Made by a program: the position numbers and the translations under genes
Source of the DNA: a virus
Strand: one strand, 5' to 3'
Length of the DNA stretch: 29,724 nucleotides
Virus record (IMG/VR): IMGVR_UViG_3300029684_000026
Span: 1-29,724 of that record
Notes under the pieces: model-generated
Told to the model about the DNA's origin: nothing
Database searches by the model: none
The model's input: only the letters and a program-made list of their open reading frames with translations
Part shown: one piece after another, positions 1 to 29,724 of the stretch
How positions within the stretch are numbered: the stretch's first letter is position 1
Layout of the letters: each line of letters starts with the position of its first letter

Positions 1-8
1 TGGTAATG

Positions 9-75
9 TAGCGTAATAAAAAAGCACGGAAACCTTGTAAAATCAGGCTTTCCGTGCTCTAGCGTAATAAAAAAG
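9..75. repeat. 16-bp direct repeat TAGCGTAATAAAAAAG (9-24 and 60-75) flanking a hairpin
   Basis: Exact 16/16 match read directly from the sequence. One copy abuts the hairpin, the other abuts the tRNA fragment. Confidence 0.9.
18..58 (-). terminator. Rho-independent terminator (host tRNA terminator, now downstream of the prophage end)
   Basis: AGCACGGAAA (23-32) pairs perfectly with TTTCCGTGCT (49-58). On the minus strand the stem is followed by TTTTTATTACGC. Confidence 0.6.
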
Positions 76-94
76 TGGCGGAGCGGGAGGGATT
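76..94 (-). other. tRNA 3'-end fragment (T-loop end, T-stem, acceptor stem, encoded CCA); candidate prophage att core
   Basis: The reverse complement reads AATCCCTCCCGCTCCGCCA, which parses as ..AAT / CCCTC / CCGCTCC / G / CCA. No D-arm or anticodon arm follows, only AT-rich DNA, so this is a displaced 3' fragment and not a tRNA gene. Confidence 0.6.
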
Positions 95-194
95 ATATTT
101 ATTGATTATAAATATACTTATGAATATAATGTTCAGCTTTTTGTACAGTTCCTTTCCTACCCTCAGGGTCATGTTGTTGATATCAACAAGATGA

Positions 195-920
195 TCAATT
201 TTCTTTCTGGTGAAAACGGCAGCGGAATAAGGCATCCATGACGCGGGCCCGGTTTGCTTTTGGAATATGGGGAGGACGGGGGCTTCCCACGGTTACAACG
301 TCAAACCCAACATATTTTTCCGGGGCGACCGAAATGCTGAACCAGTTCCATGCCGACCAGCGGCCAGCCCTGTTTTGGGGCGTCCAGGGGGGGATAATTC
401 TCCCCTTGCCGACCCCAAAAAGTTCAATGACCGTGTGCCCGATGGTAAGATCCTCCGGAGCGTTGTCCGGCAGATCTGCTTGCATCAGCACTTCCGCGGC
501 TCGTTTGGCGGCCAGTCCGGTCATGGCATAACACAGACCGTAGAATTGCCGGCTATCTGCTCCCGAGGCGCACCAGTGAGCCCCCGTTTCAGACATGTCC
601 CTGATCCATGCTCCGTTGAGCAGCGCCGTATCCGAGTCGATTTTGACGACGATGTCATCGTCCGCCGCTTCGCCGGCCAGCATGGAGATAATGCCCCGGA
701 CGCATTCCGGACCGCGCAGGTTGCCGTAGCGCGGGAAGCTGGTTTGACGATACCGCGCTCCGGCTGCCAGAAGCGCCTTTCTGGTGCGTTCCGGTACGGG
801 GTCGGCCTCATCGTCCGCCACGGTAATGACGGCTTCAGGGAGGGCTGCCAAGGCGCACCGGACGCAGGCTTGCGCCTCATCCGCGTCTCCGGCATAGGTG
901 AATAGATAGATTCTGATCAT
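195..920 (-). CDS. GT-A-like glycosyltransferase (putative)
   Basis: 241-aa ORF with an ATG start. 'ITVADDEADP' and 'VVKIDSDT' (DxD-like) resemble GT2/GT-A nucleotide-sugar transferase motifs. It is the last gene before att. Confidence 0.45.
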   Translation of the reverse strand: MIRIYLFTYAGDADEAQACVRCALAALPEAVITVADDEADPVPERTRKALLAAGARYRQTSFPRYGNLRGPECVRGIISMLAGEAADDDIVVKIDSDTALLNGAWIRDMSETGAHWCASGADSRQFYGLCYAMTGLAAKRAAEVLMQADLPDNAPEDLTIGHTVIELFGVGKGRIIPPWTPQNRAGRWSAWNWFSISVAPEKYVGFDVVTVGSPRPPHIPKANRARVMDALFRCRFHQKEN

Positions 921-932
921 CGTATTGTCTGG

Positions 933-3083
933 TTAAGCTGGTCCGTAGGGGTAGAAGGTGCCTCCGAAGACCGGGATCTGGATCATGCCCAGGGCGTATT
1001 GCGTGACCTGGTCTTCGTTGATGTCGGCAACCTGAAAAGCATAGTCAAAGTTGACGCCGGGTTTTTCCTGGGCGAGCATGATCGGGTACACCGTTCCCGG
1101 TATGCCTGACATTTCCGCGCTGGTTAACTTGGCGTCCTGGTCGAAGTGGACATTTATCCAGACCTCCCCGCTGGTCATCGGGAGTTTCACCCAGGAGGAG
1201 CCGGAGCCGCCGTCTCCGGTCGGGTAGAATCCCAAGAGAGAGCCGTTGAGGTAGAGAGCGCCGGGTTTGATGCGAGCATCGGTGATGTTTCCTTCTGTGT
1301 CCTTGGTCAGGCGCACCTGGAAGCCGTATTCCGGCGCAGGAGCTTCAGACCCGGTGGCGGTCGTAATCTGTTGTCCAATGGTCGGAGATTCCGGCTTGGG
1401 GTCGTAGGTCAGGTCAATTGGTTCCGGCGCTCCCTGCATGTTTTCCAACGCGGAAGAGGCATCTGAAATAACATTCACTTCATTAAGCTCAAGTAAATCT
1501 TCGATTCCAAGTTGAGACGGAGAGCCGTAGGAAAGTTCAATAACGTTGGTCTGCAAGTCACGGCTTACGGTCTGCACCATGGTATTGATAGTTTCCCATT
1601 CCGGATTGCCGCCAAGCAAGGAAACACGGCGCCCCATGTATTGCCAGTATTGAGCCCCCCCGCGAGCCGCAAAGGAGATAGACCCGTCATAGGGAAGTTC
1701 CTGCATGGATTCCCACACCGTTCTTGCTATGTCGGCATAAGGTATTCCGTCATTGGGTCCGGTAGAGGGTCCGTCTTCATCGTTTGACGGCTGTTCGCCG
1801 TTATAAATGCCGTCAATCGGATAGGTAGCATTGGGGCGGTCGAGTGTCACCAGGTCCACGGAAAATTCCTGCCAGAAACAAGGCGTGTCTCCTCCTCCAA
1901 TTACTCCGATGTTCTTAAATTTTTCTCTCCACTTGGCCGGGGCATTTTCCGGAATGGCTAGACGCTGCTTGATGGTGGTATTGCACCATTTAGGGCGCAG
2001 GGATTTTGTGTGAATCTGCCCGTCTGTAAGTTCGTATGCGGTTGCCGTGGTGTCGTACCCCTTGGGTTTTTCCTCTTCCGTGCCTTCCCATGCCTTGGGA
2101 GTGACGACCCGGTCGGAATAGGTCACAAGCTGCCCTGCCGGGATGTCTTTCATCCACGGGAAATGGTGTGCCCAAAAGCTGTTGATCATGTCCGCAGCGT
2201 CAATGCGGCGCCCTTTGACAATCATCTTCTGATAAGCCAAGCTGCCGGATCTGGAAGTCTTTACGGGCTGGGGTTCGGAAGCGGAACCGCCTGACTCATT
2301 GTAATTGGAGAAATAAAAGTCAGAGGAGACGCGATAGACGATCGAATGCGGCAGCGTAGGGTCGCCGTCCGACGGGTACTTGGAAAGGTAGGAGACGCGA
2401 TAGCCTGAACTGCCGGTAGATTCTGCCACAATCGCAACACAGGGGGGAACAAGGTCGCCTCGCGGTGACAGTGATACGTCTATGCTTTTGACTGTGGCGG
2501 AGGGTTGCAGCGGCAGGGAAATAGGGTCGAGAGAATCGTAGTCCGTAATGATGAGTTTCGGTTTCTCTCCCGTATAGTCATAATAACTGACCATACGCGG
2601 AGACCAGCGCCGGATGGACTGCAGCAGACTTTGAAGAGTGTCGCAGGATGCATTCCACGGTATCAGCTGCTTGTCGTCTCTGATGCGCAGCTCATAGCTG
2701 GCTGGGTGGTGCTTTGCCATGTCAAGCACGCTGGACAAAGCGCCGCTCAGGTTGACCTTGGGAATAATACCCTCTACGCCTTTACGGGGGAAAAGCCCGA
2801 ACGTCGGCTGCCATCCATTTTCCAAGGCATAGCAATTAGCGAGGTAATACCAGGGGTCGGAAAAAACAATCCTCCAGGACCGCTGGCTGCCGCTGTATAC
2901 TTTTTCAATATTGGACACCAGCCCCACTAGGATGACTTGTCCGTTTTGGGAGATGGTGACGGTATCGAATTGCTTGTACGGCAAAGTTTCCCCAAGCGTC
3001 CTGACGGGGTAAACTGCCGTAATGGTGGACGTGGAGAAGCTCTGTTGATCGTGCGTGAGGCTTGATGGCTTGAGAGCCAGCAA
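933..3083 (-). CDS. Distal tail / host-specificity-like structural protein
   Basis: 716-aa ORF with a TTG start, the last large structural gene downstream of the tape-measure-like gene. Function is inferred mainly from position and size. Confidence 0.5.
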   Translation of the reverse strand: MLALKPSSLTHDQQSFSTSTITAVYPVRTLGETLPYKQFDTVTISQNGQVILVGLVSNIEKVYSGSQRSWRIVFSDPWYYLANCYALENGWQPTFGLFPRKGVEGIIPKVNLSGALSSVLDMAKHHPASYELRIRDDKQLIPWNASCDTLQSLLQSIRRWSPRMVSYYDYTGEKPKLIITDYDSLDPISLPLQPSATVKSIDVSLSPRGDLVPPCVAIVAESTGSSGYRVSYLSKYPSDGDPTLPHSIVYRVSSDFYFSNYNESGGSASEPQPVKTSRSGSLAYQKMIVKGRRIDAADMINSFWAHHFPWMKDIPAGQLVTYSDRVVTPKAWEGTEEEKPKGYDTTATAYELTDGQIHTKSLRPKWCNTTIKQRLAIPENAPAKWREKFKNIGVIGGGDTPCFWQEFSVDLVTLDRPNATYPIDGIYNGEQPSNDEDGPSTGPNDGIPYADIARTVWESMQELPYDGSISFAARGGAQYWQYMGRRVSLLGGNPEWETINTMVQTVSRDLQTNVIELSYGSPSQLGIEDLLELNEVNVISDASSALENMQGAPEPIDLTYDPKPESPTIGQQITTATGSEAPAPEYGFQVRLTKDTEGNITDARIKPGALYLNGSLLGFYPTGDGGSGSSWVKLPMTSGEVWINVHFDQDAKLTSAEMSGIPGTVYPIMLAQEKPGVNFDYAFQVADINEDQVTQYALGMIQIPVFGGTFYPYGPA

Positions 3084-3212
3084 GTCATCTATGGTAATGT
3101 TATGGTTCCTGCTGCTTGAGAATTTGGTTGGTTGTTGACAATATTCTTCTGTCTGTGTTTCAGGCTACTGTTTTTTTTGCTTGTCTTTGACAATCTCTTT
3201 TCCCGGCTTTAT

Positions 3213-3617
3213 TTATTTTTTGGCAAGTAAAATATACAGCGTGTACCAAAGTACAGCCACTACGGCACCTCCCAGAATATAACCCATTCCAATACCAATT
3301 AACCCTGCTTCAAAACTTACAATCCCCATAATGAAGCCCCCTCCTATCGATAGGGTTGCGAGAAATATAAGGACTGTGGAAAGAAAAGAATTACTTTCTT
3401 TGCGATTTGGAAGTTTCTTAGTAGAATAAGTTGTTTTATTGCTTTCCCTTAGTAATTCATCAGCCTTGAACCATTTATTTGTTCCTTCTGCGCAAATTAA
3501 TGTTTCAGGTCCTATGACATGATTTTTAATTAAAATTTGTAGTTGCCTGAATGATATGGGGCCTTTGACAACATTCCCGCAGAAGTAGAAATATTTCATG
3601 GCAACATCATACATCAT
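3213..3617 (-). CDS. GYF_2 (DUF4339)-like domain membrane protein
   Basis: 'KYFYFCGNVVKGPISFRQLQILIKNHVIGPETLICAEGTNKWFKADELL' fits the GYF_2 pattern. The C-terminal ~55 aa are Gly-rich and hydrophobic (about 2 TM helices). The gene is AT-rich. Confidence 0.6.
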   Translation of the reverse strand: MMYDVAMKYFYFCGNVVKGPISFRQLQILIKNHVIGPETLICAEGTNKWFKADELLRESNKTTYSTKKLPNRKESNSFLSTVLIFLATLSIGGGFIMGIVSFEAGLIGIGMGYILGGAVVAVLWYTLYILLAKK

Positions 3618-3629
3618 GATAATTTTTCT

Positions 3630-5480
3630 TCAATGTTTTCTGCGCCGTAATCCTCCAATATTATTTTGAGCTTGTTTTAGCTCTCGAGTTAACTGATCGA
3701 TTCGTGCCTGCTGAACTCTTAATTCTGCCGCTTGTTGATTAACAAGGGAAAGAGCTTGTTTCATATTTGTGGTAAGTCCATTCAGAATTGAGGTGTTTTG
3801 AATTCCTTGCTGCCTCAAAGCATCTCTAAAGGCAACTCCTATTTGTGTATATTCTGCTGAGTCAATTATTCCATCTGCCGAGGCGTTTTTAACCTGATTC
3901 CGAATAGCCTCCGAAGCGGCTCTAACCATCGCTTTCTGTTGCTCACTGGCAGACTCCCCTGCAGCAACAACTAAACGCTCCAGTTCAGCAGAAAAATTAT
4001 CCTTATTCTTCTTCAGAGCATCTTTTTTGGTTTCTATTTCTTTTTTTCTGCCTTCGATTTCATTCTCGGTATCCTCTTTTTCTGTTTCTTCACGGATTTG
4101 CCTTCTCTCCTGAGCTTGAGACGTCCTACCGCGTTGTATATCAACAGCGGCTTCCGAGGCGTTTTTTCTCTTTACATCAGATAGCTTTCGCGTTGCTATT
4201 TCTTCATCATTCTTTGCTGATATTAAAGACTTTTCCGATTCTTCATATTCTTTTTCAAGAGTTTCTACGGTTTCAGCATAAGATTTATAGGCATTCAAAT
4301 AACCTCCATCTCCAAAAGTCATATCACCCAAATTAAAACCTTTATCCTGAAGAGAAATGTCACTTCTCTCTATGTTTCCTTGAATATCAAATATTTTTGC
4401 TCTTCTAGATTCTGCGTCGCTAGGTCGGTATTTATCGAGCAATGCATACACCAATTTATTTGAAATTTCTTCTCCATTTACAAACTCATTAGCTGTATCA
4501 TAAATAGATTTATCACTTACATTCCTATATCGTAAGGCTCCGGAATCTCTTTCTTTATCTCTATACGATTTTAAAGCTCCATATAAATCATTTATTAAAG
4601 ATTTTCTCATTTCACTTAAAGAAACTTCTGACGCCCTTCTTTCTTCAAGAGACATGATATCGTAAGAATTAGATTTTGCATTTTGGAGTGACTCTTGAGC
4701 TTCTCTTGCGGTACGAGCTGCATCAATTCTCTTATTGACTGCGTCGGACACATCTAATTTTGCTGATTCTTCTCTTTCATTTCTCCTTCTTGCGCGGCTA
4801 TCTAATTCGATGCCTTCTAACAAGCGAGCTCTTCGACGCTCAGCCTCGGCGCCTTCACCTAATTTCCCATTAGCAAAATCTTCCTCTACTTTTAGGCGGG
4901 CGATCTCTGCTTCATCGTCATTAATTCCAGATTCTAAAGCAATCAACTCTTTACGATAATCCAAAGAATATTTTAATGCGTTAGCTTCTTCTTTACGATA
5001 ATCAGCTATTTTTTTTGCACTATCTATTGCCGCCCGTAATATTTGTTCATTGTTGTTTTGCCGAGAAATTTCACCAACTTCTTCTTTTAACTTTTTGAAA
5101 GCCTCTCTTTCTTCTTCAAGTTTTTTAGTCAAATCAACTGACTTCTCTTCCGTCGAGGAAAGCCACTCGTAGAGCTTCGCGCCTGCAAGCGTGGCGAGGG
5201 AGAGAGCGCCGGCTAGGCCCGCCCCGCCGCCGAAGCCTATTACAAGGCCCGGAATATTGTTCAGGATGCCCTTGATGCCGTATTGCAGGTCATCGAAGAA
5301 GTAGGCCGCCTGTAAGGTGCCCTTCCCCATGTTCTTGATGCTCTTGGTCGCCTTTTGACTGCCTTTGTCGAGCTGGTCTGTGGATTTATTCAGGGAGTCA
5401 ATCTTCTGCTTTGCTTCTTCTACGCCTTTTCCGTCCAGCGTGGACTTGAGCTTGATTTCGATTTCTTTCTTGGTAGCCAT
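3630..5480 (-). CDS. Tape-measure-like protein (chimeric composition)
   Basis: 616 aa, positioned after a chaperone-position ORF. Contains the Gly-rich hydrophobic stretch 'GLVIGFGGGAGLAGALSLATLAGA', and the remainder is highly charged coiled coil. GC-rich 5' ~320 nt, AT-rich remainder. Confidence 0.55.
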   Translation of the reverse strand: MATKKEIEIKLKSTLDGKGVEEAKQKIDSLNKSTDQLDKGSQKATKSIKNMGKGTLQAAYFFDDLQYGIKGILNNIPGLVIGFGGGAGLAGALSLATLAGAKLYEWLSSTEEKSVDLTKKLEEEREAFKKLKEEVGEISRQNNNEQILRAAIDSAKKIADYRKEEANALKYSLDYRKELIALESGINDDEAEIARLKVEEDFANGKLGEGAEAERRRARLLEGIELDSRARRRNEREESAKLDVSDAVNKRIDAARTAREAQESLQNAKSNSYDIMSLEERRASEVSLSEMRKSLINDLYGALKSYRDKERDSGALRYRNVSDKSIYDTANEFVNGEEISNKLVYALLDKYRPSDAESRRAKIFDIQGNIERSDISLQDKGFNLGDMTFGDGGYLNAYKSYAETVETLEKEYEESEKSLISAKNDEEIATRKLSDVKRKNASEAAVDIQRGRTSQAQERRQIREETEKEDTENEIEGRKKEIETKKDALKKNKDNFSAELERLVVAAGESASEQQKAMVRAASEAIRNQVKNASADGIIDSAEYTQIGVAFRDALRQQGIQNTSILNGLTTNMKQALSLVNQQAAELRVQQARIDQLTRELKQAQNNIGGLRRRKH

Positions 5481-5498
5481 GGTGGAATTGATAAGGGG

Positions 5499-5789
5499 TT
5501 ATCGTTGAGTGTTGACTTCTTCGATGGCGAAAGCAGGAAGTTTCCCGTCCGCGAGGCTGGCGCGGGCGTCGTCCACGCGTTTTTGGAAGTATTCAAGCAT
5601 CATCATATCCCGGAAGATGATGCCGAAGGCTTCGGAGGGGTTGACGCCGGCTTGTCCGGCAGCGGCAAAGACGCTTTCCCGCAAGGCTCGCGTCGCCTGG
5701 TCCAGGGAGGGGTTCTTGAGGCAGGCTTCGGCAAATTCTCCGAAAAGCCGTTCCATGCCGTTTTCAGGTTGAGTGGATTGGTCAGTCAT
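5499..5789 (-). CDS. Small protein in the tail-assembly-chaperone position
   Basis: 96-aa ORF between the tail protein and the tape-measure-like gene. The call is positional only. Confidence 0.3.
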   Translation of the reverse strand: MTDQSTQPENGMERLFGEFAEACLKNPSLDQATRALRESVFAAAGQAGVNPSEAFGIIFRDMMMLEYFQKRVDDARASLADGKLPAFAIEEVNTQR

Positions 5790-5816
5790 GATTGGTGGTA
5801 TGTTGAAAAGGTGTTG

Positions 5817-7040
5817 TTATCCGATGTATTCGACGTCCAGCGACATGGCCGGCATCACGGCAGGCGTGGTGATTGCGGCCGGATAAGGCCGATAGGCAAT
5901 GCCGCCCCAATCGTAGGCCGTGATATTCTCAATTTTGGTGTATACGACGGCGCCGGGCTGGAAGATGAGCTGCATCCCGGCTTCCACCTTGGGCGGCGCC
6001 GGGAAGGTGAATGTCGCCTGCTGGCTGGCGGCGTCATTAACCGCGGCGTTGCTGGTAGCCAGCAGCGTTGTGGTGGACCCATCCTCATTGAGGACGTACA
6101 GCGAAAGGGCAGCGCTGATGTTGTTGGCGCTCCCGCGGGCCACGGTGACGGATTTGATGGAGGCTGCCGGCGGCGGATCACCGTCTACCTGTTCTCCCCA
6201 CTTCATCCGGTATTGCCGCCAGTTAAATGTTCCCAAGGCGGCAATCTTGGCAGGATCCCCTTCCAGGAAGACGGGAGAGCCCACCGTTTTCTCCTGGGGC
6301 GTGGCTGCCGCCTGGGTGATCTCAATGAGAGGAGCGATTCCGGTTCCGTCCTGGGAAACTGTCAGATAAATGCTTTTTTCTTCCGTAGTTTCGTTGGGAG
6401 GCACTGTAACCCGGAAGGAGCCATTGTTGCCGTTGATGATGTTGGAGATGGAGATGCCGTCGTTCTCAAAGGCTTTCCAGCCCTGCCCGATTTCGCCCGG
6501 GTTGAAGTAGGAGACGACGGAGAACGCATATTGTCCGCCGGCAGCCGGGACGGAAACCGAGGAAGGAGTCACGGAGAACACCCAGGCTGAATTGTCGGGA
6601 ACCCGGTCCGTGAGCGTCATGTTGATGGATACCAGCAGGCACAAATAACCGTCTTCCGGCGACGGAGGAGGAATGAAGTTCTCCGTTTCAAATTGGTAGC
6701 CGGCAAGGACGGACGTGAATCTCCATTGAGGCTGGTCGGCAAACTGCATGTACAGAGTGCCGTTCTGGTTGGTTGCCATCCAGACAGCCAGGTTTTCCTG
6801 ATACCTGGCCATTTCTTCGTAGTCCTTAAACCAGCGGTAAAAGGCAAAGGTGCGGTGTTCTACGGCAGACCCCAATCCTTCCGCAAAAGCCCTCGTGCCG
6901 TCCACCAGGGACGTTTCAAAGACTTCTATGTCTCCGCCGAACCGGGGAGGCTCCGGCGTGGCATCCCAGAGGTTGAGGAGTTGGAGCGTGTTTCCGGCTC
7001 CGGAAACGTACCATGCGGAGTATGGGGCCTCGTAGATCAT
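5817..7040 (-). CDS. Virion tail protein (possible major tail protein) with a central BACON/Ig-like domain
   Basis: 407 aa, immediately upstream of the chaperone-position and tape-measure-like genes. Residues ~155-245 ('VTPSSVSVPAAGGQYAF...NGSFRVTVPPNETTEEKSIYLTV...IEITQAA') fit the BACON/Ig-like pattern. Confidence 0.5.
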   Translation of the reverse strand: MIYEAPYSAWYVSGAGNTLQLLNLWDATPEPPRFGGDIEVFETSLVDGTRAFAEGLGSAVEHRTFAFYRWFKDYEEMARYQENLAVWMATNQNGTLYMQFADQPQWRFTSVLAGYQFETENFIPPPSPEDGYLCLLVSINMTLTDRVPDNSAWVFSVTPSSVSVPAAGGQYAFSVVSYFNPGEIGQGWKAFENDGISISNIINGNNGSFRVTVPPNETTEEKSIYLTVSQDGTGIAPLIEITQAAATPQEKTVGSPVFLEGDPAKIAALGTFNWRQYRMKWGEQVDGDPPPAASIKSVTVARGSANNISAALSLYVLNEDGSTTTLLATSNAAVNDAASQQATFTFPAPPKVEAGMQLIFQPGAVVYTKIENITAYDWGGIAYRPYPAAITTPAVMPAMSLDVEYIG

Positions 7041-7046
7041 GATCGT

Positions 7047-7583
7047 CTACAGCTTGGAATAGGCCTTCACTCCTTCCGCAATGGCTTCCGCAATGGCTTC
7101 GGGATGGTCCTTCATAAGGGCGGCATTTTCAGGATTGGTGATAAAGCCGCATTCGCACAGCACCCACGGGCAGCGCGTCCTTTTCAGGACGGCCAGCCCC
7201 GGACGGGCCAACACCGTGCAGTCCCGTCCTGGGAGCAGCCGGGCAAGAGGTTCCGCGATGCACATGGCAAGCCGGCTTCCCTTAACGCTCCCGGGATAGA
7301 AGCACACATGGGCGCCGTGAGCTTGCACATTATCCGATGAGTCACAATGCAGGGAAATCCCGAAGTCGTAGCCGCCTTCGTTGGCGGCCTTGATGGTGGC
7401 GTTCAGGTCGTCCGTGTTGCTCTGGGCCGGAAAGTCAATTACGTCCACCTGGGCGCCCAGCTTTCTGAGCATAGGCGCGAGGCGTTCCGTAATCGTCGCT
7501 GCTACGGCGTGTTCTTCAAACCTGTTTCCACGGGCTCCGGTGTTGTTGGCATGGCCTATATCAATGGCTATTTTCCTGGGTAT
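7047..7583 (-). CDS. N-acetylmuramoyl-L-alanine amidase (Amidase_3-type endolysin); start codon uncertain
   Basis: 'KIAIDIGHANNTGA', 'GISLHCDS' and 'VLCECGFITN' match Amidase_3 motifs. The first ATG is at 7472, but the frame is open to 7589 and the metal-ligand His motif lies upstream of that ATG. 7583 is an in-frame ATA. Confidence 0.8.
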   Translation of the reverse strand: MPRKIAIDIGHANNTGARGNRFEEHAVAATITERLAPMLRKLGAQVDVIDFPAQSNTDDLNATIKAANEGGYDFGISLHCDSSDNVQAHGAHVCFYPGSVKGSRLAMCIAEPLARLLPGRDCTVLARPGLAVLKRTRCPWVLCECGFITNPENAALMKDHPEAIAEAIAEGVKAYSKL

Positions 7584-7643
7584 TCTCCTTTAATTGATTG
7601 GTTATTAATATGTATGAACTTGTAAGAAAAACTTTACAGTTGA

Positions 7644-7895
7644 CTATTTTTCAAGCTTCCGCTCGATATTCTCTATTCTGACGGCAAGAAGCTGAATAGC
7701 CTTTGCCGTCTCTACCTGGGCCTGCGTCTGCATCGTCATCAGATCGCAAAGTCGGTCGTTGTGATGTCCCATGACATCTCCGATGTACCAGCACGCCCCG
7801 CCGCAAATGACCAACGACAGCATGACGCAGGCAAGCATGGGTGAAGCCTTGGCAAAATCCAGGAAACGCGCCGGTACTTCGGAGAGTTTGCACAT
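7644..7895 (-). CDS. Small membrane protein, holin- or i-spanin-like
   Basis: 83 aa with one TM segment ('MLACVMLSLVICGGACWYIG') followed by a coiled-coil tail. Lies directly upstream of the endolysin. Confidence 0.4.
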   Translation of the reverse strand: MCKLSEVPARFLDFAKASPMLACVMLSLVICGGACWYIGDVMGHHNDRLCDLMTMQTQAQVETAKAIQLLAVRIENIERKLEK

Positions 7896-7897
7896 GG

Positions 7898-8353
7898 TTA
7901 TTTTTTGCTGGGGATTACCTGCACCACGGGCTCAACTTCCGTCTTGGGCTGGGCCTGGGAATAGGAGATATGCCCCTGCTCAATGACGAGGCAGGAACCG
8001 TCCTTGCAGACCTCGGTGCGTCCTGGCGTCACGTCTACGGAGTGCCCGCAGCCCTGGAAGAGAGATAAGCCGAGCATCCCCACAGCGGCGGAAGCCAAAG
8101 CCAGGAGAGCTTTTTTCCACCAGGTGGAAGCCCCGGAAGCCTTGATGCCGAGATAGTCTTTGATGTCCTCAACGGCGTGCTTGCCGATGATGGTGAGGGC
8201 CTGGTCTGCGACGTGATACCACGCTTGCCTGACATAGGCCGGTTCATCTTCCCAGCCCGTTTCTTTCGGGGCGTGGGATATGGCGGATTGGTACATGTTG
8301 TACATTTCCTTGGCTATCGCCTCGGCATGATTGCATTGATTATTAGTAGTCAT
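7898..8353 (-). CDS. Lysis-cassette membrane protein with an internal TM segment followed by Cys
   Basis: 151 aa. A soluble ~78-aa N-terminus is followed by 'WWKKALLALASAAVGMLGLSLFQGCGH' and a Cys-containing tail. Confidence 0.35.
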   Translation of the reverse strand: MTTNNQCNHAEAIAKEMYNMYQSAISHAPKETGWEDEPAYVRQAWYHVADQALTIIGKHAVEDIKDYLGIKASGASTWWKKALLALASAAVGMLGLSLFQGCGHSVDVTPGRTEVCKDGSCLVIEQGHISYSQAQPKTEVEPVVQVIPSKK

Positions 8354-8760
8354 ATGATTATGTTGTTATTGGTGAAGTATTTGAAAAATGCCACGGCGGC
8401 GGGGTCCGTGATGATGAATTCCGGGTAGTCCGCAGACGTGAATGTCCGGCGCCCACCATCCGCATTGACGGCCTCAACCGTAAGGATCACCGCCTCTGTG
8501 GACTGGTAATTGTCTGCATCTCCAGTCGGCGCCTGGAATACCCAGTTGCACCGCACCCAAACCTGCACCGCTTGCCAGTCCTCGTCCATGCCGGCGATCG
8601 CGGCCACCGCTGCTTTCAAGGCCGGGGCTTGGTCGGCGGGTATATCCGCTTGTGTATAGCAGAGGGAGAGTACAAAGCCGTTATTGTCTGGAAATCTGGC
8701 GGTCATAACAAATTCGTTCCACTGTCCGGGCTTAGGGAACTGTAAATGTATCTCTTGCAT
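8350..8760 (-). CDS. Hypothetical virion-associated protein
   Basis: 136-aa ORF with an ATG start and a 4-nt overlap with the next gene. No motif recognised. Confidence 0.5.
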   Translation of the reverse strand: MQEIHLQFPKPGQWNEFVMTARFPDNNGFVLSLCYTQADIPADQAPALKAAVAAIAGMDEDWQAVQVWVRCNWVFQAPTGDADNYQSTEAVILTVEAVNADGGRRTFTSADYPEFIITDPAAVAFFKYFTNNNIII

Positions 8761-8764
8761 GGTG

Positions 8765-10819
8765 TTATTGCGCTAATTGGTTGATTTCTACAACGGCGGC
8801 CTCGGCGTAATGGTGGCCGACAAACGCCCACACCTGCCGCGGTTGTCCAGTCGTGTTTGCCGCCAGCGTCAGGACAACCTGGCCGCCGCCGGACCCTATT
8901 TCTTCAGAGGATTGCGTGCACCACACAGCGGCGGGGTCATGTCCGCACATGGTATCGTTCAGCACATAGATAGCCTCGGAGAGGGTGGAAGACGCCGTCA
9001 ATGTCACCTCGCCGCCAGAGGCCGGAACTTCCTGAGCAGAAGCCGTTACTTCTGGAACTGGTTTAGGTGTCACGCCCTCCATTACCGTGTCCTTCATGAG
9101 GACCCAGGAGTTGGTTATGCCCAGTGAGGGTGCATTGTCTATCCTCATTCCTCCCATCCGGAGGCCCGCCTGATAAGTCCCGCTGACTTCGTGCGCCTTG
9201 AATTTGGTTGTAAGGCATGCTGTGTTGCCGGCGCCCCAAAAGGAGGAAGCCATATCCATTACATATTGCTTGTCCACAAACAAAGCCCAGCGATTGTAAA
9301 TCTCCTGGTCATCGGGGTTGGGTGGCGTCATGGCCGCGGAGACGTAGGTAAAAGCCGGAGCCAATGCCCAAACATAATGGGAATCTACCTTGAGGGGTCC
9401 GTAAAACGTCCCCCTTATCAAGGCCGACTTATTGCTCCCCAGATACCCCATAGGGTAGGTAGTGATCTGATACGCCGGCACATTGTCGCCCCCTCTCGCT
9501 CCATTGACTGTATTGTTTTGCGGATACCTGTAATTTGCATTATCCCAGGCATAATCCACCCAGTGCACAGGATGTGAATAGCAGGACGCCAGCGGATCGA
9601 CAGTCGTAGCGTACCCCTGGGCAGTGCTGCCCAAGAGAACCGACACCTTGTCGGAGCCAAGTATCCGCCAGGCGCAAGCGGCAGCATATTCGTTATTTCT
9701 ATTGTTGCCCATGTAATTGGCAAATTTCCATGATCCCGTGGATTTGCCGATAACAGAAACACCCCCGGCCGCCGTCATGGTTAATACCATATCGCACAAG
9801 TCGTTATTAAATACTCCCTTCTTCAGGGAGGCGTTAGCGGTAGCAATTGCGTAGCTTGTGTTCAACGACTGGGCTTCCACCAAGGCGGTCACCCATGACG
9901 GAATGACGGATTCCAGAAAATAGTTGGTGCGGCTCCATTGGCCGGCAGCCGTCATGGTTATCATTCCCTCATAGGAAATGGCATTCTGCCCTGTGGCGGG
10001 CAGCGGCACACGGACTCCTTCGATTGCGGTGATCGTGGCGTCGTAGGTCTGCGGCTGCGTCCAGTTATAAGACCCGTCCGGATTAACATCCCCGGTATCT
10101 CCTTTCTCGCCACGGGGTCCTTGGGGACCCTCCGGCCCCTCGGGGCCTTGCGGGCCGGCAGGACCCTGCGGTCCGGTTTCTCCAATGTCGCCTCTTGGTC
10201 CCTGTTCTCCGGTCGCTCCCTGAGGACCTTGAGGTCCTGCGTCGCCCCTGGGACCCTGAGGGCCTTCGGGGCCGGTTTCGCCCGGTTCCCCCTGCGGGCC
10301 TGGTGGGCCTTCGGGACCGGCGTCTCCTTTGGGGATGGTAAACGACAACAGATAAGAGCCCGCTTCCGAGCCTTTCACGGCTTCCGCTGCGGCAGGAGTG
10401 CCAGGCTCGCCGGTAGTGACCCGGTCCACCGAAAGATTGAAATTCTCGGCGTACTTCTTGGCCTGCTCCGCGTACCAGGCGGCGCTTGACGCATTATCAA
10501 GCACCACCTGCACGCAGCCGCTTCCTTCCGGCAGCTGCACGACGACCGCGCCCGCCACGGCCTGCTGTTCGTCCGGCAAGTCAGGCGTTACACGGCCCGC
10601 AGAAACAAAGCATCCGTAGAGCAGCGGTCTTTCCTCGTTTCCGTCGTCCATGAAGACGTCGTAGGACCACCTGCCCGCAGGCACCGAAGCCCAGGAAAGC
10701 ACGCCGTTACCCTCATCGTCGCGGGAAAAGCCGAACTCGGCGACGCCTGTCTTGAGACGGACAGCGCCGCGGAGGGTGACGCCGCTCATGTCGACGGGAT
10801 CCCCCTGAAAATCTACCAC
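8765..10819 (-). CDS. Collagen-repeat tail fibre with a C-terminal BACON/Ig-like domain
   Basis: 684 aa with a GTG start. Carries about 26 uninterrupted G-X-Y triplets (aa 165-243). The C-terminal ~97 aa ('[12 protein letters not shown]...[24 protein letters not shown]...VVEINQ') fit the BACON pattern. Confidence 0.75.
10091..10327 (-). repeat. Collagen-like G-X-Y coding repeat
   Basis: [79 protein letters not shown]. Confidence 0.95.
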
Positions 10820-10902
10820 ACGGACGACCAGCGACTGGTTCAGCCCCGTGACGGTCCGGATATCGTATTTGCCTGCCTGCTGCCTGGGAAAAAAGAGGAT
10901 GC

Positions 10903-10921
10903 GGGGGCGCAGCGCGCCCCC
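10903..10921 (-). terminator. GC hairpin, possible intra-operon terminator or attenuator
   Basis: GGGGGCGC-AGC-GCGCCCCC forms a perfect 8-bp stem. On the minus strand a T6 run follows after an 8-nt spacer, so it is not a textbook terminator. Confidence 0.4.
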
Positions 10922-10933
10922 TGGTGAAACGCG

Positions 10934-11491
10934 TCAGGAACCCGGCGCCGGCGTCACGTCCTGCACATTGGAGGGCGTGAACTGGTACTTGCCGCGATAA
11001 TCCATTTCGAACTCGAACTGGGGTGAAGCAATCGCCGTGGTGTGTTCGGGATCCTGCAGGAGGCGCAAGGCGCCATGCGCCGTTCCGACCAGATAGATAG
11101 TACCCACGTCGTTCTGATACCAGAAGTGAAGATACCCCTCAATCTTATTGTCGCCGCCATGTCCGACGGTGGTCGATTCCTCGCCGTTGGCGGGAGGCGC
11201 TCCCAAGGCGAAAGAAAGCTGGAACCATTCGGGGGACATGTCCGGCGTGGTGAAGGTCATCCGCTTGCCGGTCGTGGTGTTCTTGCGCTGCTGGCGATAT
11301 CCCAGCGCACCGCCGTAAAAGCGCGTCACTTCCCCTTCGACCTGGGTGGCGACGGACTGGAACGCTCCCAGCAGCCCGAAGCTCACCCAGGGCTGTTCAG
11401 GCCCGGCGGTCGGATCCGTTGGCGGAGACGTCGGAGGCGTCGGAAACTGGTCCGGCCCGGTGACGTAAGAAGCTCCCTCGTCTTCGGTCAC
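10934..11491 (-). CDS. Hypothetical virion protein (start uncertain)
   Basis: 185-aa ORF from a GTG start. The same frame stays open upstream to 11635 with plausible coding sequence. Confidence 0.5.
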   Translation of the reverse strand: MTEDEGASYVTGPDQFPTPPTSPPTDPTAGPEQPWVSFGLLGAFQSVATQVEGEVTRFYGGALGYRQQRKNTTTGKRMTFTTPDMSPEWFQLSFALGAPPANGEESTTVGHGGDNKIEGYLHFWYQNDVGTIYLVGTAHGALRLLQDPEHTTAIASPQFEFEMDYRGKYQFTPSNVQDVTPAPGS

Positions 11492-11598
11492 CTTGATGCC
11501 GTCGGGGAGGAAAATAGCCAGAACGCCGGTAATCTGCGGCGTGACGTTGCGGTTCGTGAATGTGGGATCGTATGTAGTTGCCCTGGTGCTTGAAACGG

Positions 11599-11796
11599 TT
11601 AGTAGATGATTGTTGCCTTGCCGTCGGCTTCCAGCTTATCGGCGAGTTCTTTCGTAACACGAATATGCGCTCCTTTCAAGAACGTTGAGCGCCCTATCCT
11701 CACTTCTTTGGACAGAATGAGGATGTTCGTGTTGATGACGGCGGCCTGCTCCGTCTTCTTCTCCGGTTCGGTGTTGGCTGCAGCTGCTTTGCTCAT
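11599..11796 (-). CDS. Small hypothetical protein
   Basis: 65-aa ORF with an ATG start, tightly packed in the neck gene block. Confidence 0.45.
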   Translation of the reverse strand: MSKAAAANTEPEKKTEQAAVINTNILILSKEVRIGRSTFLKGAHIRVTKELADKLEADGKATIIY

Positions 11797-11990
11797 TTGA
11801 TGTCAACAAGGTTGAGGGTTGCCAGAGCTTCCGCGATGGTCGCGGGAAGTTCCGGGGTGTCGGTTTTCATGAAGAGGCTGATGACCAGCCCTCCATCCAG
11901 TTCTGTTTTCGTGCTGACGACGCGGACGGTCACCTTGTCCTGGTGATCCCCCTGGTCTTTTTGCTGTTTATTTTTTGGCGTTCTGCTCAT
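11793..11990 (-). CDS. Small hypothetical protein
   Basis: 65-aa ORF with an ATG start and a 4-nt overlap with the next gene. Confidence 0.45.
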   Translation of the reverse strand: MSRTPKNKQQKDQGDHQDKVTVRVVSTKTELDGGLVISLFMKTDTPELPATIAEALATLNLVDIK

Positions 11991-12498
11991 GGAATTCCGT
12001 TTTGGTTCGTATGTTGATATTGATCGGGACGCGGTAGTCCACGGTCAAGACGTTCATTTGCCTCTTCTCTCCGTCGATAATCCCGGAAGAGGCAAAGCGC
12101 CCCTTGATCTTGGGCTTCATCATGGCGGGCGCGGGAAACGGAAGTGGATTCCAGTTCCACAGGGCATGCTCAATCACGTCGCCCACGGCGCGCAAATAGT
12201 AGGCCGGCGTCAGGCATTCCTCCGGGAACAGGGCAGCGTTGTGATAGATGGCTACAATAATGAAATACTGCCTCCACATGGTAGGTTCCGCCGTCTGCCC
12301 GTGTCCGTCCTGGTATTCATCCGCATCCCCGGGACACACCAGCACCACGCCGTTATTCCCCATTGCAGACATGATGATGTCATTGGCGGCATACTCCGGA
12401 TCAAAGGGCGCGTCAAAGATGTGGCAGCTCAATTCCTTGCTGCTTTTGAGCCGCTCAATGATGCGGCAGCTCATGGTCTGGTCAATGGAGGGGATCAT
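11968..12498 (-). CDS. Putative neck / tail-completion protein
   Basis: The ATG at 12496-12498 overlaps the upstream stop (ATGA). The 176-aa product is called by position only. Confidence 0.4.
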   Translation of the reverse strand: MIPSIDQTMSCRIIERLKSSKELSCHIFDAPFDPEYAANDIIMSAMGNNGVVLVCPGDADEYQDGHGQTAEPTMWRQYFIIVAIYHNAALFPEECLTPAYYLRAVGDVIEHALWNWNPLPFPAPAMMKPKIKGRFASSGIIDGEKRQMNVLTVDYRVPININIRTKTEFHEQNAKK

Positions 12499-13160
12499 GA
12501 TTCGTTTCCGATTTGGGTGAGGTATGTTTCCGCGGCGCGCTGCGCCATTTGGTCCATCGTCGGCAGGATGCCAGGAGTAGGAGCAATCGTTACTTCCCGG
12601 CACAGGATATAGAGGACGTCTCCTGTTTTCGTTCCTTTGCTGAAAAGCTTGCGGGCCGCTTTCTTCCCGGTGGAGGACTGGGCTGTCTTGAGAATCAGGA
12701 CACCGGTTACATTTCCATTCCGTCCTCCATTTTTGGAGGGGATGAATTGCAAGTCCTCTTTGCGGAAGCCTGCGCTGTAAATGCTTCGGGTCCCTCCATG
12801 CCCTCGTGGCGCGTTGATGGTGGGGATGGCGAGGTTCTGAATCGGCTTGCCGGTGACTTCCGAAGTGCGTCCGGTGGGCCGCAGCGGGCCGCCCAGGTAG
12901 CCCTGCGTGCCTATCCAGTGCAGGCCGATGCCGCGCCAGGCAATGGAGACGCTGACGCCTTCGGCGGTTTCTTCCATGCTGGTGGCGTCCGCCGCGGCGT
13001 CGTAGTAGTCCTTGCCCTGCTGGCGCAAGGTTTGCTGAATCATCAGACTGAGGGCAACGCCCGCCTTGCGGATGGCGGTCTTGTGCAGGGCGGCGGACGG
13101 CGCCATGTCGGCAAACGCGCGGTTAATCGCGGATTGGTCGATGTGGACGGTTACAGCCAT
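12495..13160 (-). CDS. Putative head-tail joining / virion morphogenesis protein
   Basis: The ATG at 13158-13160 ('MAVTVHID') is preferred over the longer Arg-rich extension in the ORF track. Called by position. Confidence 0.4.
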   Translation of the reverse strand: MAVTVHIDQSAINRAFADMAPSAALHKTAIRKAGVALSLMIQQTLRQQGKDYYDAAADATSMEETAEGVSVSIAWRGIGLHWIGTQGYLGGPLRPTGRTSEVTGKPIQNLAIPTINAPRGHGGTRSIYSAGFRKEDLQFIPSKNGGRNGNVTGVLILKTAQSSTGKKAARKLFSKGTKTGDVLYILCREVTIAPTPGILPTMDQMAQRAAETYLTQIGNES

Positions 13161-14287
13161 TTGACGGGTAAAACGTAAGGGGTTGACAGTTCCACATTGA
13201 GGGCTCCGGCGACGTCTTCCACTTTCCTGACGTGCCCGGAGGTAATGGGATAGGTGAATTCCCCCTCTTCCTTTGGGGAAACGGGGATATACTGGCGGGA
13301 GGACGCGGCGGCCACGTCTGCGGGCCGGGCGTACCAATCACCTTCCGGCTCGGAAGCCAGACGGTCCAGCAGACGGTCCAGGTAGAGGGCCGCCAGCGTT
13401 CCGGCCACGGCTCCCCCGGCTGCCGCCAGGCTGAAGGCCTGGGCCTGGCGCAAGGGGATCTCTTCCGGGAAATCCCCGGACAGGACGTCCGCCAGTTCCG
13501 CGTCCGTGTAAGGGCGCGTGCCGTTCGGGTCCGTGTAGGCAAAGGTGGTATTGCCGTCGTTCCCGGTCTTGACGCGCACGGCGTCTTTCAGGATGCGGCG
13601 GATCTTGTTCCTGTTGGATTCCGTCACGCCTTTGGCGTTGCTTTCCAAGGTTGCGTTGAAGCTGGGGGGAGCGGGACGGACGCGCGAAACCTCCAGTCCG
13701 GCCGCGCGGGCTTCTTCGGCTCCCACGGGGGCAATGTTCATGCCGGAAAGGTAATCGAAGGGAGGATAAGGCGTTCCGAAGCGCGAGAGGCGAATCCAGA
13801 TGTCGGAGGCCGCCAGGGCGTAGCCGACGGTTTCGCCGCGGATGAAACCAGAAGAAACTGCCTCCGTGGCTTCTTCTTCCAATCCGGCTCTGGCCCGGTT
13901 CCAGCGTTCGGCCCAGTAGCGGGGATCTTCCCGGCCCTGGGAGCGGTAAAATTTGAAGGCGGCCGTACTGTCGTCCTGTGTCCAGTTGTACCAGTTCCGG
14001 TAGCCGTGCGCCATGGCCGCATTGGTTTCCATGACGACCTGGATGCGGAGCCAGGATGACAAATCCTGAATGCCGCCCTGCCCCGTTGCCGGCGGTCGGT
14101 AGCCCTGCTGGCGCAGGGTTTCGCGGATGGACTGCTGCGCCTCTTCATAGCTCAGGGCGCCGGAGGCGACCTTCCCCGCCTTTTCCTCAAAGTCGGACAG
14201 GATAACGCCGGGCTCCACGCCGGACACGAAAAAGGCGCGTTCGGCGTAGTCGTTGGCGATCATCTCCATCTGGGCGGCGGTCATCAT
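13151..14287 (-). CDS. Hypothetical virion protein (weak Mu F / SPP1 gp7-like resemblance)
   Basis: 378 aa. 'RIQVVMETNAAMAHGY' and 'TPYPPFDYLSGM' are loosely reminiscent of head-morphogenesis proteins. Confidence 0.3.
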   Translation of the reverse strand: MMTAAQMEMIANDYAERAFFVSGVEPGVILSDFEEKAGKVASGALSYEEAQQSIRETLRQQGYRPPATGQGGIQDLSSWLRIQVVMETNAAMAHGYRNWYNWTQDDSTAAFKFYRSQGREDPRYWAERWNRARAGLEEEATEAVSSGFIRGETVGYALAASDIWIRLSRFGTPYPPFDYLSGMNIAPVGAEEARAAGLEVSRVRPAPPSFNATLESNAKGVTESNRNKIRRILKDAVRVKTGNDGNTTFAYTDPNGTRPYTDAELADVLSGDFPEEIPLRQAQAFSLAAAGGAVAGTLAALYLDRLLDRLASEPEGDWYARPADVAAASSRQYIPVSPKEEGEFTYPITSGHVRKVEDVAGALNVELSTPYVLPVKWL

Positions 14288-14760
14288 CGGTAGGTGCTTC
14301 TCATGGGGTTGAACCAGGGGCGCTGAGTGAAGCGCGGCATCATGTAGGCGGGGTCCGCCGGGGCGGCGCCGTCTACGCTTTCCGGCAGCATTTCGCCTCG
14401 TGCATAGCGGGCCAGCATCTCATCGGCCGATTCAGCGGCTTTCTGGCGCGTTTCGGTCAGGTTGATCTGGTAGCGCAGGTAAAGCTGCCGGATGATCAGC
14501 GGCCACGCCAGGGAGCGCATGCTCTGCGGGATGTCGTACATGCCGCTATTCTGGAGCGATTGCCGCAGGGCGAGGTTGTTGGCCAGCGCCCCGCGGATGG
14601 TCATGCAGACATCGTTGACCGCCTCCATCATGACATCCCGGTAGTCCAGGCTGCGCTGTTCCCCGGCTGTTACCAGGGCATCGCGTTCGGCGGTGTTGAG
14701 ACCGAGCAGCCGATCGGCTTCGTCGGTGGAAATCGTGGACCAGGCAGGAAAGGCGGACAT
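14284..14760 (-). CDS. Head-tail connector-like protein (Mu gp36 / DUF1320-like)
   Basis: 158 aa, immediately downstream of the capsid gene. 'IPQSMRSLAWPLIIRQLYLRY...ADEMLARYARGEM' parallels the DUF1320 layout as recalled from memory. Confidence 0.45.
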   Translation of the reverse strand: MSAFPAWSTISTDEADRLLGLNTAERDALVTAGEQRSLDYRDVMMEAVNDVCMTIRGALANNLALRQSLQNSGMYDIPQSMRSLAWPLIIRQLYLRYQINLTETRQKAAESADEMLARYARGEMLPESVDGAAPADPAYMMPRFTQRPWFNPMRSTYR

Positions 14761-14779
14761 GATGGAGGCGGGGTTGGGG

Positions 14780-15664
14780 TTAATCGCCGGTGGCCGTCGC
14801 GTCGATGCGGACGATGGCGCTGGGGTTCGTCAACTTGGTCAGCGAGTAGACGCGGTTGGTGACGAGCGTCAAGGCCGGCGTCGGCTTGTATTCAGTGATG
14901 ACTTCGCGGCGAAGCTTGCCGGAAAGCCCGAAGGTTTTGACGGCGGAGGCGTCGAACTGCGTCGGGGAGTCTTCCTTGTACAGGACGTAGACTTCGTTTT
15001 CCATGATGGTTTTCGCGTCGCCGGAAGCGTCGCGGTACGGCATGGAGGCGATGTAAATATCCCGGATGGGCCGGATCAGAGCCATGCGAAGCAGGTCTTC
15101 ATTGAACAGGCCGACGCTGTTGAAGGAAACCACCTGACGCGCCAGCGGATTGGACCTAAGTAGCTGCCATGCGTTGACGCCGAAGACAATCGTGGTCGGG
15201 AAGTGTCCGGTTGCGGCGTTGATGGACAGGATTGCCTTGTCCAGCTGATCCAACGGGTTTTTCTGCGGGTTGGCCCAGTCGCCCATCCCGGAAGCGGCCG
15301 GAAGCTGGCTCATCAGAAGCTTGGCGCGTTCGTATTCGTACGACGTCACAAACTGGGATTCGATGAGTTTGTATTCCGCCAGGGTGATGGCCTGCGCCTT
15401 TTCCCGGTTGACGCCCAGCAAGGCGTCAGGGATGGGCAGCGTCAAGCCGTAGCCCTGAAGGGTGTCGGTTTCGTTTCTGCCGCGCAGGACGGTCTGGCGG
15501 GGAGGTTCGCCCGGTCCCACCTGGATGGGCTGGACGGTGAAGGCCGATTCCGTGTCCCAGACCTTGTACTGGAAATTCAGGTCATAGACCGGGACGATCG
15601 GAGCGATGCGGCTGATGATGGAGTTCTCTTCGGTGTTCCCGGACCCCGCGGAATAGGAGGTCAG
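14780..15664 (-). CDS. Major capsid protein (HK97-fold, lambda gpE / Mu gpT-like); start uncertain
   Basis: Follows the protease/scaffold and decoration genes. The first canonical start is GTG at 15520, but the frame is open to 15727 and encodes protein-like sequence ('IISRIAPIVPVYDLNFQYKVWDTESAF'). 15664 is an in-frame CTG. Confidence 0.7.
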   Translation of the reverse strand: MTSYSAGSGNTEENSIISRIAPIVPVYDLNFQYKVWDTESAFTVQPIQVGPGEPPRQTVLRGRNETDTLQGYGLTLPIPDALLGVNREKAQAITLAEYKLIESQFVTSYEYERAKLLMSQLPAASGMGDWANPQKNPLDQLDKAILSINAATGHFPTTIVFGVNAWQLLRSNPLARQVVSFNSVGLFNEDLLRMALIRPIRDIYIASMPYRDASGDAKTIMENEVYVLYKEDSPTQFDASAVKTFGLSGKLRREVITEYKPTPALTLVTNRVYSLTKLTNPSAIVRIDATATGD

Positions 15665-15740
15665 GACATCGGTGAACTGAACGGCGGAGCAAAATGGAGT
15701 AGCCCTTGTTCTTGGTCTTTCTGTTGGTTAGGGTTAATAG

Positions 15741-16172
15741 TTAGGCTGCGGCAACCTGGTAGGACGGGACGAATCCGATTTCCACAAGGCCCTGTTCCCA
15801 CTGGGCATGAATAACGCGGGCATAGACGGTGTCGCCGCTGGCGGCGGCCTTCCATGTCCCGTTGGCCGTGATGGTGACGGGCGTTCCGGCGTTGATGGTT
15901 CCGGGCGTGTCGGATAGAGCCGCCTTGATGAGGCCGGCATACATGCCGACGAGCGCGGCGACGCAGGTTCCCTTGTTGGGCTGTCCCTGCAGGACGACGC
16001 CTAGCAGCTGCTCCTGCGTGGGAATAGCGGACAACGGAGTTCCGACAAATTCAGGGATGTCGGGATTCGCGGTCAGCGCCACGACGGTTCCTTCCTGTCC
16101 GCACAGGTCAACGCCTTCCGGGGCGTTGAAATAGACGATGGCGCTTTTCTGGGTTACGTTGAGTGATGGCAT
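15741..16172 (-). CDS. Head decoration protein (DUF2190-like)
   Basis: 143 aa, Gly/Ala/Val-rich, located between the protease/scaffold and capsid genes. Confidence 0.5.
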   Translation of the reverse strand: MPSLNVTQKSAIVYFNAPEGVDLCGQEGTVVALTANPDIPEFVGTPLSAIPTQEQLLGVVLQGQPNKGTCVAALVGMYAGLIKAALSDTPGTINAGTPVTITANGTWKAAASGDTVYARVIHAQWEQGLVEIGFVPSYQVAAA

Positions 16173-16193
16173 TGGTTTGATCAGGTTGAATAA

Positions 16194-17306
16194 TTAACGT
16201 TGGGCGGAGACGATGAAGCCCTCTTCGGTCGCCTTCTGGTAGGCGTCATAGCGCTTCATGCCGTCCTTGATGAGTTCGTTCACGCGGTTGTTGAATCCGT
16301 CAATGGATTCCTTCTTGCGGAATGGGTCAGGGGGATTCAGCGTCGCGCGGCGGTTCAGAGGCGTCCTTTTCGGCAGTTCCTTCTTTTCCTCCTGATCCGG
16401 TTTTTTGGGCGGAGTCTGGCGGTTGAGCGCACGGATAAAAGCGTTCAGCGCGGCGGGGCTTTCCCGGAGAGAGTTTTTCAGCTCTTCCCGGCGTTCTTCC
16501 GTGAATTCCTCGCGTTCTTCCTCGTCCAGCGCGTTTTCGTACGTGCTGACGGCGTCGTCCACTTCGGCGTTCACGTGGTCTTTCTCACGCTTTTCCAGCG
16601 AGAGCAGTTCATCAAGGCGTCCGAGGATCGCCCTGCTCATGTCGTCGGTGCCGTCAAATTCGACATCCAGCTTGTCAAGCAGGGAGTCGAACAGGGCCCG
16701 CTGGGCCTTGTCCATCTCCTTGGACGGATATTCTCTATCGTCGTTTTCCATATTGGTTTTCTGGGTTGTTTCCCCCTCTTCGGGGCTTTTGGGGTCGCCC
16801 CCGGCCTCGTCGGAGGCGGGGGAAGTCTGTCGGTTGACCAGAGGCCGCTTTCCCTTGATGCGCGGCCGGTTGGTCAGAGCGAAGCCGGTCAGACGCGACG
16901 GGCGGTAGACGCCGTCCGTCAAAGTCATGCCTTCGCCATATTCGGTGGATGATTGCGTGTATTCCTTGTCCTGCAGCATCTTCAGGCCGCGCGGCGTCCA
17001 TTCGATGAACCCGTAGAGTTCCAGCGTGCCGGAAGGGTCGCGGTAGGTGTCCAGCCTCTTGAGCCATCCGAGGGCCCGAGTATCGCGGGAAAGGTCGTGG
17101 CTCAGGTGGTCGCCGTCGATGAGCATGCCCGGGCCGTCAAAGGTGCGGGCGTTGAAGTCGTCCACCATGTCCCGGATCGCCTGCTCGTCGATGCGCAACA
17201 CGGCGGGACCCTCGCCGTAGTCAACGTCATGGTCTCCGCTTTTCTCAACGTGGAACCAGCCGTTGGCGGGTCGGGACAGGTCATTGATTTGTTTCGTGCT
17301 GATCAT
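16194..17306 (-). CDS. Mu gpI-like prohead protease / scaffold
   Basis: 'MLIDGDHLSH...ALGWLKRL...LELYGFIEWTPRGLKMLQDKEYTQSSTEY' parallels the Mu-like_Pro pattern (iDyeH..AaGWi..Lwa.veWT...eyry.SP). The C-terminal half is charged and scaffold-like. Confidence 0.65.
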   Translation of the reverse strand: MISTKQINDLSRPANGWFHVEKSGDHDVDYGEGPAVLRIDEQAIRDMVDDFNARTFDGPGMLIDGDHLSHDLSRDTRALGWLKRLDTYRDPSGTLELYGFIEWTPRGLKMLQDKEYTQSSTEYGEGMTLTDGVYRPSRLTGFALTNRPRIKGKRPLVNRQTSPASDEAGGDPKSPEEGETTQKTNMENDDREYPSKEMDKAQRALFDSLLDKLDVEFDGTDDMSRAILGRLDELLSLEKREKDHVNAEVDDAVSTYENALDEEEREEFTEERREELKNSLRESPAALNAFIRALNRQTPPKKPDQEEKKELPKRTPLNRRATLNPPDPFRKKESIDGFNNRVNELIKDGMKRYDAYQKATEEGFIVSAQR

Positions 17307-18729
17307 CGGTAAATCCTTTCATGAGTCCGGCGTAAATCATTTGCTGAAGCTGTTCATAAGCATCGGGCGGAATGAGTGCTTTTTCCGGTTCCCTGTTGGC
17401 CGCCGCCGTCACCGGAACGGGGTCCTGCGTGTCCTCGATCGACATGCCGATCTTTTCTTCAATCTCGGTCTTCTCGGGGCGGACGCCTCCGTCGGCAAGC
17501 GCGGCGATTTCCTCGGCTTTCTGCAGCGGGGTCTGGACGGTGTCAAAAGTGATGTGGAGGCGGGCCAGCGGTTCGCCGTCTCCCAGGACAAGCGGGCTGA
17601 TGGCGGCGTTAAAAGCTTCGGCGACCTTGGAACAGACCGCGGAGACGACCGAATTCCAGCTGTCCGTGTGCGCTCCCCCGGCCAGCGTGCCGGATCCTGA
17701 TTCATTCAGGACGGTCAGAGTGCCGGCCATTACAAACCGCACCTGGTCCTTGTCGGACATGTTGATTCGGGATAGGAAATAGTTTTCGTTGATGTTGGAG
17801 GCTTTCAACGGTTCGGCGGTGCAGCCGGGAGGAAGCACAATGGAGGCTCCCGATTTGAGTTCCTCACAGGCCCGTTCCAGCGCGTCCATGACGGCGGCGC
17901 TCGCGTCCTTGGGCGCCGTGATGATGACCGGGGCGCTCCCGTAGCGGTCCATATGGTTGTCCCACGTAACTTTGGCGTGATTCCGCTCAAAAGAGGCGCG
18001 GGTTGCCGGAAAAAGAATGGGGTTCCGGTGCTCCATGACCACGAGCGTTTCTTCCTCTACGCTCTCGCCCGTGTCGACCCCGATGTAGCACTGGGGATTA
18101 AACTGCCATTCGTTCAGCTCTCCGGGCCGCACCCAGTATCGCTGCGGGATGAATTCAAAGCGGCGGCCCCAGGAATCTTCGATGTATTGGAGGTGGGCGT
18201 ACCCGTAAAACATAGCGGAGGCCAACTGCCCAAAGGCCTGTTGAAGTCCGGTGACGGAGTGATAGAATTCTTCCAGCGCGTTCTGCTGACGCTGGGCTTC
18301 CGGGCTGTCGTCCGCGGCGTCAATCTTCCATCCCTGCATGGAGACGCTTTCAATGAGCCGGGAATAGAGCATGCCCATCAAGCCGTCCGAGTAGATGACC
18401 TCGTCCCAAATGAGCATTTGGCGGGCAAAGGCTCCACGCCGCGCTTCGTTCCGGGCGTCAATCAGGGTTTGCAGGTCGGCGCCCTGTAACGGGTCCCAAT
18501 ATTCGTACCATTGAGGCTGGTTAGGCTTCCGGCTCTGTTCCGTCAACGCTCGCCGGGCCAGGTCCGTTTCAAGCTCCTTGATTCTGGTCTCCTGTTGGGC
18601 TACCAGCTTCGGGGCGTTGAGGATATTTTTGACGGCGTTAAACCTGAGGCTAAAGAAAAGGTGGTTGCAGGGGAAGGAGTTGGACCTTCGATTCGGGGAC
18701 AGGAACCCCGCGTGATACCGTTTCACCAC
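17281..18729 (-). CDS. Portal protein (possibly Mu gp29 / DUF935-type)
   Basis: 482-aa ORF between TerL and the protease/scaffold. Only a GTG start is available, and the first ~30 aa look non-native. Confidence 0.6.
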   Translation of the reverse strand: MVKRYHAGFLSPNRRSNSFPCNHLFFSLRFNAVKNILNAPKLVAQQETRIKELETDLARRALTEQSRKPNQPQWYEYWDPLQGADLQTLIDARNEARRGAFARQMLIWDEVIYSDGLMGMLYSRLIESVSMQGWKIDAADDSPEAQRQQNALEEFYHSVTGLQQAFGQLASAMFYGYAHLQYIEDSWGRRFEFIPQRYWVRPGELNEWQFNPQCYIGVDTGESVEEETLVVMEHRNPILFPATRASFERNHAKVTWDNHMDRYGSAPVIITAPKDASAAVMDALERACEELKSGASIVLPPGCTAEPLKASNINENYFLSRINMSDKDQVRFVMAGTLTVLNESGSGTLAGGAHTDSWNSVVSAVCSKVAEAFNAAISPLVLGDGEPLARLHITFDTVQTPLQKAEEIAALADGGVRPEKTEIEEKIGMSIEDTQDPVPVTAAANREPEKALIPPDAYEQLQQMIYAGLMKGFTDDQHETNQ

Positions 18730-18782
18730 CCTGCGATTGCTTACATATCGTCATATATTGATATCTTAATATGTTGTCAACC

Positions 18783-20120
18783 CTAATATCTCCCGTAAGC
18801 GCGTTTTGATGACACGGGACGGGCGTACCAGGCTCCCAGCGTCCGCGCCAGTCCGCTGTTCCGGCGCGCGTGCCAGGCCATCACAAGGGCGTCGGCCCGG
18901 TCTGGGGAACGAACGCCCCGCTTTGCCATATCTTCTTTGCTTTCAATGCGGACGCGGCCTATTGCGTCGGTTTGGAGTCGTGGAGCAACCAGCTGCTCAA
19001 TCGTATCCTCGTCAATGTCGAGGATGAGTTCTTTTTCTTCGATGGCGCGGGCGAGAGCCCGCCATGCTTGGGCGCGGAGGTTGACAAAGGCTTGTGTGTC
19101 ATCTGCCGGGAAGCCTCCCCGGTAGGAGTGCACGGGGAAACCCTCAGCCCGGAAGTCGTCAATGATGGGAAGCCCCAGTCCGTCGCCGTCGGCAAAGATG
19201 CGGTCGGCAGAGATGCCGAGTTCGGCGGCCTTTCGGCGGAAACGTCCGCGCGCTCCTACAGTGTCTGGGTCGGCCCAGTGGTCGGCGATGAAAAAACGGT
19301 TGCCCTGTCCGGCCGCGAAGACATTCTCATCACCCCCGGCGGCGAAGTCAAAGCCGCCGCAGGTCTCCCCGGTGTCCAAAAAGGGAGGCGGGTTGTTGAG
19401 CAGCTCCATGATGGCGCGGCGGGAAATGACGGATTGCCCGTCAAGGTCCGTGAATTCGCCGAGGATGGCCGAGCGGTAGAAGGAGGACTGTTCGCCGTAT
19501 TCTTTTTTCAGGCGTTCGGCCTTGCCTGGATCGTTGATTTCGATGTGCGGGCAATCCTCGTATTTAACGCGGATTTTGTAGTAGAGGGATGAATTTTTGT
19601 GGAAGCAGTCGTAAAAGGTTCCGGAATCGGCACCCGGCGACGAGGTGATGAACGCGTTGAAGAGCGTGCAGCGGGAAACAGCGGTGAAGATGGAGTCGGG
19701 AATGGTCTTGGCTTCGTCCAGGACGTAAAAGACGGGATCCACGTCGGGCGAGATTTTCGGATGCCACCCTTCTGCGCGTCCCGCGTTGTCGGTTGAGAAT
19801 CCCACGGCAAATCCTCCTTCCGGCGTGCGGATTTCGGTTTTGTTGAATGTCCAGCCGTCAAAGAAAGGGTTATCCATATAGCGGCGAAGCGCGGGAAAGA
19901 GCTGTTTTTCTACCTGCATCCATGATGATGACGTGACTGGCACCTGACCCCGAGGAAAATAGGTAAGGAAACACAGGATTGCGGGCGCAATGGATAGGCT
20001 CGTCTTTCCCGATCCGTTCGGAGCAACCATGGCCACGCTTCGACCTCCCAGCCTCACCTTTCCAAGAAGCAATGCCTTGATGGCCTCGATTTGCCAGGGA
20101 TAAGGATCGAGTCCGAGAAT
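18783..20120 (-). CDS. terL: Terminase large subunit; start uncertain
   Basis: Walker A 'APNGSGKT' and Walker B 'VFYVLDEA'. The first canonical start is TTG at 20072, but 'ILGLDPYPWQIEAIKA' lies upstream in the same frame. 20120 is an in-frame ATT. Confidence 0.85.
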   Translation of the reverse strand: MLGLDPYPWQIEAIKALLLGKVRLGGRSVAMVAPNGSGKTSLSIAPAILCFLTYFPRGQVPVTSSSWMQVEKQLFPALRRYMDNPFFDGWTFNKTEIRTPEGGFAVGFSTDNAGRAEGWHPKISPDVDPVFYVLDEAKTIPDSIFTAVSRCTLFNAFITSSPGADSGTFYDCFHKNSSLYYKIRVKYEDCPHIEINDPGKAERLKKEYGEQSSFYRSAILGEFTDLDGQSVISRRAIMELLNNPPPFLDTGETCGGFDFAAGGDENVFAAGQGNRFFIADHWADPDTVGARGRFRRKAAELGISADRIFADGDGLGLPIIDDFRAEGFPVHSYRGGFPADDTQAFVNLRAQAWRALARAIEEKELILDIDEDTIEQLVAPRLQTDAIGRVRIESKEDMAKRGVRSPDRADALVMAWHARRNSGLARTLGAWYARPVSSKRAYGRY

Positions 20121-20162
20121 GTGACGGAGGAAGAAGCTGACGGGGAGATGGTTCCTGCTCGA

Positions 20163-20642
20163 TTAAGGGTGGAGTTTGCCGGCAATGGTTTCCAGCGCGG
20201 TTTTCTCGTCTTCCCGGAGCTGGGCAAGCTGCTCGGGGTCCAGGGTGATTTTGCGTTCCAATGGAGCGCCGGGAACGCCCGCTACATCCTGCCGGACTCG
20301 GTCGCCGAATTTCTCGGGGGCAAAACGGGCGGCAACTTTCAGCCGCGTTTCAATGGCGAGCTTCTTGGCAGCGACGGAGGCGGATCCGCATTCGGGGTCG
20401 AGGGCAACCTGGGCAGCGGCATCTGACAAAGACTGACACTCGTCGAGCATGGCTTCTGACTGCGCTTCCCGCGCGCGTTGAATGAGTTTACAAAACTCTT
20501 CCCGTTCGTGCCTCCATCTCCAGACAGTTAAAACCTCCGGCATGTGATCGTCCGAGCAAATGGACTTCATCGTTTCCCCGTTGGCTAAACGGGAGGCTAT
20601 CTCGTCGGCTAATGCCTCCGTATAGAGGCTGGGCCGTCCTAT
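20163..20642 (-). CDS. terS: Terminase small subunit; start uncertain
   Basis: 'GRPSLYTEALADEIASRLANGETMKSICSDDHMPEVLTVWRW...EF...ARE.Q' matches a common TerS N-terminal HTH pattern. The first ATG is at 20570, inside that pattern. 20642 is an in-frame ATA. Confidence 0.7.
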   Translation of the reverse strand: MGRPSLYTEALADEIASRLANGETMKSICSDDHMPEVLTVWRWRHEREEFCKLIQRAREAQSEAMLDECQSLSDAAAQVALDPECGSASVAAKKLAIETRLKVAARFAPEKFGDRVRQDVAGVPGAPLERKITLDPEQLAQLREDEKTALETIAGKLHP

Positions 20643-20748
20643 TTTCTTGTTGGCGGTAGGTGATTGCTTCTTTTTCCTGCAGGTCTACTCTAGAGGACAA
20701 GTAGCTAGCAAATCAAGCACTCTGTTTGTTCATTCCTTTCTGGGCCCA

Positions 20749-20777
20749 TTGACAAATCTGACCCTCTCACATATACA
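20749..20777 (+). promoter_or_regulatory. Sigma70-like promoter for the plus-strand island
   Basis: TTGACA (20749-20754), a 17-nt spacer, then TATACA (20772-20777). The GTG start at 20784 lies about 7 nt downstream, so the transcript may be leaderless. Confidence 0.4.
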
Positions 20778-20783
20778 GATTTT

Positions 20784-21302
20784 GTGAAAAAGTGTCCTAT
20801 ATGCGGCAAGGATGTTCCGCCGCGCTACGGAGCGCGGGAAAGCGTATACTGCTCCCGCGCTTGCCTCAAGGCACACTATGACGCCGCCTGGGAAACTATC
20901 ACCTGCCCCGTGTGCGGAAAGGAATTCCGCGCTAAAAAACTCTTTCGGCGGAAACATTGCTCTTATCCTTGCGCGAATGCAGCCCAGAAGGGGCGGAAAA
21001 TCACGTCAGAAGCCTTTCAGGAGGCTTGCAAGCATCGGGGAGTTCCCGGCCCCAGGAAGCACCCCAGAACAGGGAAATTTGAGACAAATTGCCATGCAAA
21101 GATATGGCTGCTGGAATCCCCGGATGGAGAGAAAGTCACGGCTCGGAATCTCAAACTCTACATGATAGACCGGTACGGCGAAGAAAAGGGGAAAAAGGTC
21201 TATAAGCTCCTGGTTTGTGCTGCACAACGCTTCCGCAAATGCGGACATGGCAGCGGCGCCGGATGGCGGGTACTTGCCGCCCCTGCCGTCCCGAAGGAAT
21301 AA
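20784..21302 (+). CDS. Double zinc-ribbon protein with a homing-endonuclease-associated-like C-terminal module
   Basis: 172 aa with a GTG start. 'CPICGK..x17..CSRAC' and 'CPVCGK..x14..CSYPC' form two zinc ribbons. The C-terminal 'KIWLLESPDGEKVTARNLKLY...GAGW' resembles modules recalled from free-standing phage endonuclease-like ORFs. Confidence 0.4.
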   Translation: MKKCPICGKDVPPRYGARESVYCSRACLKAHYDAAWETITCPVCGKEFRAKKLFRRKHCSYPCANAAQKGRKITSEAFQEACKHRGVPGPRKHPRTGKFETNCHAKIWLLESPDGEKVTARNLKLYMIDRYGEEKGKKVYKLLVCAAQRFRKCGHGSGAGWRVLAAPAVPKE

Positions 21303-21333
21303 AAAAGGGCAGCCCCGAAGAACCGCCCTTTTT
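21302..21333 (+). terminator. Weak A/T-flanked hairpin, possible terminator
   Basis: AAAAAGGGC (21302-21310) pairs with GCCCTTTTT (21325-21333). The loop is 14 nt, so the structure is weak. Confidence 0.35.
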
Positions 21334-21503
21334 AAGGGAATGAGCGTTTCCGCTCGTGCTGATCTTGTGATCGTTTTAATCCACAGCCCCGGAGGGCTGA
21401 CGTGTTCCTAGAAAGAACAAATTACTTCTCTCATATTCTGCGCCAGGCCGCAAGCAAAAACGGAATGACAACTTTTTTCACCTTTTTTCATTTTTTCTCT
21501 TGC

Positions 21504-21526
21504 GTTACTATAAATTTTATAGTAAC
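21504..21526. promoter_or_regulatory. Perfect 23-bp palindrome, operator-like
   Basis: GTTACTATAAA-T-TTTATAGTAAC, with 11-bp arms verified base by base. Lies 75 nt upstream of the ATG at 21601. Confidence 0.6.
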
Positions 21527-21600
21527 TTAATTTTGTTGACGGGAGGTAAGGGACCGAACGAAGACATAATCCAAATAACAAAACTAGAAAGAACAAGACA

Positions 21601-21924
21601 ATGAACGATAACAAAATCATCACCACGGAAGACGGAGAAGAAATCAACCTGACCGCTCTTGAACGTGAATTTGGCAGCTACAAGTTTGAAGGCAAGACCT
21701 ACTATGCAGCGCGCCAGATGGAATACACCAACAGGGTTTTCCCTGGCTCCTATGCGGACAAATACGAAGACGGCAGCTACATGGAAGAATGGTCTGCTCC
21801 CGGCTATGATGCAGAAGGGAACAAGGTTGAAATCTTCATGGTCTTTGAACAAATGACGGGCGAAGAAATTGAAGGAGAAAACCTCAACTGGACGCAGGAC
21901 GCTTCCCGCGTTGAAGCTCACTAA
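21601..21924 (+). CDS. Small highly acidic protein
   Basis: 107 aa with an ATG start. Hand count gives 24 D/E versus 9 K/R. Confidence 0.6.
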   Translation: MNDNKIITTEDGEEINLTALEREFGSYKFEGKTYYAARQMEYTNRVFPGSYADKYEDGSYMEEWSAPGYDAEGNKVEIFMVFEQMTGEEIEGENLNWTQDASRVEAH

Positions 21925-21933
21925 ATAACCCCC

Positions 21934-21954
21934 AGGGGCGGCAAAGCCGCCCCT
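21934..21954 (+). terminator. GC-rich hairpin (terminator or attenuator)
   Basis: AGGGGCGGC-AAA-GCCGCCCCT forms a 9-bp stem and is followed by CCTTTCTC. It ends 11 nt before the ATG at 21966. Confidence 0.5.
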
Positions 21955-21965
21955 CCTTTCTCACT

Positions 21966-23270
21966 ATGACCGCACAAGAATTTATCGACTGGCTTCAAAC
22001 TGCCAACAATCTTCCAAATCCTACCCAAGCTGTAAAAAGGGCCGCGCAGATGATGCGGGTGACGGAAGATGCTGTTTGGAAGTGGCTAAATACTAAAAAA
22101 CCACATCCCACGCCTGAATACATGCAATTGCTCATGGAGTTATTGCATGAAAAATACCGAGAAAAGAGGTTTCACCGCATTCTTTCTCACGAACAGCGTG
22201 AAGAAATGCGGTCCATGTTGGGCAAAAAACCTGATCTGGAAATCGCCGAGCTACTCGGAATAGCGCGCGTCACGGTCCAGACTGAACGCTATAAATTAGG
22301 TATCAAAAAGTATTGCAGCCCTGAAGCAATCCGCATCCAACACGATGAAGAGCTTATTGCAGTGCTCGGAAAAATTCCTGACTCGGAGTGTGCCAAGAAG
22401 TTTGGATACTCAAATTCCAGAGTAGCCTACCTTAGAAAGAAATTAGGGATTAAGTCATATAGGGGGCCGCGTAAACCCCGTCAGCCACGAGACCCAAATA
22501 AACCACACAAGAAAAAAGAGTATCCCGAAGAGTTAATTAACATGCTTGGAAAGACCCCGGATGATGAAATTGCTAAAAAATTCGGTTATTCCAAGGCAGG
22601 AATTGCGCTTATTAGAAAAAAGATGGGCATTCCATCATTATCTGATACTAAATTCCCCGAAGAGAAACGCGAAGAAATGCTATCCATGCTTGGGAAAGTT
22701 CCTGATAGCGAAATTGCTGAAAGGCTTGGAATATCGCTTAATGTTGTAGCGCGGAACCGTAGAAAATTAAAAATTGCTCCAGCTCCATACTCTCCCATTA
22801 AGGATGCGGACAAGGATATAATTCTTAATTTATTGGGAAGAGTATCAGATTTAAAAATTGCAAAAAAAACAGGGTACAGCGTATATGTAATTAAAAAATT
22901 TAGAGAACAGAACAAAATTAAGCCTTTCAGTAAAAGCATTTTAGAAAGATTTTCACCGGACCAACGTAAAAAACTCTTATCTATGCTTGGGAAAGTTTAT
23001 GATAGAGTAATAGCCGAAAAATTTAATATTGATGACGAGGCAGTAAGAAGAATTAGACAGAAATTGAATGTTCCGGCATTACGTGAGGAAAAAAGCTTGC
23101 AAGAAACAATAGAAGGGGACGAATACATTAAATCCCTGCTGGGCACAATGACTGATAAAGAAGTCGCTAATAAAACAGGCAAATCAATACAAGTTATCGG
23201 AAAAGCAAGGAGAAAATTAAATATCCCGGCGTTTGATACAAGGGGGCGGTCTACAAAGAAACAATCTTGA
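21966..23270 (+). CDS. Protein with seven tandem HTH modules (sigma70 region 4 / GcrA-like) plus an N-terminal HTH-like segment
   Basis: 434 aa, AT-rich. Carries seven copies of the pattern L(L)GKxPDxEIAxKFGxSxxxVxxxRRKLxI(P), listed in the findings. Confidence 0.65.
   Translation: MTAQEFIDWLQTANNLPNPTQAVKRAAQMMRVTEDAVWKWLNTKKPHPTPEYMQLLMELLHEKYREKRFHRILSHEQREEMRSMLGKKPDLEIAELLGIARVTVQTERYKLGIKKYCSPEAIRIQHDEELIAVLGKIPDSECAKKFGYSNSRVAYLRKKLGIKSYRGPRKPRQPRDPNKPHKKKEYPEELINMLGKTPDDEIAKKFGYSKAGIALIRKKMGIPSLSDTKFPEEKREEMLSMLGKVPDSEIAERLGISLNVVARNRRKLKIAPAPYSPIKDADKDIILNLLGRVSDLKIAKKTGYSVYVIKKFREQNKIKPFSKSILERFSPDQRKKLLSMLGKVYDRVIAEKFNIDDEAVRRIRQKLNVPALREEKSLQETIEGDEYIKSLLGTMTDKEVANKTGKSIQVIGKARRKLNIPAFDTRGRSTKKQS
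22191..23225 (+). repeat. Intragenic array of seven ~40-aa HTH repeat units
   Basis: The repeats are also visible at nucleotide level, for example atgcttgggaaagtt at about 22684 and about 22981. Confidence 0.8.
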
Positions 23271-23296
23271 TCTTTCCAAGATAAAAACGCGCCCCC

Positions 23297-23332
23297 TATA
23301 CGAGATTCCAGGGGGTATACGAGATTCCAGGG
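23297..23332. repeat. Tandem 17-bp direct repeat TATACGAGATTCCAGGG x2 (2-bp spacer)
   Basis: Copies at 23297-23313 and 23316-23332 are identical. They lie in the convergent gap between the plus-strand island and the DnaC-like gene. Confidence 0.9.
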
Positions 23333-24121
23333 CTATTCCCGGAGGTTGTAGTTGATCTCACGGTACGATTGCCAATCACACGTGATGATGGTGCCGCATA
23401 GATGGATGCGTGAAACAATGGCCGGGCCGAGGCGATCCTCCAGGGCGGCGGGGCTGTAGTTGGCAATGATGATGGTCGGCTTGCCGTTCTGGTGCCGGTA
23501 GTCAATGAGCCGTTCCAGCGCCGGGCCTGTAAAGTCCGTGTCCTTTACCTCGTGATACTCGTCCAGGACCAGCAGATAAGGCGACTTGTAGCGGGCCATG
23601 ACAGAGGATTCAGAGCCGCCGCCGTTGAACGTCTCCCGCAGGGCCATCGTGTAATCATAGGCCTTGGTATAGAGGACGCGCTTCTTGCGCCGGTACATGA
23701 CGCGGGCAAGAAACGTGCTTAAAACCGTTTTCCCGGTGCCGTAGCGTCCGTTTAGTACAATGATACTCCCAGGAGTCAAAACAAGGCGATAGGCATCACG
23801 GAGGGCCTTCTTCCATGGTTCTCCGGTCACTTCGTCGAGGCAATCAATCGCCCGGCGAGGAAAGCCTCGGTCAACCAGGCCCAGGCGTTCATAGGTTGCC
23901 TTGCGTTCTTCCTCCCGCTGTTTCTCGGCGGCGAGCGCTTCCGCTTCCAGTTCTTCAATGCTTCTTCCGTCATCCGTGGCAAGCGCTGTCATGGATGCCA
24001 AGAGGCTTTCAATGTCGGCACCTTTGAGGGCGTGCCGGGCGTCAATGGGGTCGTCAGTCTGTCCAGAGTTCATCTCTTCGTGATGGTTTAGGTGTTGATT
24101 TTGATGCGGTTCCCGCGGCAT
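23333..24121 (-). CDS. DnaC/IstB-like AAA+ helicase loader
   Basis: Walker A 'GRYGTGKT' and Walker B 'LLVLDEYHE'. Lies downstream of the replication organiser. An alternative ATG is at 24073. Confidence 0.75.
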   Translation of the reverse strand: MPREPHQNQHLNHHEEMNSGQTDDPIDARHALKGADIESLLASMTALATDDGRSIEELEAEALAAEKQREEERKATYERLGLVDRGFPRRAIDCLDEVTGEPWKKALRDAYRLVLTPGSIIVLNGRYGTGKTVLSTFLARVMYRRKKRVLYTKAYDYTMALRETFNGGGSESSVMARYKSPYLLVLDEYHEVKDTDFTGPALERLIDYRHQNGKPTIIIANYSPAALEDRLGPAIVSRIHLCGTIITCDWQSYREINYNLRE

Positions 24122-24809
24122 TGGCGGGCTTTAAGCCAGCTTCGGCCGCGTTGTTGCGGGCCCAGGTGGCGGCGTATTGGCGGGCCAGGGGCCGCCAGTC
24201 CGCCAGGGGGATGCCGTGCTTGTTTTTCCAGCCAACGGCGGCTTGCTCGTTAAAAAACCGTTCGGCGCACCGGGTAAGCTCGTCTCCGAGCGGGTGCAGC
24301 ACTTGAGCGGCCATGAAGCGGTCAATTTCGGACACGTCCTGCGGAAATTGGCAGACTTCGCGCCCGGTTGTAGTTGGTGTAGTAGTATTATCTTCTCTTC
24401 TCTTCTCTGGTAACGGTTTTTGTAACGGTTCGGGCGTTACATCTGTAACGGTTTCATCGTTACGTCCTTTTCGGTGATTCGCAACTCGGCGGTTCGTATT
24501 GGCCCTATTCTTAGCGGTTTGGCCATTATGGCGGTCAAAATTGGGGATTGAAAGGAGTCCATTGCGTCCATTCAACCAGCCGACTTTGACAAGCCCAGCG
24601 GCGAAACCGGGGCAGAATACGAGACGGTCGAGAAACGAATTTGTAACGGTGATAGCGTTACCAGAGACGGATTGTTGATCAGCCCAAATCCAAAGGCGCA
24701 GCAGCTTTCCAACCACGGCATCCTGATCAATGCCGAGCATGTCGGCCAACTTCACCACTTCCGGCTTGTCGGGTGTTGTGTGTTCAACCTTTATCCAGTC
24801 TCCGGCCAT
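24054..24809 (-). CDS. Replication organiser / initiator-like protein
   Basis: The ATG at 24807-24809 gives 'MAGDWIKVEHTTPDKPEV...', typical of phage replisome-organiser N-termini. The gene contains an iteron cluster in its linker region. Confidence 0.5.
   Translation of the reverse strand: MAGDWIKVEHTTPDKPEVVKLADMLGIDQDAVVGKLLRLWIWADQQSVSGNAITVTNSFLDRLVFCPGFAAGLVKVGWLNGRNGLLSIPNFDRHNGQTAKNRANTNRRVANHRKGRNDETVTDVTPEPLQKPLPEKRREDNTTTPTTTGREVCQFPQDVSEIDRFMAAQVLHPLGDELTRCAERFFNEQAAVGWKNKHGIPLADWRPLARQYAATWARNNAAEAGLKPANAAGTASKSTPKPSRRDELWTD
24410..24463. repeat. Iteron cluster, candidate origin of replication
   Basis: Five copies of the GTAACG core fall within 54 bp, three of them as (T/G)GTAACGGTT and two inverted. 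The cluster is flanked by (TCTTC)3TCT at 24391-24408. A further inverted pair lies at 24643-24661. Confidence 0.6.
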
Positions 24810-24814
24810 ATATA

Positions 24815-25345
24815 CTATATCCCCTCCTTCTCTTTTGCTTCTGCGCCAAATGCAGGTGAGAGCTGTATTTTCCTGCCTTGAACAGTATTGATTTTTAGCG
24901 GCTTCTGGATGTACAGGCATGCGGTCAAAAGGCTCCTTTCAGCGGCGTAGTTTGCCTCACGGAAATGTCTGCTGTACCGAACTATCCGAACCCGTCCGCC
25001 AGGGAGGACATACAGTAATCCCCACCGTTCCGGCAGGTCATCTTCTGTGATGATCCCCGGCTCACAGATGTAGTATCGGCAATACCCCATACCCTTTTGA
25101 GGACGGAGGCGGAACGGCTTTTTGAGGTCTGCCAAAAAATCCGCCCGGCTGGTTTTAGCCTCAACGAGGATGCTATACGATCCCTTGAAACCTATAGCGT
25201 CGGGCTGCTCGTCCGTAACGATGCAGTTCGGTTCCGCGATCGCCACCCGGCAACGGGCAGAGCCCATGAGCCAGCGTTCAGCAATTTCGCATAATTCCCG
25301 GTGCGTCCGCGGGATTAAAGATGTTGGTTTACGCGCCATAATCAA
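24815..25345 (-). CDS. PD-(D/E)XK nuclease, MmcB-like
   Basis: 'PDAIGF...SILVEAKTSRADFLADLKK' provides the D...E-x-K motif. TTG at 25345, or ATG at 25339. Confidence 0.4.
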   Translation of the reverse strand: MIMARKPTSLIPRTHRELCEIAERWLMGSARCRVAIAEPNCIVTDEQPDAIGFKGSYSILVEAKTSRADFLADLKKPFRLRPQKGMGYCRYYICEPGIITEDDLPERWGLLYVLPGGRVRIVRYSRHFREANYAAERSLLTACLYIQKPLKINTVQGRKIQLSPAFGAEAKEKEGI

Positions 25346-26127
25346 AAAAGCGTCAGTTGGGGGTTGTAGTTAATCCACAGGCATTCCACACGTGGACTGC
25401 TCATGTTGGAAATGGTCTTGATGGAGTCCTTGTGCCAGCCCTGCAGGGCGGAGTTGTAAAGCTCGTTATCATAGCCGGACAACACCACCTTGCCCTGCAG
25501 CGTGACCAGGACGTTGAGCAAGCGCCGGTGATCGTCCTCCGTGTACTCATGGCTGTATCGCCCCGTCCTGGTGCGCGTGGCTGGCATGTAAGGCGGGTCA
25601 ACGTAGTGGAGTGTTTCCGGCCCGTCGTGGGCCTGTAAGACGTCAAGGGCGTCCCGGTTTTCCACGTGGACGTGCTTTAACCGCTGGGTGGCCAGCCGCA
25701 GAGTTTCCGGCAGCCGGTCCCAGTCGGTAGCCGGAGAAGGCACCCTGTTCCGGCTTACGAGTAAGCCGGAACGTCCATCCCTGAAAGAGTCGCTTGCAAT
25801 CCCCATCCAGGAGCGCACTAGCAGACGCCGGGCACGCTCCACGGCATCACCTGCAGGGGCGGAGTCGTTGAGCTCGTCACGGCTGTATGGGGTCAGCATG
25901 ACGGCCTCAAGCAGCCGTCCGGCGTCCTCACTGCGGAGGACGCGGAACAGGTTGACAATCTCGCCGTCTTTGTCATTGCAGATTTCCACCGGCGCCGGGG
26001 CCTTGTTGAGCAAGACACCCAGGCTTCCGCTGTATGGCTCCACATAGCAAGTGTGAGCCGGGAAATGCCGGATAATCCACGGGGCAAGGCGGTTTTTACC
26101 GCCTAAATATCGCAGTACGGCTTTCAT
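25342..26127 (-). CDS. Dam-type (D12 class) N6-adenine DNA methyltransferase
   Basis: 'LRYLGGKNRLAPWI', 'YVEPYSGSLGV' and 'HYVDPPY' match the class motifs. The ATG at 26125-26127 overlaps the upstream stop (ATGA). Confidence 0.85.
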   Translation of the reverse strand: MKAVLRYLGGKNRLAPWIIRHFPAHTCYVEPYSGSLGVLLNKAPAPVEICNDKDGEIVNLFRVLRSEDAGRLLEAVMLTPYSRDELNDSAPAGDAVERARRLLVRSWMGIASDSFRDGRSGLLVSRNRVPSPATDWDRLPETLRLATQRLKHVHVENRDALDVLQAHDGPETLHYVDPPYMPATRTRTGRYSHEYTEDDHRRLLNVLVTLQGKVVLSGYDNELYNSALQGWHKDSIKTISNMSSPRVECLWINYNPQLTLF

Positions 26128-26726
26128 AACCACTTCACAATAGTTTGATTGTTATATCCTTTGACCCAGTGAAACCAAGCGTAGGCAATGGCGCCGCCTT
26201 CGGTTTTGGAAAAATCCCCGTTTTTGGCGCAGGTCCGCCGCTCGCTGAATACCCACACGTCGGAGGGGGGGGCAACGTCGAACAACCGGCGCCGGGCCTT
26301 GCCCTCTAAAAACTGGAGACGCAGAAGCATCCAGACATTGGCTCCATCCTTGACGCAGGCAAGCGCACGCTCGACAAATTCAAGGGCTGTGGCGTAGGGA
26401 GGATTGGTCATAATATCCACGTCTCCTATCTCGCCATCGTCGAACTCCCACAAGAAATCTTGTACGCAGGAATCAGGACATCCACGGTCAACAATGTCGG
26501 TTGCACAGACTTCATGCCCCCGCTCCCGCAGGACATTGACGATATGACCAGCTCCGCAGGCTGGTTCCCATACCCGCTGACGGAGAGGCGCGCCAGCGTT
26601 GAGCAGATCCCGCACCATGTCCGGATCGGTGGCGTAATAGTCTTCCCTCGGCCTTTCACCGGTGGCGAGATAGGATGCTCCCAGCGTAGCGCCAAGCGTC
26701 CTTTTATTCCCTGTCCAGTCCTTCAT
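26124..26726 (-). CDS. Small N6-adenine DNA methyltransferase (NPPY motif)
   Basis: Motif I 'VWEPACGAGH' and motif IV 'MTNPPYA'. 200 aa. Confidence 0.7.
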   Translation of the reverse strand: MKDWTGNKRTLGATLGASYLATGERPREDYYATDPDMVRDLLNAGAPLRQRVWEPACGAGHIVNVLRERGHEVCATDIVDRGCPDSCVQDFLWEFDDGEIGDVDIMTNPPYATALEFVERALACVKDGANVWMLLRLQFLEGKARRRLFDVAPPSDVWVFSERRTCAKNGDFSKTEGGAIAYAWFHWVKGYNNQTIVKWL

Positions 26727-27025
26727 AATGCCTCCTTTCTCGGCTCCCAGTTATTGGGAATTTCGTCGTCAATACCTGTGCAACAAAAACAAGGAGAACC
26801 AAATTTCGTGTCGCGATAAAGGTGCATGCAATTGTTGCAATTTCGCTCCTTTAAAGGCACCCACGCCCTGCACGCGGCCCGCTTCTGCCAGGCTTCACAT
26901 ACATAGTTCTCGTAGAATTCTCTTAAAGTTTCTTCCCGGTATGCAAAGTCCGTCTTAAAGAGCCGAAGAGCCTCACGGGCTTTCCCGTACTCGTAAAAAG
27001 CTTTCTGTTCAGGCGTCAGTTTCAT
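26723..27025 (-). CDS. Cys-rich hypothetical protein
   Basis: The ATG at 27025 gives 'MKLTPEQ'. The C-terminal cluster 'CNNCMHLYRDTKFGSPCFCC' suggests metal binding. Confidence 0.45.
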   Translation of the reverse strand: MKLTPEQKAFYEYGKAREALRLFKTDFAYREETLREFYENYVCEAWQKRAACRAWVPLKERNCNNCMHLYRDTKFGSPCFCCTGIDDEIPNNWEPRKEAL

Positions 27026-27347
27026 TTTCGGCCCCTCCCTTCTGTTCAAGTTCCCACGGATATGTGTCGATTTTACCGTCAACCAAAGTTCGGAATATTA
27101 AGTTTCCTTGTTCTTCGTCGAATCTATCATCTACCGCCGCAAGATCGCCTGTTATCCCATATTCGTTTTCAACAGGATCACCGCCCCCATTATGAAGCAA
27201 ATAATCCAATGGTTCACCGTTTTTATCTTCTGTAATAACATGTAGACCATTATTCCAACCAACGATCGGATAAATACATCCTGCGACAAAACCTCCTGAT
27301 GATACTAAGCAAAGGCATTCTCTATATGTTTTCTTAAATCTATTCAT
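27009..27347 (-). CDS. Hypothetical protein
   Basis: The ATG at 27347 gives 'MNRFKK'. 112 aa, locally AT-richer, no motif recognised. Confidence 0.4.
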   Translation of the reverse strand: MNRFKKTYRECLCLVSSGGFVAGCIYPIVGWNNGLHVITEDKNGEPLDYLLHNGGGDPVENEYGITGDLAAVDDRFDEEQGNLIFRTLVDGKIDTYPWELEQKGGAENETDA

Positions 27348-27348
27348 T

Positions 27349-27690
27349 TCAATTTTCTCCTTCCTGGATTGTTTCGATTTCCCAACCCGTTTTTGTCTGC
27401 TTGGCAGCGATAAAAACAAAGGGGAACTTGTCGGCGGCGGTCTTGATTTTTACCCTGGCGTCGTCGCGCCAGAAGCCTTTCACCTCGTGGAATTCAAGGG
27501 TGCCGTCAGGGCGGACAACCATGAAATCCGGTGTGTATGAGCAGCGGTTCCCCAGGATCAGTTTGACGGCTTCAAACTTGAATTCCCGTATCTCCCCTTT
27601 GTTTTGGAGGTCAGACAGGTAAAAGCCATAGGCGGCTTCCGTTTTGTTCATCACGCCGGGCCGGTGGATAGCTCTTGCCTTCGTTCTCAT
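27349..27690 (-). CDS. Small PD-(D/E)XK nuclease, DUF1064-like (possible junction resolvase)
   Basis: 'SYTPDFMVV..x9..FHEVKG' provides the motif. 113 aa, adjacent to the exonuclease/RecT pair. Confidence 0.5.
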   Translation of the reverse strand: MRTKARAIHRPGVMNKTEAAYGFYLSDLQNKGEIREFKFEAVKLILGNRCSYTPDFMVVRPDGTLEFHEVKGFWRDDARVKIKTAADKFPFVFIAAKQTKTGWEIETIQEGEN

Positions 27691-28376
27691 GCCGCCCTCC
27701 CTTCTGCTGCCGGGCGGATGCGCGGCATAATGAGATCGTATTTATCCCGATATTCCGCTTTAAATTCATCCAAGGCTTCCTTGATTTTGTCCGTGTATTC
27801 ATCCCACTCCACCTTGATGACAAACGGACGCAGGCCCCGGCAGTAGGAAATGAAATACCATGTCCGCAACCCCGTCACGGCCATAGAGCCGTGAACTTGC
27901 TGCCGGTAGTCATCTGGCAGCACGCCGTTGAGCAGGTAAAGAGCATGTGTCTTGGAGAGAGGGCACTTGATTTCCAGTCCGGCAATGTAATCGCCAGACG
28001 CATCAACAATGAGTCCGTCAGGGCTGCACCCAACCGGGCCGTCTTTGCAAAGGACAAACCCCACTTCCTTGACAGTCAGTCCGGTTATTTTTCTGAATTC
28101 GTCCCTGGCTTCCGGTTCCAGTTCTTCTCCCCGGTCCGTGTGGCGGTTTCCTTCCCATTGGATTTCATCAGGACGGAGGAAAGAGCAGCACAATTCAATA
28201 ATCAGGGCGCCCCACGGGCCCCTTTCTTTGTTGTTCTTGGGCTGGGGTTTGCGTCCCGTAGGGGTAAGCAGCCTGTCAAAATTGCTGGCCGTCAGGCGTC
28301 CGGAGCGCAACTTGAACCACGCTTCCGAACGCTGGGGCACGTTCTCGTAAACGGTACAATTCGATGATAGGCTCAT
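27687..28376 (-). CDS. YqaJ-type (lambda Exo-like) recombination exonuclease
   Basis: 'QRSEAWFKLRSGRLTASNF' and 'CSPDGLIV...GLEIKCP' match the YqaJ pattern. Paired with RecT. Confidence 0.8.
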   Translation of the reverse strand: MSLSSNCTVYENVPQRSEAWFKLRSGRLTASNFDRLLTPTGRKPQPKNNKERGPWGALIIELCCSFLRPDEIQWEGNRHTDRGEELEPEARDEFRKITGLTVKEVGFVLCKDGPVGCSPDGLIVDASGDYIAGLEIKCPLSKTHALYLLNGVLPDDYRQQVHGSMAVTGLRTWYFISYCRGLRPFVIKVEWDEYTDKIKEALDEFKAEYRDKYDLIMPRIRPAAEGRAA

Positions 28377-28377
28377 G

Positions 28378-29325
28378 TCAATAGTCCTCCCTGCTGATGG
28401 TTACGGGCTCTTTCGGCGCGGGCATCTTCAGTCCGGGAATAAGGTCATTCTGTCCTTCCGGCTCCGGTTCCGGCAGGGCTTCCGGTTGGTCGTTTTGGAA
28501 TTCTTCAGGTGCTGGCGCGTTGTTCCACGGGGTTTCCCCTTCGGCGGGTCCATCGGTTTTTTCCGGGGTTACATTCCGCATTTCGCTTCCAAATTCCTGT
28601 TCGTCGGAGACGCTCATGGCTTGCTGGATATACAAGGGCAAATCCCATTGCTTGGAGGCGCGCTTGATCACTGTTTTCAAGCCCATTTGTTCAAAATCGG
28701 TTTTCCAGGGTCCTACGATTTCCCCCTTCTTGTTACGGGAGTTGGAGCGGGCCATGATATCATTGACGGCTTTCAGACTCATCCGCTCCCCGTGCAAGTA
28801 GCTATCCTTGTCTGTCCAGATACAGTAAAAACCCCTGATGGGTTTCTTGTCGTCATCCCATCCGGGGGTGTGACCCATGACAAATTTCCCGTCCTCGATA
28901 TTCCAGTAAAACGGCTCTCCCTCACGTGCAATGCCAATGTTGAGGTTGGTGACGCCATTGGAGCGGGCCATACGCATCAGGCCGCGGGCGGAGGGCACCG
29001 GCACGCAGGTTAGCACGGGCTTTCCGGTTGCCTTGTCTTTAGCCCAAAATGGAACAAGATAGCCGTGGATGCCGTCAGGCTCACAACGCATCATCAGCAG
29101 GTTTTTCAGGGATGCAATCAGCGTTACAGGGGCGCATTGCTGAAGGAGTGGGGTTTTCTGGCAGCAGTGCCAGAAGATACTGATACAGCGTTCCGGCGTC
29201 ATCATGCCCTCTACAAGCTGGGCAATGTGGTTCTTCACGTCCTCGGACATCACAATTTCGTAGAGTGTCTTTTTCGGGACTGGCGCCTGGGGCAAATCTA
29301 GTTTATCTGTAGGTGCGTTACTCAT
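28378..29325 (-). CDS. recT: RecT-family single-strand annealing protein
   Basis: 'HGYLVPF', 'ARGLMRMARSNG', 'GFYCIWTDKD' and 'GPWKTDFEQMGLKTVIKRASKQWDLP' match the RecT pattern. Confidence 0.8.
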   Translation of the reverse strand: MSNAPTDKLDLPQAPVPKKTLYEIVMSEDVKNHIAQLVEGMMTPERCISIFWHCCQKTPLLQQCAPVTLIASLKNLLMMRCEPDGIHGYLVPFWAKDKATGKPVLTCVPVPSARGLMRMARSNGVTNLNIGIAREGEPFYWNIEDGKFVMGHTPGWDDDKKPIRGFYCIWTDKDSYLHGERMSLKAVNDIMARSNSRNKKGEIVGPWKTDFEQMGLKTVIKRASKQWDLPLYIQQAMSVSDEQEFGSEMRNVTPEKTDGPAEGETPWNNAPAPEEFQNDQPEALPEPEPEGQNDLIPGLKMPAPKEPVTISREDY

Positions 29326-29351
29326 AATCTTTGCATGGTTCTGTGTAACAA

Positions 29352-29382
29352 GGCCGGGGATCAGTTGGCGCTGACCCCGGCC
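29352..29382 (-). terminator. Stem-loop between the 107-aa ORF and recT
   Basis: GGCCGGGG(A)TCAG - TTGGCG - CTGACCCCGGCC. No clear T-run follows on the minus strand. Confidence 0.3.
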
Positions 29383-29391
29383 AACTGCTAT

Positions 29392-29724
29392 TTAAGCATT
29401 CAGGGATTCGCGGTGCTTGCGGTTCAGTTCGTCGCAAAGCTCCAAGGCTTTCTCTAGGGCCTCTTCTCGTGTCACTTCGCGCCCGTCTCCGAAAGACACG
29501 CAGTGCATTCTCAAGAAAATTTCAGAGCCTTTTTTAAACCACACACCAAATGAATCGTCCTCTTCCTCAACGTAATAAGGCTGTTCTGCCTCAATTTCTT
29601 CAATGGGCTTGACAAGCTCAATGCAGGCAACTGAAAGGTAATTGTTTCGGTTTAGTAAAACGCCATCAGGGAGGCTAACATCCCCTCCCGCAATCTCGTC
29701 TCCACAAAGGGCCACTTGGCCTCC
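29392..29724 (-). CDS. Hypothetical early protein, possibly 5'-truncated by the window edge
   Basis: GTG at 29715, but the frame stays open to the window end. Confidence 0.4.
   Translation of the reverse strand, partial: GGQVALCGDEIAGGDVSLPDGVLLNRNNYLSVACIELVKPIEEIEAEQPYYVEEEDDSFGVWFKKGSEIFLRMHCVSFGDGREVTREEALEKALELCDELNRKHRESLNA

What the first reader, a model, noticed from the sequence alone, without database searches (positions are those of the whole stretch)
20073..20165. terL: Q-motif region lies upstream of the first canonical start, and terS and terL share one frame separated by a single TAA
Thirty sense codons lie between the terS stop (TAA, 20163-20165) and the TTG at 20070-20072. 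They read SSRNHLPVSFFLRHILGLDPYPWQIEAIKA. The 'PWQ' about 25 aa before Walker A (APNGSGKT) is where terminase ATPases carry their adenine-binding Q motif, so it should belong to TerL. The interval has no ATG, GTG, TTG or CTG in this frame and no ATG in any frame. Possible explanations are ATT initiation (20118-20120), termination-reinitiation coupled to terS, or TAA readthrough producing a TerS-TerL fusion.
Basis: partly seen in the sequence, partly recalled or inferred. Interest (0 to 1): 0.65.

Follow-up and report, generated by a model that had tools for sequence, protein, structure and literature searches.

The report
Phage initiator tRNA reads AGG starts
This Akkermansia prophage carries its own initiator-type tRNA whose anticodon is CCU instead of CAU, and eight of its late genes (including terL, the gene in the finding) appear to begin with AGG instead of ATG, which would be a natural private start codon that I could not find described before.

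Summary
Thirty sense codons, including the conserved PYPWQ Q-motif, lie between the terS TAA and the first canonical start of terL, and homologues do contain this segment. In about 40 related Akkermansia muciniphila phages the ATT codon varies (ATT/ATC/GTC), the 'TTG' Leu codon varies synonymously, and 1-nt indels put the terS stop out of frame with terL. What is invariant is an in-frame CAGG two codons after the TAA, and the coding signature begins there. The same invariant in-frame AGG marks the homology-defined N-terminus of terS, portal, major head protein, a tail fibre, the endolysin amidase and two other late genes. At the amidase start, relatives carry either ATG or AGG behind an identical Shine-Dalgarno. 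Directly after terL lies a conserved tRNA that ARAGORN calls Arg(CCU). It has initiator hallmarks: C1xA72 in 16/16 variants, an fMet-like acceptor stem and G:C pairs in the anticodon stem. It also shares its scaffold with phage tRNA-fMet(CAU) genes. Relatives without this tRNA use canonical starts. An engineered i-tRNA(CCU)/AGG pair is known to work well in E. coli. All evidence here is computational, and the initiating amino acid is unknown.

The parts
20073..20165 (-).
20154..20156 (-). Proposed terL initiation codon AGG (context gagC AGG AAC CAT CTC CCC GTC), two codons after the terS TAA
   Evidence: CAGG is invariant in 36/36 unique relatives and stays in the terL frame even where the terS stop does not. 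Variable columns by codon position 1/2/3 downstream are 8/2/21. L046 has an ATG one codon downstream of the equivalent position.
18783..20156 (-). terL coding sequence as re-defined here (457 aa from AGG): Q motif PYPWQ, Walker A APNGSGKT
   Evidence: phrog_2 E=1.4e-24; homologues of 440-476 aa
18662..18735 (-). Initiator-type tRNA with anticodon CCU (ARAGORN: tRNA-Arg cct), lying between terL and portal
   Evidence: Rfam tRNA 52.7 bits with 1:72 flagged as non-standard. C1xA72 in 16/16 variants, while the other 20 pairs are 98.8-100% paired and 9 show compensatory double changes. The acceptor stem and U20 resemble E. coli tRNA-fMet and differ from E. coli tRNA-Arg(CCU). The same scaffold carries CAU in other phages.
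20676..20678 (-). Proposed terS initiation codon AGG (tgC AGG AAA AAG AAG). terS as re-defined here is 20163-20678 (171 aa)
   Evidence: No ATG/GTG/TTG for 38 codons. Pfam Sf6_terminase position 1 and phrog_1482 position 3 align upstream of the first ATG. AGGAAAAAGAA is invariant while the promoters upstream differ. AGG is present in 36/36 relatives; codon-position variation is 19/12/33.
20687..20716 (-). Sigma70-like promoter candidate for the late operon (TTGATT-18 nt-TAGAGT). The -10 element ends 8 nt before the terS AGG, implying a very short or absent leader
   Evidence: Read by eye in the window, where it falls below the scan threshold. The homologous site in L001 scores 10/12 (TTGAAT-18-TATAAT, ending 8 nt before the AGG). 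This is inference.
18643..18645 (-). Proposed portal initiation codon AGG (ctC AGG TTT AAC GCC). Portal as re-defined here is 17281-18645 (454 aa)
   Evidence: In-frame AGG in 29/29 unique relatives, AAGG in L003. Upstream is an indel-rich T/C tract. Downstream codon-position variation is 38/28/71. The first ATG is 76 codons further in.
15704..15706 (-). Proposed major head protein initiation codon AGG (acA AGG GCT ACT CCA). CDS 14780-15706
   Evidence: phrog_1005 positions 14-274 align to residues 13-264 counted from the AGG. The first canonical start is 62 codons downstream. AGG is invariant in all 29 relatives.
11582..11584 (-). Proposed AGG start of a 216-aa late protein (CDS 10934-11584)
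   Evidence: Invariant in-frame CAGG in 12 unique relatives. Upstream are the stop of the preceding gene and an 8-nt indel.
10883..10885 (-). Proposed AGG start of the collagen-repeat tail fibre (CDS 8765-10885), directly after a GC hairpin plus T-run
   Evidence: Invariant in-frame CAGG in 10 unique relatives, with non-triplet indels upstream
7575..7589 (-). Endolysin amidase start: Shine-Dalgarno AGGAGA (7589-7584), 6-nt spacer, AGG (7577-7575), then KIAIDIGHA. CDS 7047-7577
   Evidence: Pfam Amidase_3 positions 1-173 of 174 align to residues 3-171 counted from the AGG. Behind the same SD, relatives have ATG or AGG at this exact codon.
3108..3110 (-). Candidate AGG start of a 725-aa late protein (agC AGG AAC CAT, the same 10-mer as at terL). 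CDS 933-3110
   Evidence: Sequence context only. No relatives were available among the fetched loci. This is the weakest of the eight.

Best explanation
terL starts at the AGG codon at 20156-20154, two codons after the terS stop. This AGG is read in the ribosomal P site by a phage-encoded initiator tRNA whose anticodon is CCU instead of CAU (gene at 18735-18662, immediately downstream of terL). The same tRNA serves eight of the twenty late genes in this window: terS, terL, portal, major head protein, a 216-aa protein, the tail fibre, the endolysin amidase and a 725-aa protein. The other twelve use ATG. Shown by sequence comparison: where the translated region begins, that the codon there is an invariant AGG, that ATG and AGG interchange at one such site, that the tRNA has initiator rather than elongator architecture and is under selection, and that tRNA and AGG starts co-occur. 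Inferred: that this tRNA does the decoding. Also inferred: that essential packaging, structural and lysis proteins cannot be made efficiently unless the phage tRNA is expressed and charged, so the system would act as a translational lock or private initiation channel for the lytic programme. Which amino acid starts the proteins (Arg, by anticodon, or something else) and whether it is formylated are unknown.
For: (1) Boundary of coding: in terL, terS and portal, variation downstream of the AGG is concentrated at third codon positions (8/2/21, 19/12/33, 38/28/71) and insertions come in triplets. Upstream, nearly every column varies and indels are non-triplet. The AGG is invariant in 36/36, 36/36 and 29/29 unique relatives. 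(2) Family profiles place the N-termini at the AGG: Amidase_3 position 1 at residue 3, phrog_1005 position 14 at residue 13, and Sf6_terminase and phrog_1482 upstream of the first ATG. (3) Natural swap: behind an identical SD (aaaggagaata..c), related phages carry ATG or AGG at the same amidase codon. L046 has an ATG within one codon of the terL AGG. (4) Chance: internal AGG is 43 of 7330 codons. AGG at the start of 8 of 18-20 late genes has P about 6e-14, or about 2e-8 allowing 5 codons of slack. (5) tRNA: C1xA72 in 16/16 variants, with 9 compensated pairs elsewhere. G2:C71, C3:G70, A73-CCA, U20 and G29-31:C39-41 match verified E. coli tRNA-fMet and differ from verified E. coli tRNA-Arg(CCU), which has G1:C72 and A20. 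The same D-arm and acceptor scaffold carries CAU in seven unrelated phage contigs. In a sample of phage initiator-type tRNAs, 74 of 82 are CAU. (6) Co-occurrence: every close relative with enough sequence, plus L003, L046 and the isolate phage CP084202.1, has the tRNA and at least one AGG start. L002, L005, L006, L056-L060 and L222-L224 lack the tRNA and have ATG/GTG/TTG at the equivalent N-termini. (7) Feasibility: an engineered E. coli initiator tRNA with a CCU anticodon plus an AGG start was the best of 12 non-canonical pairs in every strain tested, with 35- to 402-fold induction (10.64898/2026.04.16.719103). i-tRNA-AAC initiates only at GUU, with Val or fVal (10.64898/2025.12.21.695813).
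Against: No experimental data exist: no N-terminal peptide, ribosome profiling or tRNA expression or charging result. The window tRNA has U11:A24, not the initiator-typical A11:U24. Some variants keep only two of the three anticodon-stem G:C pairs. Position 20 is U, whereas E. coli ArgRS relies on A20 (my own knowledge), and MetRS needs CAU, so the charging enzyme is unclear. Most AGG starts lack an obvious Shine-Dalgarno, so how the correct AGG is selected is unexplained. The tRNA sits inside the late region, so a simple on/off gating role is not obvious. In L001-type relatives a TTG nine codons downstream could also serve terL. The eighth gene (3110) has no comparative support.
Confidence: 0.85

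Rival explanations
1. AGG is the start codon, but it is read as a near-cognate by the host's ordinary fMet-tRNA(CAU). The phage tRNA(CCU) is merely a codon-supplementing elongator or is unrelated.
For: Native initiator tRNA can initiate weakly at many codons, including AGG (cited within 10.64898/2026.04.16.719103; AGG reporters in PMC6868393). Terminase is needed only in small amounts.
Against: AGG starts also head the major capsid, portal and endolysin genes, which need substantial output. IF3 specifically represses AGG initiation (PMC6868393). The tRNA keeps C1xA72 in 16/16 variants, which is the opposite of what an elongator needs. Internal AGG is rare at 5.9 per 1000 codons, so there is little demand for supplementation. 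AGG starts occur only where the tRNA is present.
Confidence: 0.07
2. One reading: terL initiates at ATT 20120-20118, or is made by termination-reinitiation without a defined start codon, or by TAA readthrough as a TerS-TerL fusion.
For: In this window the TAA is in frame and only 6 nt from the conserved region. ATT is a known rare bacterial start (infC; my own knowledge).
Against: The ATT codon is ATT, ATC or GTC in relatives, and the conserved PVSFFLRH lies upstream of it. 1-nt deletions put the terS stop out of frame in L031/L032, L019, L039 and L041. The stop is TAA or TAG. Other lineages have TGATG or a 340-nt spacer. None of these options explains the identical anomaly in seven other genes.
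Confidence: 0.03
3. terL really starts at TTG 20072-20070 (or at ATG M45), giving an N-terminally truncated TerL without the Q motif. Equivalently, the module is a decaying prophage whose start codons have mutated away.
For: Gene callers pick these starts (P0006 at 327 aa, P0008 at 429 aa). A GAGG lies 11 nt upstream of the TTG.
Against: Purifying selection acts on the upstream codons across about 40 phages. The same feature is present in eight genes. For the amidase, the canonical alternative would delete the DxGH metal site. The phage was assembled as a separate 31.9-kb replicon from a cultured strain and is abundant in viral contig collections.
Confidence: 0.02

Closest known systems
Engineered orthogonal initiator tRNAs in E. 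coli, in particular i-tRNA(CCU) paired with an AGG start codon (10.64898/2026.04.16.719103), i-tRNA-AAC with GUU (10.64898/2025.12.21.695813) and amber initiators
   Same: An initiator-type tRNA body carrying a non-CAU anticodon, with initiation at the complementary non-AUG codon. The anticodon/codon pair (CCU/AGG) is the one that performed best in the engineered series.
   Different: This one is natural, phage-encoded, conserved across a phage lineage, and serves a defined set of essential late genes. Its body is not the E. coli tRNA-fMet: it has a short D-loop, U11:A24 and a UCC T-loop. Function here is inferred, not measured.
Bacterial initiator tRNA-fMet, including phage-borne copies (e.g. 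L177, L180, L202, L211)
   Same: C1xA72 mismatch, G2:C71, C3:G70, A73-CCA, a G:C-rich anticodon stem, and a shared D-arm/acceptor scaffold with the phage tRNA-fMet(CAU) genes.
   Different: The anticodon is CCU, not CAU, so it cannot read AUG and should not be a MetRS substrate. The anticodon loop is UUCCUGU rather than CUCAUAA. A11:U24 is absent.
Stop-codon recoding in phages that carry suppressor tRNAs and have in-frame TAG/TGA in late genes (my own knowledge of the published work on recoded gut phages; not retrieved here)
   Same: A phage-encoded tRNA changes the meaning of a codon for a subset of late (structural and lysis) genes. Standard gene callers mis-annotate those genes. A role in timing or locking the lytic programme has been proposed.
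   Different: Here the change is at initiation, not elongation or termination. A sense codon gains a second, position-specific meaning as a start, and internal AGG codons need not change meaning.
Regulatory use of poor start codons, e.g. infC AUU or Streptomyces sigR GTC under IF3 control (PMC5472188, listed)
   Same: A non-canonical start codon is used to make translation conditional.
   Different: Those cases rely on the normal initiator tRNA mispairing. Here a dedicated cognate tRNA exists.

Membership tests
Bacterial initiator tRNA | Mismatch at position 1:72 (C1xA72), with G2:C71 and C3:G70 | tested here: met
   cmscan flags 1:72 as a non-standard pair. CxA in 16/16 variants while all other acceptor pairs are 100% paired. 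Also present in L003 and L214.
Bacterial initiator tRNA | Three consecutive G:C pairs (29:41, 30:40, 31:39) at the base of the anticodon stem | tested here: met
   The window copy has CGGGG/CCCCG. Across variants, 30:40 is G:C in 16/16, while 29:41 is A:U in 2 and 31:39 is U:G in 2. Some relatives therefore keep only two of the three.
Bacterial initiator tRNA | A11:U24 pair in the D stem | tested here: not met
   U11:A24 in 16/16 variants. The L214 variant does have A11:U24. The phage tRNA-fMet(CAU) genes with the same scaffold also have U11:A24.
Bacterial initiator tRNA | CAU anticodon, methionine charging and formylation | tested here: not met
   The anticodon is CCU in all copies. Charging and formylation cannot be tested with these tools. 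It is therefore an initiator-type tRNA by architecture and homology, not a tRNA-fMet.
Elongator tRNA-Arg(CCU) | Watson-Crick 1:72 pair (needed for EF-Tu) and the A20 ArgRS identity element | tested here: not met
   The phage tRNA has C1xA72 and U20. Verified E. coli tRNA-Arg(CCU) has G1:C72 and A20. The roles of 1:72 and A20 are from my own knowledge.
Terminase large subunit (TerL) | N-terminal ATPase with a Q/adenine-binding motif about 25 residues before Walker A, and a C-terminal nuclease | tested here: met
   phrog_2 E=1.4e-24 over residues 19-437. PYPWQ lies 22-27 residues before GSGKT and is conserved in homologues. A C-terminal match to PDB 8dkr large terminase.
Programmed stop-codon readthrough / TerS-TerL fusion | The stop codon and the downstream ORF are kept in the same frame across relatives | tested here: not met
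   1-nt deletions between the stop and the AGG in four lineages; overlapping TGATG in L003; a 340-nt spacer in L002.
Natural start-codon reassignment by a dedicated initiator tRNA (proposed here) | Co-occurrence of the tRNA with complementary start codons at homology-defined N-termini, and interchange with ATG | tested here: met
   Direct decoding cannot be tested with these tools.

The most novel reading that the evidence does not exclude
The phage runs a private initiation channel. Terminase, portal, capsid, fibre and endolysin can be made only once its own initiator tRNA(CCU) is present, which would give a translational lock on virion production and lysis that is invisible to standard gene callers. 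In a sister lineage (L214) the system may have gone further: there the initiator-type tRNA has an 8-nucleotide anticodon loop (AUCCCUUA; ARAGORN reports a 4-base anticodon CCCU) and terL is in frame only if the start is read as four bases (AGGT|AAC), which would be a natural quadruplet start codon.
Probability: 0.3. Interest if true: 0.97.

Novelty: categorically new. Interest (0 to 1): 0.93.

Why it matters
As far as I know, every bacterial and phage protein is thought to start through tRNA-fMet(CAU) pairing with AUG or a near-cognate. A natural initiator tRNA with a different anticodon, serving a matching set of start codons, would be a new kind of genetic-code deviation acting at initiation. 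It would be the natural counterpart of orthogonal initiation systems that synthetic biologists have built. The practical consequences are immediate:

- Gene callers truncate or mis-start at least eight essential genes in a common human-gut phage of Akkermansia muciniphila. Examples are terS called at 135 aa, TerL clusters of 327-448 aa, and a portal gene called from a GTG inside the tRNA.
- 'tRNA-Arg(CCU)' annotations in phages may hide initiators.
- The system offers a ready-made, evolved orthogonal initiator/start-codon pair.
- It gives a testable model of how a temperate phage might lock its lytic proteins at the translational level.

Tried and rejected
- **+1 frameshift into terS:** I considered a shift from an upstream TTG ORF (20700). 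It was rejected because that ORF is closed by a stop in L001 and the arrangement is not conserved.
- **TTG start for terL as in P0001:** rejected as the conserved start because that codon is TTG, CTG, CTC or CTT in relatives.
- **G37 pairing with C(-1) (a 'CAGG' quadruplet):** C(-1) precedes 7 of 8 AGG starts, and L003 (U37) has AAGG at portal. However, the A37 variants (L055 type) still have CAGG, and C(-1) is also common before ATG starts in this phage. Left as unproven.
- **Window terS promoter:** it falls below the scan threshold; only the L001 homologue passes.
- **Replicates of the L214 8-nt-loop tRNA:** a pattern scan of viral contigs gave only chance hits, and a metagenome scan with P0008 gave only 37-38% relatives. 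No replicate was found.
- **Pfam on TerL:** no hit; PHROGs was needed.
- **Rfam on L214:** it did not call the L214 tRNA.
- **Factors in the window:** no aaRS, formyltransferase or initiation-factor gene was found.
- **Literature:** seven of the eight searches were aimed at prior art; they found no natural non-CAU initiator tRNA and no description of AGG starts in Akkermansia phages.
Full report
**Observation.** The genes lie on the minus strand. The terS ORF ends with TAA at 20165-20163. The same frame then continues for 30 sense codons (SSRNHLPVSFFLRHILGLDPYPWQIEAIKA) to the TTG at 20072-20070, the first canonical start of the 429-codon terL ORF. The interval has no in-frame ATG, GTG, TTG or CTG, and no ATG, GTG or TTG in any frame.

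**The segment belongs to TerL.** PHROG 2 (terminase large subunit) aligns from residue 19 of the 459-codon open frame, whereas the TTG is residue 31. A database search returned 603 homologues. The listed ones are 440-476 aa long, and apart from a few N-terminally truncated calls (P0004, P0006, P0008) they carry an N-terminal '...F(A/L)xxxLGxxxYxWQ' segment about 25 residues before GSGKT.

**A wider anomaly.** terS has the same problem. Its open frame begins 38 codons before its first ATG and encodes ...KKIGRPSLYTEALADEIASRLANGET-M. Pfam Sf6_terminase position 1 and phrog_1482 position 3 both align upstream of that ATG.

**Relatives.**
- The host is Akkermansia muciniphila (L004).
- About 40 IMG/VR contigs encode TerL at 88-98% identity.
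- More distant lineages come from L001-L003, L214 and L222-L224.
- A genome assembled as its own 31.9-kb replicon from the cultured strain NBRC 114322 (Akkermansia phage DTMo-2021a, CP084202.1, unannotated) is 85% identical over this module.

**What the terS-terL junction alignment shows.**
- The codon that is TTG in the commonest relative (P0001, MRHIL...) is TTG, CTG, CTC or CTT elsewhere. It behaves as an internal Leu codon.
- Four lineages have a 1-nt deletion between the terS stop (TAA or TAG) and a conserved CAGG, so terS and terL are not in one frame there. L003 has an overlapping TGATG and L002 a 340-nt spacer. Readthrough is therefore not a conserved mechanism.
- CAGG is invariant and always lies 9 nt before CCCGTCAGC, so the AGG is in the terL frame.
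- L046 has ATG AGA CTC CCG GTC (MRLPVSFF), placing a canonical start within one codon of the AGG position.

**Where coding begins.** Downstream of the AGG, variable columns fall at codon positions 1/2/3 as follows, and insertions come in triplets:

| Gene | Pos 1 | Pos 2 | Pos 3 | AGG invariant in |
|---|---|---|---|---|
| terL | 8 | 2 | 21 | 36/36 |
| terS | 19 | 12 | 33 | 36/36 |
| portal | 38 | 28 | 71 | 29/29 |

Upstream of the AGG, almost every column varies and indels are not multiples of three. For terS, the invariant AGGAAAAAGAA sits 6-9 nt after sigma70-like -10 boxes that themselves differ between relatives. In L001 the scan finds TTGAAT-18-TATAAT ending 8 nt before the AGG, which suggests a very short leader. 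In the window the site is below the scan threshold.

**The tRNA.**
- ARAGORN finds one tRNA in the window, 'tRNA-Arg(CCU)', at 18735-18662, 47 nt after the terL stop on the same strand. Rfam scores it at 52.7 bits and flags the 1:72 pair as non-standard.
- Its sequence is CGCAGGG-UG-GUGA-AACGGUA-UCAC-G-CGGGG-UUCCUGU-CCCCG-AAUC-GAAGG-UCCAACU-CCUUC-CCCUGCA-ACCA.
- It has C1xA72, G2:C71, C3:G70, A73-CCA and G29-31:C39-41. These are the features that, from established work on E. coli tRNA-fMet (my own knowledge), direct formylation, exclude EF-Tu and target the P site.
- Aligned with verified E. coli tRNA-fMet and tRNA-Arg(CCU), it shares its acceptor stem and U20 with the initiator. It lacks the G1:C72 pair and A20 of the elongator.
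- Across 16 distinct variants, the 20 cloverleaf pairs are 98.8-100% paired and nine show compensatory double changes (0 of 500 shuffles reach this). Position 1:72 is CxA in 16/16 and the CCU anticodon is invariant.
- A scaffold pattern that ignores the anticodon finds the same D-arm and acceptor in seven unrelated phage contigs, where the anticodon is CAU (tRNA-Met with C1xA72). The Akkermansia-phage tRNA is thus a member of a phage initiator tRNA family with A35 changed to C.

**More AGG-start genes.** A survey of the window for open frames that begin well upstream of their first canonical start found eight late genes with an in-frame AGG at the expected N-terminus.

| Gene | AGG coordinates | Support |
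|---|---|---|
| terS | 20678-20676 | |
| terL | 20156-20154 | |
| portal | 18645-18643 | |
| major head protein | 15706-15704 | phrog_1005 position 14 at residue 13; first canonical start 62 codons later; AGG invariant in 29 relatives |
| 216-aa protein | 11584-11582 | invariant CAGG in 12 unique relatives |
| collagen-repeat tail fibre | 10885-10883 | invariant CAGG in 10 unique relatives, after a hairpin plus T-run |
| endolysin amidase | 7577-7575 | see below |
| 725-aa protein | 3110-3108 | context only |

The amidase is the clearest case. It reads ttaAAGGAGAatacccAGGaaaatagcc, that is, a consensus Shine-Dalgarno, a 6-nt spacer and AGG, followed by KIAIDIGHA. Pfam Amidase_3 positions 1-173 of 174 align to residues 3-171. 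Behind the same Shine-Dalgarno, related phages carry either ATG or AGG at exactly this codon, followed by the same AAA ATA GCC ATT GAT. Twelve other late genes have ordinary ATG starts. Internal AGG is rare at 43 of 7330 codons, so AGG at eight of 18-20 starts has a chance probability of about 6e-14, or 2e-8 allowing five codons of slack.

**Co-occurrence.** Every close relative with enough sequence has the tRNA at the same place. So do L003 (74% TerL identity) and L046 (88%), both of which have AGG at the portal start with no canonical alternative, although their terL genes start with ATG. The isolate phage has the tRNA with AGG at terS, terL, portal and fibre, and ATG at the amidase. L002, L005, L006, L056-L060 and L222-L224 lack the tRNA and have ATG, GTG or TTG at the equivalent N-termini.

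**Mechanism.** The best-supported reading is that AGG is the initiation codon of terL and seven other late genes, paired in the P site with the phage's initiator-type tRNA(CCU).

- For terL, ribosomes finishing terS 6 nt upstream may be handed over directly (coupling), but the start codon is the AGG.
- Feasibility is shown by independent engineering. An E. coli initiator tRNA with a CCU anticodon driving an AGG start was the best of 12 non-canonical pairs in all strains tested, with 35- to 402-fold induction, exceeding AUG in Nissle 1917 (10.64898/2026.04.16.719103). i-tRNA-AAC initiates only at GUU, with Val or formyl-Val. IF3 otherwise suppresses AGG initiation (PMC6868393).
- What the arrangement is for is inference. 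Because packaging, capsid, fibre and lysis proteins depend on the tRNA, it could act as a translational lock or timer, or as a private initiation channel.
- Unknown: the initiating amino acid (the CCU anticodon points to ArgRS, but A20 is absent, and MetRS needs CAU), whether it is formylated, and how SD-less AGG starts are chosen among other AGGs.
- Pairing of G37 with the C at -1 (compare PMC10018350) is attractive but unsupported. A37 variants keep CAGG, and C(-1) is also common before ATG starts.

**A possible further variant.** In L214 (64% TerL identity) the tRNA after terL has the same acceptor stem, C1xA72, A11:U24 and G29-31:C39-41, but an 8-nt anticodon loop AUCCCUUA. ARAGORN reports it as 'tRNA-???' with anticodon ccct. 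Its terL has no canonical start before PYLWQ and reads TGC CCA GGT AAC TTC. A triplet AGG would be followed by TAA, whereas reading AGGT as one unit puts AAC (the conserved Asn2) in frame. This is one contig. Rfam does not call the tRNA, the L214 portal aligns from a canonical GTG, and I found no replicate. It is a lead, not a result.

**Comparison and novelty.**
- Architecture and homology place the tRNA with initiator tRNAs, but it fails the CAU/Met criterion and A11:U24, so it is not a tRNA-fMet. It is not an elongator tRNA-Arg either.
- It works like the engineered i-tRNA(CCU)/AGG system. In concept it resembles phage stop-codon recoding by suppressor tRNAs, but it acts at initiation.
- Seven prior-art full-text searches found no natural non-CAU initiator tRNA and no description of AGG starts in Akkermansia phages. 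An eighth found only passing mentions of the deposited Akkermansia phage.
- The claim rests entirely on comparative sequence evidence and needs N-terminal proteomics, tRNA charging data and reporters.

Noticed in passing
L214:2035-2110 and L214:579-700: In a sister lineage, the initiator-type tRNA has an 8-nt anticodon loop (AUCCCUUA; ARAGORN anticodon 'ccct'), C1xA72 and A11:U24. terL there is in frame only if the start is read as four bases (cccAGGT|AAC). Single contig, no replicate found.
   Followed up: partly
L245 (minus strand, about 5102-5178 of the reverse complement): An unrelated phage contig carries a tRNA with an initiator-type acceptor (CGCGGGG...CCCCGCAACCA) and anticodon ACU (ARAGORN 'tRNA-Ser act'). 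This may be another non-CAU initiator. Its gene starts were not examined.
   Followed up: no
window 18729 (GTG), 20570 (ATG), 20072 (TTG); L001 gene calls; P0001, P0006, P0008: Public gene calls for this phage group are systematically wrong at these genes. The portal ORF is called from a GTG inside the tRNA gene. terS is truncated to 135 aa. TerL clusters start at TTG or ATG downstream (448, 429 and 327 aa).
   Followed up: yes
window 18736-18785 (minus strand), upstream of the tRNA: A conserved TTGACA is followed by a dyad (ACATATt...GATATGT) just upstream of the tRNA, present in all relatives including L046. It may be a regulated promoter or operator for the tRNA. The promoter scan does not call it.
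   Followed up: no
window about 10886-10925 (minus strand): A GC-rich hairpin (cagggggcgcgctgcgcccccg) followed by a T-run lies immediately upstream of the fibre gene's AGG start and is conserved in relatives. It looks like an intrinsic terminator or attenuator inside the late operon.
   Followed up: no
window 7575-7577 and loci L091-L138: The amidase start codon is polymorphic in the phage population (ATG in some lineages, AGG in others) behind an identical Shine-Dalgarno. This points to ongoing gain or loss of tRNA dependence gene by gene.
   Followed up: yes
window 18662-18735 versus L016, L017, L047: Loci that are 99.9-100% identical to the window over terS and the terL 5' end carry a different tRNA variant (A29:U41 type). 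This indicates recombination within the module.
   Followed up: partly
window 21966-23270 (+) and 3000-5000: There are two low-GC islands (0.37-0.41 against about 0.57). One encodes a 434-aa protein made of about nine tandem helix-turn-helix-like repeats (LGKxPDxEIAxKxGxS...). The other holds the 616-aa and 134-aa (GYF_2) late-region genes. They are probably acquired cargo.
   Followed up: partly
window 18662-18735; L214 tRNA: Both initiator-type tRNAs have an unusual T-loop starting UCC instead of the near-universal UUC (position 55 is C).
   Followed up: no
CP084202.1 (L347): Akkermansia phage DTMo-2021a is deposited without any annotation. It was assembled as a separate linear 31.9-kb replicon from a pure culture, which suggests the prophage excises or replicates spontaneously.
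   Followed up: partly
window 23333-29325 (minus strand): The early region encodes RecT, a YqaJ exonuclease, a D12 Dam methylase and an IstB/DnaC-like ATPase. Despite the Mu-type portal, protease and head genes, this is not a transposable Mu-like phage.
   Followed up: partly

Follow-up and report, generated by a model that had tools for sequence, protein, structure and literature searches.

Candidate AGG start codons and an initiator-like tRNA(CCU) in the late genes of a Mu-like Akkermansia phage

The terS reading frame and its N-terminus

The stretch of DNA analyzed here (the window) is the full IMG/VR record of a Mu-like temperate Akkermansia phage, with a length of 29,724 bp and a CheckV completeness of 89%. 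The closest proteins to those encoded in the window were entries named Akkermansia, and a MAG of A. muciniphila was found to hold a prophage 93% identical to it. The late genes are located on the minus strand and include terS, terL, a tRNA gene, a Mu-type portal gene, the major head protein gene, tail genes and an Amidase_3 endolysin gene, among others. The early genes (23.3-29.7 kb) have canonical ATG, GTG or TTG starts, and so do most of the late genes other than the eight described below. PHROG searches returned no names for eight canonically started late genes, nor for two of the genes with a candidate AGG start. A scan of viral contigs in IMG/VR identified 37 loci related to terS, and about 40 related Akkermansia phages were available overall; the comparison of several genes was carried out by stop-to-stop ORF analysis together with eleven fuller relatives. 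These relatives are near kin, and the locus counts given below are not counts of independent events. Independence can be claimed for the three ATG/AGG swaps, for the four different lengths of the terS arm, for the promoters in unrelated contexts and for the compensatory changes in the tRNA.

The terS frame is open on the minus strand from the ATG at 20570-20568 back to a TAG at 20687-20685, as the preliminary description had reported, and the translation ahead of the first Met reads TCRKKKQSPTANKKIGRPSLYTEALADEIASRLANGET. The absence of an in-frame ATG, GTG, TTG or CTG before this Met was also reproduced: ATG, GTG and TTG are missing from all frames of the 117 nt, and the sole CTG is out of frame. 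An ATA is present at 20642-20640, at the position given previously, directly before the GRPSLY motif. A start-free stretch of 117 nt was only mildly unusual, being found in 4.6% of shuffles and in 1.6% of the same-strand windows of that length.

The protein matched PF20901 (Sf6_terminase) with 100.9 bits against a cut-off of 27, over profile positions 1-105 of 106, and phrog_1482 with an E-value of 7.6e-33. Position 1 of the PF20901 profile aligned with residue 21 of the stop-to-stop ORF, which is 18 residues before the first ATG. In the GRPSLY..GET segment of 27 distinct relatives, third codon positions were variable in 22 of 23 codons, first positions in 12 and second positions in 5. This pattern points clearly to coding selection on the terS stretch before the first ATG. 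The earlier claim that the N-terminal helix-turn-helix should be translated is thus borne out, since both the PF20901 alignment and the codon-position pattern cover the part before the ATG. TerS is otherwise an ordinary member of the Sf6 gp1-type family (PF20901), with an N-terminal helix-turn-helix, the GRPSLYTEALA sequence and a basic arm ahead of it, and it differs from the small terminases of this type only in its start codon.

The alignment to TerS homologues that had been proposed as a check was carried out, and in the homologues the start does not correspond to Met39 of the stop-to-stop ORF. Distant homologues from other bacteria, with 37-42% identity and a start at ATG or GTG, have, ahead of the motif, a basic arm that is about 13-17 residues long, for example MTRKKPAPKKTKK-GRPSLYTEAL. 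Several of them start within one or two residues of the position of an AGG codon in the terS frame (20676..20678, minus strand), which is considered below as the proposed start.

Gene callers place the start of terS at the first ATG (20568..20570, minus strand), and protein entries P0004, P0006 and P0008 are called from MKSIC. A start at this codon would give a TerS of 135 residues in which the DNA-binding domain lacks its first helix. It is the sole canonical start in the frame, GGGGA is located 5 nt upstream, and large clusters (P0004 and P0006) are called in this way. However, the 38 upstream codons are strongly coding and hold Pfam positions 1-18 and the invariant GRPSLY, and the bases of the putative Shine-Dalgarno sequence vary synonymously among GGA, GGG, GGT and GGC. 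We regard this start as highly improbable.

terS in related phages and the predicted late promoter

A canonical in-frame start upstream of GRPSLY was absent from most of the 37 IMG/VR relatives. The upstream stops in these loci are TAG, TAA plus TAG, TGA plus TAG, TGA or TAA, their distances differ, and several unrelated upstream sequences are present. Two lineages, types E and H, have in-frame ATGs further upstream. Sequencing or assembly error was rejected as the cause of the start-less terS, as about 40 independent assemblies show it; only locus L008 and, among the protein entries, P0009, P0011 and P0014 look like real frameshift errors.

Homology among the relatives starts at a common (C)GCAGGAAAAAGAA, and the sequences upstream of this point diverge fully. 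The proposed terS start codon, AGG at 20678-20676, lies in the invariant motif (C)GCAGGAAAAAG at exactly this boundary. Among 16 distinct arm sequences, the AGG was invariant and always in frame with GRPSLY, and the arms were 33, 36, 39 or 42 nt in length. No in-frame stop was found in any of the 16 arms. With this start, terS would extend over 20163..20678 on the minus strand, with a TAA stop at 20165-20163 and a length of 171 codons, and the gene would be intact and expressed. The in-frame AGG and the tRNA discussed below had been overlooked in the preliminary description.

That description had listed initiation at ATA among its explanations. As an account of the whole family this does not hold, because most relatives have CCG at the corresponding position, and their sequence from the upstream stop to GRPSLY is free of ATN and NTG codons. 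A wider search for a conserved near-cognate start (ATA, ATT, ATC or CTG) in terS was also negative: no such codon was conserved, and the commonest arm (RKKKPTTKRKP) is entirely free of them. For the window itself, ATA initiation survives as a minor rival. In this case terS would start at 20642-20640 (minus strand), read weakly by the host initiator tRNA, and the AGG and the arm would form an A-rich untranslated leader. In the alignment, L039 (KK-M-GRPSLY) and L040 have an ATG at precisely the position of this ATA, and the protein of one relative (P0002, MKRPPGRPS) is annotated by NCBI with ATA as its start codon. Against this, the arm length is always a multiple of three, no in-frame stop occurs in spite of its A-richness, and the equivalent arm is translated in the distant homologues. 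Furthermore, the ATA is not preceded by a Shine-Dalgarno sequence, and this start would leave seven other genes unexplained. We consider it unlikely, although of some weight. The ATG of L039 and L040 directly before GRPSLY is a complication for terS in its own right, as the basic arm of some lineages might instead be an A-rich leader.

In principle, ribosomes that start in another frame at the TTG at 20700 could reach the terS frame at CAG-GAA-AAA-G, through a programmed +1 frameshift or through transcriptional slippage. The AGGAAAAAG sequence is invariant at the nucleotide level, a TTG or ATG is present in the other frame of the window and some relatives a few codons upstream, and in L006 the other frame ends with TAA right at the motif. 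However, the types represented by L007, L009, L031 and L033 have no start in either alternative frame, or have a stop directly before the motif. The five-A run is short for slippage, and the other genes would again be unexplained. When the three frames of 28 distinct upstream sequences were inspected for a frameshift at AGGAAAAAG, no alternative frame had a start in every lineage, and this mechanism was rejected; we give it only a very slight probability.

Upstream of the AGG, a sigma-70-like promoter was predicted. The pattern -35 TTGAnn or TTGACn, a spacer of 17-18 nt and -10 TAnnnT fits 21 of 22 distinct upstream contexts, and only the -10 fits in the remaining one (L040). The -10 element ends 6-9 nt before the terS AGG in several unrelated sequence types. 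In the window, the predicted -35 box is TTGATT (20711..20716, minus strand), followed after an 18-nt spacer by the predicted -10 box of the late (terS) promoter, TAGAGT (20687..20692, minus strand), with 8 nt to the AGG. The prediction comes from a looser custom scan across the relatives; a consensus promoter scanner with a threshold of 9 of 12 gave no match in the window, where the predicted promoter scores 8 of 12. The usual distance from the -10 to the transcription start is about 7 nt. The late transcript would accordingly start at about 20681-20678 and place the terS AGG at the 5' end of the message or 1-3 nt inside it. With this predicted 5' end, the terS message would be leaderless or nearly so.

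The TAG that closes the terS frame (20685..20687, minus strand) shares one base with the end of the predicted -10 box, and this TAG is probably untranscribed. It would then be part of the promoter and lie outside the message. The in-frame upstream stops of all lineages are likewise located inside or just after the predicted -10 box. These positions bear on two further explanations in the preliminary description, namely that the TAG is suppressed or read through from an upstream GTG or TTG (located at 20720 and 20711), or that terS is amber-inactivated and the prophage is defective. A suppressor-dependent prophage would be a related case. A single in-frame TAG does separate the conserved N-terminus from the upstream GTG and TTG. 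However, the stops of the relatives differ in type and place and include doubles, and the upstream sequences are unrelated and noncoding. The start-less state occurs in about 40 loci with a strong coding signature, purifying selection is evident, and the relatives are 94-100% complete according to CheckV. Since the start-less terS is common to relatives with differing stops, amber inactivation and TAG readthrough were excluded as its explanation, and we give them the lowest probability of all. Reassignment of TAG was rejected as well: an ORF listing with TAG read as Q neither extended nor merged genes systematically, and no suppressor tRNA was found in the window.

AGG codons at other late genes and the initiator-like tRNA

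The pattern that had been noticed for terL, the capsid gene and the endolysin is real, and the same missing-start problem was found in each of these genes. In eight late genes in total, the conserved N-terminus reaches further upstream than the first canonical start, and an AGG is conserved at the expected start site. The candidates for an AGG start are thus terS, terL, the portal, the major head protein, the tail fibre, the endolysin and two unnamed genes, all on the minus strand.

The large terminase gene terL (18783..20156; phrog_2) has its AGG at 20156-20154, two codons past the terS stop. The first TTG comes only downstream of the conserved PWQ stretch of its N-terminus, which immediately precedes the Walker A box. 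At its start, an invariant C-AGG is found amid freely varying neighbor codons, and G011 has an ATG one codon downstream. The Mu gp29-like portal gene (17281..18645; PF06074) has its AGG at 18645-18643, 17 nt after the tRNA gene, and CAGG-TTY-AAC is invariant there after a variable spacer. The major head protein gene (14780..15706; phrog_1005) has its AGG at 15706-15704. In a late gene of 216 codons with unnamed function (10934..11584), the AGG at 11584-11582 is kept in 11 of 11 relatives.

The AGG of the collagen-repeat tail fibre gene (8765..10885; PF01391 and tail-fibre PHROGs), at 10885-10883, directly follows a hairpin and a T-run. The length of the T-run varies and shifts the frame upstream, which indicates that coding starts at the AGG. 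The endolysin gene (7047..7577; Amidase_3, PF01520) has its AGG at 7577-7575, located 7 nt after the Shine-Dalgarno sequence AAGGAG (about 7590-7585), and position 1 of the PF01520 profile corresponds to residue 2, the one next after the AGG. In a late gene of 725 codons, also of unnamed function (933..3110; AGG at 3110-3108), homology among the relatives begins about 20 nt before the AGG in spite of different upstream genes.

AGG and ATG were found to replace each other at the same codon in three genes. The endolysin has ATG in G002, G004, G005, G009 and G010, and AGG in the window, G003, G006 and G008, with an identical Shine-Dalgarno sequence ahead of both types of start. The capsid gene of G011 and the terL gene of L039 have ATG at the codon that is AGG in the window. 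The start AGG was kept, and never replaced by another synonymous Arg codon, in 67 of the 67 cases in which the alignment extends as far as the first residue. Internal AGGs, which are rare (13 in about 3,100 late-gene codons), stayed AGG in 29 of 101 aligned codons.

The window encodes a single tRNA according to both ARAGORN and Rfam (RF00005, 52.7 bits). The gene is located between terL and the portal gene (18662..18735, minus strand), 1.9 kb downstream of terS; its sequence is CGCAGGGUGGUGAAACGGUAUCACGCGGGGUUCCUGUCCCCGAAUCGAAGGUCCAACUCCUUCCCCUGCAACCA, with an encoded CCA and the anticodon CCU, and ARAGORN labels it tRNA-Arg. In every related locus that reaches past terL, the tRNA gene follows terL, and the anticodon is CCU in every copy. 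A CRISPR spacer of the host targets the tRNA gene. The tRNA co-occurs with AGG starts in all relatives examined; in L046, a distant Akkermansia relative that lacks the tRNA, the genes for terS, terL, the endolysin and the portal start with ATG.

The phage tRNA has several features of bacterial tRNA(fMet), including phage-borne copies of it: a C1xA72 mismatch, which the RF00005 search with cmscan flagged as non-canonical at 1:72, followed by G2:C71 and C3:G70, with A73, and three G:C pairs (29-31:39-41) beside the anticodon loop, which read CGGGG/CCCCG in the window. Some variants have A29:U41, as in the host tRNAfMet, or U31-G39. Among 16 distinct variants, the 20 stem pairs were always paired (20/20) and compensatory double changes were found in 9 of the pairs, a number reached by none of 500 shuffles. 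Position 1:72 was C and A in 16 of 16 variants, with 0% pairing. In the host MAG, tRNAfMet is the sole other tRNA with C1xA72. Raw identity between the phage tRNA and host tRNAs is not discriminating, as long class II tRNAs score high; the 1:72 position does discriminate.

The tRNA also differs from tRNA(fMet). Its anticodon is CCU instead of CAU, U11:A24 was found in 16 of 16 variants instead of A11:U24, position 37 is G instead of A, and the T-loop, UCCAAYU, is unlike that of the textbook initiator. E. coli-type initiators carry A11:U24. As the anticodon is CCU and not CAU, the tRNA was classed as initiator-like and not as tRNAfMet.

The anticodon CCU pairs perfectly with AGG, and two functions can be considered for such a tRNA. 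It might be an elongator that supplies a rare Arg codon, with the AGG starts being read by the host tRNAfMet as a near-cognate codon. The anticodon itself, the ARAGORN call and the lack of A11:U24 are in favor of an elongator. However, C1xA72 is conserved in all of the variants, and this mismatch disfavors EF-Tu binding. A normal tRNA-Arg(CCU), which has G1:C72, A20 and A37 and a sequence unrelated to the phage tRNA, is already encoded by the host, and internal AGGs are so few that there would be little to supply. All four tRNA-Arg of the host have GGAUA (A20) and a paired 1:72, whereas the phage tRNA has C1xA72, U20 and G37; from the set expected of an elongator tRNA-Arg (paired 1:72, A20, A37 and anticodon CCU), it has the anticodon only. 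In addition, a codon that mismatches CAU at its middle position initiates very poorly, which is against a near-cognate reading of AGG. We consider this combination very unlikely, and we infer that the phage tRNA acts in initiation.

AGG as a candidate private start codon and its relation to known systems

From the comparison of sequences alone, it is quite probable that terS begins at the AGG at 20678-20676 and is initiated by the phage tRNA. That AGG serves as a phage-private start codon, the explanation that we favor, is, on the same basis, also probable, by a shade less. The full proposal, in which the phage CCU initiator tRNA starts translation at the AGG of terS and of seven further essential late genes and terS is leaderless, is somewhat less certain than either.

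In this mechanism, the phage tRNA would have been derived from a bacterial initiator tRNA, or would be built like one, with the anticodon CCU in place of CAU. Bound in the P site of the ribosome, it would pair with AGG and start translation at this codon. Efficient production of virion and lysis proteins would then require the phage tRNA, and late-gene translation would be tied to its expression. As for the first amino acid, MetRS needs CAU, which the phage tRNA does not have; C35 and U36 suit ArgRS, and the tRNA is without A20; and formyltransferase handles basic amino acids poorly.

If this is true, these phages would represent a natural, virus-borne exception to the rule that bacterial initiation proceeds solely via a CAU initiator tRNA. 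It would then become testable how far initiator identity, in terms of formylation and IF2/IF3 proofreading, tolerates an altered anticodon, and which first amino acid is used. For synthetic biology, the pair would be a naturally evolved orthogonal initiator and start codon. For phage biology, the arrangement suggests gating of the late genes through tRNA-dependent initiation. It also matters for annotation, as gene callers truncate or miss genes with such a candidate start, and hundreds of TerS entries begin at Met39 (P0006 alone represents 460 sequences).

No precedent for a natural initiator tRNA with a non-CAU anticodon, or for a natural private start codon, was found in full-text searches of the published literature. 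Orthogonal initiators have been engineered in E. coli from anticodon mutants of tRNAfMet, including an amber initiator and i-tRNA-AAC (bioRxiv 10.1101/2021.05.25.445580 and 10.1101/524249; Nucleic Acids Res 2025, gkaf003). In these systems, a changed anticodon is reported to turn the complementary non-AUG codon into a private start channel, as is proposed for the phage. Those initiators are laboratory constructs, whereas the phage system, as a natural counterpart of engineered orthogonal initiation, would be evolutionarily maintained and tied to essential late genes.

Near-cognate starts (AUU, AUA and CUG) used by the normal initiator likewise allow translation without ATG, GTG or TTG. In contrast to these, the conserved codon in the phages is AGG, it is perfectly matched by a dedicated tRNA, and there is no conserved ATN or NTG codon. 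The proposed system would also be a start-codon analogue of the recoding of stop codons described for phages that carry suppressor tRNAs (Borges et al., bioRxiv 10.1101/2021.08.26.457843). In both, a phage tRNA would alter the reading of a codon in late, structural and lysis genes and may gate late translation. However, in stop-codon recoding, stops are read as amino acids during elongation, whereas in the Akkermansia phages a sense codon would be read in initiation.

Structure, distribution and targeting of tRNA(CCU)

The initiator-like tRNA(CCU) gene (window positions 18662-18735, minus strand) encodes an unusual T-loop, UCCAAYU, in which position 55 is C; in single loci, its D-loop GG varies at the second G. 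Between the terL stop codon and the tRNA (18736-18782), a conserved TTGACA is followed by an AT-rich palindromic sequence; these elements may act as a promoter or operator dedicated to the tRNA, or mark a site of processing. When one genome per species was searched, tRNA(CCU) was present in just 1 of 101 genomes of the host's genus. The same tRNA(CCU) was found in a different small element, represented by loci L040-L043 (tRNA at L040:2594-2667), together with an integrase gene, a terS gene with an ATG start (product P0012) and a pRha-domain gene. The element may be satellite-like, or it may represent another type of phage that carries the tRNA with it.

A CRISPR array with the repeat GTTTCAATCCACGCACTCGTGAGAGTGCGAC was located in a host genome, the A. 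muciniphila MAG G001 (L057:1500-1535; contig C11, about 88.4 kb). One spacer of this array matched the phage tRNA(CCU) exactly over positions 8-42, and therefore the tRNA gene itself is targeted by the host.

The terS-terL junction and low-GC inserts

In the window, terS and terL share one frame and are separated by TAA and two codons. In the related genomes G002 and G006 (loci L005 and L035), the end of terS is out of frame with terL, and the terL AGG remains in the terL frame despite this difference, which argues against a TerS-TerL readthrough fusion. Single-base frameshifts were observed in a few public terS assemblies (locus L008; proteins P0009, P0011 and P0014), resulting in proteins with a chimeric C-terminus or N-terminus. 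These frameshifts resemble assembly errors and have no bearing on the start-codon question.

Two low-GC inserts (37-49% GC) were identified within the phage of 55-63% GC, at 3200-5500 on the minus strand and at 21400-23300 on the plus strand. The latter is positioned between the early genes and the late promoter and encodes a 434-residue protein built of about ten HTH-like repeats (LGK.PD.EIA..G.S...V...R.KLGI).

Sequences preceding the proposed AGG starts

The endolysin start (7575-7591) was polymorphic among the window and its close relatives G002-G010: five genomes have ATG and four, the window included, have AGG, in each case directly after AAAGGAGAATAC(T/C)C. Such naturally occurring alleles would be suited to comparison in reporter assays. 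Immediately upstream of the tail-fibre AGG lies a terminator-like, GC-rich hairpin with a T-run (10886-10930), and the length of the T-run varies between relatives.

The base at position -1 did not covary with tRNA position 37, because phages G007 and G009, which carry the A37 variant of the tRNA, retain C at -1. In the window, C precedes seven of the eight proposed AGG starts and A precedes that of the capsid gene, and tRNA(CCU) carries G37. A pairing of C at -1 with G37 could add a fourth base pair, as reported for A37:U(-1) in E. coli (PMC10018350).

Follow-up and report, generated by a model that had tools for sequence, protein, structure and literature searches.

A variable opposite-strand gene slot between terS and the replication genes of an Akkermansia prophage

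Introduction

What are three genes on the opposite strand doing between the replication and packaging modules of an Akkermansia prophage, and do they belong together? They lie in a 29,724-nt stretch of DNA (the window), where the original prediction took them for a single moron-like island, a possible defence, anti-defence or regulatory cassette. Akkermansia muciniphila is a leading next-generation probiotic; type I-C or II-C CRISPR-Cas is found in most of its strains, BREX or R-M in others. Type I-C CRISPR-Cas is present in all Akkermansia species (PMC8278651). A literature search found no Acr or phage counter-defence genes described for Verrucomicrobiota. We compared the locus with about 30 related Akkermansia phage contigs. 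We give an even chance to the reading that a hypervariable slot is filled here, in one of its versions, by an acr-aca-like, self-repressed accessory operon that probably serves counter-defence.

Results

Location and base composition

The window contains three plus-strand ORFs, g1 (20784-21302, 172 aa), g2 (21601-21924, 107 aa) and g3 (21966-23270, 434 aa), located as predicted between two minus-strand genes: terS (20163-20570; Pfam Sf6_terminase, 1.4e-21) and the DnaC-like loader (23333-24121; phrog_50, 6.6e-31), the replication gene with which they converge. Apart from these three, every long ORF with family support runs on the minus strand, as had been stated. The left edge had been set at 20676; the stretch 20676-20783 overlaps an in-frame extension at the 5′ end of terS, which is conserved. 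The products described (a double zinc ribbon, a very acidic 107-aa protein and a sevenfold HTH) were recovered, and g3 also has an N-terminal Cro-like HTH.

The backbone G+C content is 0.573 and the highest 300-nt tile reaches 0.677, so the value of about 70% given for the backbone is too high. The dip to about 30% was reproduced on recounting (18/60 at 22801-22860). G+C is 0.557 in g1, which is backbone-like, 0.416 in the intergenic promoter region, 0.481 in g2 and 0.358-0.439 in the repeats of g3. The island is thus partly AT-rich in its promoter region, in g2 and above all in the g3 repeats, and not in g1. A deviation of the kind that marks morons is found in the promoter region, g2 and g3 (0.36-0.48 vs 0.573), and none in g1. 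The low-G+C "foreign" part is the HTH-repeat extension of g3 only.

The slot in related phages

In the related contigs the slot is ordered as a promoter/leader with a palindrome, one to three small acidic payload genes (g2 in the window), a terminal HTH gene, 17-mers and the convergent replication gene. The promoter/leader and the terminal HTH gene are constant and the small genes enclosed by them differ; the HTH gene stays while the payload is swapped for unrelated genes. In nearly all relatives the HTH gene and promoter are found at this one site, pointing away from terS. Besides g2, the payloads are a pentapeptide-repeat protein (Pfam, 9.2e-22) and two others, of 102 and 85 aa. Payload pI ranges from 4.2 to 5.6 and the alternative payloads measure 85-126 aa. 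As in acr-aca operons, the payload genes are small (<200 aa), share one strand, are separated by 15-45 nt, and are found within a prophage.

The close relative DTMo-2021a, which was assembled as a separate replicon from pure culture, has no cassette, and its DNA is 84% identical as far as 20680 and again from 24806. Presence/absence polymorphism at a module boundary is a mark of morons. In another relative (L011) the g1-g2-g3 block, at 81-89% DNA identity, is at a different genomic position, where it adjoins an S24 cI-like repressor gene and is co-directional with it. The whole block can thus be absent or moved, as synteny had been expected to tell, and at the same time g1 is independently optional and the payloads vary. 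What recurs is g2 plus the HTH gene, with g1 separate and optional, and the single three-gene island was not sustained. The description as moron-like accessory DNA fits insofar as the DNA is dispensable, exchangeable and equipped with its own control elements.

g1 and its flanking signals

g1 starts with GTG and encodes a basic protein (pI 9.8). Two zinc ribbons, CPxCGK...(F/Y/H)CSxxC, occupy residues 4-27 and 41-63, and their Cys ligands are invariant across 12 homologues. The C-terminal domain (residues ~82-172) is AcrVA3/I-HmuI-like. Residues 82-127 gave a 46-residue profile match to AcrVA3 (PDB 9kja; E 2.7e-7), with the common motif G.ETNCHAK.W.L..P.G......NL. This match covers residues 4-49 of AcrVA3 (~111 aa), the second half of the domain having no sequence alignment. 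The conserved set of AcrVA3 is N44, L45, R50, D60, N76, W92, K93 and W95; the N-L pair corresponds to N122 and L123 of g1, which also has an invariant R130 and W161, neither placed against AcrVA3 residues. With the AF2 model of g1 (pLDDT 79), the best Foldseek matches were I-HmuI and AcrVA3, neither significant (9kja: E 0.97, TM 0.49). I-HmuI is the closest fold to AcrVA3 itself (PMC13001698). g1 also matched phrog_1271 (1.2e-8), in a non-catalytic zinc-ribbon part (positions 178-248 of 361). A Pfam search found no catalytic nuclease domain (HNH, GIY-YIG or LAGLIDADG) in g1 or g3.

A terminator-like, bidirectional hairpin follows g1 at 21302-21333 (AAAAAGGGC...GCCCTTTTT; A-tract, GC stem, T-tract). 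g1 is missing or internally deleted in four relatives (L025, L026, L036 and L022), and g1-less relatives keep this hairpin and the last g1 codons. g1 thus appears to be an optional, separate transcription unit.

The sigma70-like promoter that had been proposed upstream of g1 does exist as a string, TTGACA-17-TATACA (20749-20777, plus strand, read from the sequence), ending 6 nt before the GTG start. Its -10 element lacks the invariant final T, and it was missing from the promoter scan because the last -10 base is A. The string is kept only in window-type relatives, the other subgroup having none upstream of g1, and promoter-like matches in the region are no commoner than chance (3 found vs 3.6 expected). 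It is a weak candidate.

Predicted promoter, operator and leader of the g2-g3 unit

Repeat searches and alignments of relatives delimited a promoter/operator/leader module at 21408-21596 (plus strand), bracketed by 13-bp direct repeats CTAGAAAGAACAA (21408-21420 and 21584-21596). One copy of this repeat is found in the Mu-like prophage L002, from which the module is absent. A small conserved hairpin, CAGCCC-CGGA-GGGCTG, located by folding and alignment at 21384-21399 upstream of the module, also stands ahead of g2 in L002 and in L025.

The predicted operator-like palindrome was confirmed. It is a perfect 23-bp palindrome, GTTACTATAAATTTTATAGTAAC (GTTACTATAAA-T-TTTATAGTAAC), at 21504-21526; it is unique within the window, with 0 expected by chance, and is flanked by a -35-like TTGC.. 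and a -10-like TA.. element. The -35/-10 match in the window is poor (about 6/12), and Verrucomicrobiota have no established promoter rules. A conserved A-rich 5′ leader (GGGAGGTAAGGGACC...AGAAAGAACAAGACA; 21541-21600, plus strand) was defined by alignment of 37 loci, in which it stands ahead of whichever payload gene comes first. Folding gave no stable structure for this leader, and no Rfam match was found.

Between g2 and g3 there is a GC-rich hairpin (21934-21954, plus strand; -19.2 kcal/mol, z = -4.4), and none of 200 shuffles was equally stable. It is present at 7 diverged loci, with a compensatory change in 2 pairs, and is a candidate intra-operon attenuator or 3′-end stabiliser. The hairpins predicted after the first and the second gene were thus both found, the former of terminator type and the latter conserved in relatives.

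g3 and the co-variation of palindrome and recognition helix

Residues 1-66 of g3 (21966-22163) form a Cro/YdaS-like HTH domain, 53-56% identical to proteins of 66-70 aa, with a recognition helix ending in ...AVWKWL. Against Pfam this domain gave sub-threshold matches only (YdaS_toxin, P22_Cro and HTH_23). Its counterpart in most relatives is the stand-alone 66-aa terminal HTH gene. Residues 72-434 (22179-23270) consist of seven tandem repeats of about 50 aa (HTH_23, 2.6e-10; phrog_323, 3e-26) with the consensus LGKxPDxEIAxxxGxSxxxVxxxRxKLGI and a G+C of 0.36-0.44. The array is basic. Variants of the protein measure 311, 434, 535 and 728 aa, and the seven-repeat part is a lineage-specific extension.

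The relatives have perfect palindromes of 21-23 bp, and the palindrome type co-varies perfectly with one residue (K/Q/E) of the HTH recognition helix. Type A is always found with the helix WKWL, in proteins of 66 to 728 aa (14 loci), type B with WQWL (20 loci) and type C with WEWM (1 locus), these being counts of loci and not of independent events. A fourth, imperfect palindrome variant goes with a fourth recognition helix (L064). The operator occurs once per locus across relatives, with two in L048, and no further copies were found in 10-20 kb of flanks or near the terS promoter region. The single occurrence, together with the match between type and helix residue, indicates local autorepression, and the palindrome is predicted to be the operator of the cassette's own HTH protein.

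g2 and its relatives

g2 is acidic (pI 4.2, net charge -15). Its AF2 model is confident (pLDDT 89.7) and has no significant fold match in a structure search of PDB and BFVD; no match was found in Pfam, PHROG, PADLOC or NCBIfam. Relatives of g2 form 177 clusters at E<=0.001 and in other phages sit among early, replication-region or accessory genes. A g2 relative is followed by a small HTH gene in L065 and in L002, where it adjoins a DNA methyltransferase gene; no HTH gene follows it in L039 or in the lysogeny/accessory region of Paenibacillus phage BN12. g2 and the HTH gene remain paired in three distinct phage contexts, and the two proteins could work together rather than as payload plus regulator.

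Tandem 17-mers at the convergent end

The tandem 17-mers noted in the convergent gap are two exact copies of TATACGAGATTCCAGGG, at 23297 and 23316, where 0.06 would be expected. With a period of 19 (23297-23332, plus strand; repeat search) they take up the gap as far as the stop codon of DnaC. The same 17-mer is present in 1-6 copies, with 0 mismatches, in the ~30 related contigs, and was found nowhere else in IMG/VR.

Discussion

The comparison of sequences shows the architecture, its variability and dispensability and the co-variation of HTH and operator; the cassette is very probably variable, self-regulated and accessory. We infer promoter activity, autorepression and a counter-defence role of g2 and g1. 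In the mechanism that we propose, g1 alone would be one unit, closed by the bidirectional terminator, and the second unit would be an operon in which the palindrome promoter and unstructured leader are followed by g2, the hairpin and g3. A dimer of the N-terminal Cro-like HTH of g3 would bind the palindrome and shut the operon off once the protein suffices, in the manner of anti-CRISPR-associated (Aca) repressors. The payload would act on the host and not on phage development, most likely by neutralising host defence; that it is a counter-defence payload has, in our estimate, slightly less than an even chance. No payload has a recognisable relative of tested function. Among the three roles first suggested, anti-defence with a built-in regulator is favoured by the small acidic payloads, the palindrome-matched HTH and the AcrVA3-like g1.

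What defines an Aca regulator is an HTH that binds inverted repeats overlapping the acr promoter (bioRxiv 10.64898/2026.07.27.740549). Like acrIF1-aca1 of Pseudomonas phage JBD30 and acrIF8-aca2 of Pectobacterium phage ZF40, the cassette would have a stand-alone promoter with an inverted repeat (predicted here, strong in acr-aca), one to three payload genes that are small, in many cases acidic, and rapidly exchanged, and a small conserved HTH gene in last place, matched to the repeat, so that the regulator anchors and the payloads vary. This last gene is co-directional (the 66-aa gene in relatives, the N-terminal part of g3 here), and the predicted specificity of the repeat for its regulator is seen as the sequence co-variation over 14/20/1 loci. 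Odd positions in temperate phage genomes, Mu-like ones included, are also common to both. Unlike acr-aca operons, this one has no validated or recognisably homologous Acr among the payloads inside the operon; its HTH is Cro/YdaS-like and not assigned to Aca1-14, an invariant tandem 17-mer closes the locus, and the host is a verrucomicrobium. A regulator of 434 aa with eight HTHs is unlike any described Aca and above the usual regulator size limit. In joining a (here putatively) autoregulatory HTH and a second part in one polypeptide at the end of an anti-defence operon, g3 resembles AcrIIA1, AcrIIA13-15 and AcrIF24 (cited in PMC13001698); the extra part there binds Cas, unlike the basic seven-HTH array here.

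g1, like AcrVA3/AcrVA3.1 of a Moraxella bovoculi prophage (PDB 9kja), is prophage-encoded and resembles the DNA-binding part of I-HmuI; unlike AcrVA3 it has two additional N-terminal zinc ribbons. AcrVA3.1, an orthologue of AcrVA3, also inhibits type I-C (PMC7556299). The mechanism of AcrVA3 is unsettled: it is reported to be a dsDNA-cleaving, indirectly acting inhibitor, and also to be toxic in vivo. The AcrVA3-like module also occurs in homing endonucleases, and g1 is basic and outside the regulated operon.

An autonomous unit between two functional modules, lacking from a close relative, of deviant base composition and with its own (putative) terminator, is also what morons of lambdoid and other temperate phages look like in the Juhala/Hendrix sense, although a classical moron is one gene, in many cases running the same way as its neighbours, and not a regulated multi-variant slot across a phage lineage. 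A prophage-encoded moron whose lysogen-expressed payload excludes or aborts superinfecting phages would fit the opposite strand, the own control elements and the lower G+C. A fixed slot with changing payloads is also typical of defence hotspots in prophages, and both the L011 cassette and the g2 relative of BN12 lie on the repressor/integrase strand in the lysogeny region. We nevertheless consider host protection unlikely. The payloads are soluble, acidic proteins of 85-126 aa with no enzymatic, ATPase, nuclease or membrane domain, PADLOC gave no matches for g1 and g2 and, for g3, nothing but noise from its HTH repeats, relatives of g2 are also seen in early or replication regions of phages, and the AcrVA3-like domain of g1 points the other way. 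Somewhat less probable again is control of phage development, by a secondary immunity region such as P22 immI or a late-gene timer, with the HTH protein and g2 as regulator and modulator and convergent transcription deciding whether transcripts of the replication operon run on into the late genes. This would account for the HTH gene and promoter at one site divergent from terS in nearly all relatives, for a g2-HTH pair retained in three phage contexts, for convergence with the replication operon in an invariant 17-mer array, and for the eight HTHs of g3, phrog_323 being annotated as a transcriptional regulator. Against it, DTMo-2021a does without the cassette, unrelated genes can replace the payload while the HTH stays constant, the L011 cassette sits at a quite different position, and the promoter of the cassette itself is the one place where the operator occurs, with none near the terS promoter-like region or in the 10-20 kb flanks. 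Had the three genes been a conserved late-regulatory module, this would have spoken against the moron reading; the comparison does not show such a module. Like P22 immI (mnt / arc-ant), the region is small, separately regulated, opposed in transcription, equipped with small DNA-binding repressors and set among late/structural genes; unlike immI it has no antirepressor-like protein, its regulator is an HTH and not a ribbon-helix-helix protein, and it is dispensable with a variable payload.

Two further explanations are very improbable. That g2 and the HTH protein form a type II toxin-antitoxin or abortive-infection pair is suggested by the two-gene operon, the palindromic operator, the predicted autoregulation and the weak matches of the HTH to YdaS_toxin and antitoxin-type models. 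g2 has no toxin family or fold (Pfam, PADLOC, NCBIfam, structure search), its strong acidity is unusual for a toxin, 66 aa are too few for a neutralising domain, and since relatives have unrelated genes as partner of the HTH gene there is no fixed cognate pair. A selfish element, such as a free-standing homing endonuclease, reduced to a remnant with its DNA-binding parts split over g1 and g3, would explain the matches to HNH/homing-endonuclease PHROGs (phrog_1271 for g1, phrog_7168 and phrog_59 for g3), a PADLOC "HEase" match, I-HmuI as top Foldseek match of g1 and the g1-g3 block at two genomic sites. These matches are, however, confined to zinc-ribbon and HTH DNA-binding portions, with no HNH, GIY-YIG or LAGLIDADG domain. 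The g1-g3 proteins are conserved at full length with invariant residues and are therefore under selection, and a remnant leaves the regulated-operon anatomy without explanation.

Returning to the self-repressed counter-defence operon, it is possible, though we put this more tentatively than the counter-defence role of the payload itself, that Akkermansia temperate phages carry an unrecognised counter-defence hotspot. Its anchor would be a new Aca-like family of Cro/YdaS-type repressors with at least three operator specificities, enlarged to an eight-HTH protein in the window lineage. The g2 family (177 clusters), a pentapeptide-repeat DNA mimic and the 102-aa and 85-aa proteins would be new inhibitors, with the AcrVA3-like zinc-ribbon protein g1 next door. 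The 17-mer array may be a DNA/RNA element, either a roadblock between the convergent operons or a linker for cassette exchange through the RecT/YqaJ system of the phage. If the payloads are not counter-defence genes, the locus is still a conserved self-regulated exchange site, closed by invariant 17-mers that call for an explanation. A fixed regulator and promoter with interchangeable small genes offers a "guilt-by-association" handle, and the slot supplies four or five candidate families of inhibitors together, of which one is widespread among other phages. The compact repressor-operator set, with its three natural specificities, may also provide genetic parts for Akkermansia.

Genome organization and composition

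The window is a temperate phage or prophage of Akkermansia. Akkermansia phage DTMo-2021a (CP084202) matched it at 83-84% DNA identity over 10114-20680 and 24806-25369. Window genes with family support were oriented on the minus strand: RecT/YqaJ (27.7-29.3 kb), a D12-class N6-adenine DNA methyltransferase in the early region (25342-26133; Pfam 2.8e-21), a phrog_631 protein, the replication initiator (24054-24920), a DnaC-like loader (23333-24121), terS (20163-20570), terL, the Mu-type portal, head and tail genes, and an endolysin (7047-7472). The methyltransferase is a second potential anti-restriction function of the phage. Between DnaC and terS, three genes were found on the plus strand, g1 (20784-21302), g2 (21601-21924) and g3 (21966-23270).

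The original prediction had described these genes as a partly AT-rich moron-like island, and the observation was largely real. Its hairpins, palindrome (21504-21526) and tandem 17-mers were all found, above chance wherever this was measurable. The low G+C held for the promoter region (0.416), g2 (0.481) and the g3 repeats (0.36-0.44) but did not extend to g1 (0.557), and the backbone was 0.573 instead of 0.70. The reading as an accessory cassette also stood, but the unit has to be drawn differently, as one state of a variable slot.

G+C falls a second time (0.33-0.44) at 3000-5500, downstream of the endolysin; this stretch is possibly another accessory or moron region. It contains, on the minus strand, a GYF_2-domain protein (3213-3617) and a 616-aa protein without a family (3630-5480). 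In the related locus L011, GYF_2 genes lie between a cI-like repressor and the cassette. A tRNA-Arg (anticodon CCT) was predicted at 18662-18735, minus strand, in the terL/portal interval, where it and the beginning of the listed portal ORF overlap.

The cassette in related phages

Related contexts were gathered by protein look-ups and two IMG/VR scans and mapped by tblastn. In about 30 distinct contigs that share the Mu-type head and terS/terL module, a plus-strand cassette lay between terS and the replication genes. At the level of sequence, these comparisons show the island to be one state of a variable slot. The replication module beside it was of three types: DnaC/initiator at 85-100% identity, a 40%-identical version of the same genes, or the unrelated 378-aa Rep of the DTMo type. 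Three parts of the cassette were constant, namely a promoter/leader module (TTTTCATTTTTTCTCTTGC-palindrome-..TTGAC-GGGAGGTAAGGGACC...AGAAAGAACAAGACA-ATG), the terminal HTH gene, and one to six exact copies of TATACGAGATTCCAGGG, the 17-mer, which run up to the stop codon of the convergent replication gene. What lay between leader and HTH gene, here called the payload, was variable, and every gene in it was small and acidic. The sets found were g2 alone, a pentapeptide-repeat protein with g2, an 85-aa protein with g2, the 85-aa, pentapeptide and a 102-aa protein together, and the pentapeptide protein with the 102-aa protein.

Relatives did not show the island as a single three-gene unit. In DTMo-2021a the cassette was wholly missing and terS was followed directly by the Rep gene; even so, assembly of a pure culture yielded this phage as a separate replicon. 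In L011 the stretch running from the start codon of g1 through the end of g3 (81-89% DNA identity) occupied a different genomic place: it was flanked on one side by the endolysin end of the late operon and on the other by an S24 cI-like repressor, whose strand it shared.

The 17-mer was invariant although neighboring genes differ by up to 60%. Its period was 17 or 19, it was tied to the cassette junction with any of the three replication module types, and it was absent where the cassette was located elsewhere. It was non-coding and non-palindromic, with no Rfam family and no stable hairpin, and no extra copies were found elsewhere in the window and flanks. A role as origin iterons was rejected because the repeats were identical beside three different initiator types and missing from DTMo-2021a, whose initiator is one of the three.

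Some relatives (L043, L051 and L048) had an additional unit that separates terS from the main cassette, made up of a protein of about 93 aa and an acidic protein of 196-235 aa with a related HTH at its end (helix VWRWL). In L048 the type B operator was present twice, and there was a payload of 291 aa. The initiator of another relative, L004 (8596-9717), was chimeric: its N-terminal half shared 86% identity with the window initiator, and its C-terminal half shared 93% with DTMo-2021a's unrelated 378-aa Rep (compared with L001 11748-12884). This is a recombination joint inside the gene.

The terminal HTH gene and its proposed operator

g3 encodes an N-terminal Cro/YdaS-like HTH followed by seven HTH repeats of about 50 aa. 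In most contigs the terminal gene encoded a 66-aa protein with 53-56% identity to g3 residues 1-60, so the window g3 is this 66-aa gene plus a low-GC repeat array. Other lineages had versions of 311, 535 and 728 aa, and a 237-aa version carried the domain at its C-terminus. Distant g3 homologues (28-30% identity) were lone genes in unrelated chromosomal contexts and were uninformative.

The palindrome is flanked by a TTGC.. element on one side and a TA-rich one on the other; in type B loci (TTGCTA-17-TATATT) it fills the spacer and overlaps the -10. Three palindrome types with constant flanks were found, each paired with a different HTH recognition-helix residue. Type A, that of the window (core TTACTATAAATTTTATAGTAA), went with helix WKWL at 14 loci, in proteins of five different lengths; type B (core ACTAAACATTGTTTAGT) went with WQWL at 20 loci, and type C with WEWM at one. 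Two loci, L011 and L021, were apparent exceptions, and each has an internal or C-terminal WKWL domain. There was one operator per locus, or two in L048, which has two such units, and no further copies turned up in the rest of the 29.7-kb window or across 0.7 Mb of related DNA. This is the sequence signature of a dimeric HTH repressor at its own promoter, from which we infer binding and repression.

The promoter module is flanked by 13-bp direct repeats (21408 and 21584). In a Mu-like context the module was missing and a single repeat copy was present, which suggests that it was inserted as a unit. An Rfam scan of 20400-23600 at E<=1 gave no match.

g2 and g1

The g2 protein is acidic (pI 4.2), and its fold was predicted with confidence (pLDDT 89.7). 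A profile search returned 177 clusters, mostly of 85-110 aa, some with unrelated extensions; an RHH domain fused to one relative (P0121) was not borne out by Pfam. No significant relative of known function was found by structure or sequence. The Foldseek check of the original prediction left both g1 and g2 without a significant match. For g2, nothing was obtained against PDB and BFVD at E<=0.001, the best match being an uncharacterized Salinivibrio phage SMHB1 protein (E 4.9e-3, TM 0.56). The wider family profile gave no credible match in PDB sequences, Pfam or PHROGs, and NCBIfam was uninformative on the cassette proteins except the pentapeptide protein. By tblastn, family members matched no plasmids and, among phage genomes, only Paenibacillus phage BN12, where the distant relative lies in the lysogeny/accessory region. 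Another distant relative lies amid early/replication genes of an uncultured phage. g2 with a small homologous HTH gene was found, without the promoter module, at the early-region end of a Mu-like Akkermansia prophage, adjoining a DNA methyltransferase; the pair also occurred in a more distant Mu-like element and in a low-GC relative retaining the entire promoter module.

Upstream of the promoter module is g1, closed off by a bidirectional terminator of its own. The gene was missing from several contigs, which retain its last codons and the terminator, and was internally deleted in one. The protein is basic and has two CPxCGK...CSxxC zinc ribbons, whose cysteines were invariant across homologues. 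PDB 9kja, labeled anti-CRISPR AcrVA3 in Foldseek, matched its C-terminal domain (residues 82-127) at E 2.7e-7 with a profile of 12 homologues and at E 1.4e-4 with the single sequence. The AcrVA3 structure is closest to the homing endonuclease I-HmuI (PMC13001698). Foldseek of the g1 model against PDB ranked I-HmuI first and AcrVA3 fifth, neither significantly.

A g1 homologue outside this phage group (L007 8001-9327, 51% identical) was paired with a 241-aa protein of no family, in a neighborhood with a polyvalent protein of >6000 aa (ART-PolyVal, PBECR5), DUF3800 and an RHS-repeat protein. Several database homologues (P0041, P0055, P0058, P0059 and P0062) begin in the +1 frame that overlaps g1 (MFRRATERG...) before entering the g1 frame, which suggests that gene models in public assemblies are frameshifted or miscalled, or that the frameshift variants there are real.

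Possible function of the cassette

The cassette has in common with acr-aca operons their defining anatomy: the promoter is constant and carries an inverted repeat matched to the regulator, the small acidic genes can be exchanged, and an HTH gene comes last. Described Aca proteins offer no parallel to the seven-repeat extension of g3. The pentapeptide-repeat fold is known as a DNA mimic (Qnr/MfpA), and such a protein is among the payloads. AcrVA3.1 was reported to be active against type I-C (PMC7556299), which occurs in all Akkermansia species, with II-C in one third of A. muciniphila (PMC8278651). Together with the AcrVA3-like domain in the neighboring g1, these points favor counter-defence. 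Judged from anatomy and one short homology, the likeliest of the functions considered is counter-defence with built-in autorepression: the cassette would be self-repressed, its counter-defence genes lying under its own HTH repressor.

Against counter-defence, no payload relative is of tested function, and the AcrVA3 match is short and falls in a module common to homing endonucleases. An endonuclease remnant is an unlikely alternative; no nuclease domain was detected in g1. A two-protein regulatory device formed by g2 and the HTH protein would also fit, the pairing being kept across contexts. A defence moron and a developmental regulator are less likely rivals, and a toxin-antitoxin system is an unlikely one. 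PADLOC returned nothing for either g1 or g2, and its g3 hits were HTH noise. The presence of the operator once per locus and nowhere else argues against the HTH protein as a general late-gene regulator. Counter-defence is the reading we favor.

The terS extension and late promoter

terS, immediately to the left of the island, carries an N-terminal extension that is in frame and conserved (..RKKKQSPTANKKIGRPSLYTEALADEIASRLANGET-MKSIC; 20571-20700, minus strand). The extension is the Sf6-gp1-type HTH; for the protein as called, the match to the Pfam profile begins only at position 20. Synonymous changes across 17 related loci indicate that the extension is translated. The interval from the in-frame stop upstream (TAG, 20687-20685) to the annotated terS ATG contains no ATG, GTG or TTG, and likewise in the 17 related loci. 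Translation could begin at a non-canonical codon, through a +1 shift at GAA-AAA-G, or on a near-leaderless mRNA. Just upstream of the extension are a CCGCAGGAAAAAGAA motif, which is conserved, and a -10-like hexamer. The case for a frameshift start at ATG/TTG codons in the frame 1 nt upstream was weakened, since these codons coincide with a -10-like hexamer (TATAAT/TATGAT/TAGAGT). A sigma-70-like late-operon promoter is located at 20687-20716, minus strand (TTGATT-18-TAGAGT in the window; TTGAAT-18-TATAAT in L025 and other relatives). It stands back-to-back with the region upstream of g1 and is kept even in the cassette-less DTMo-2021a.
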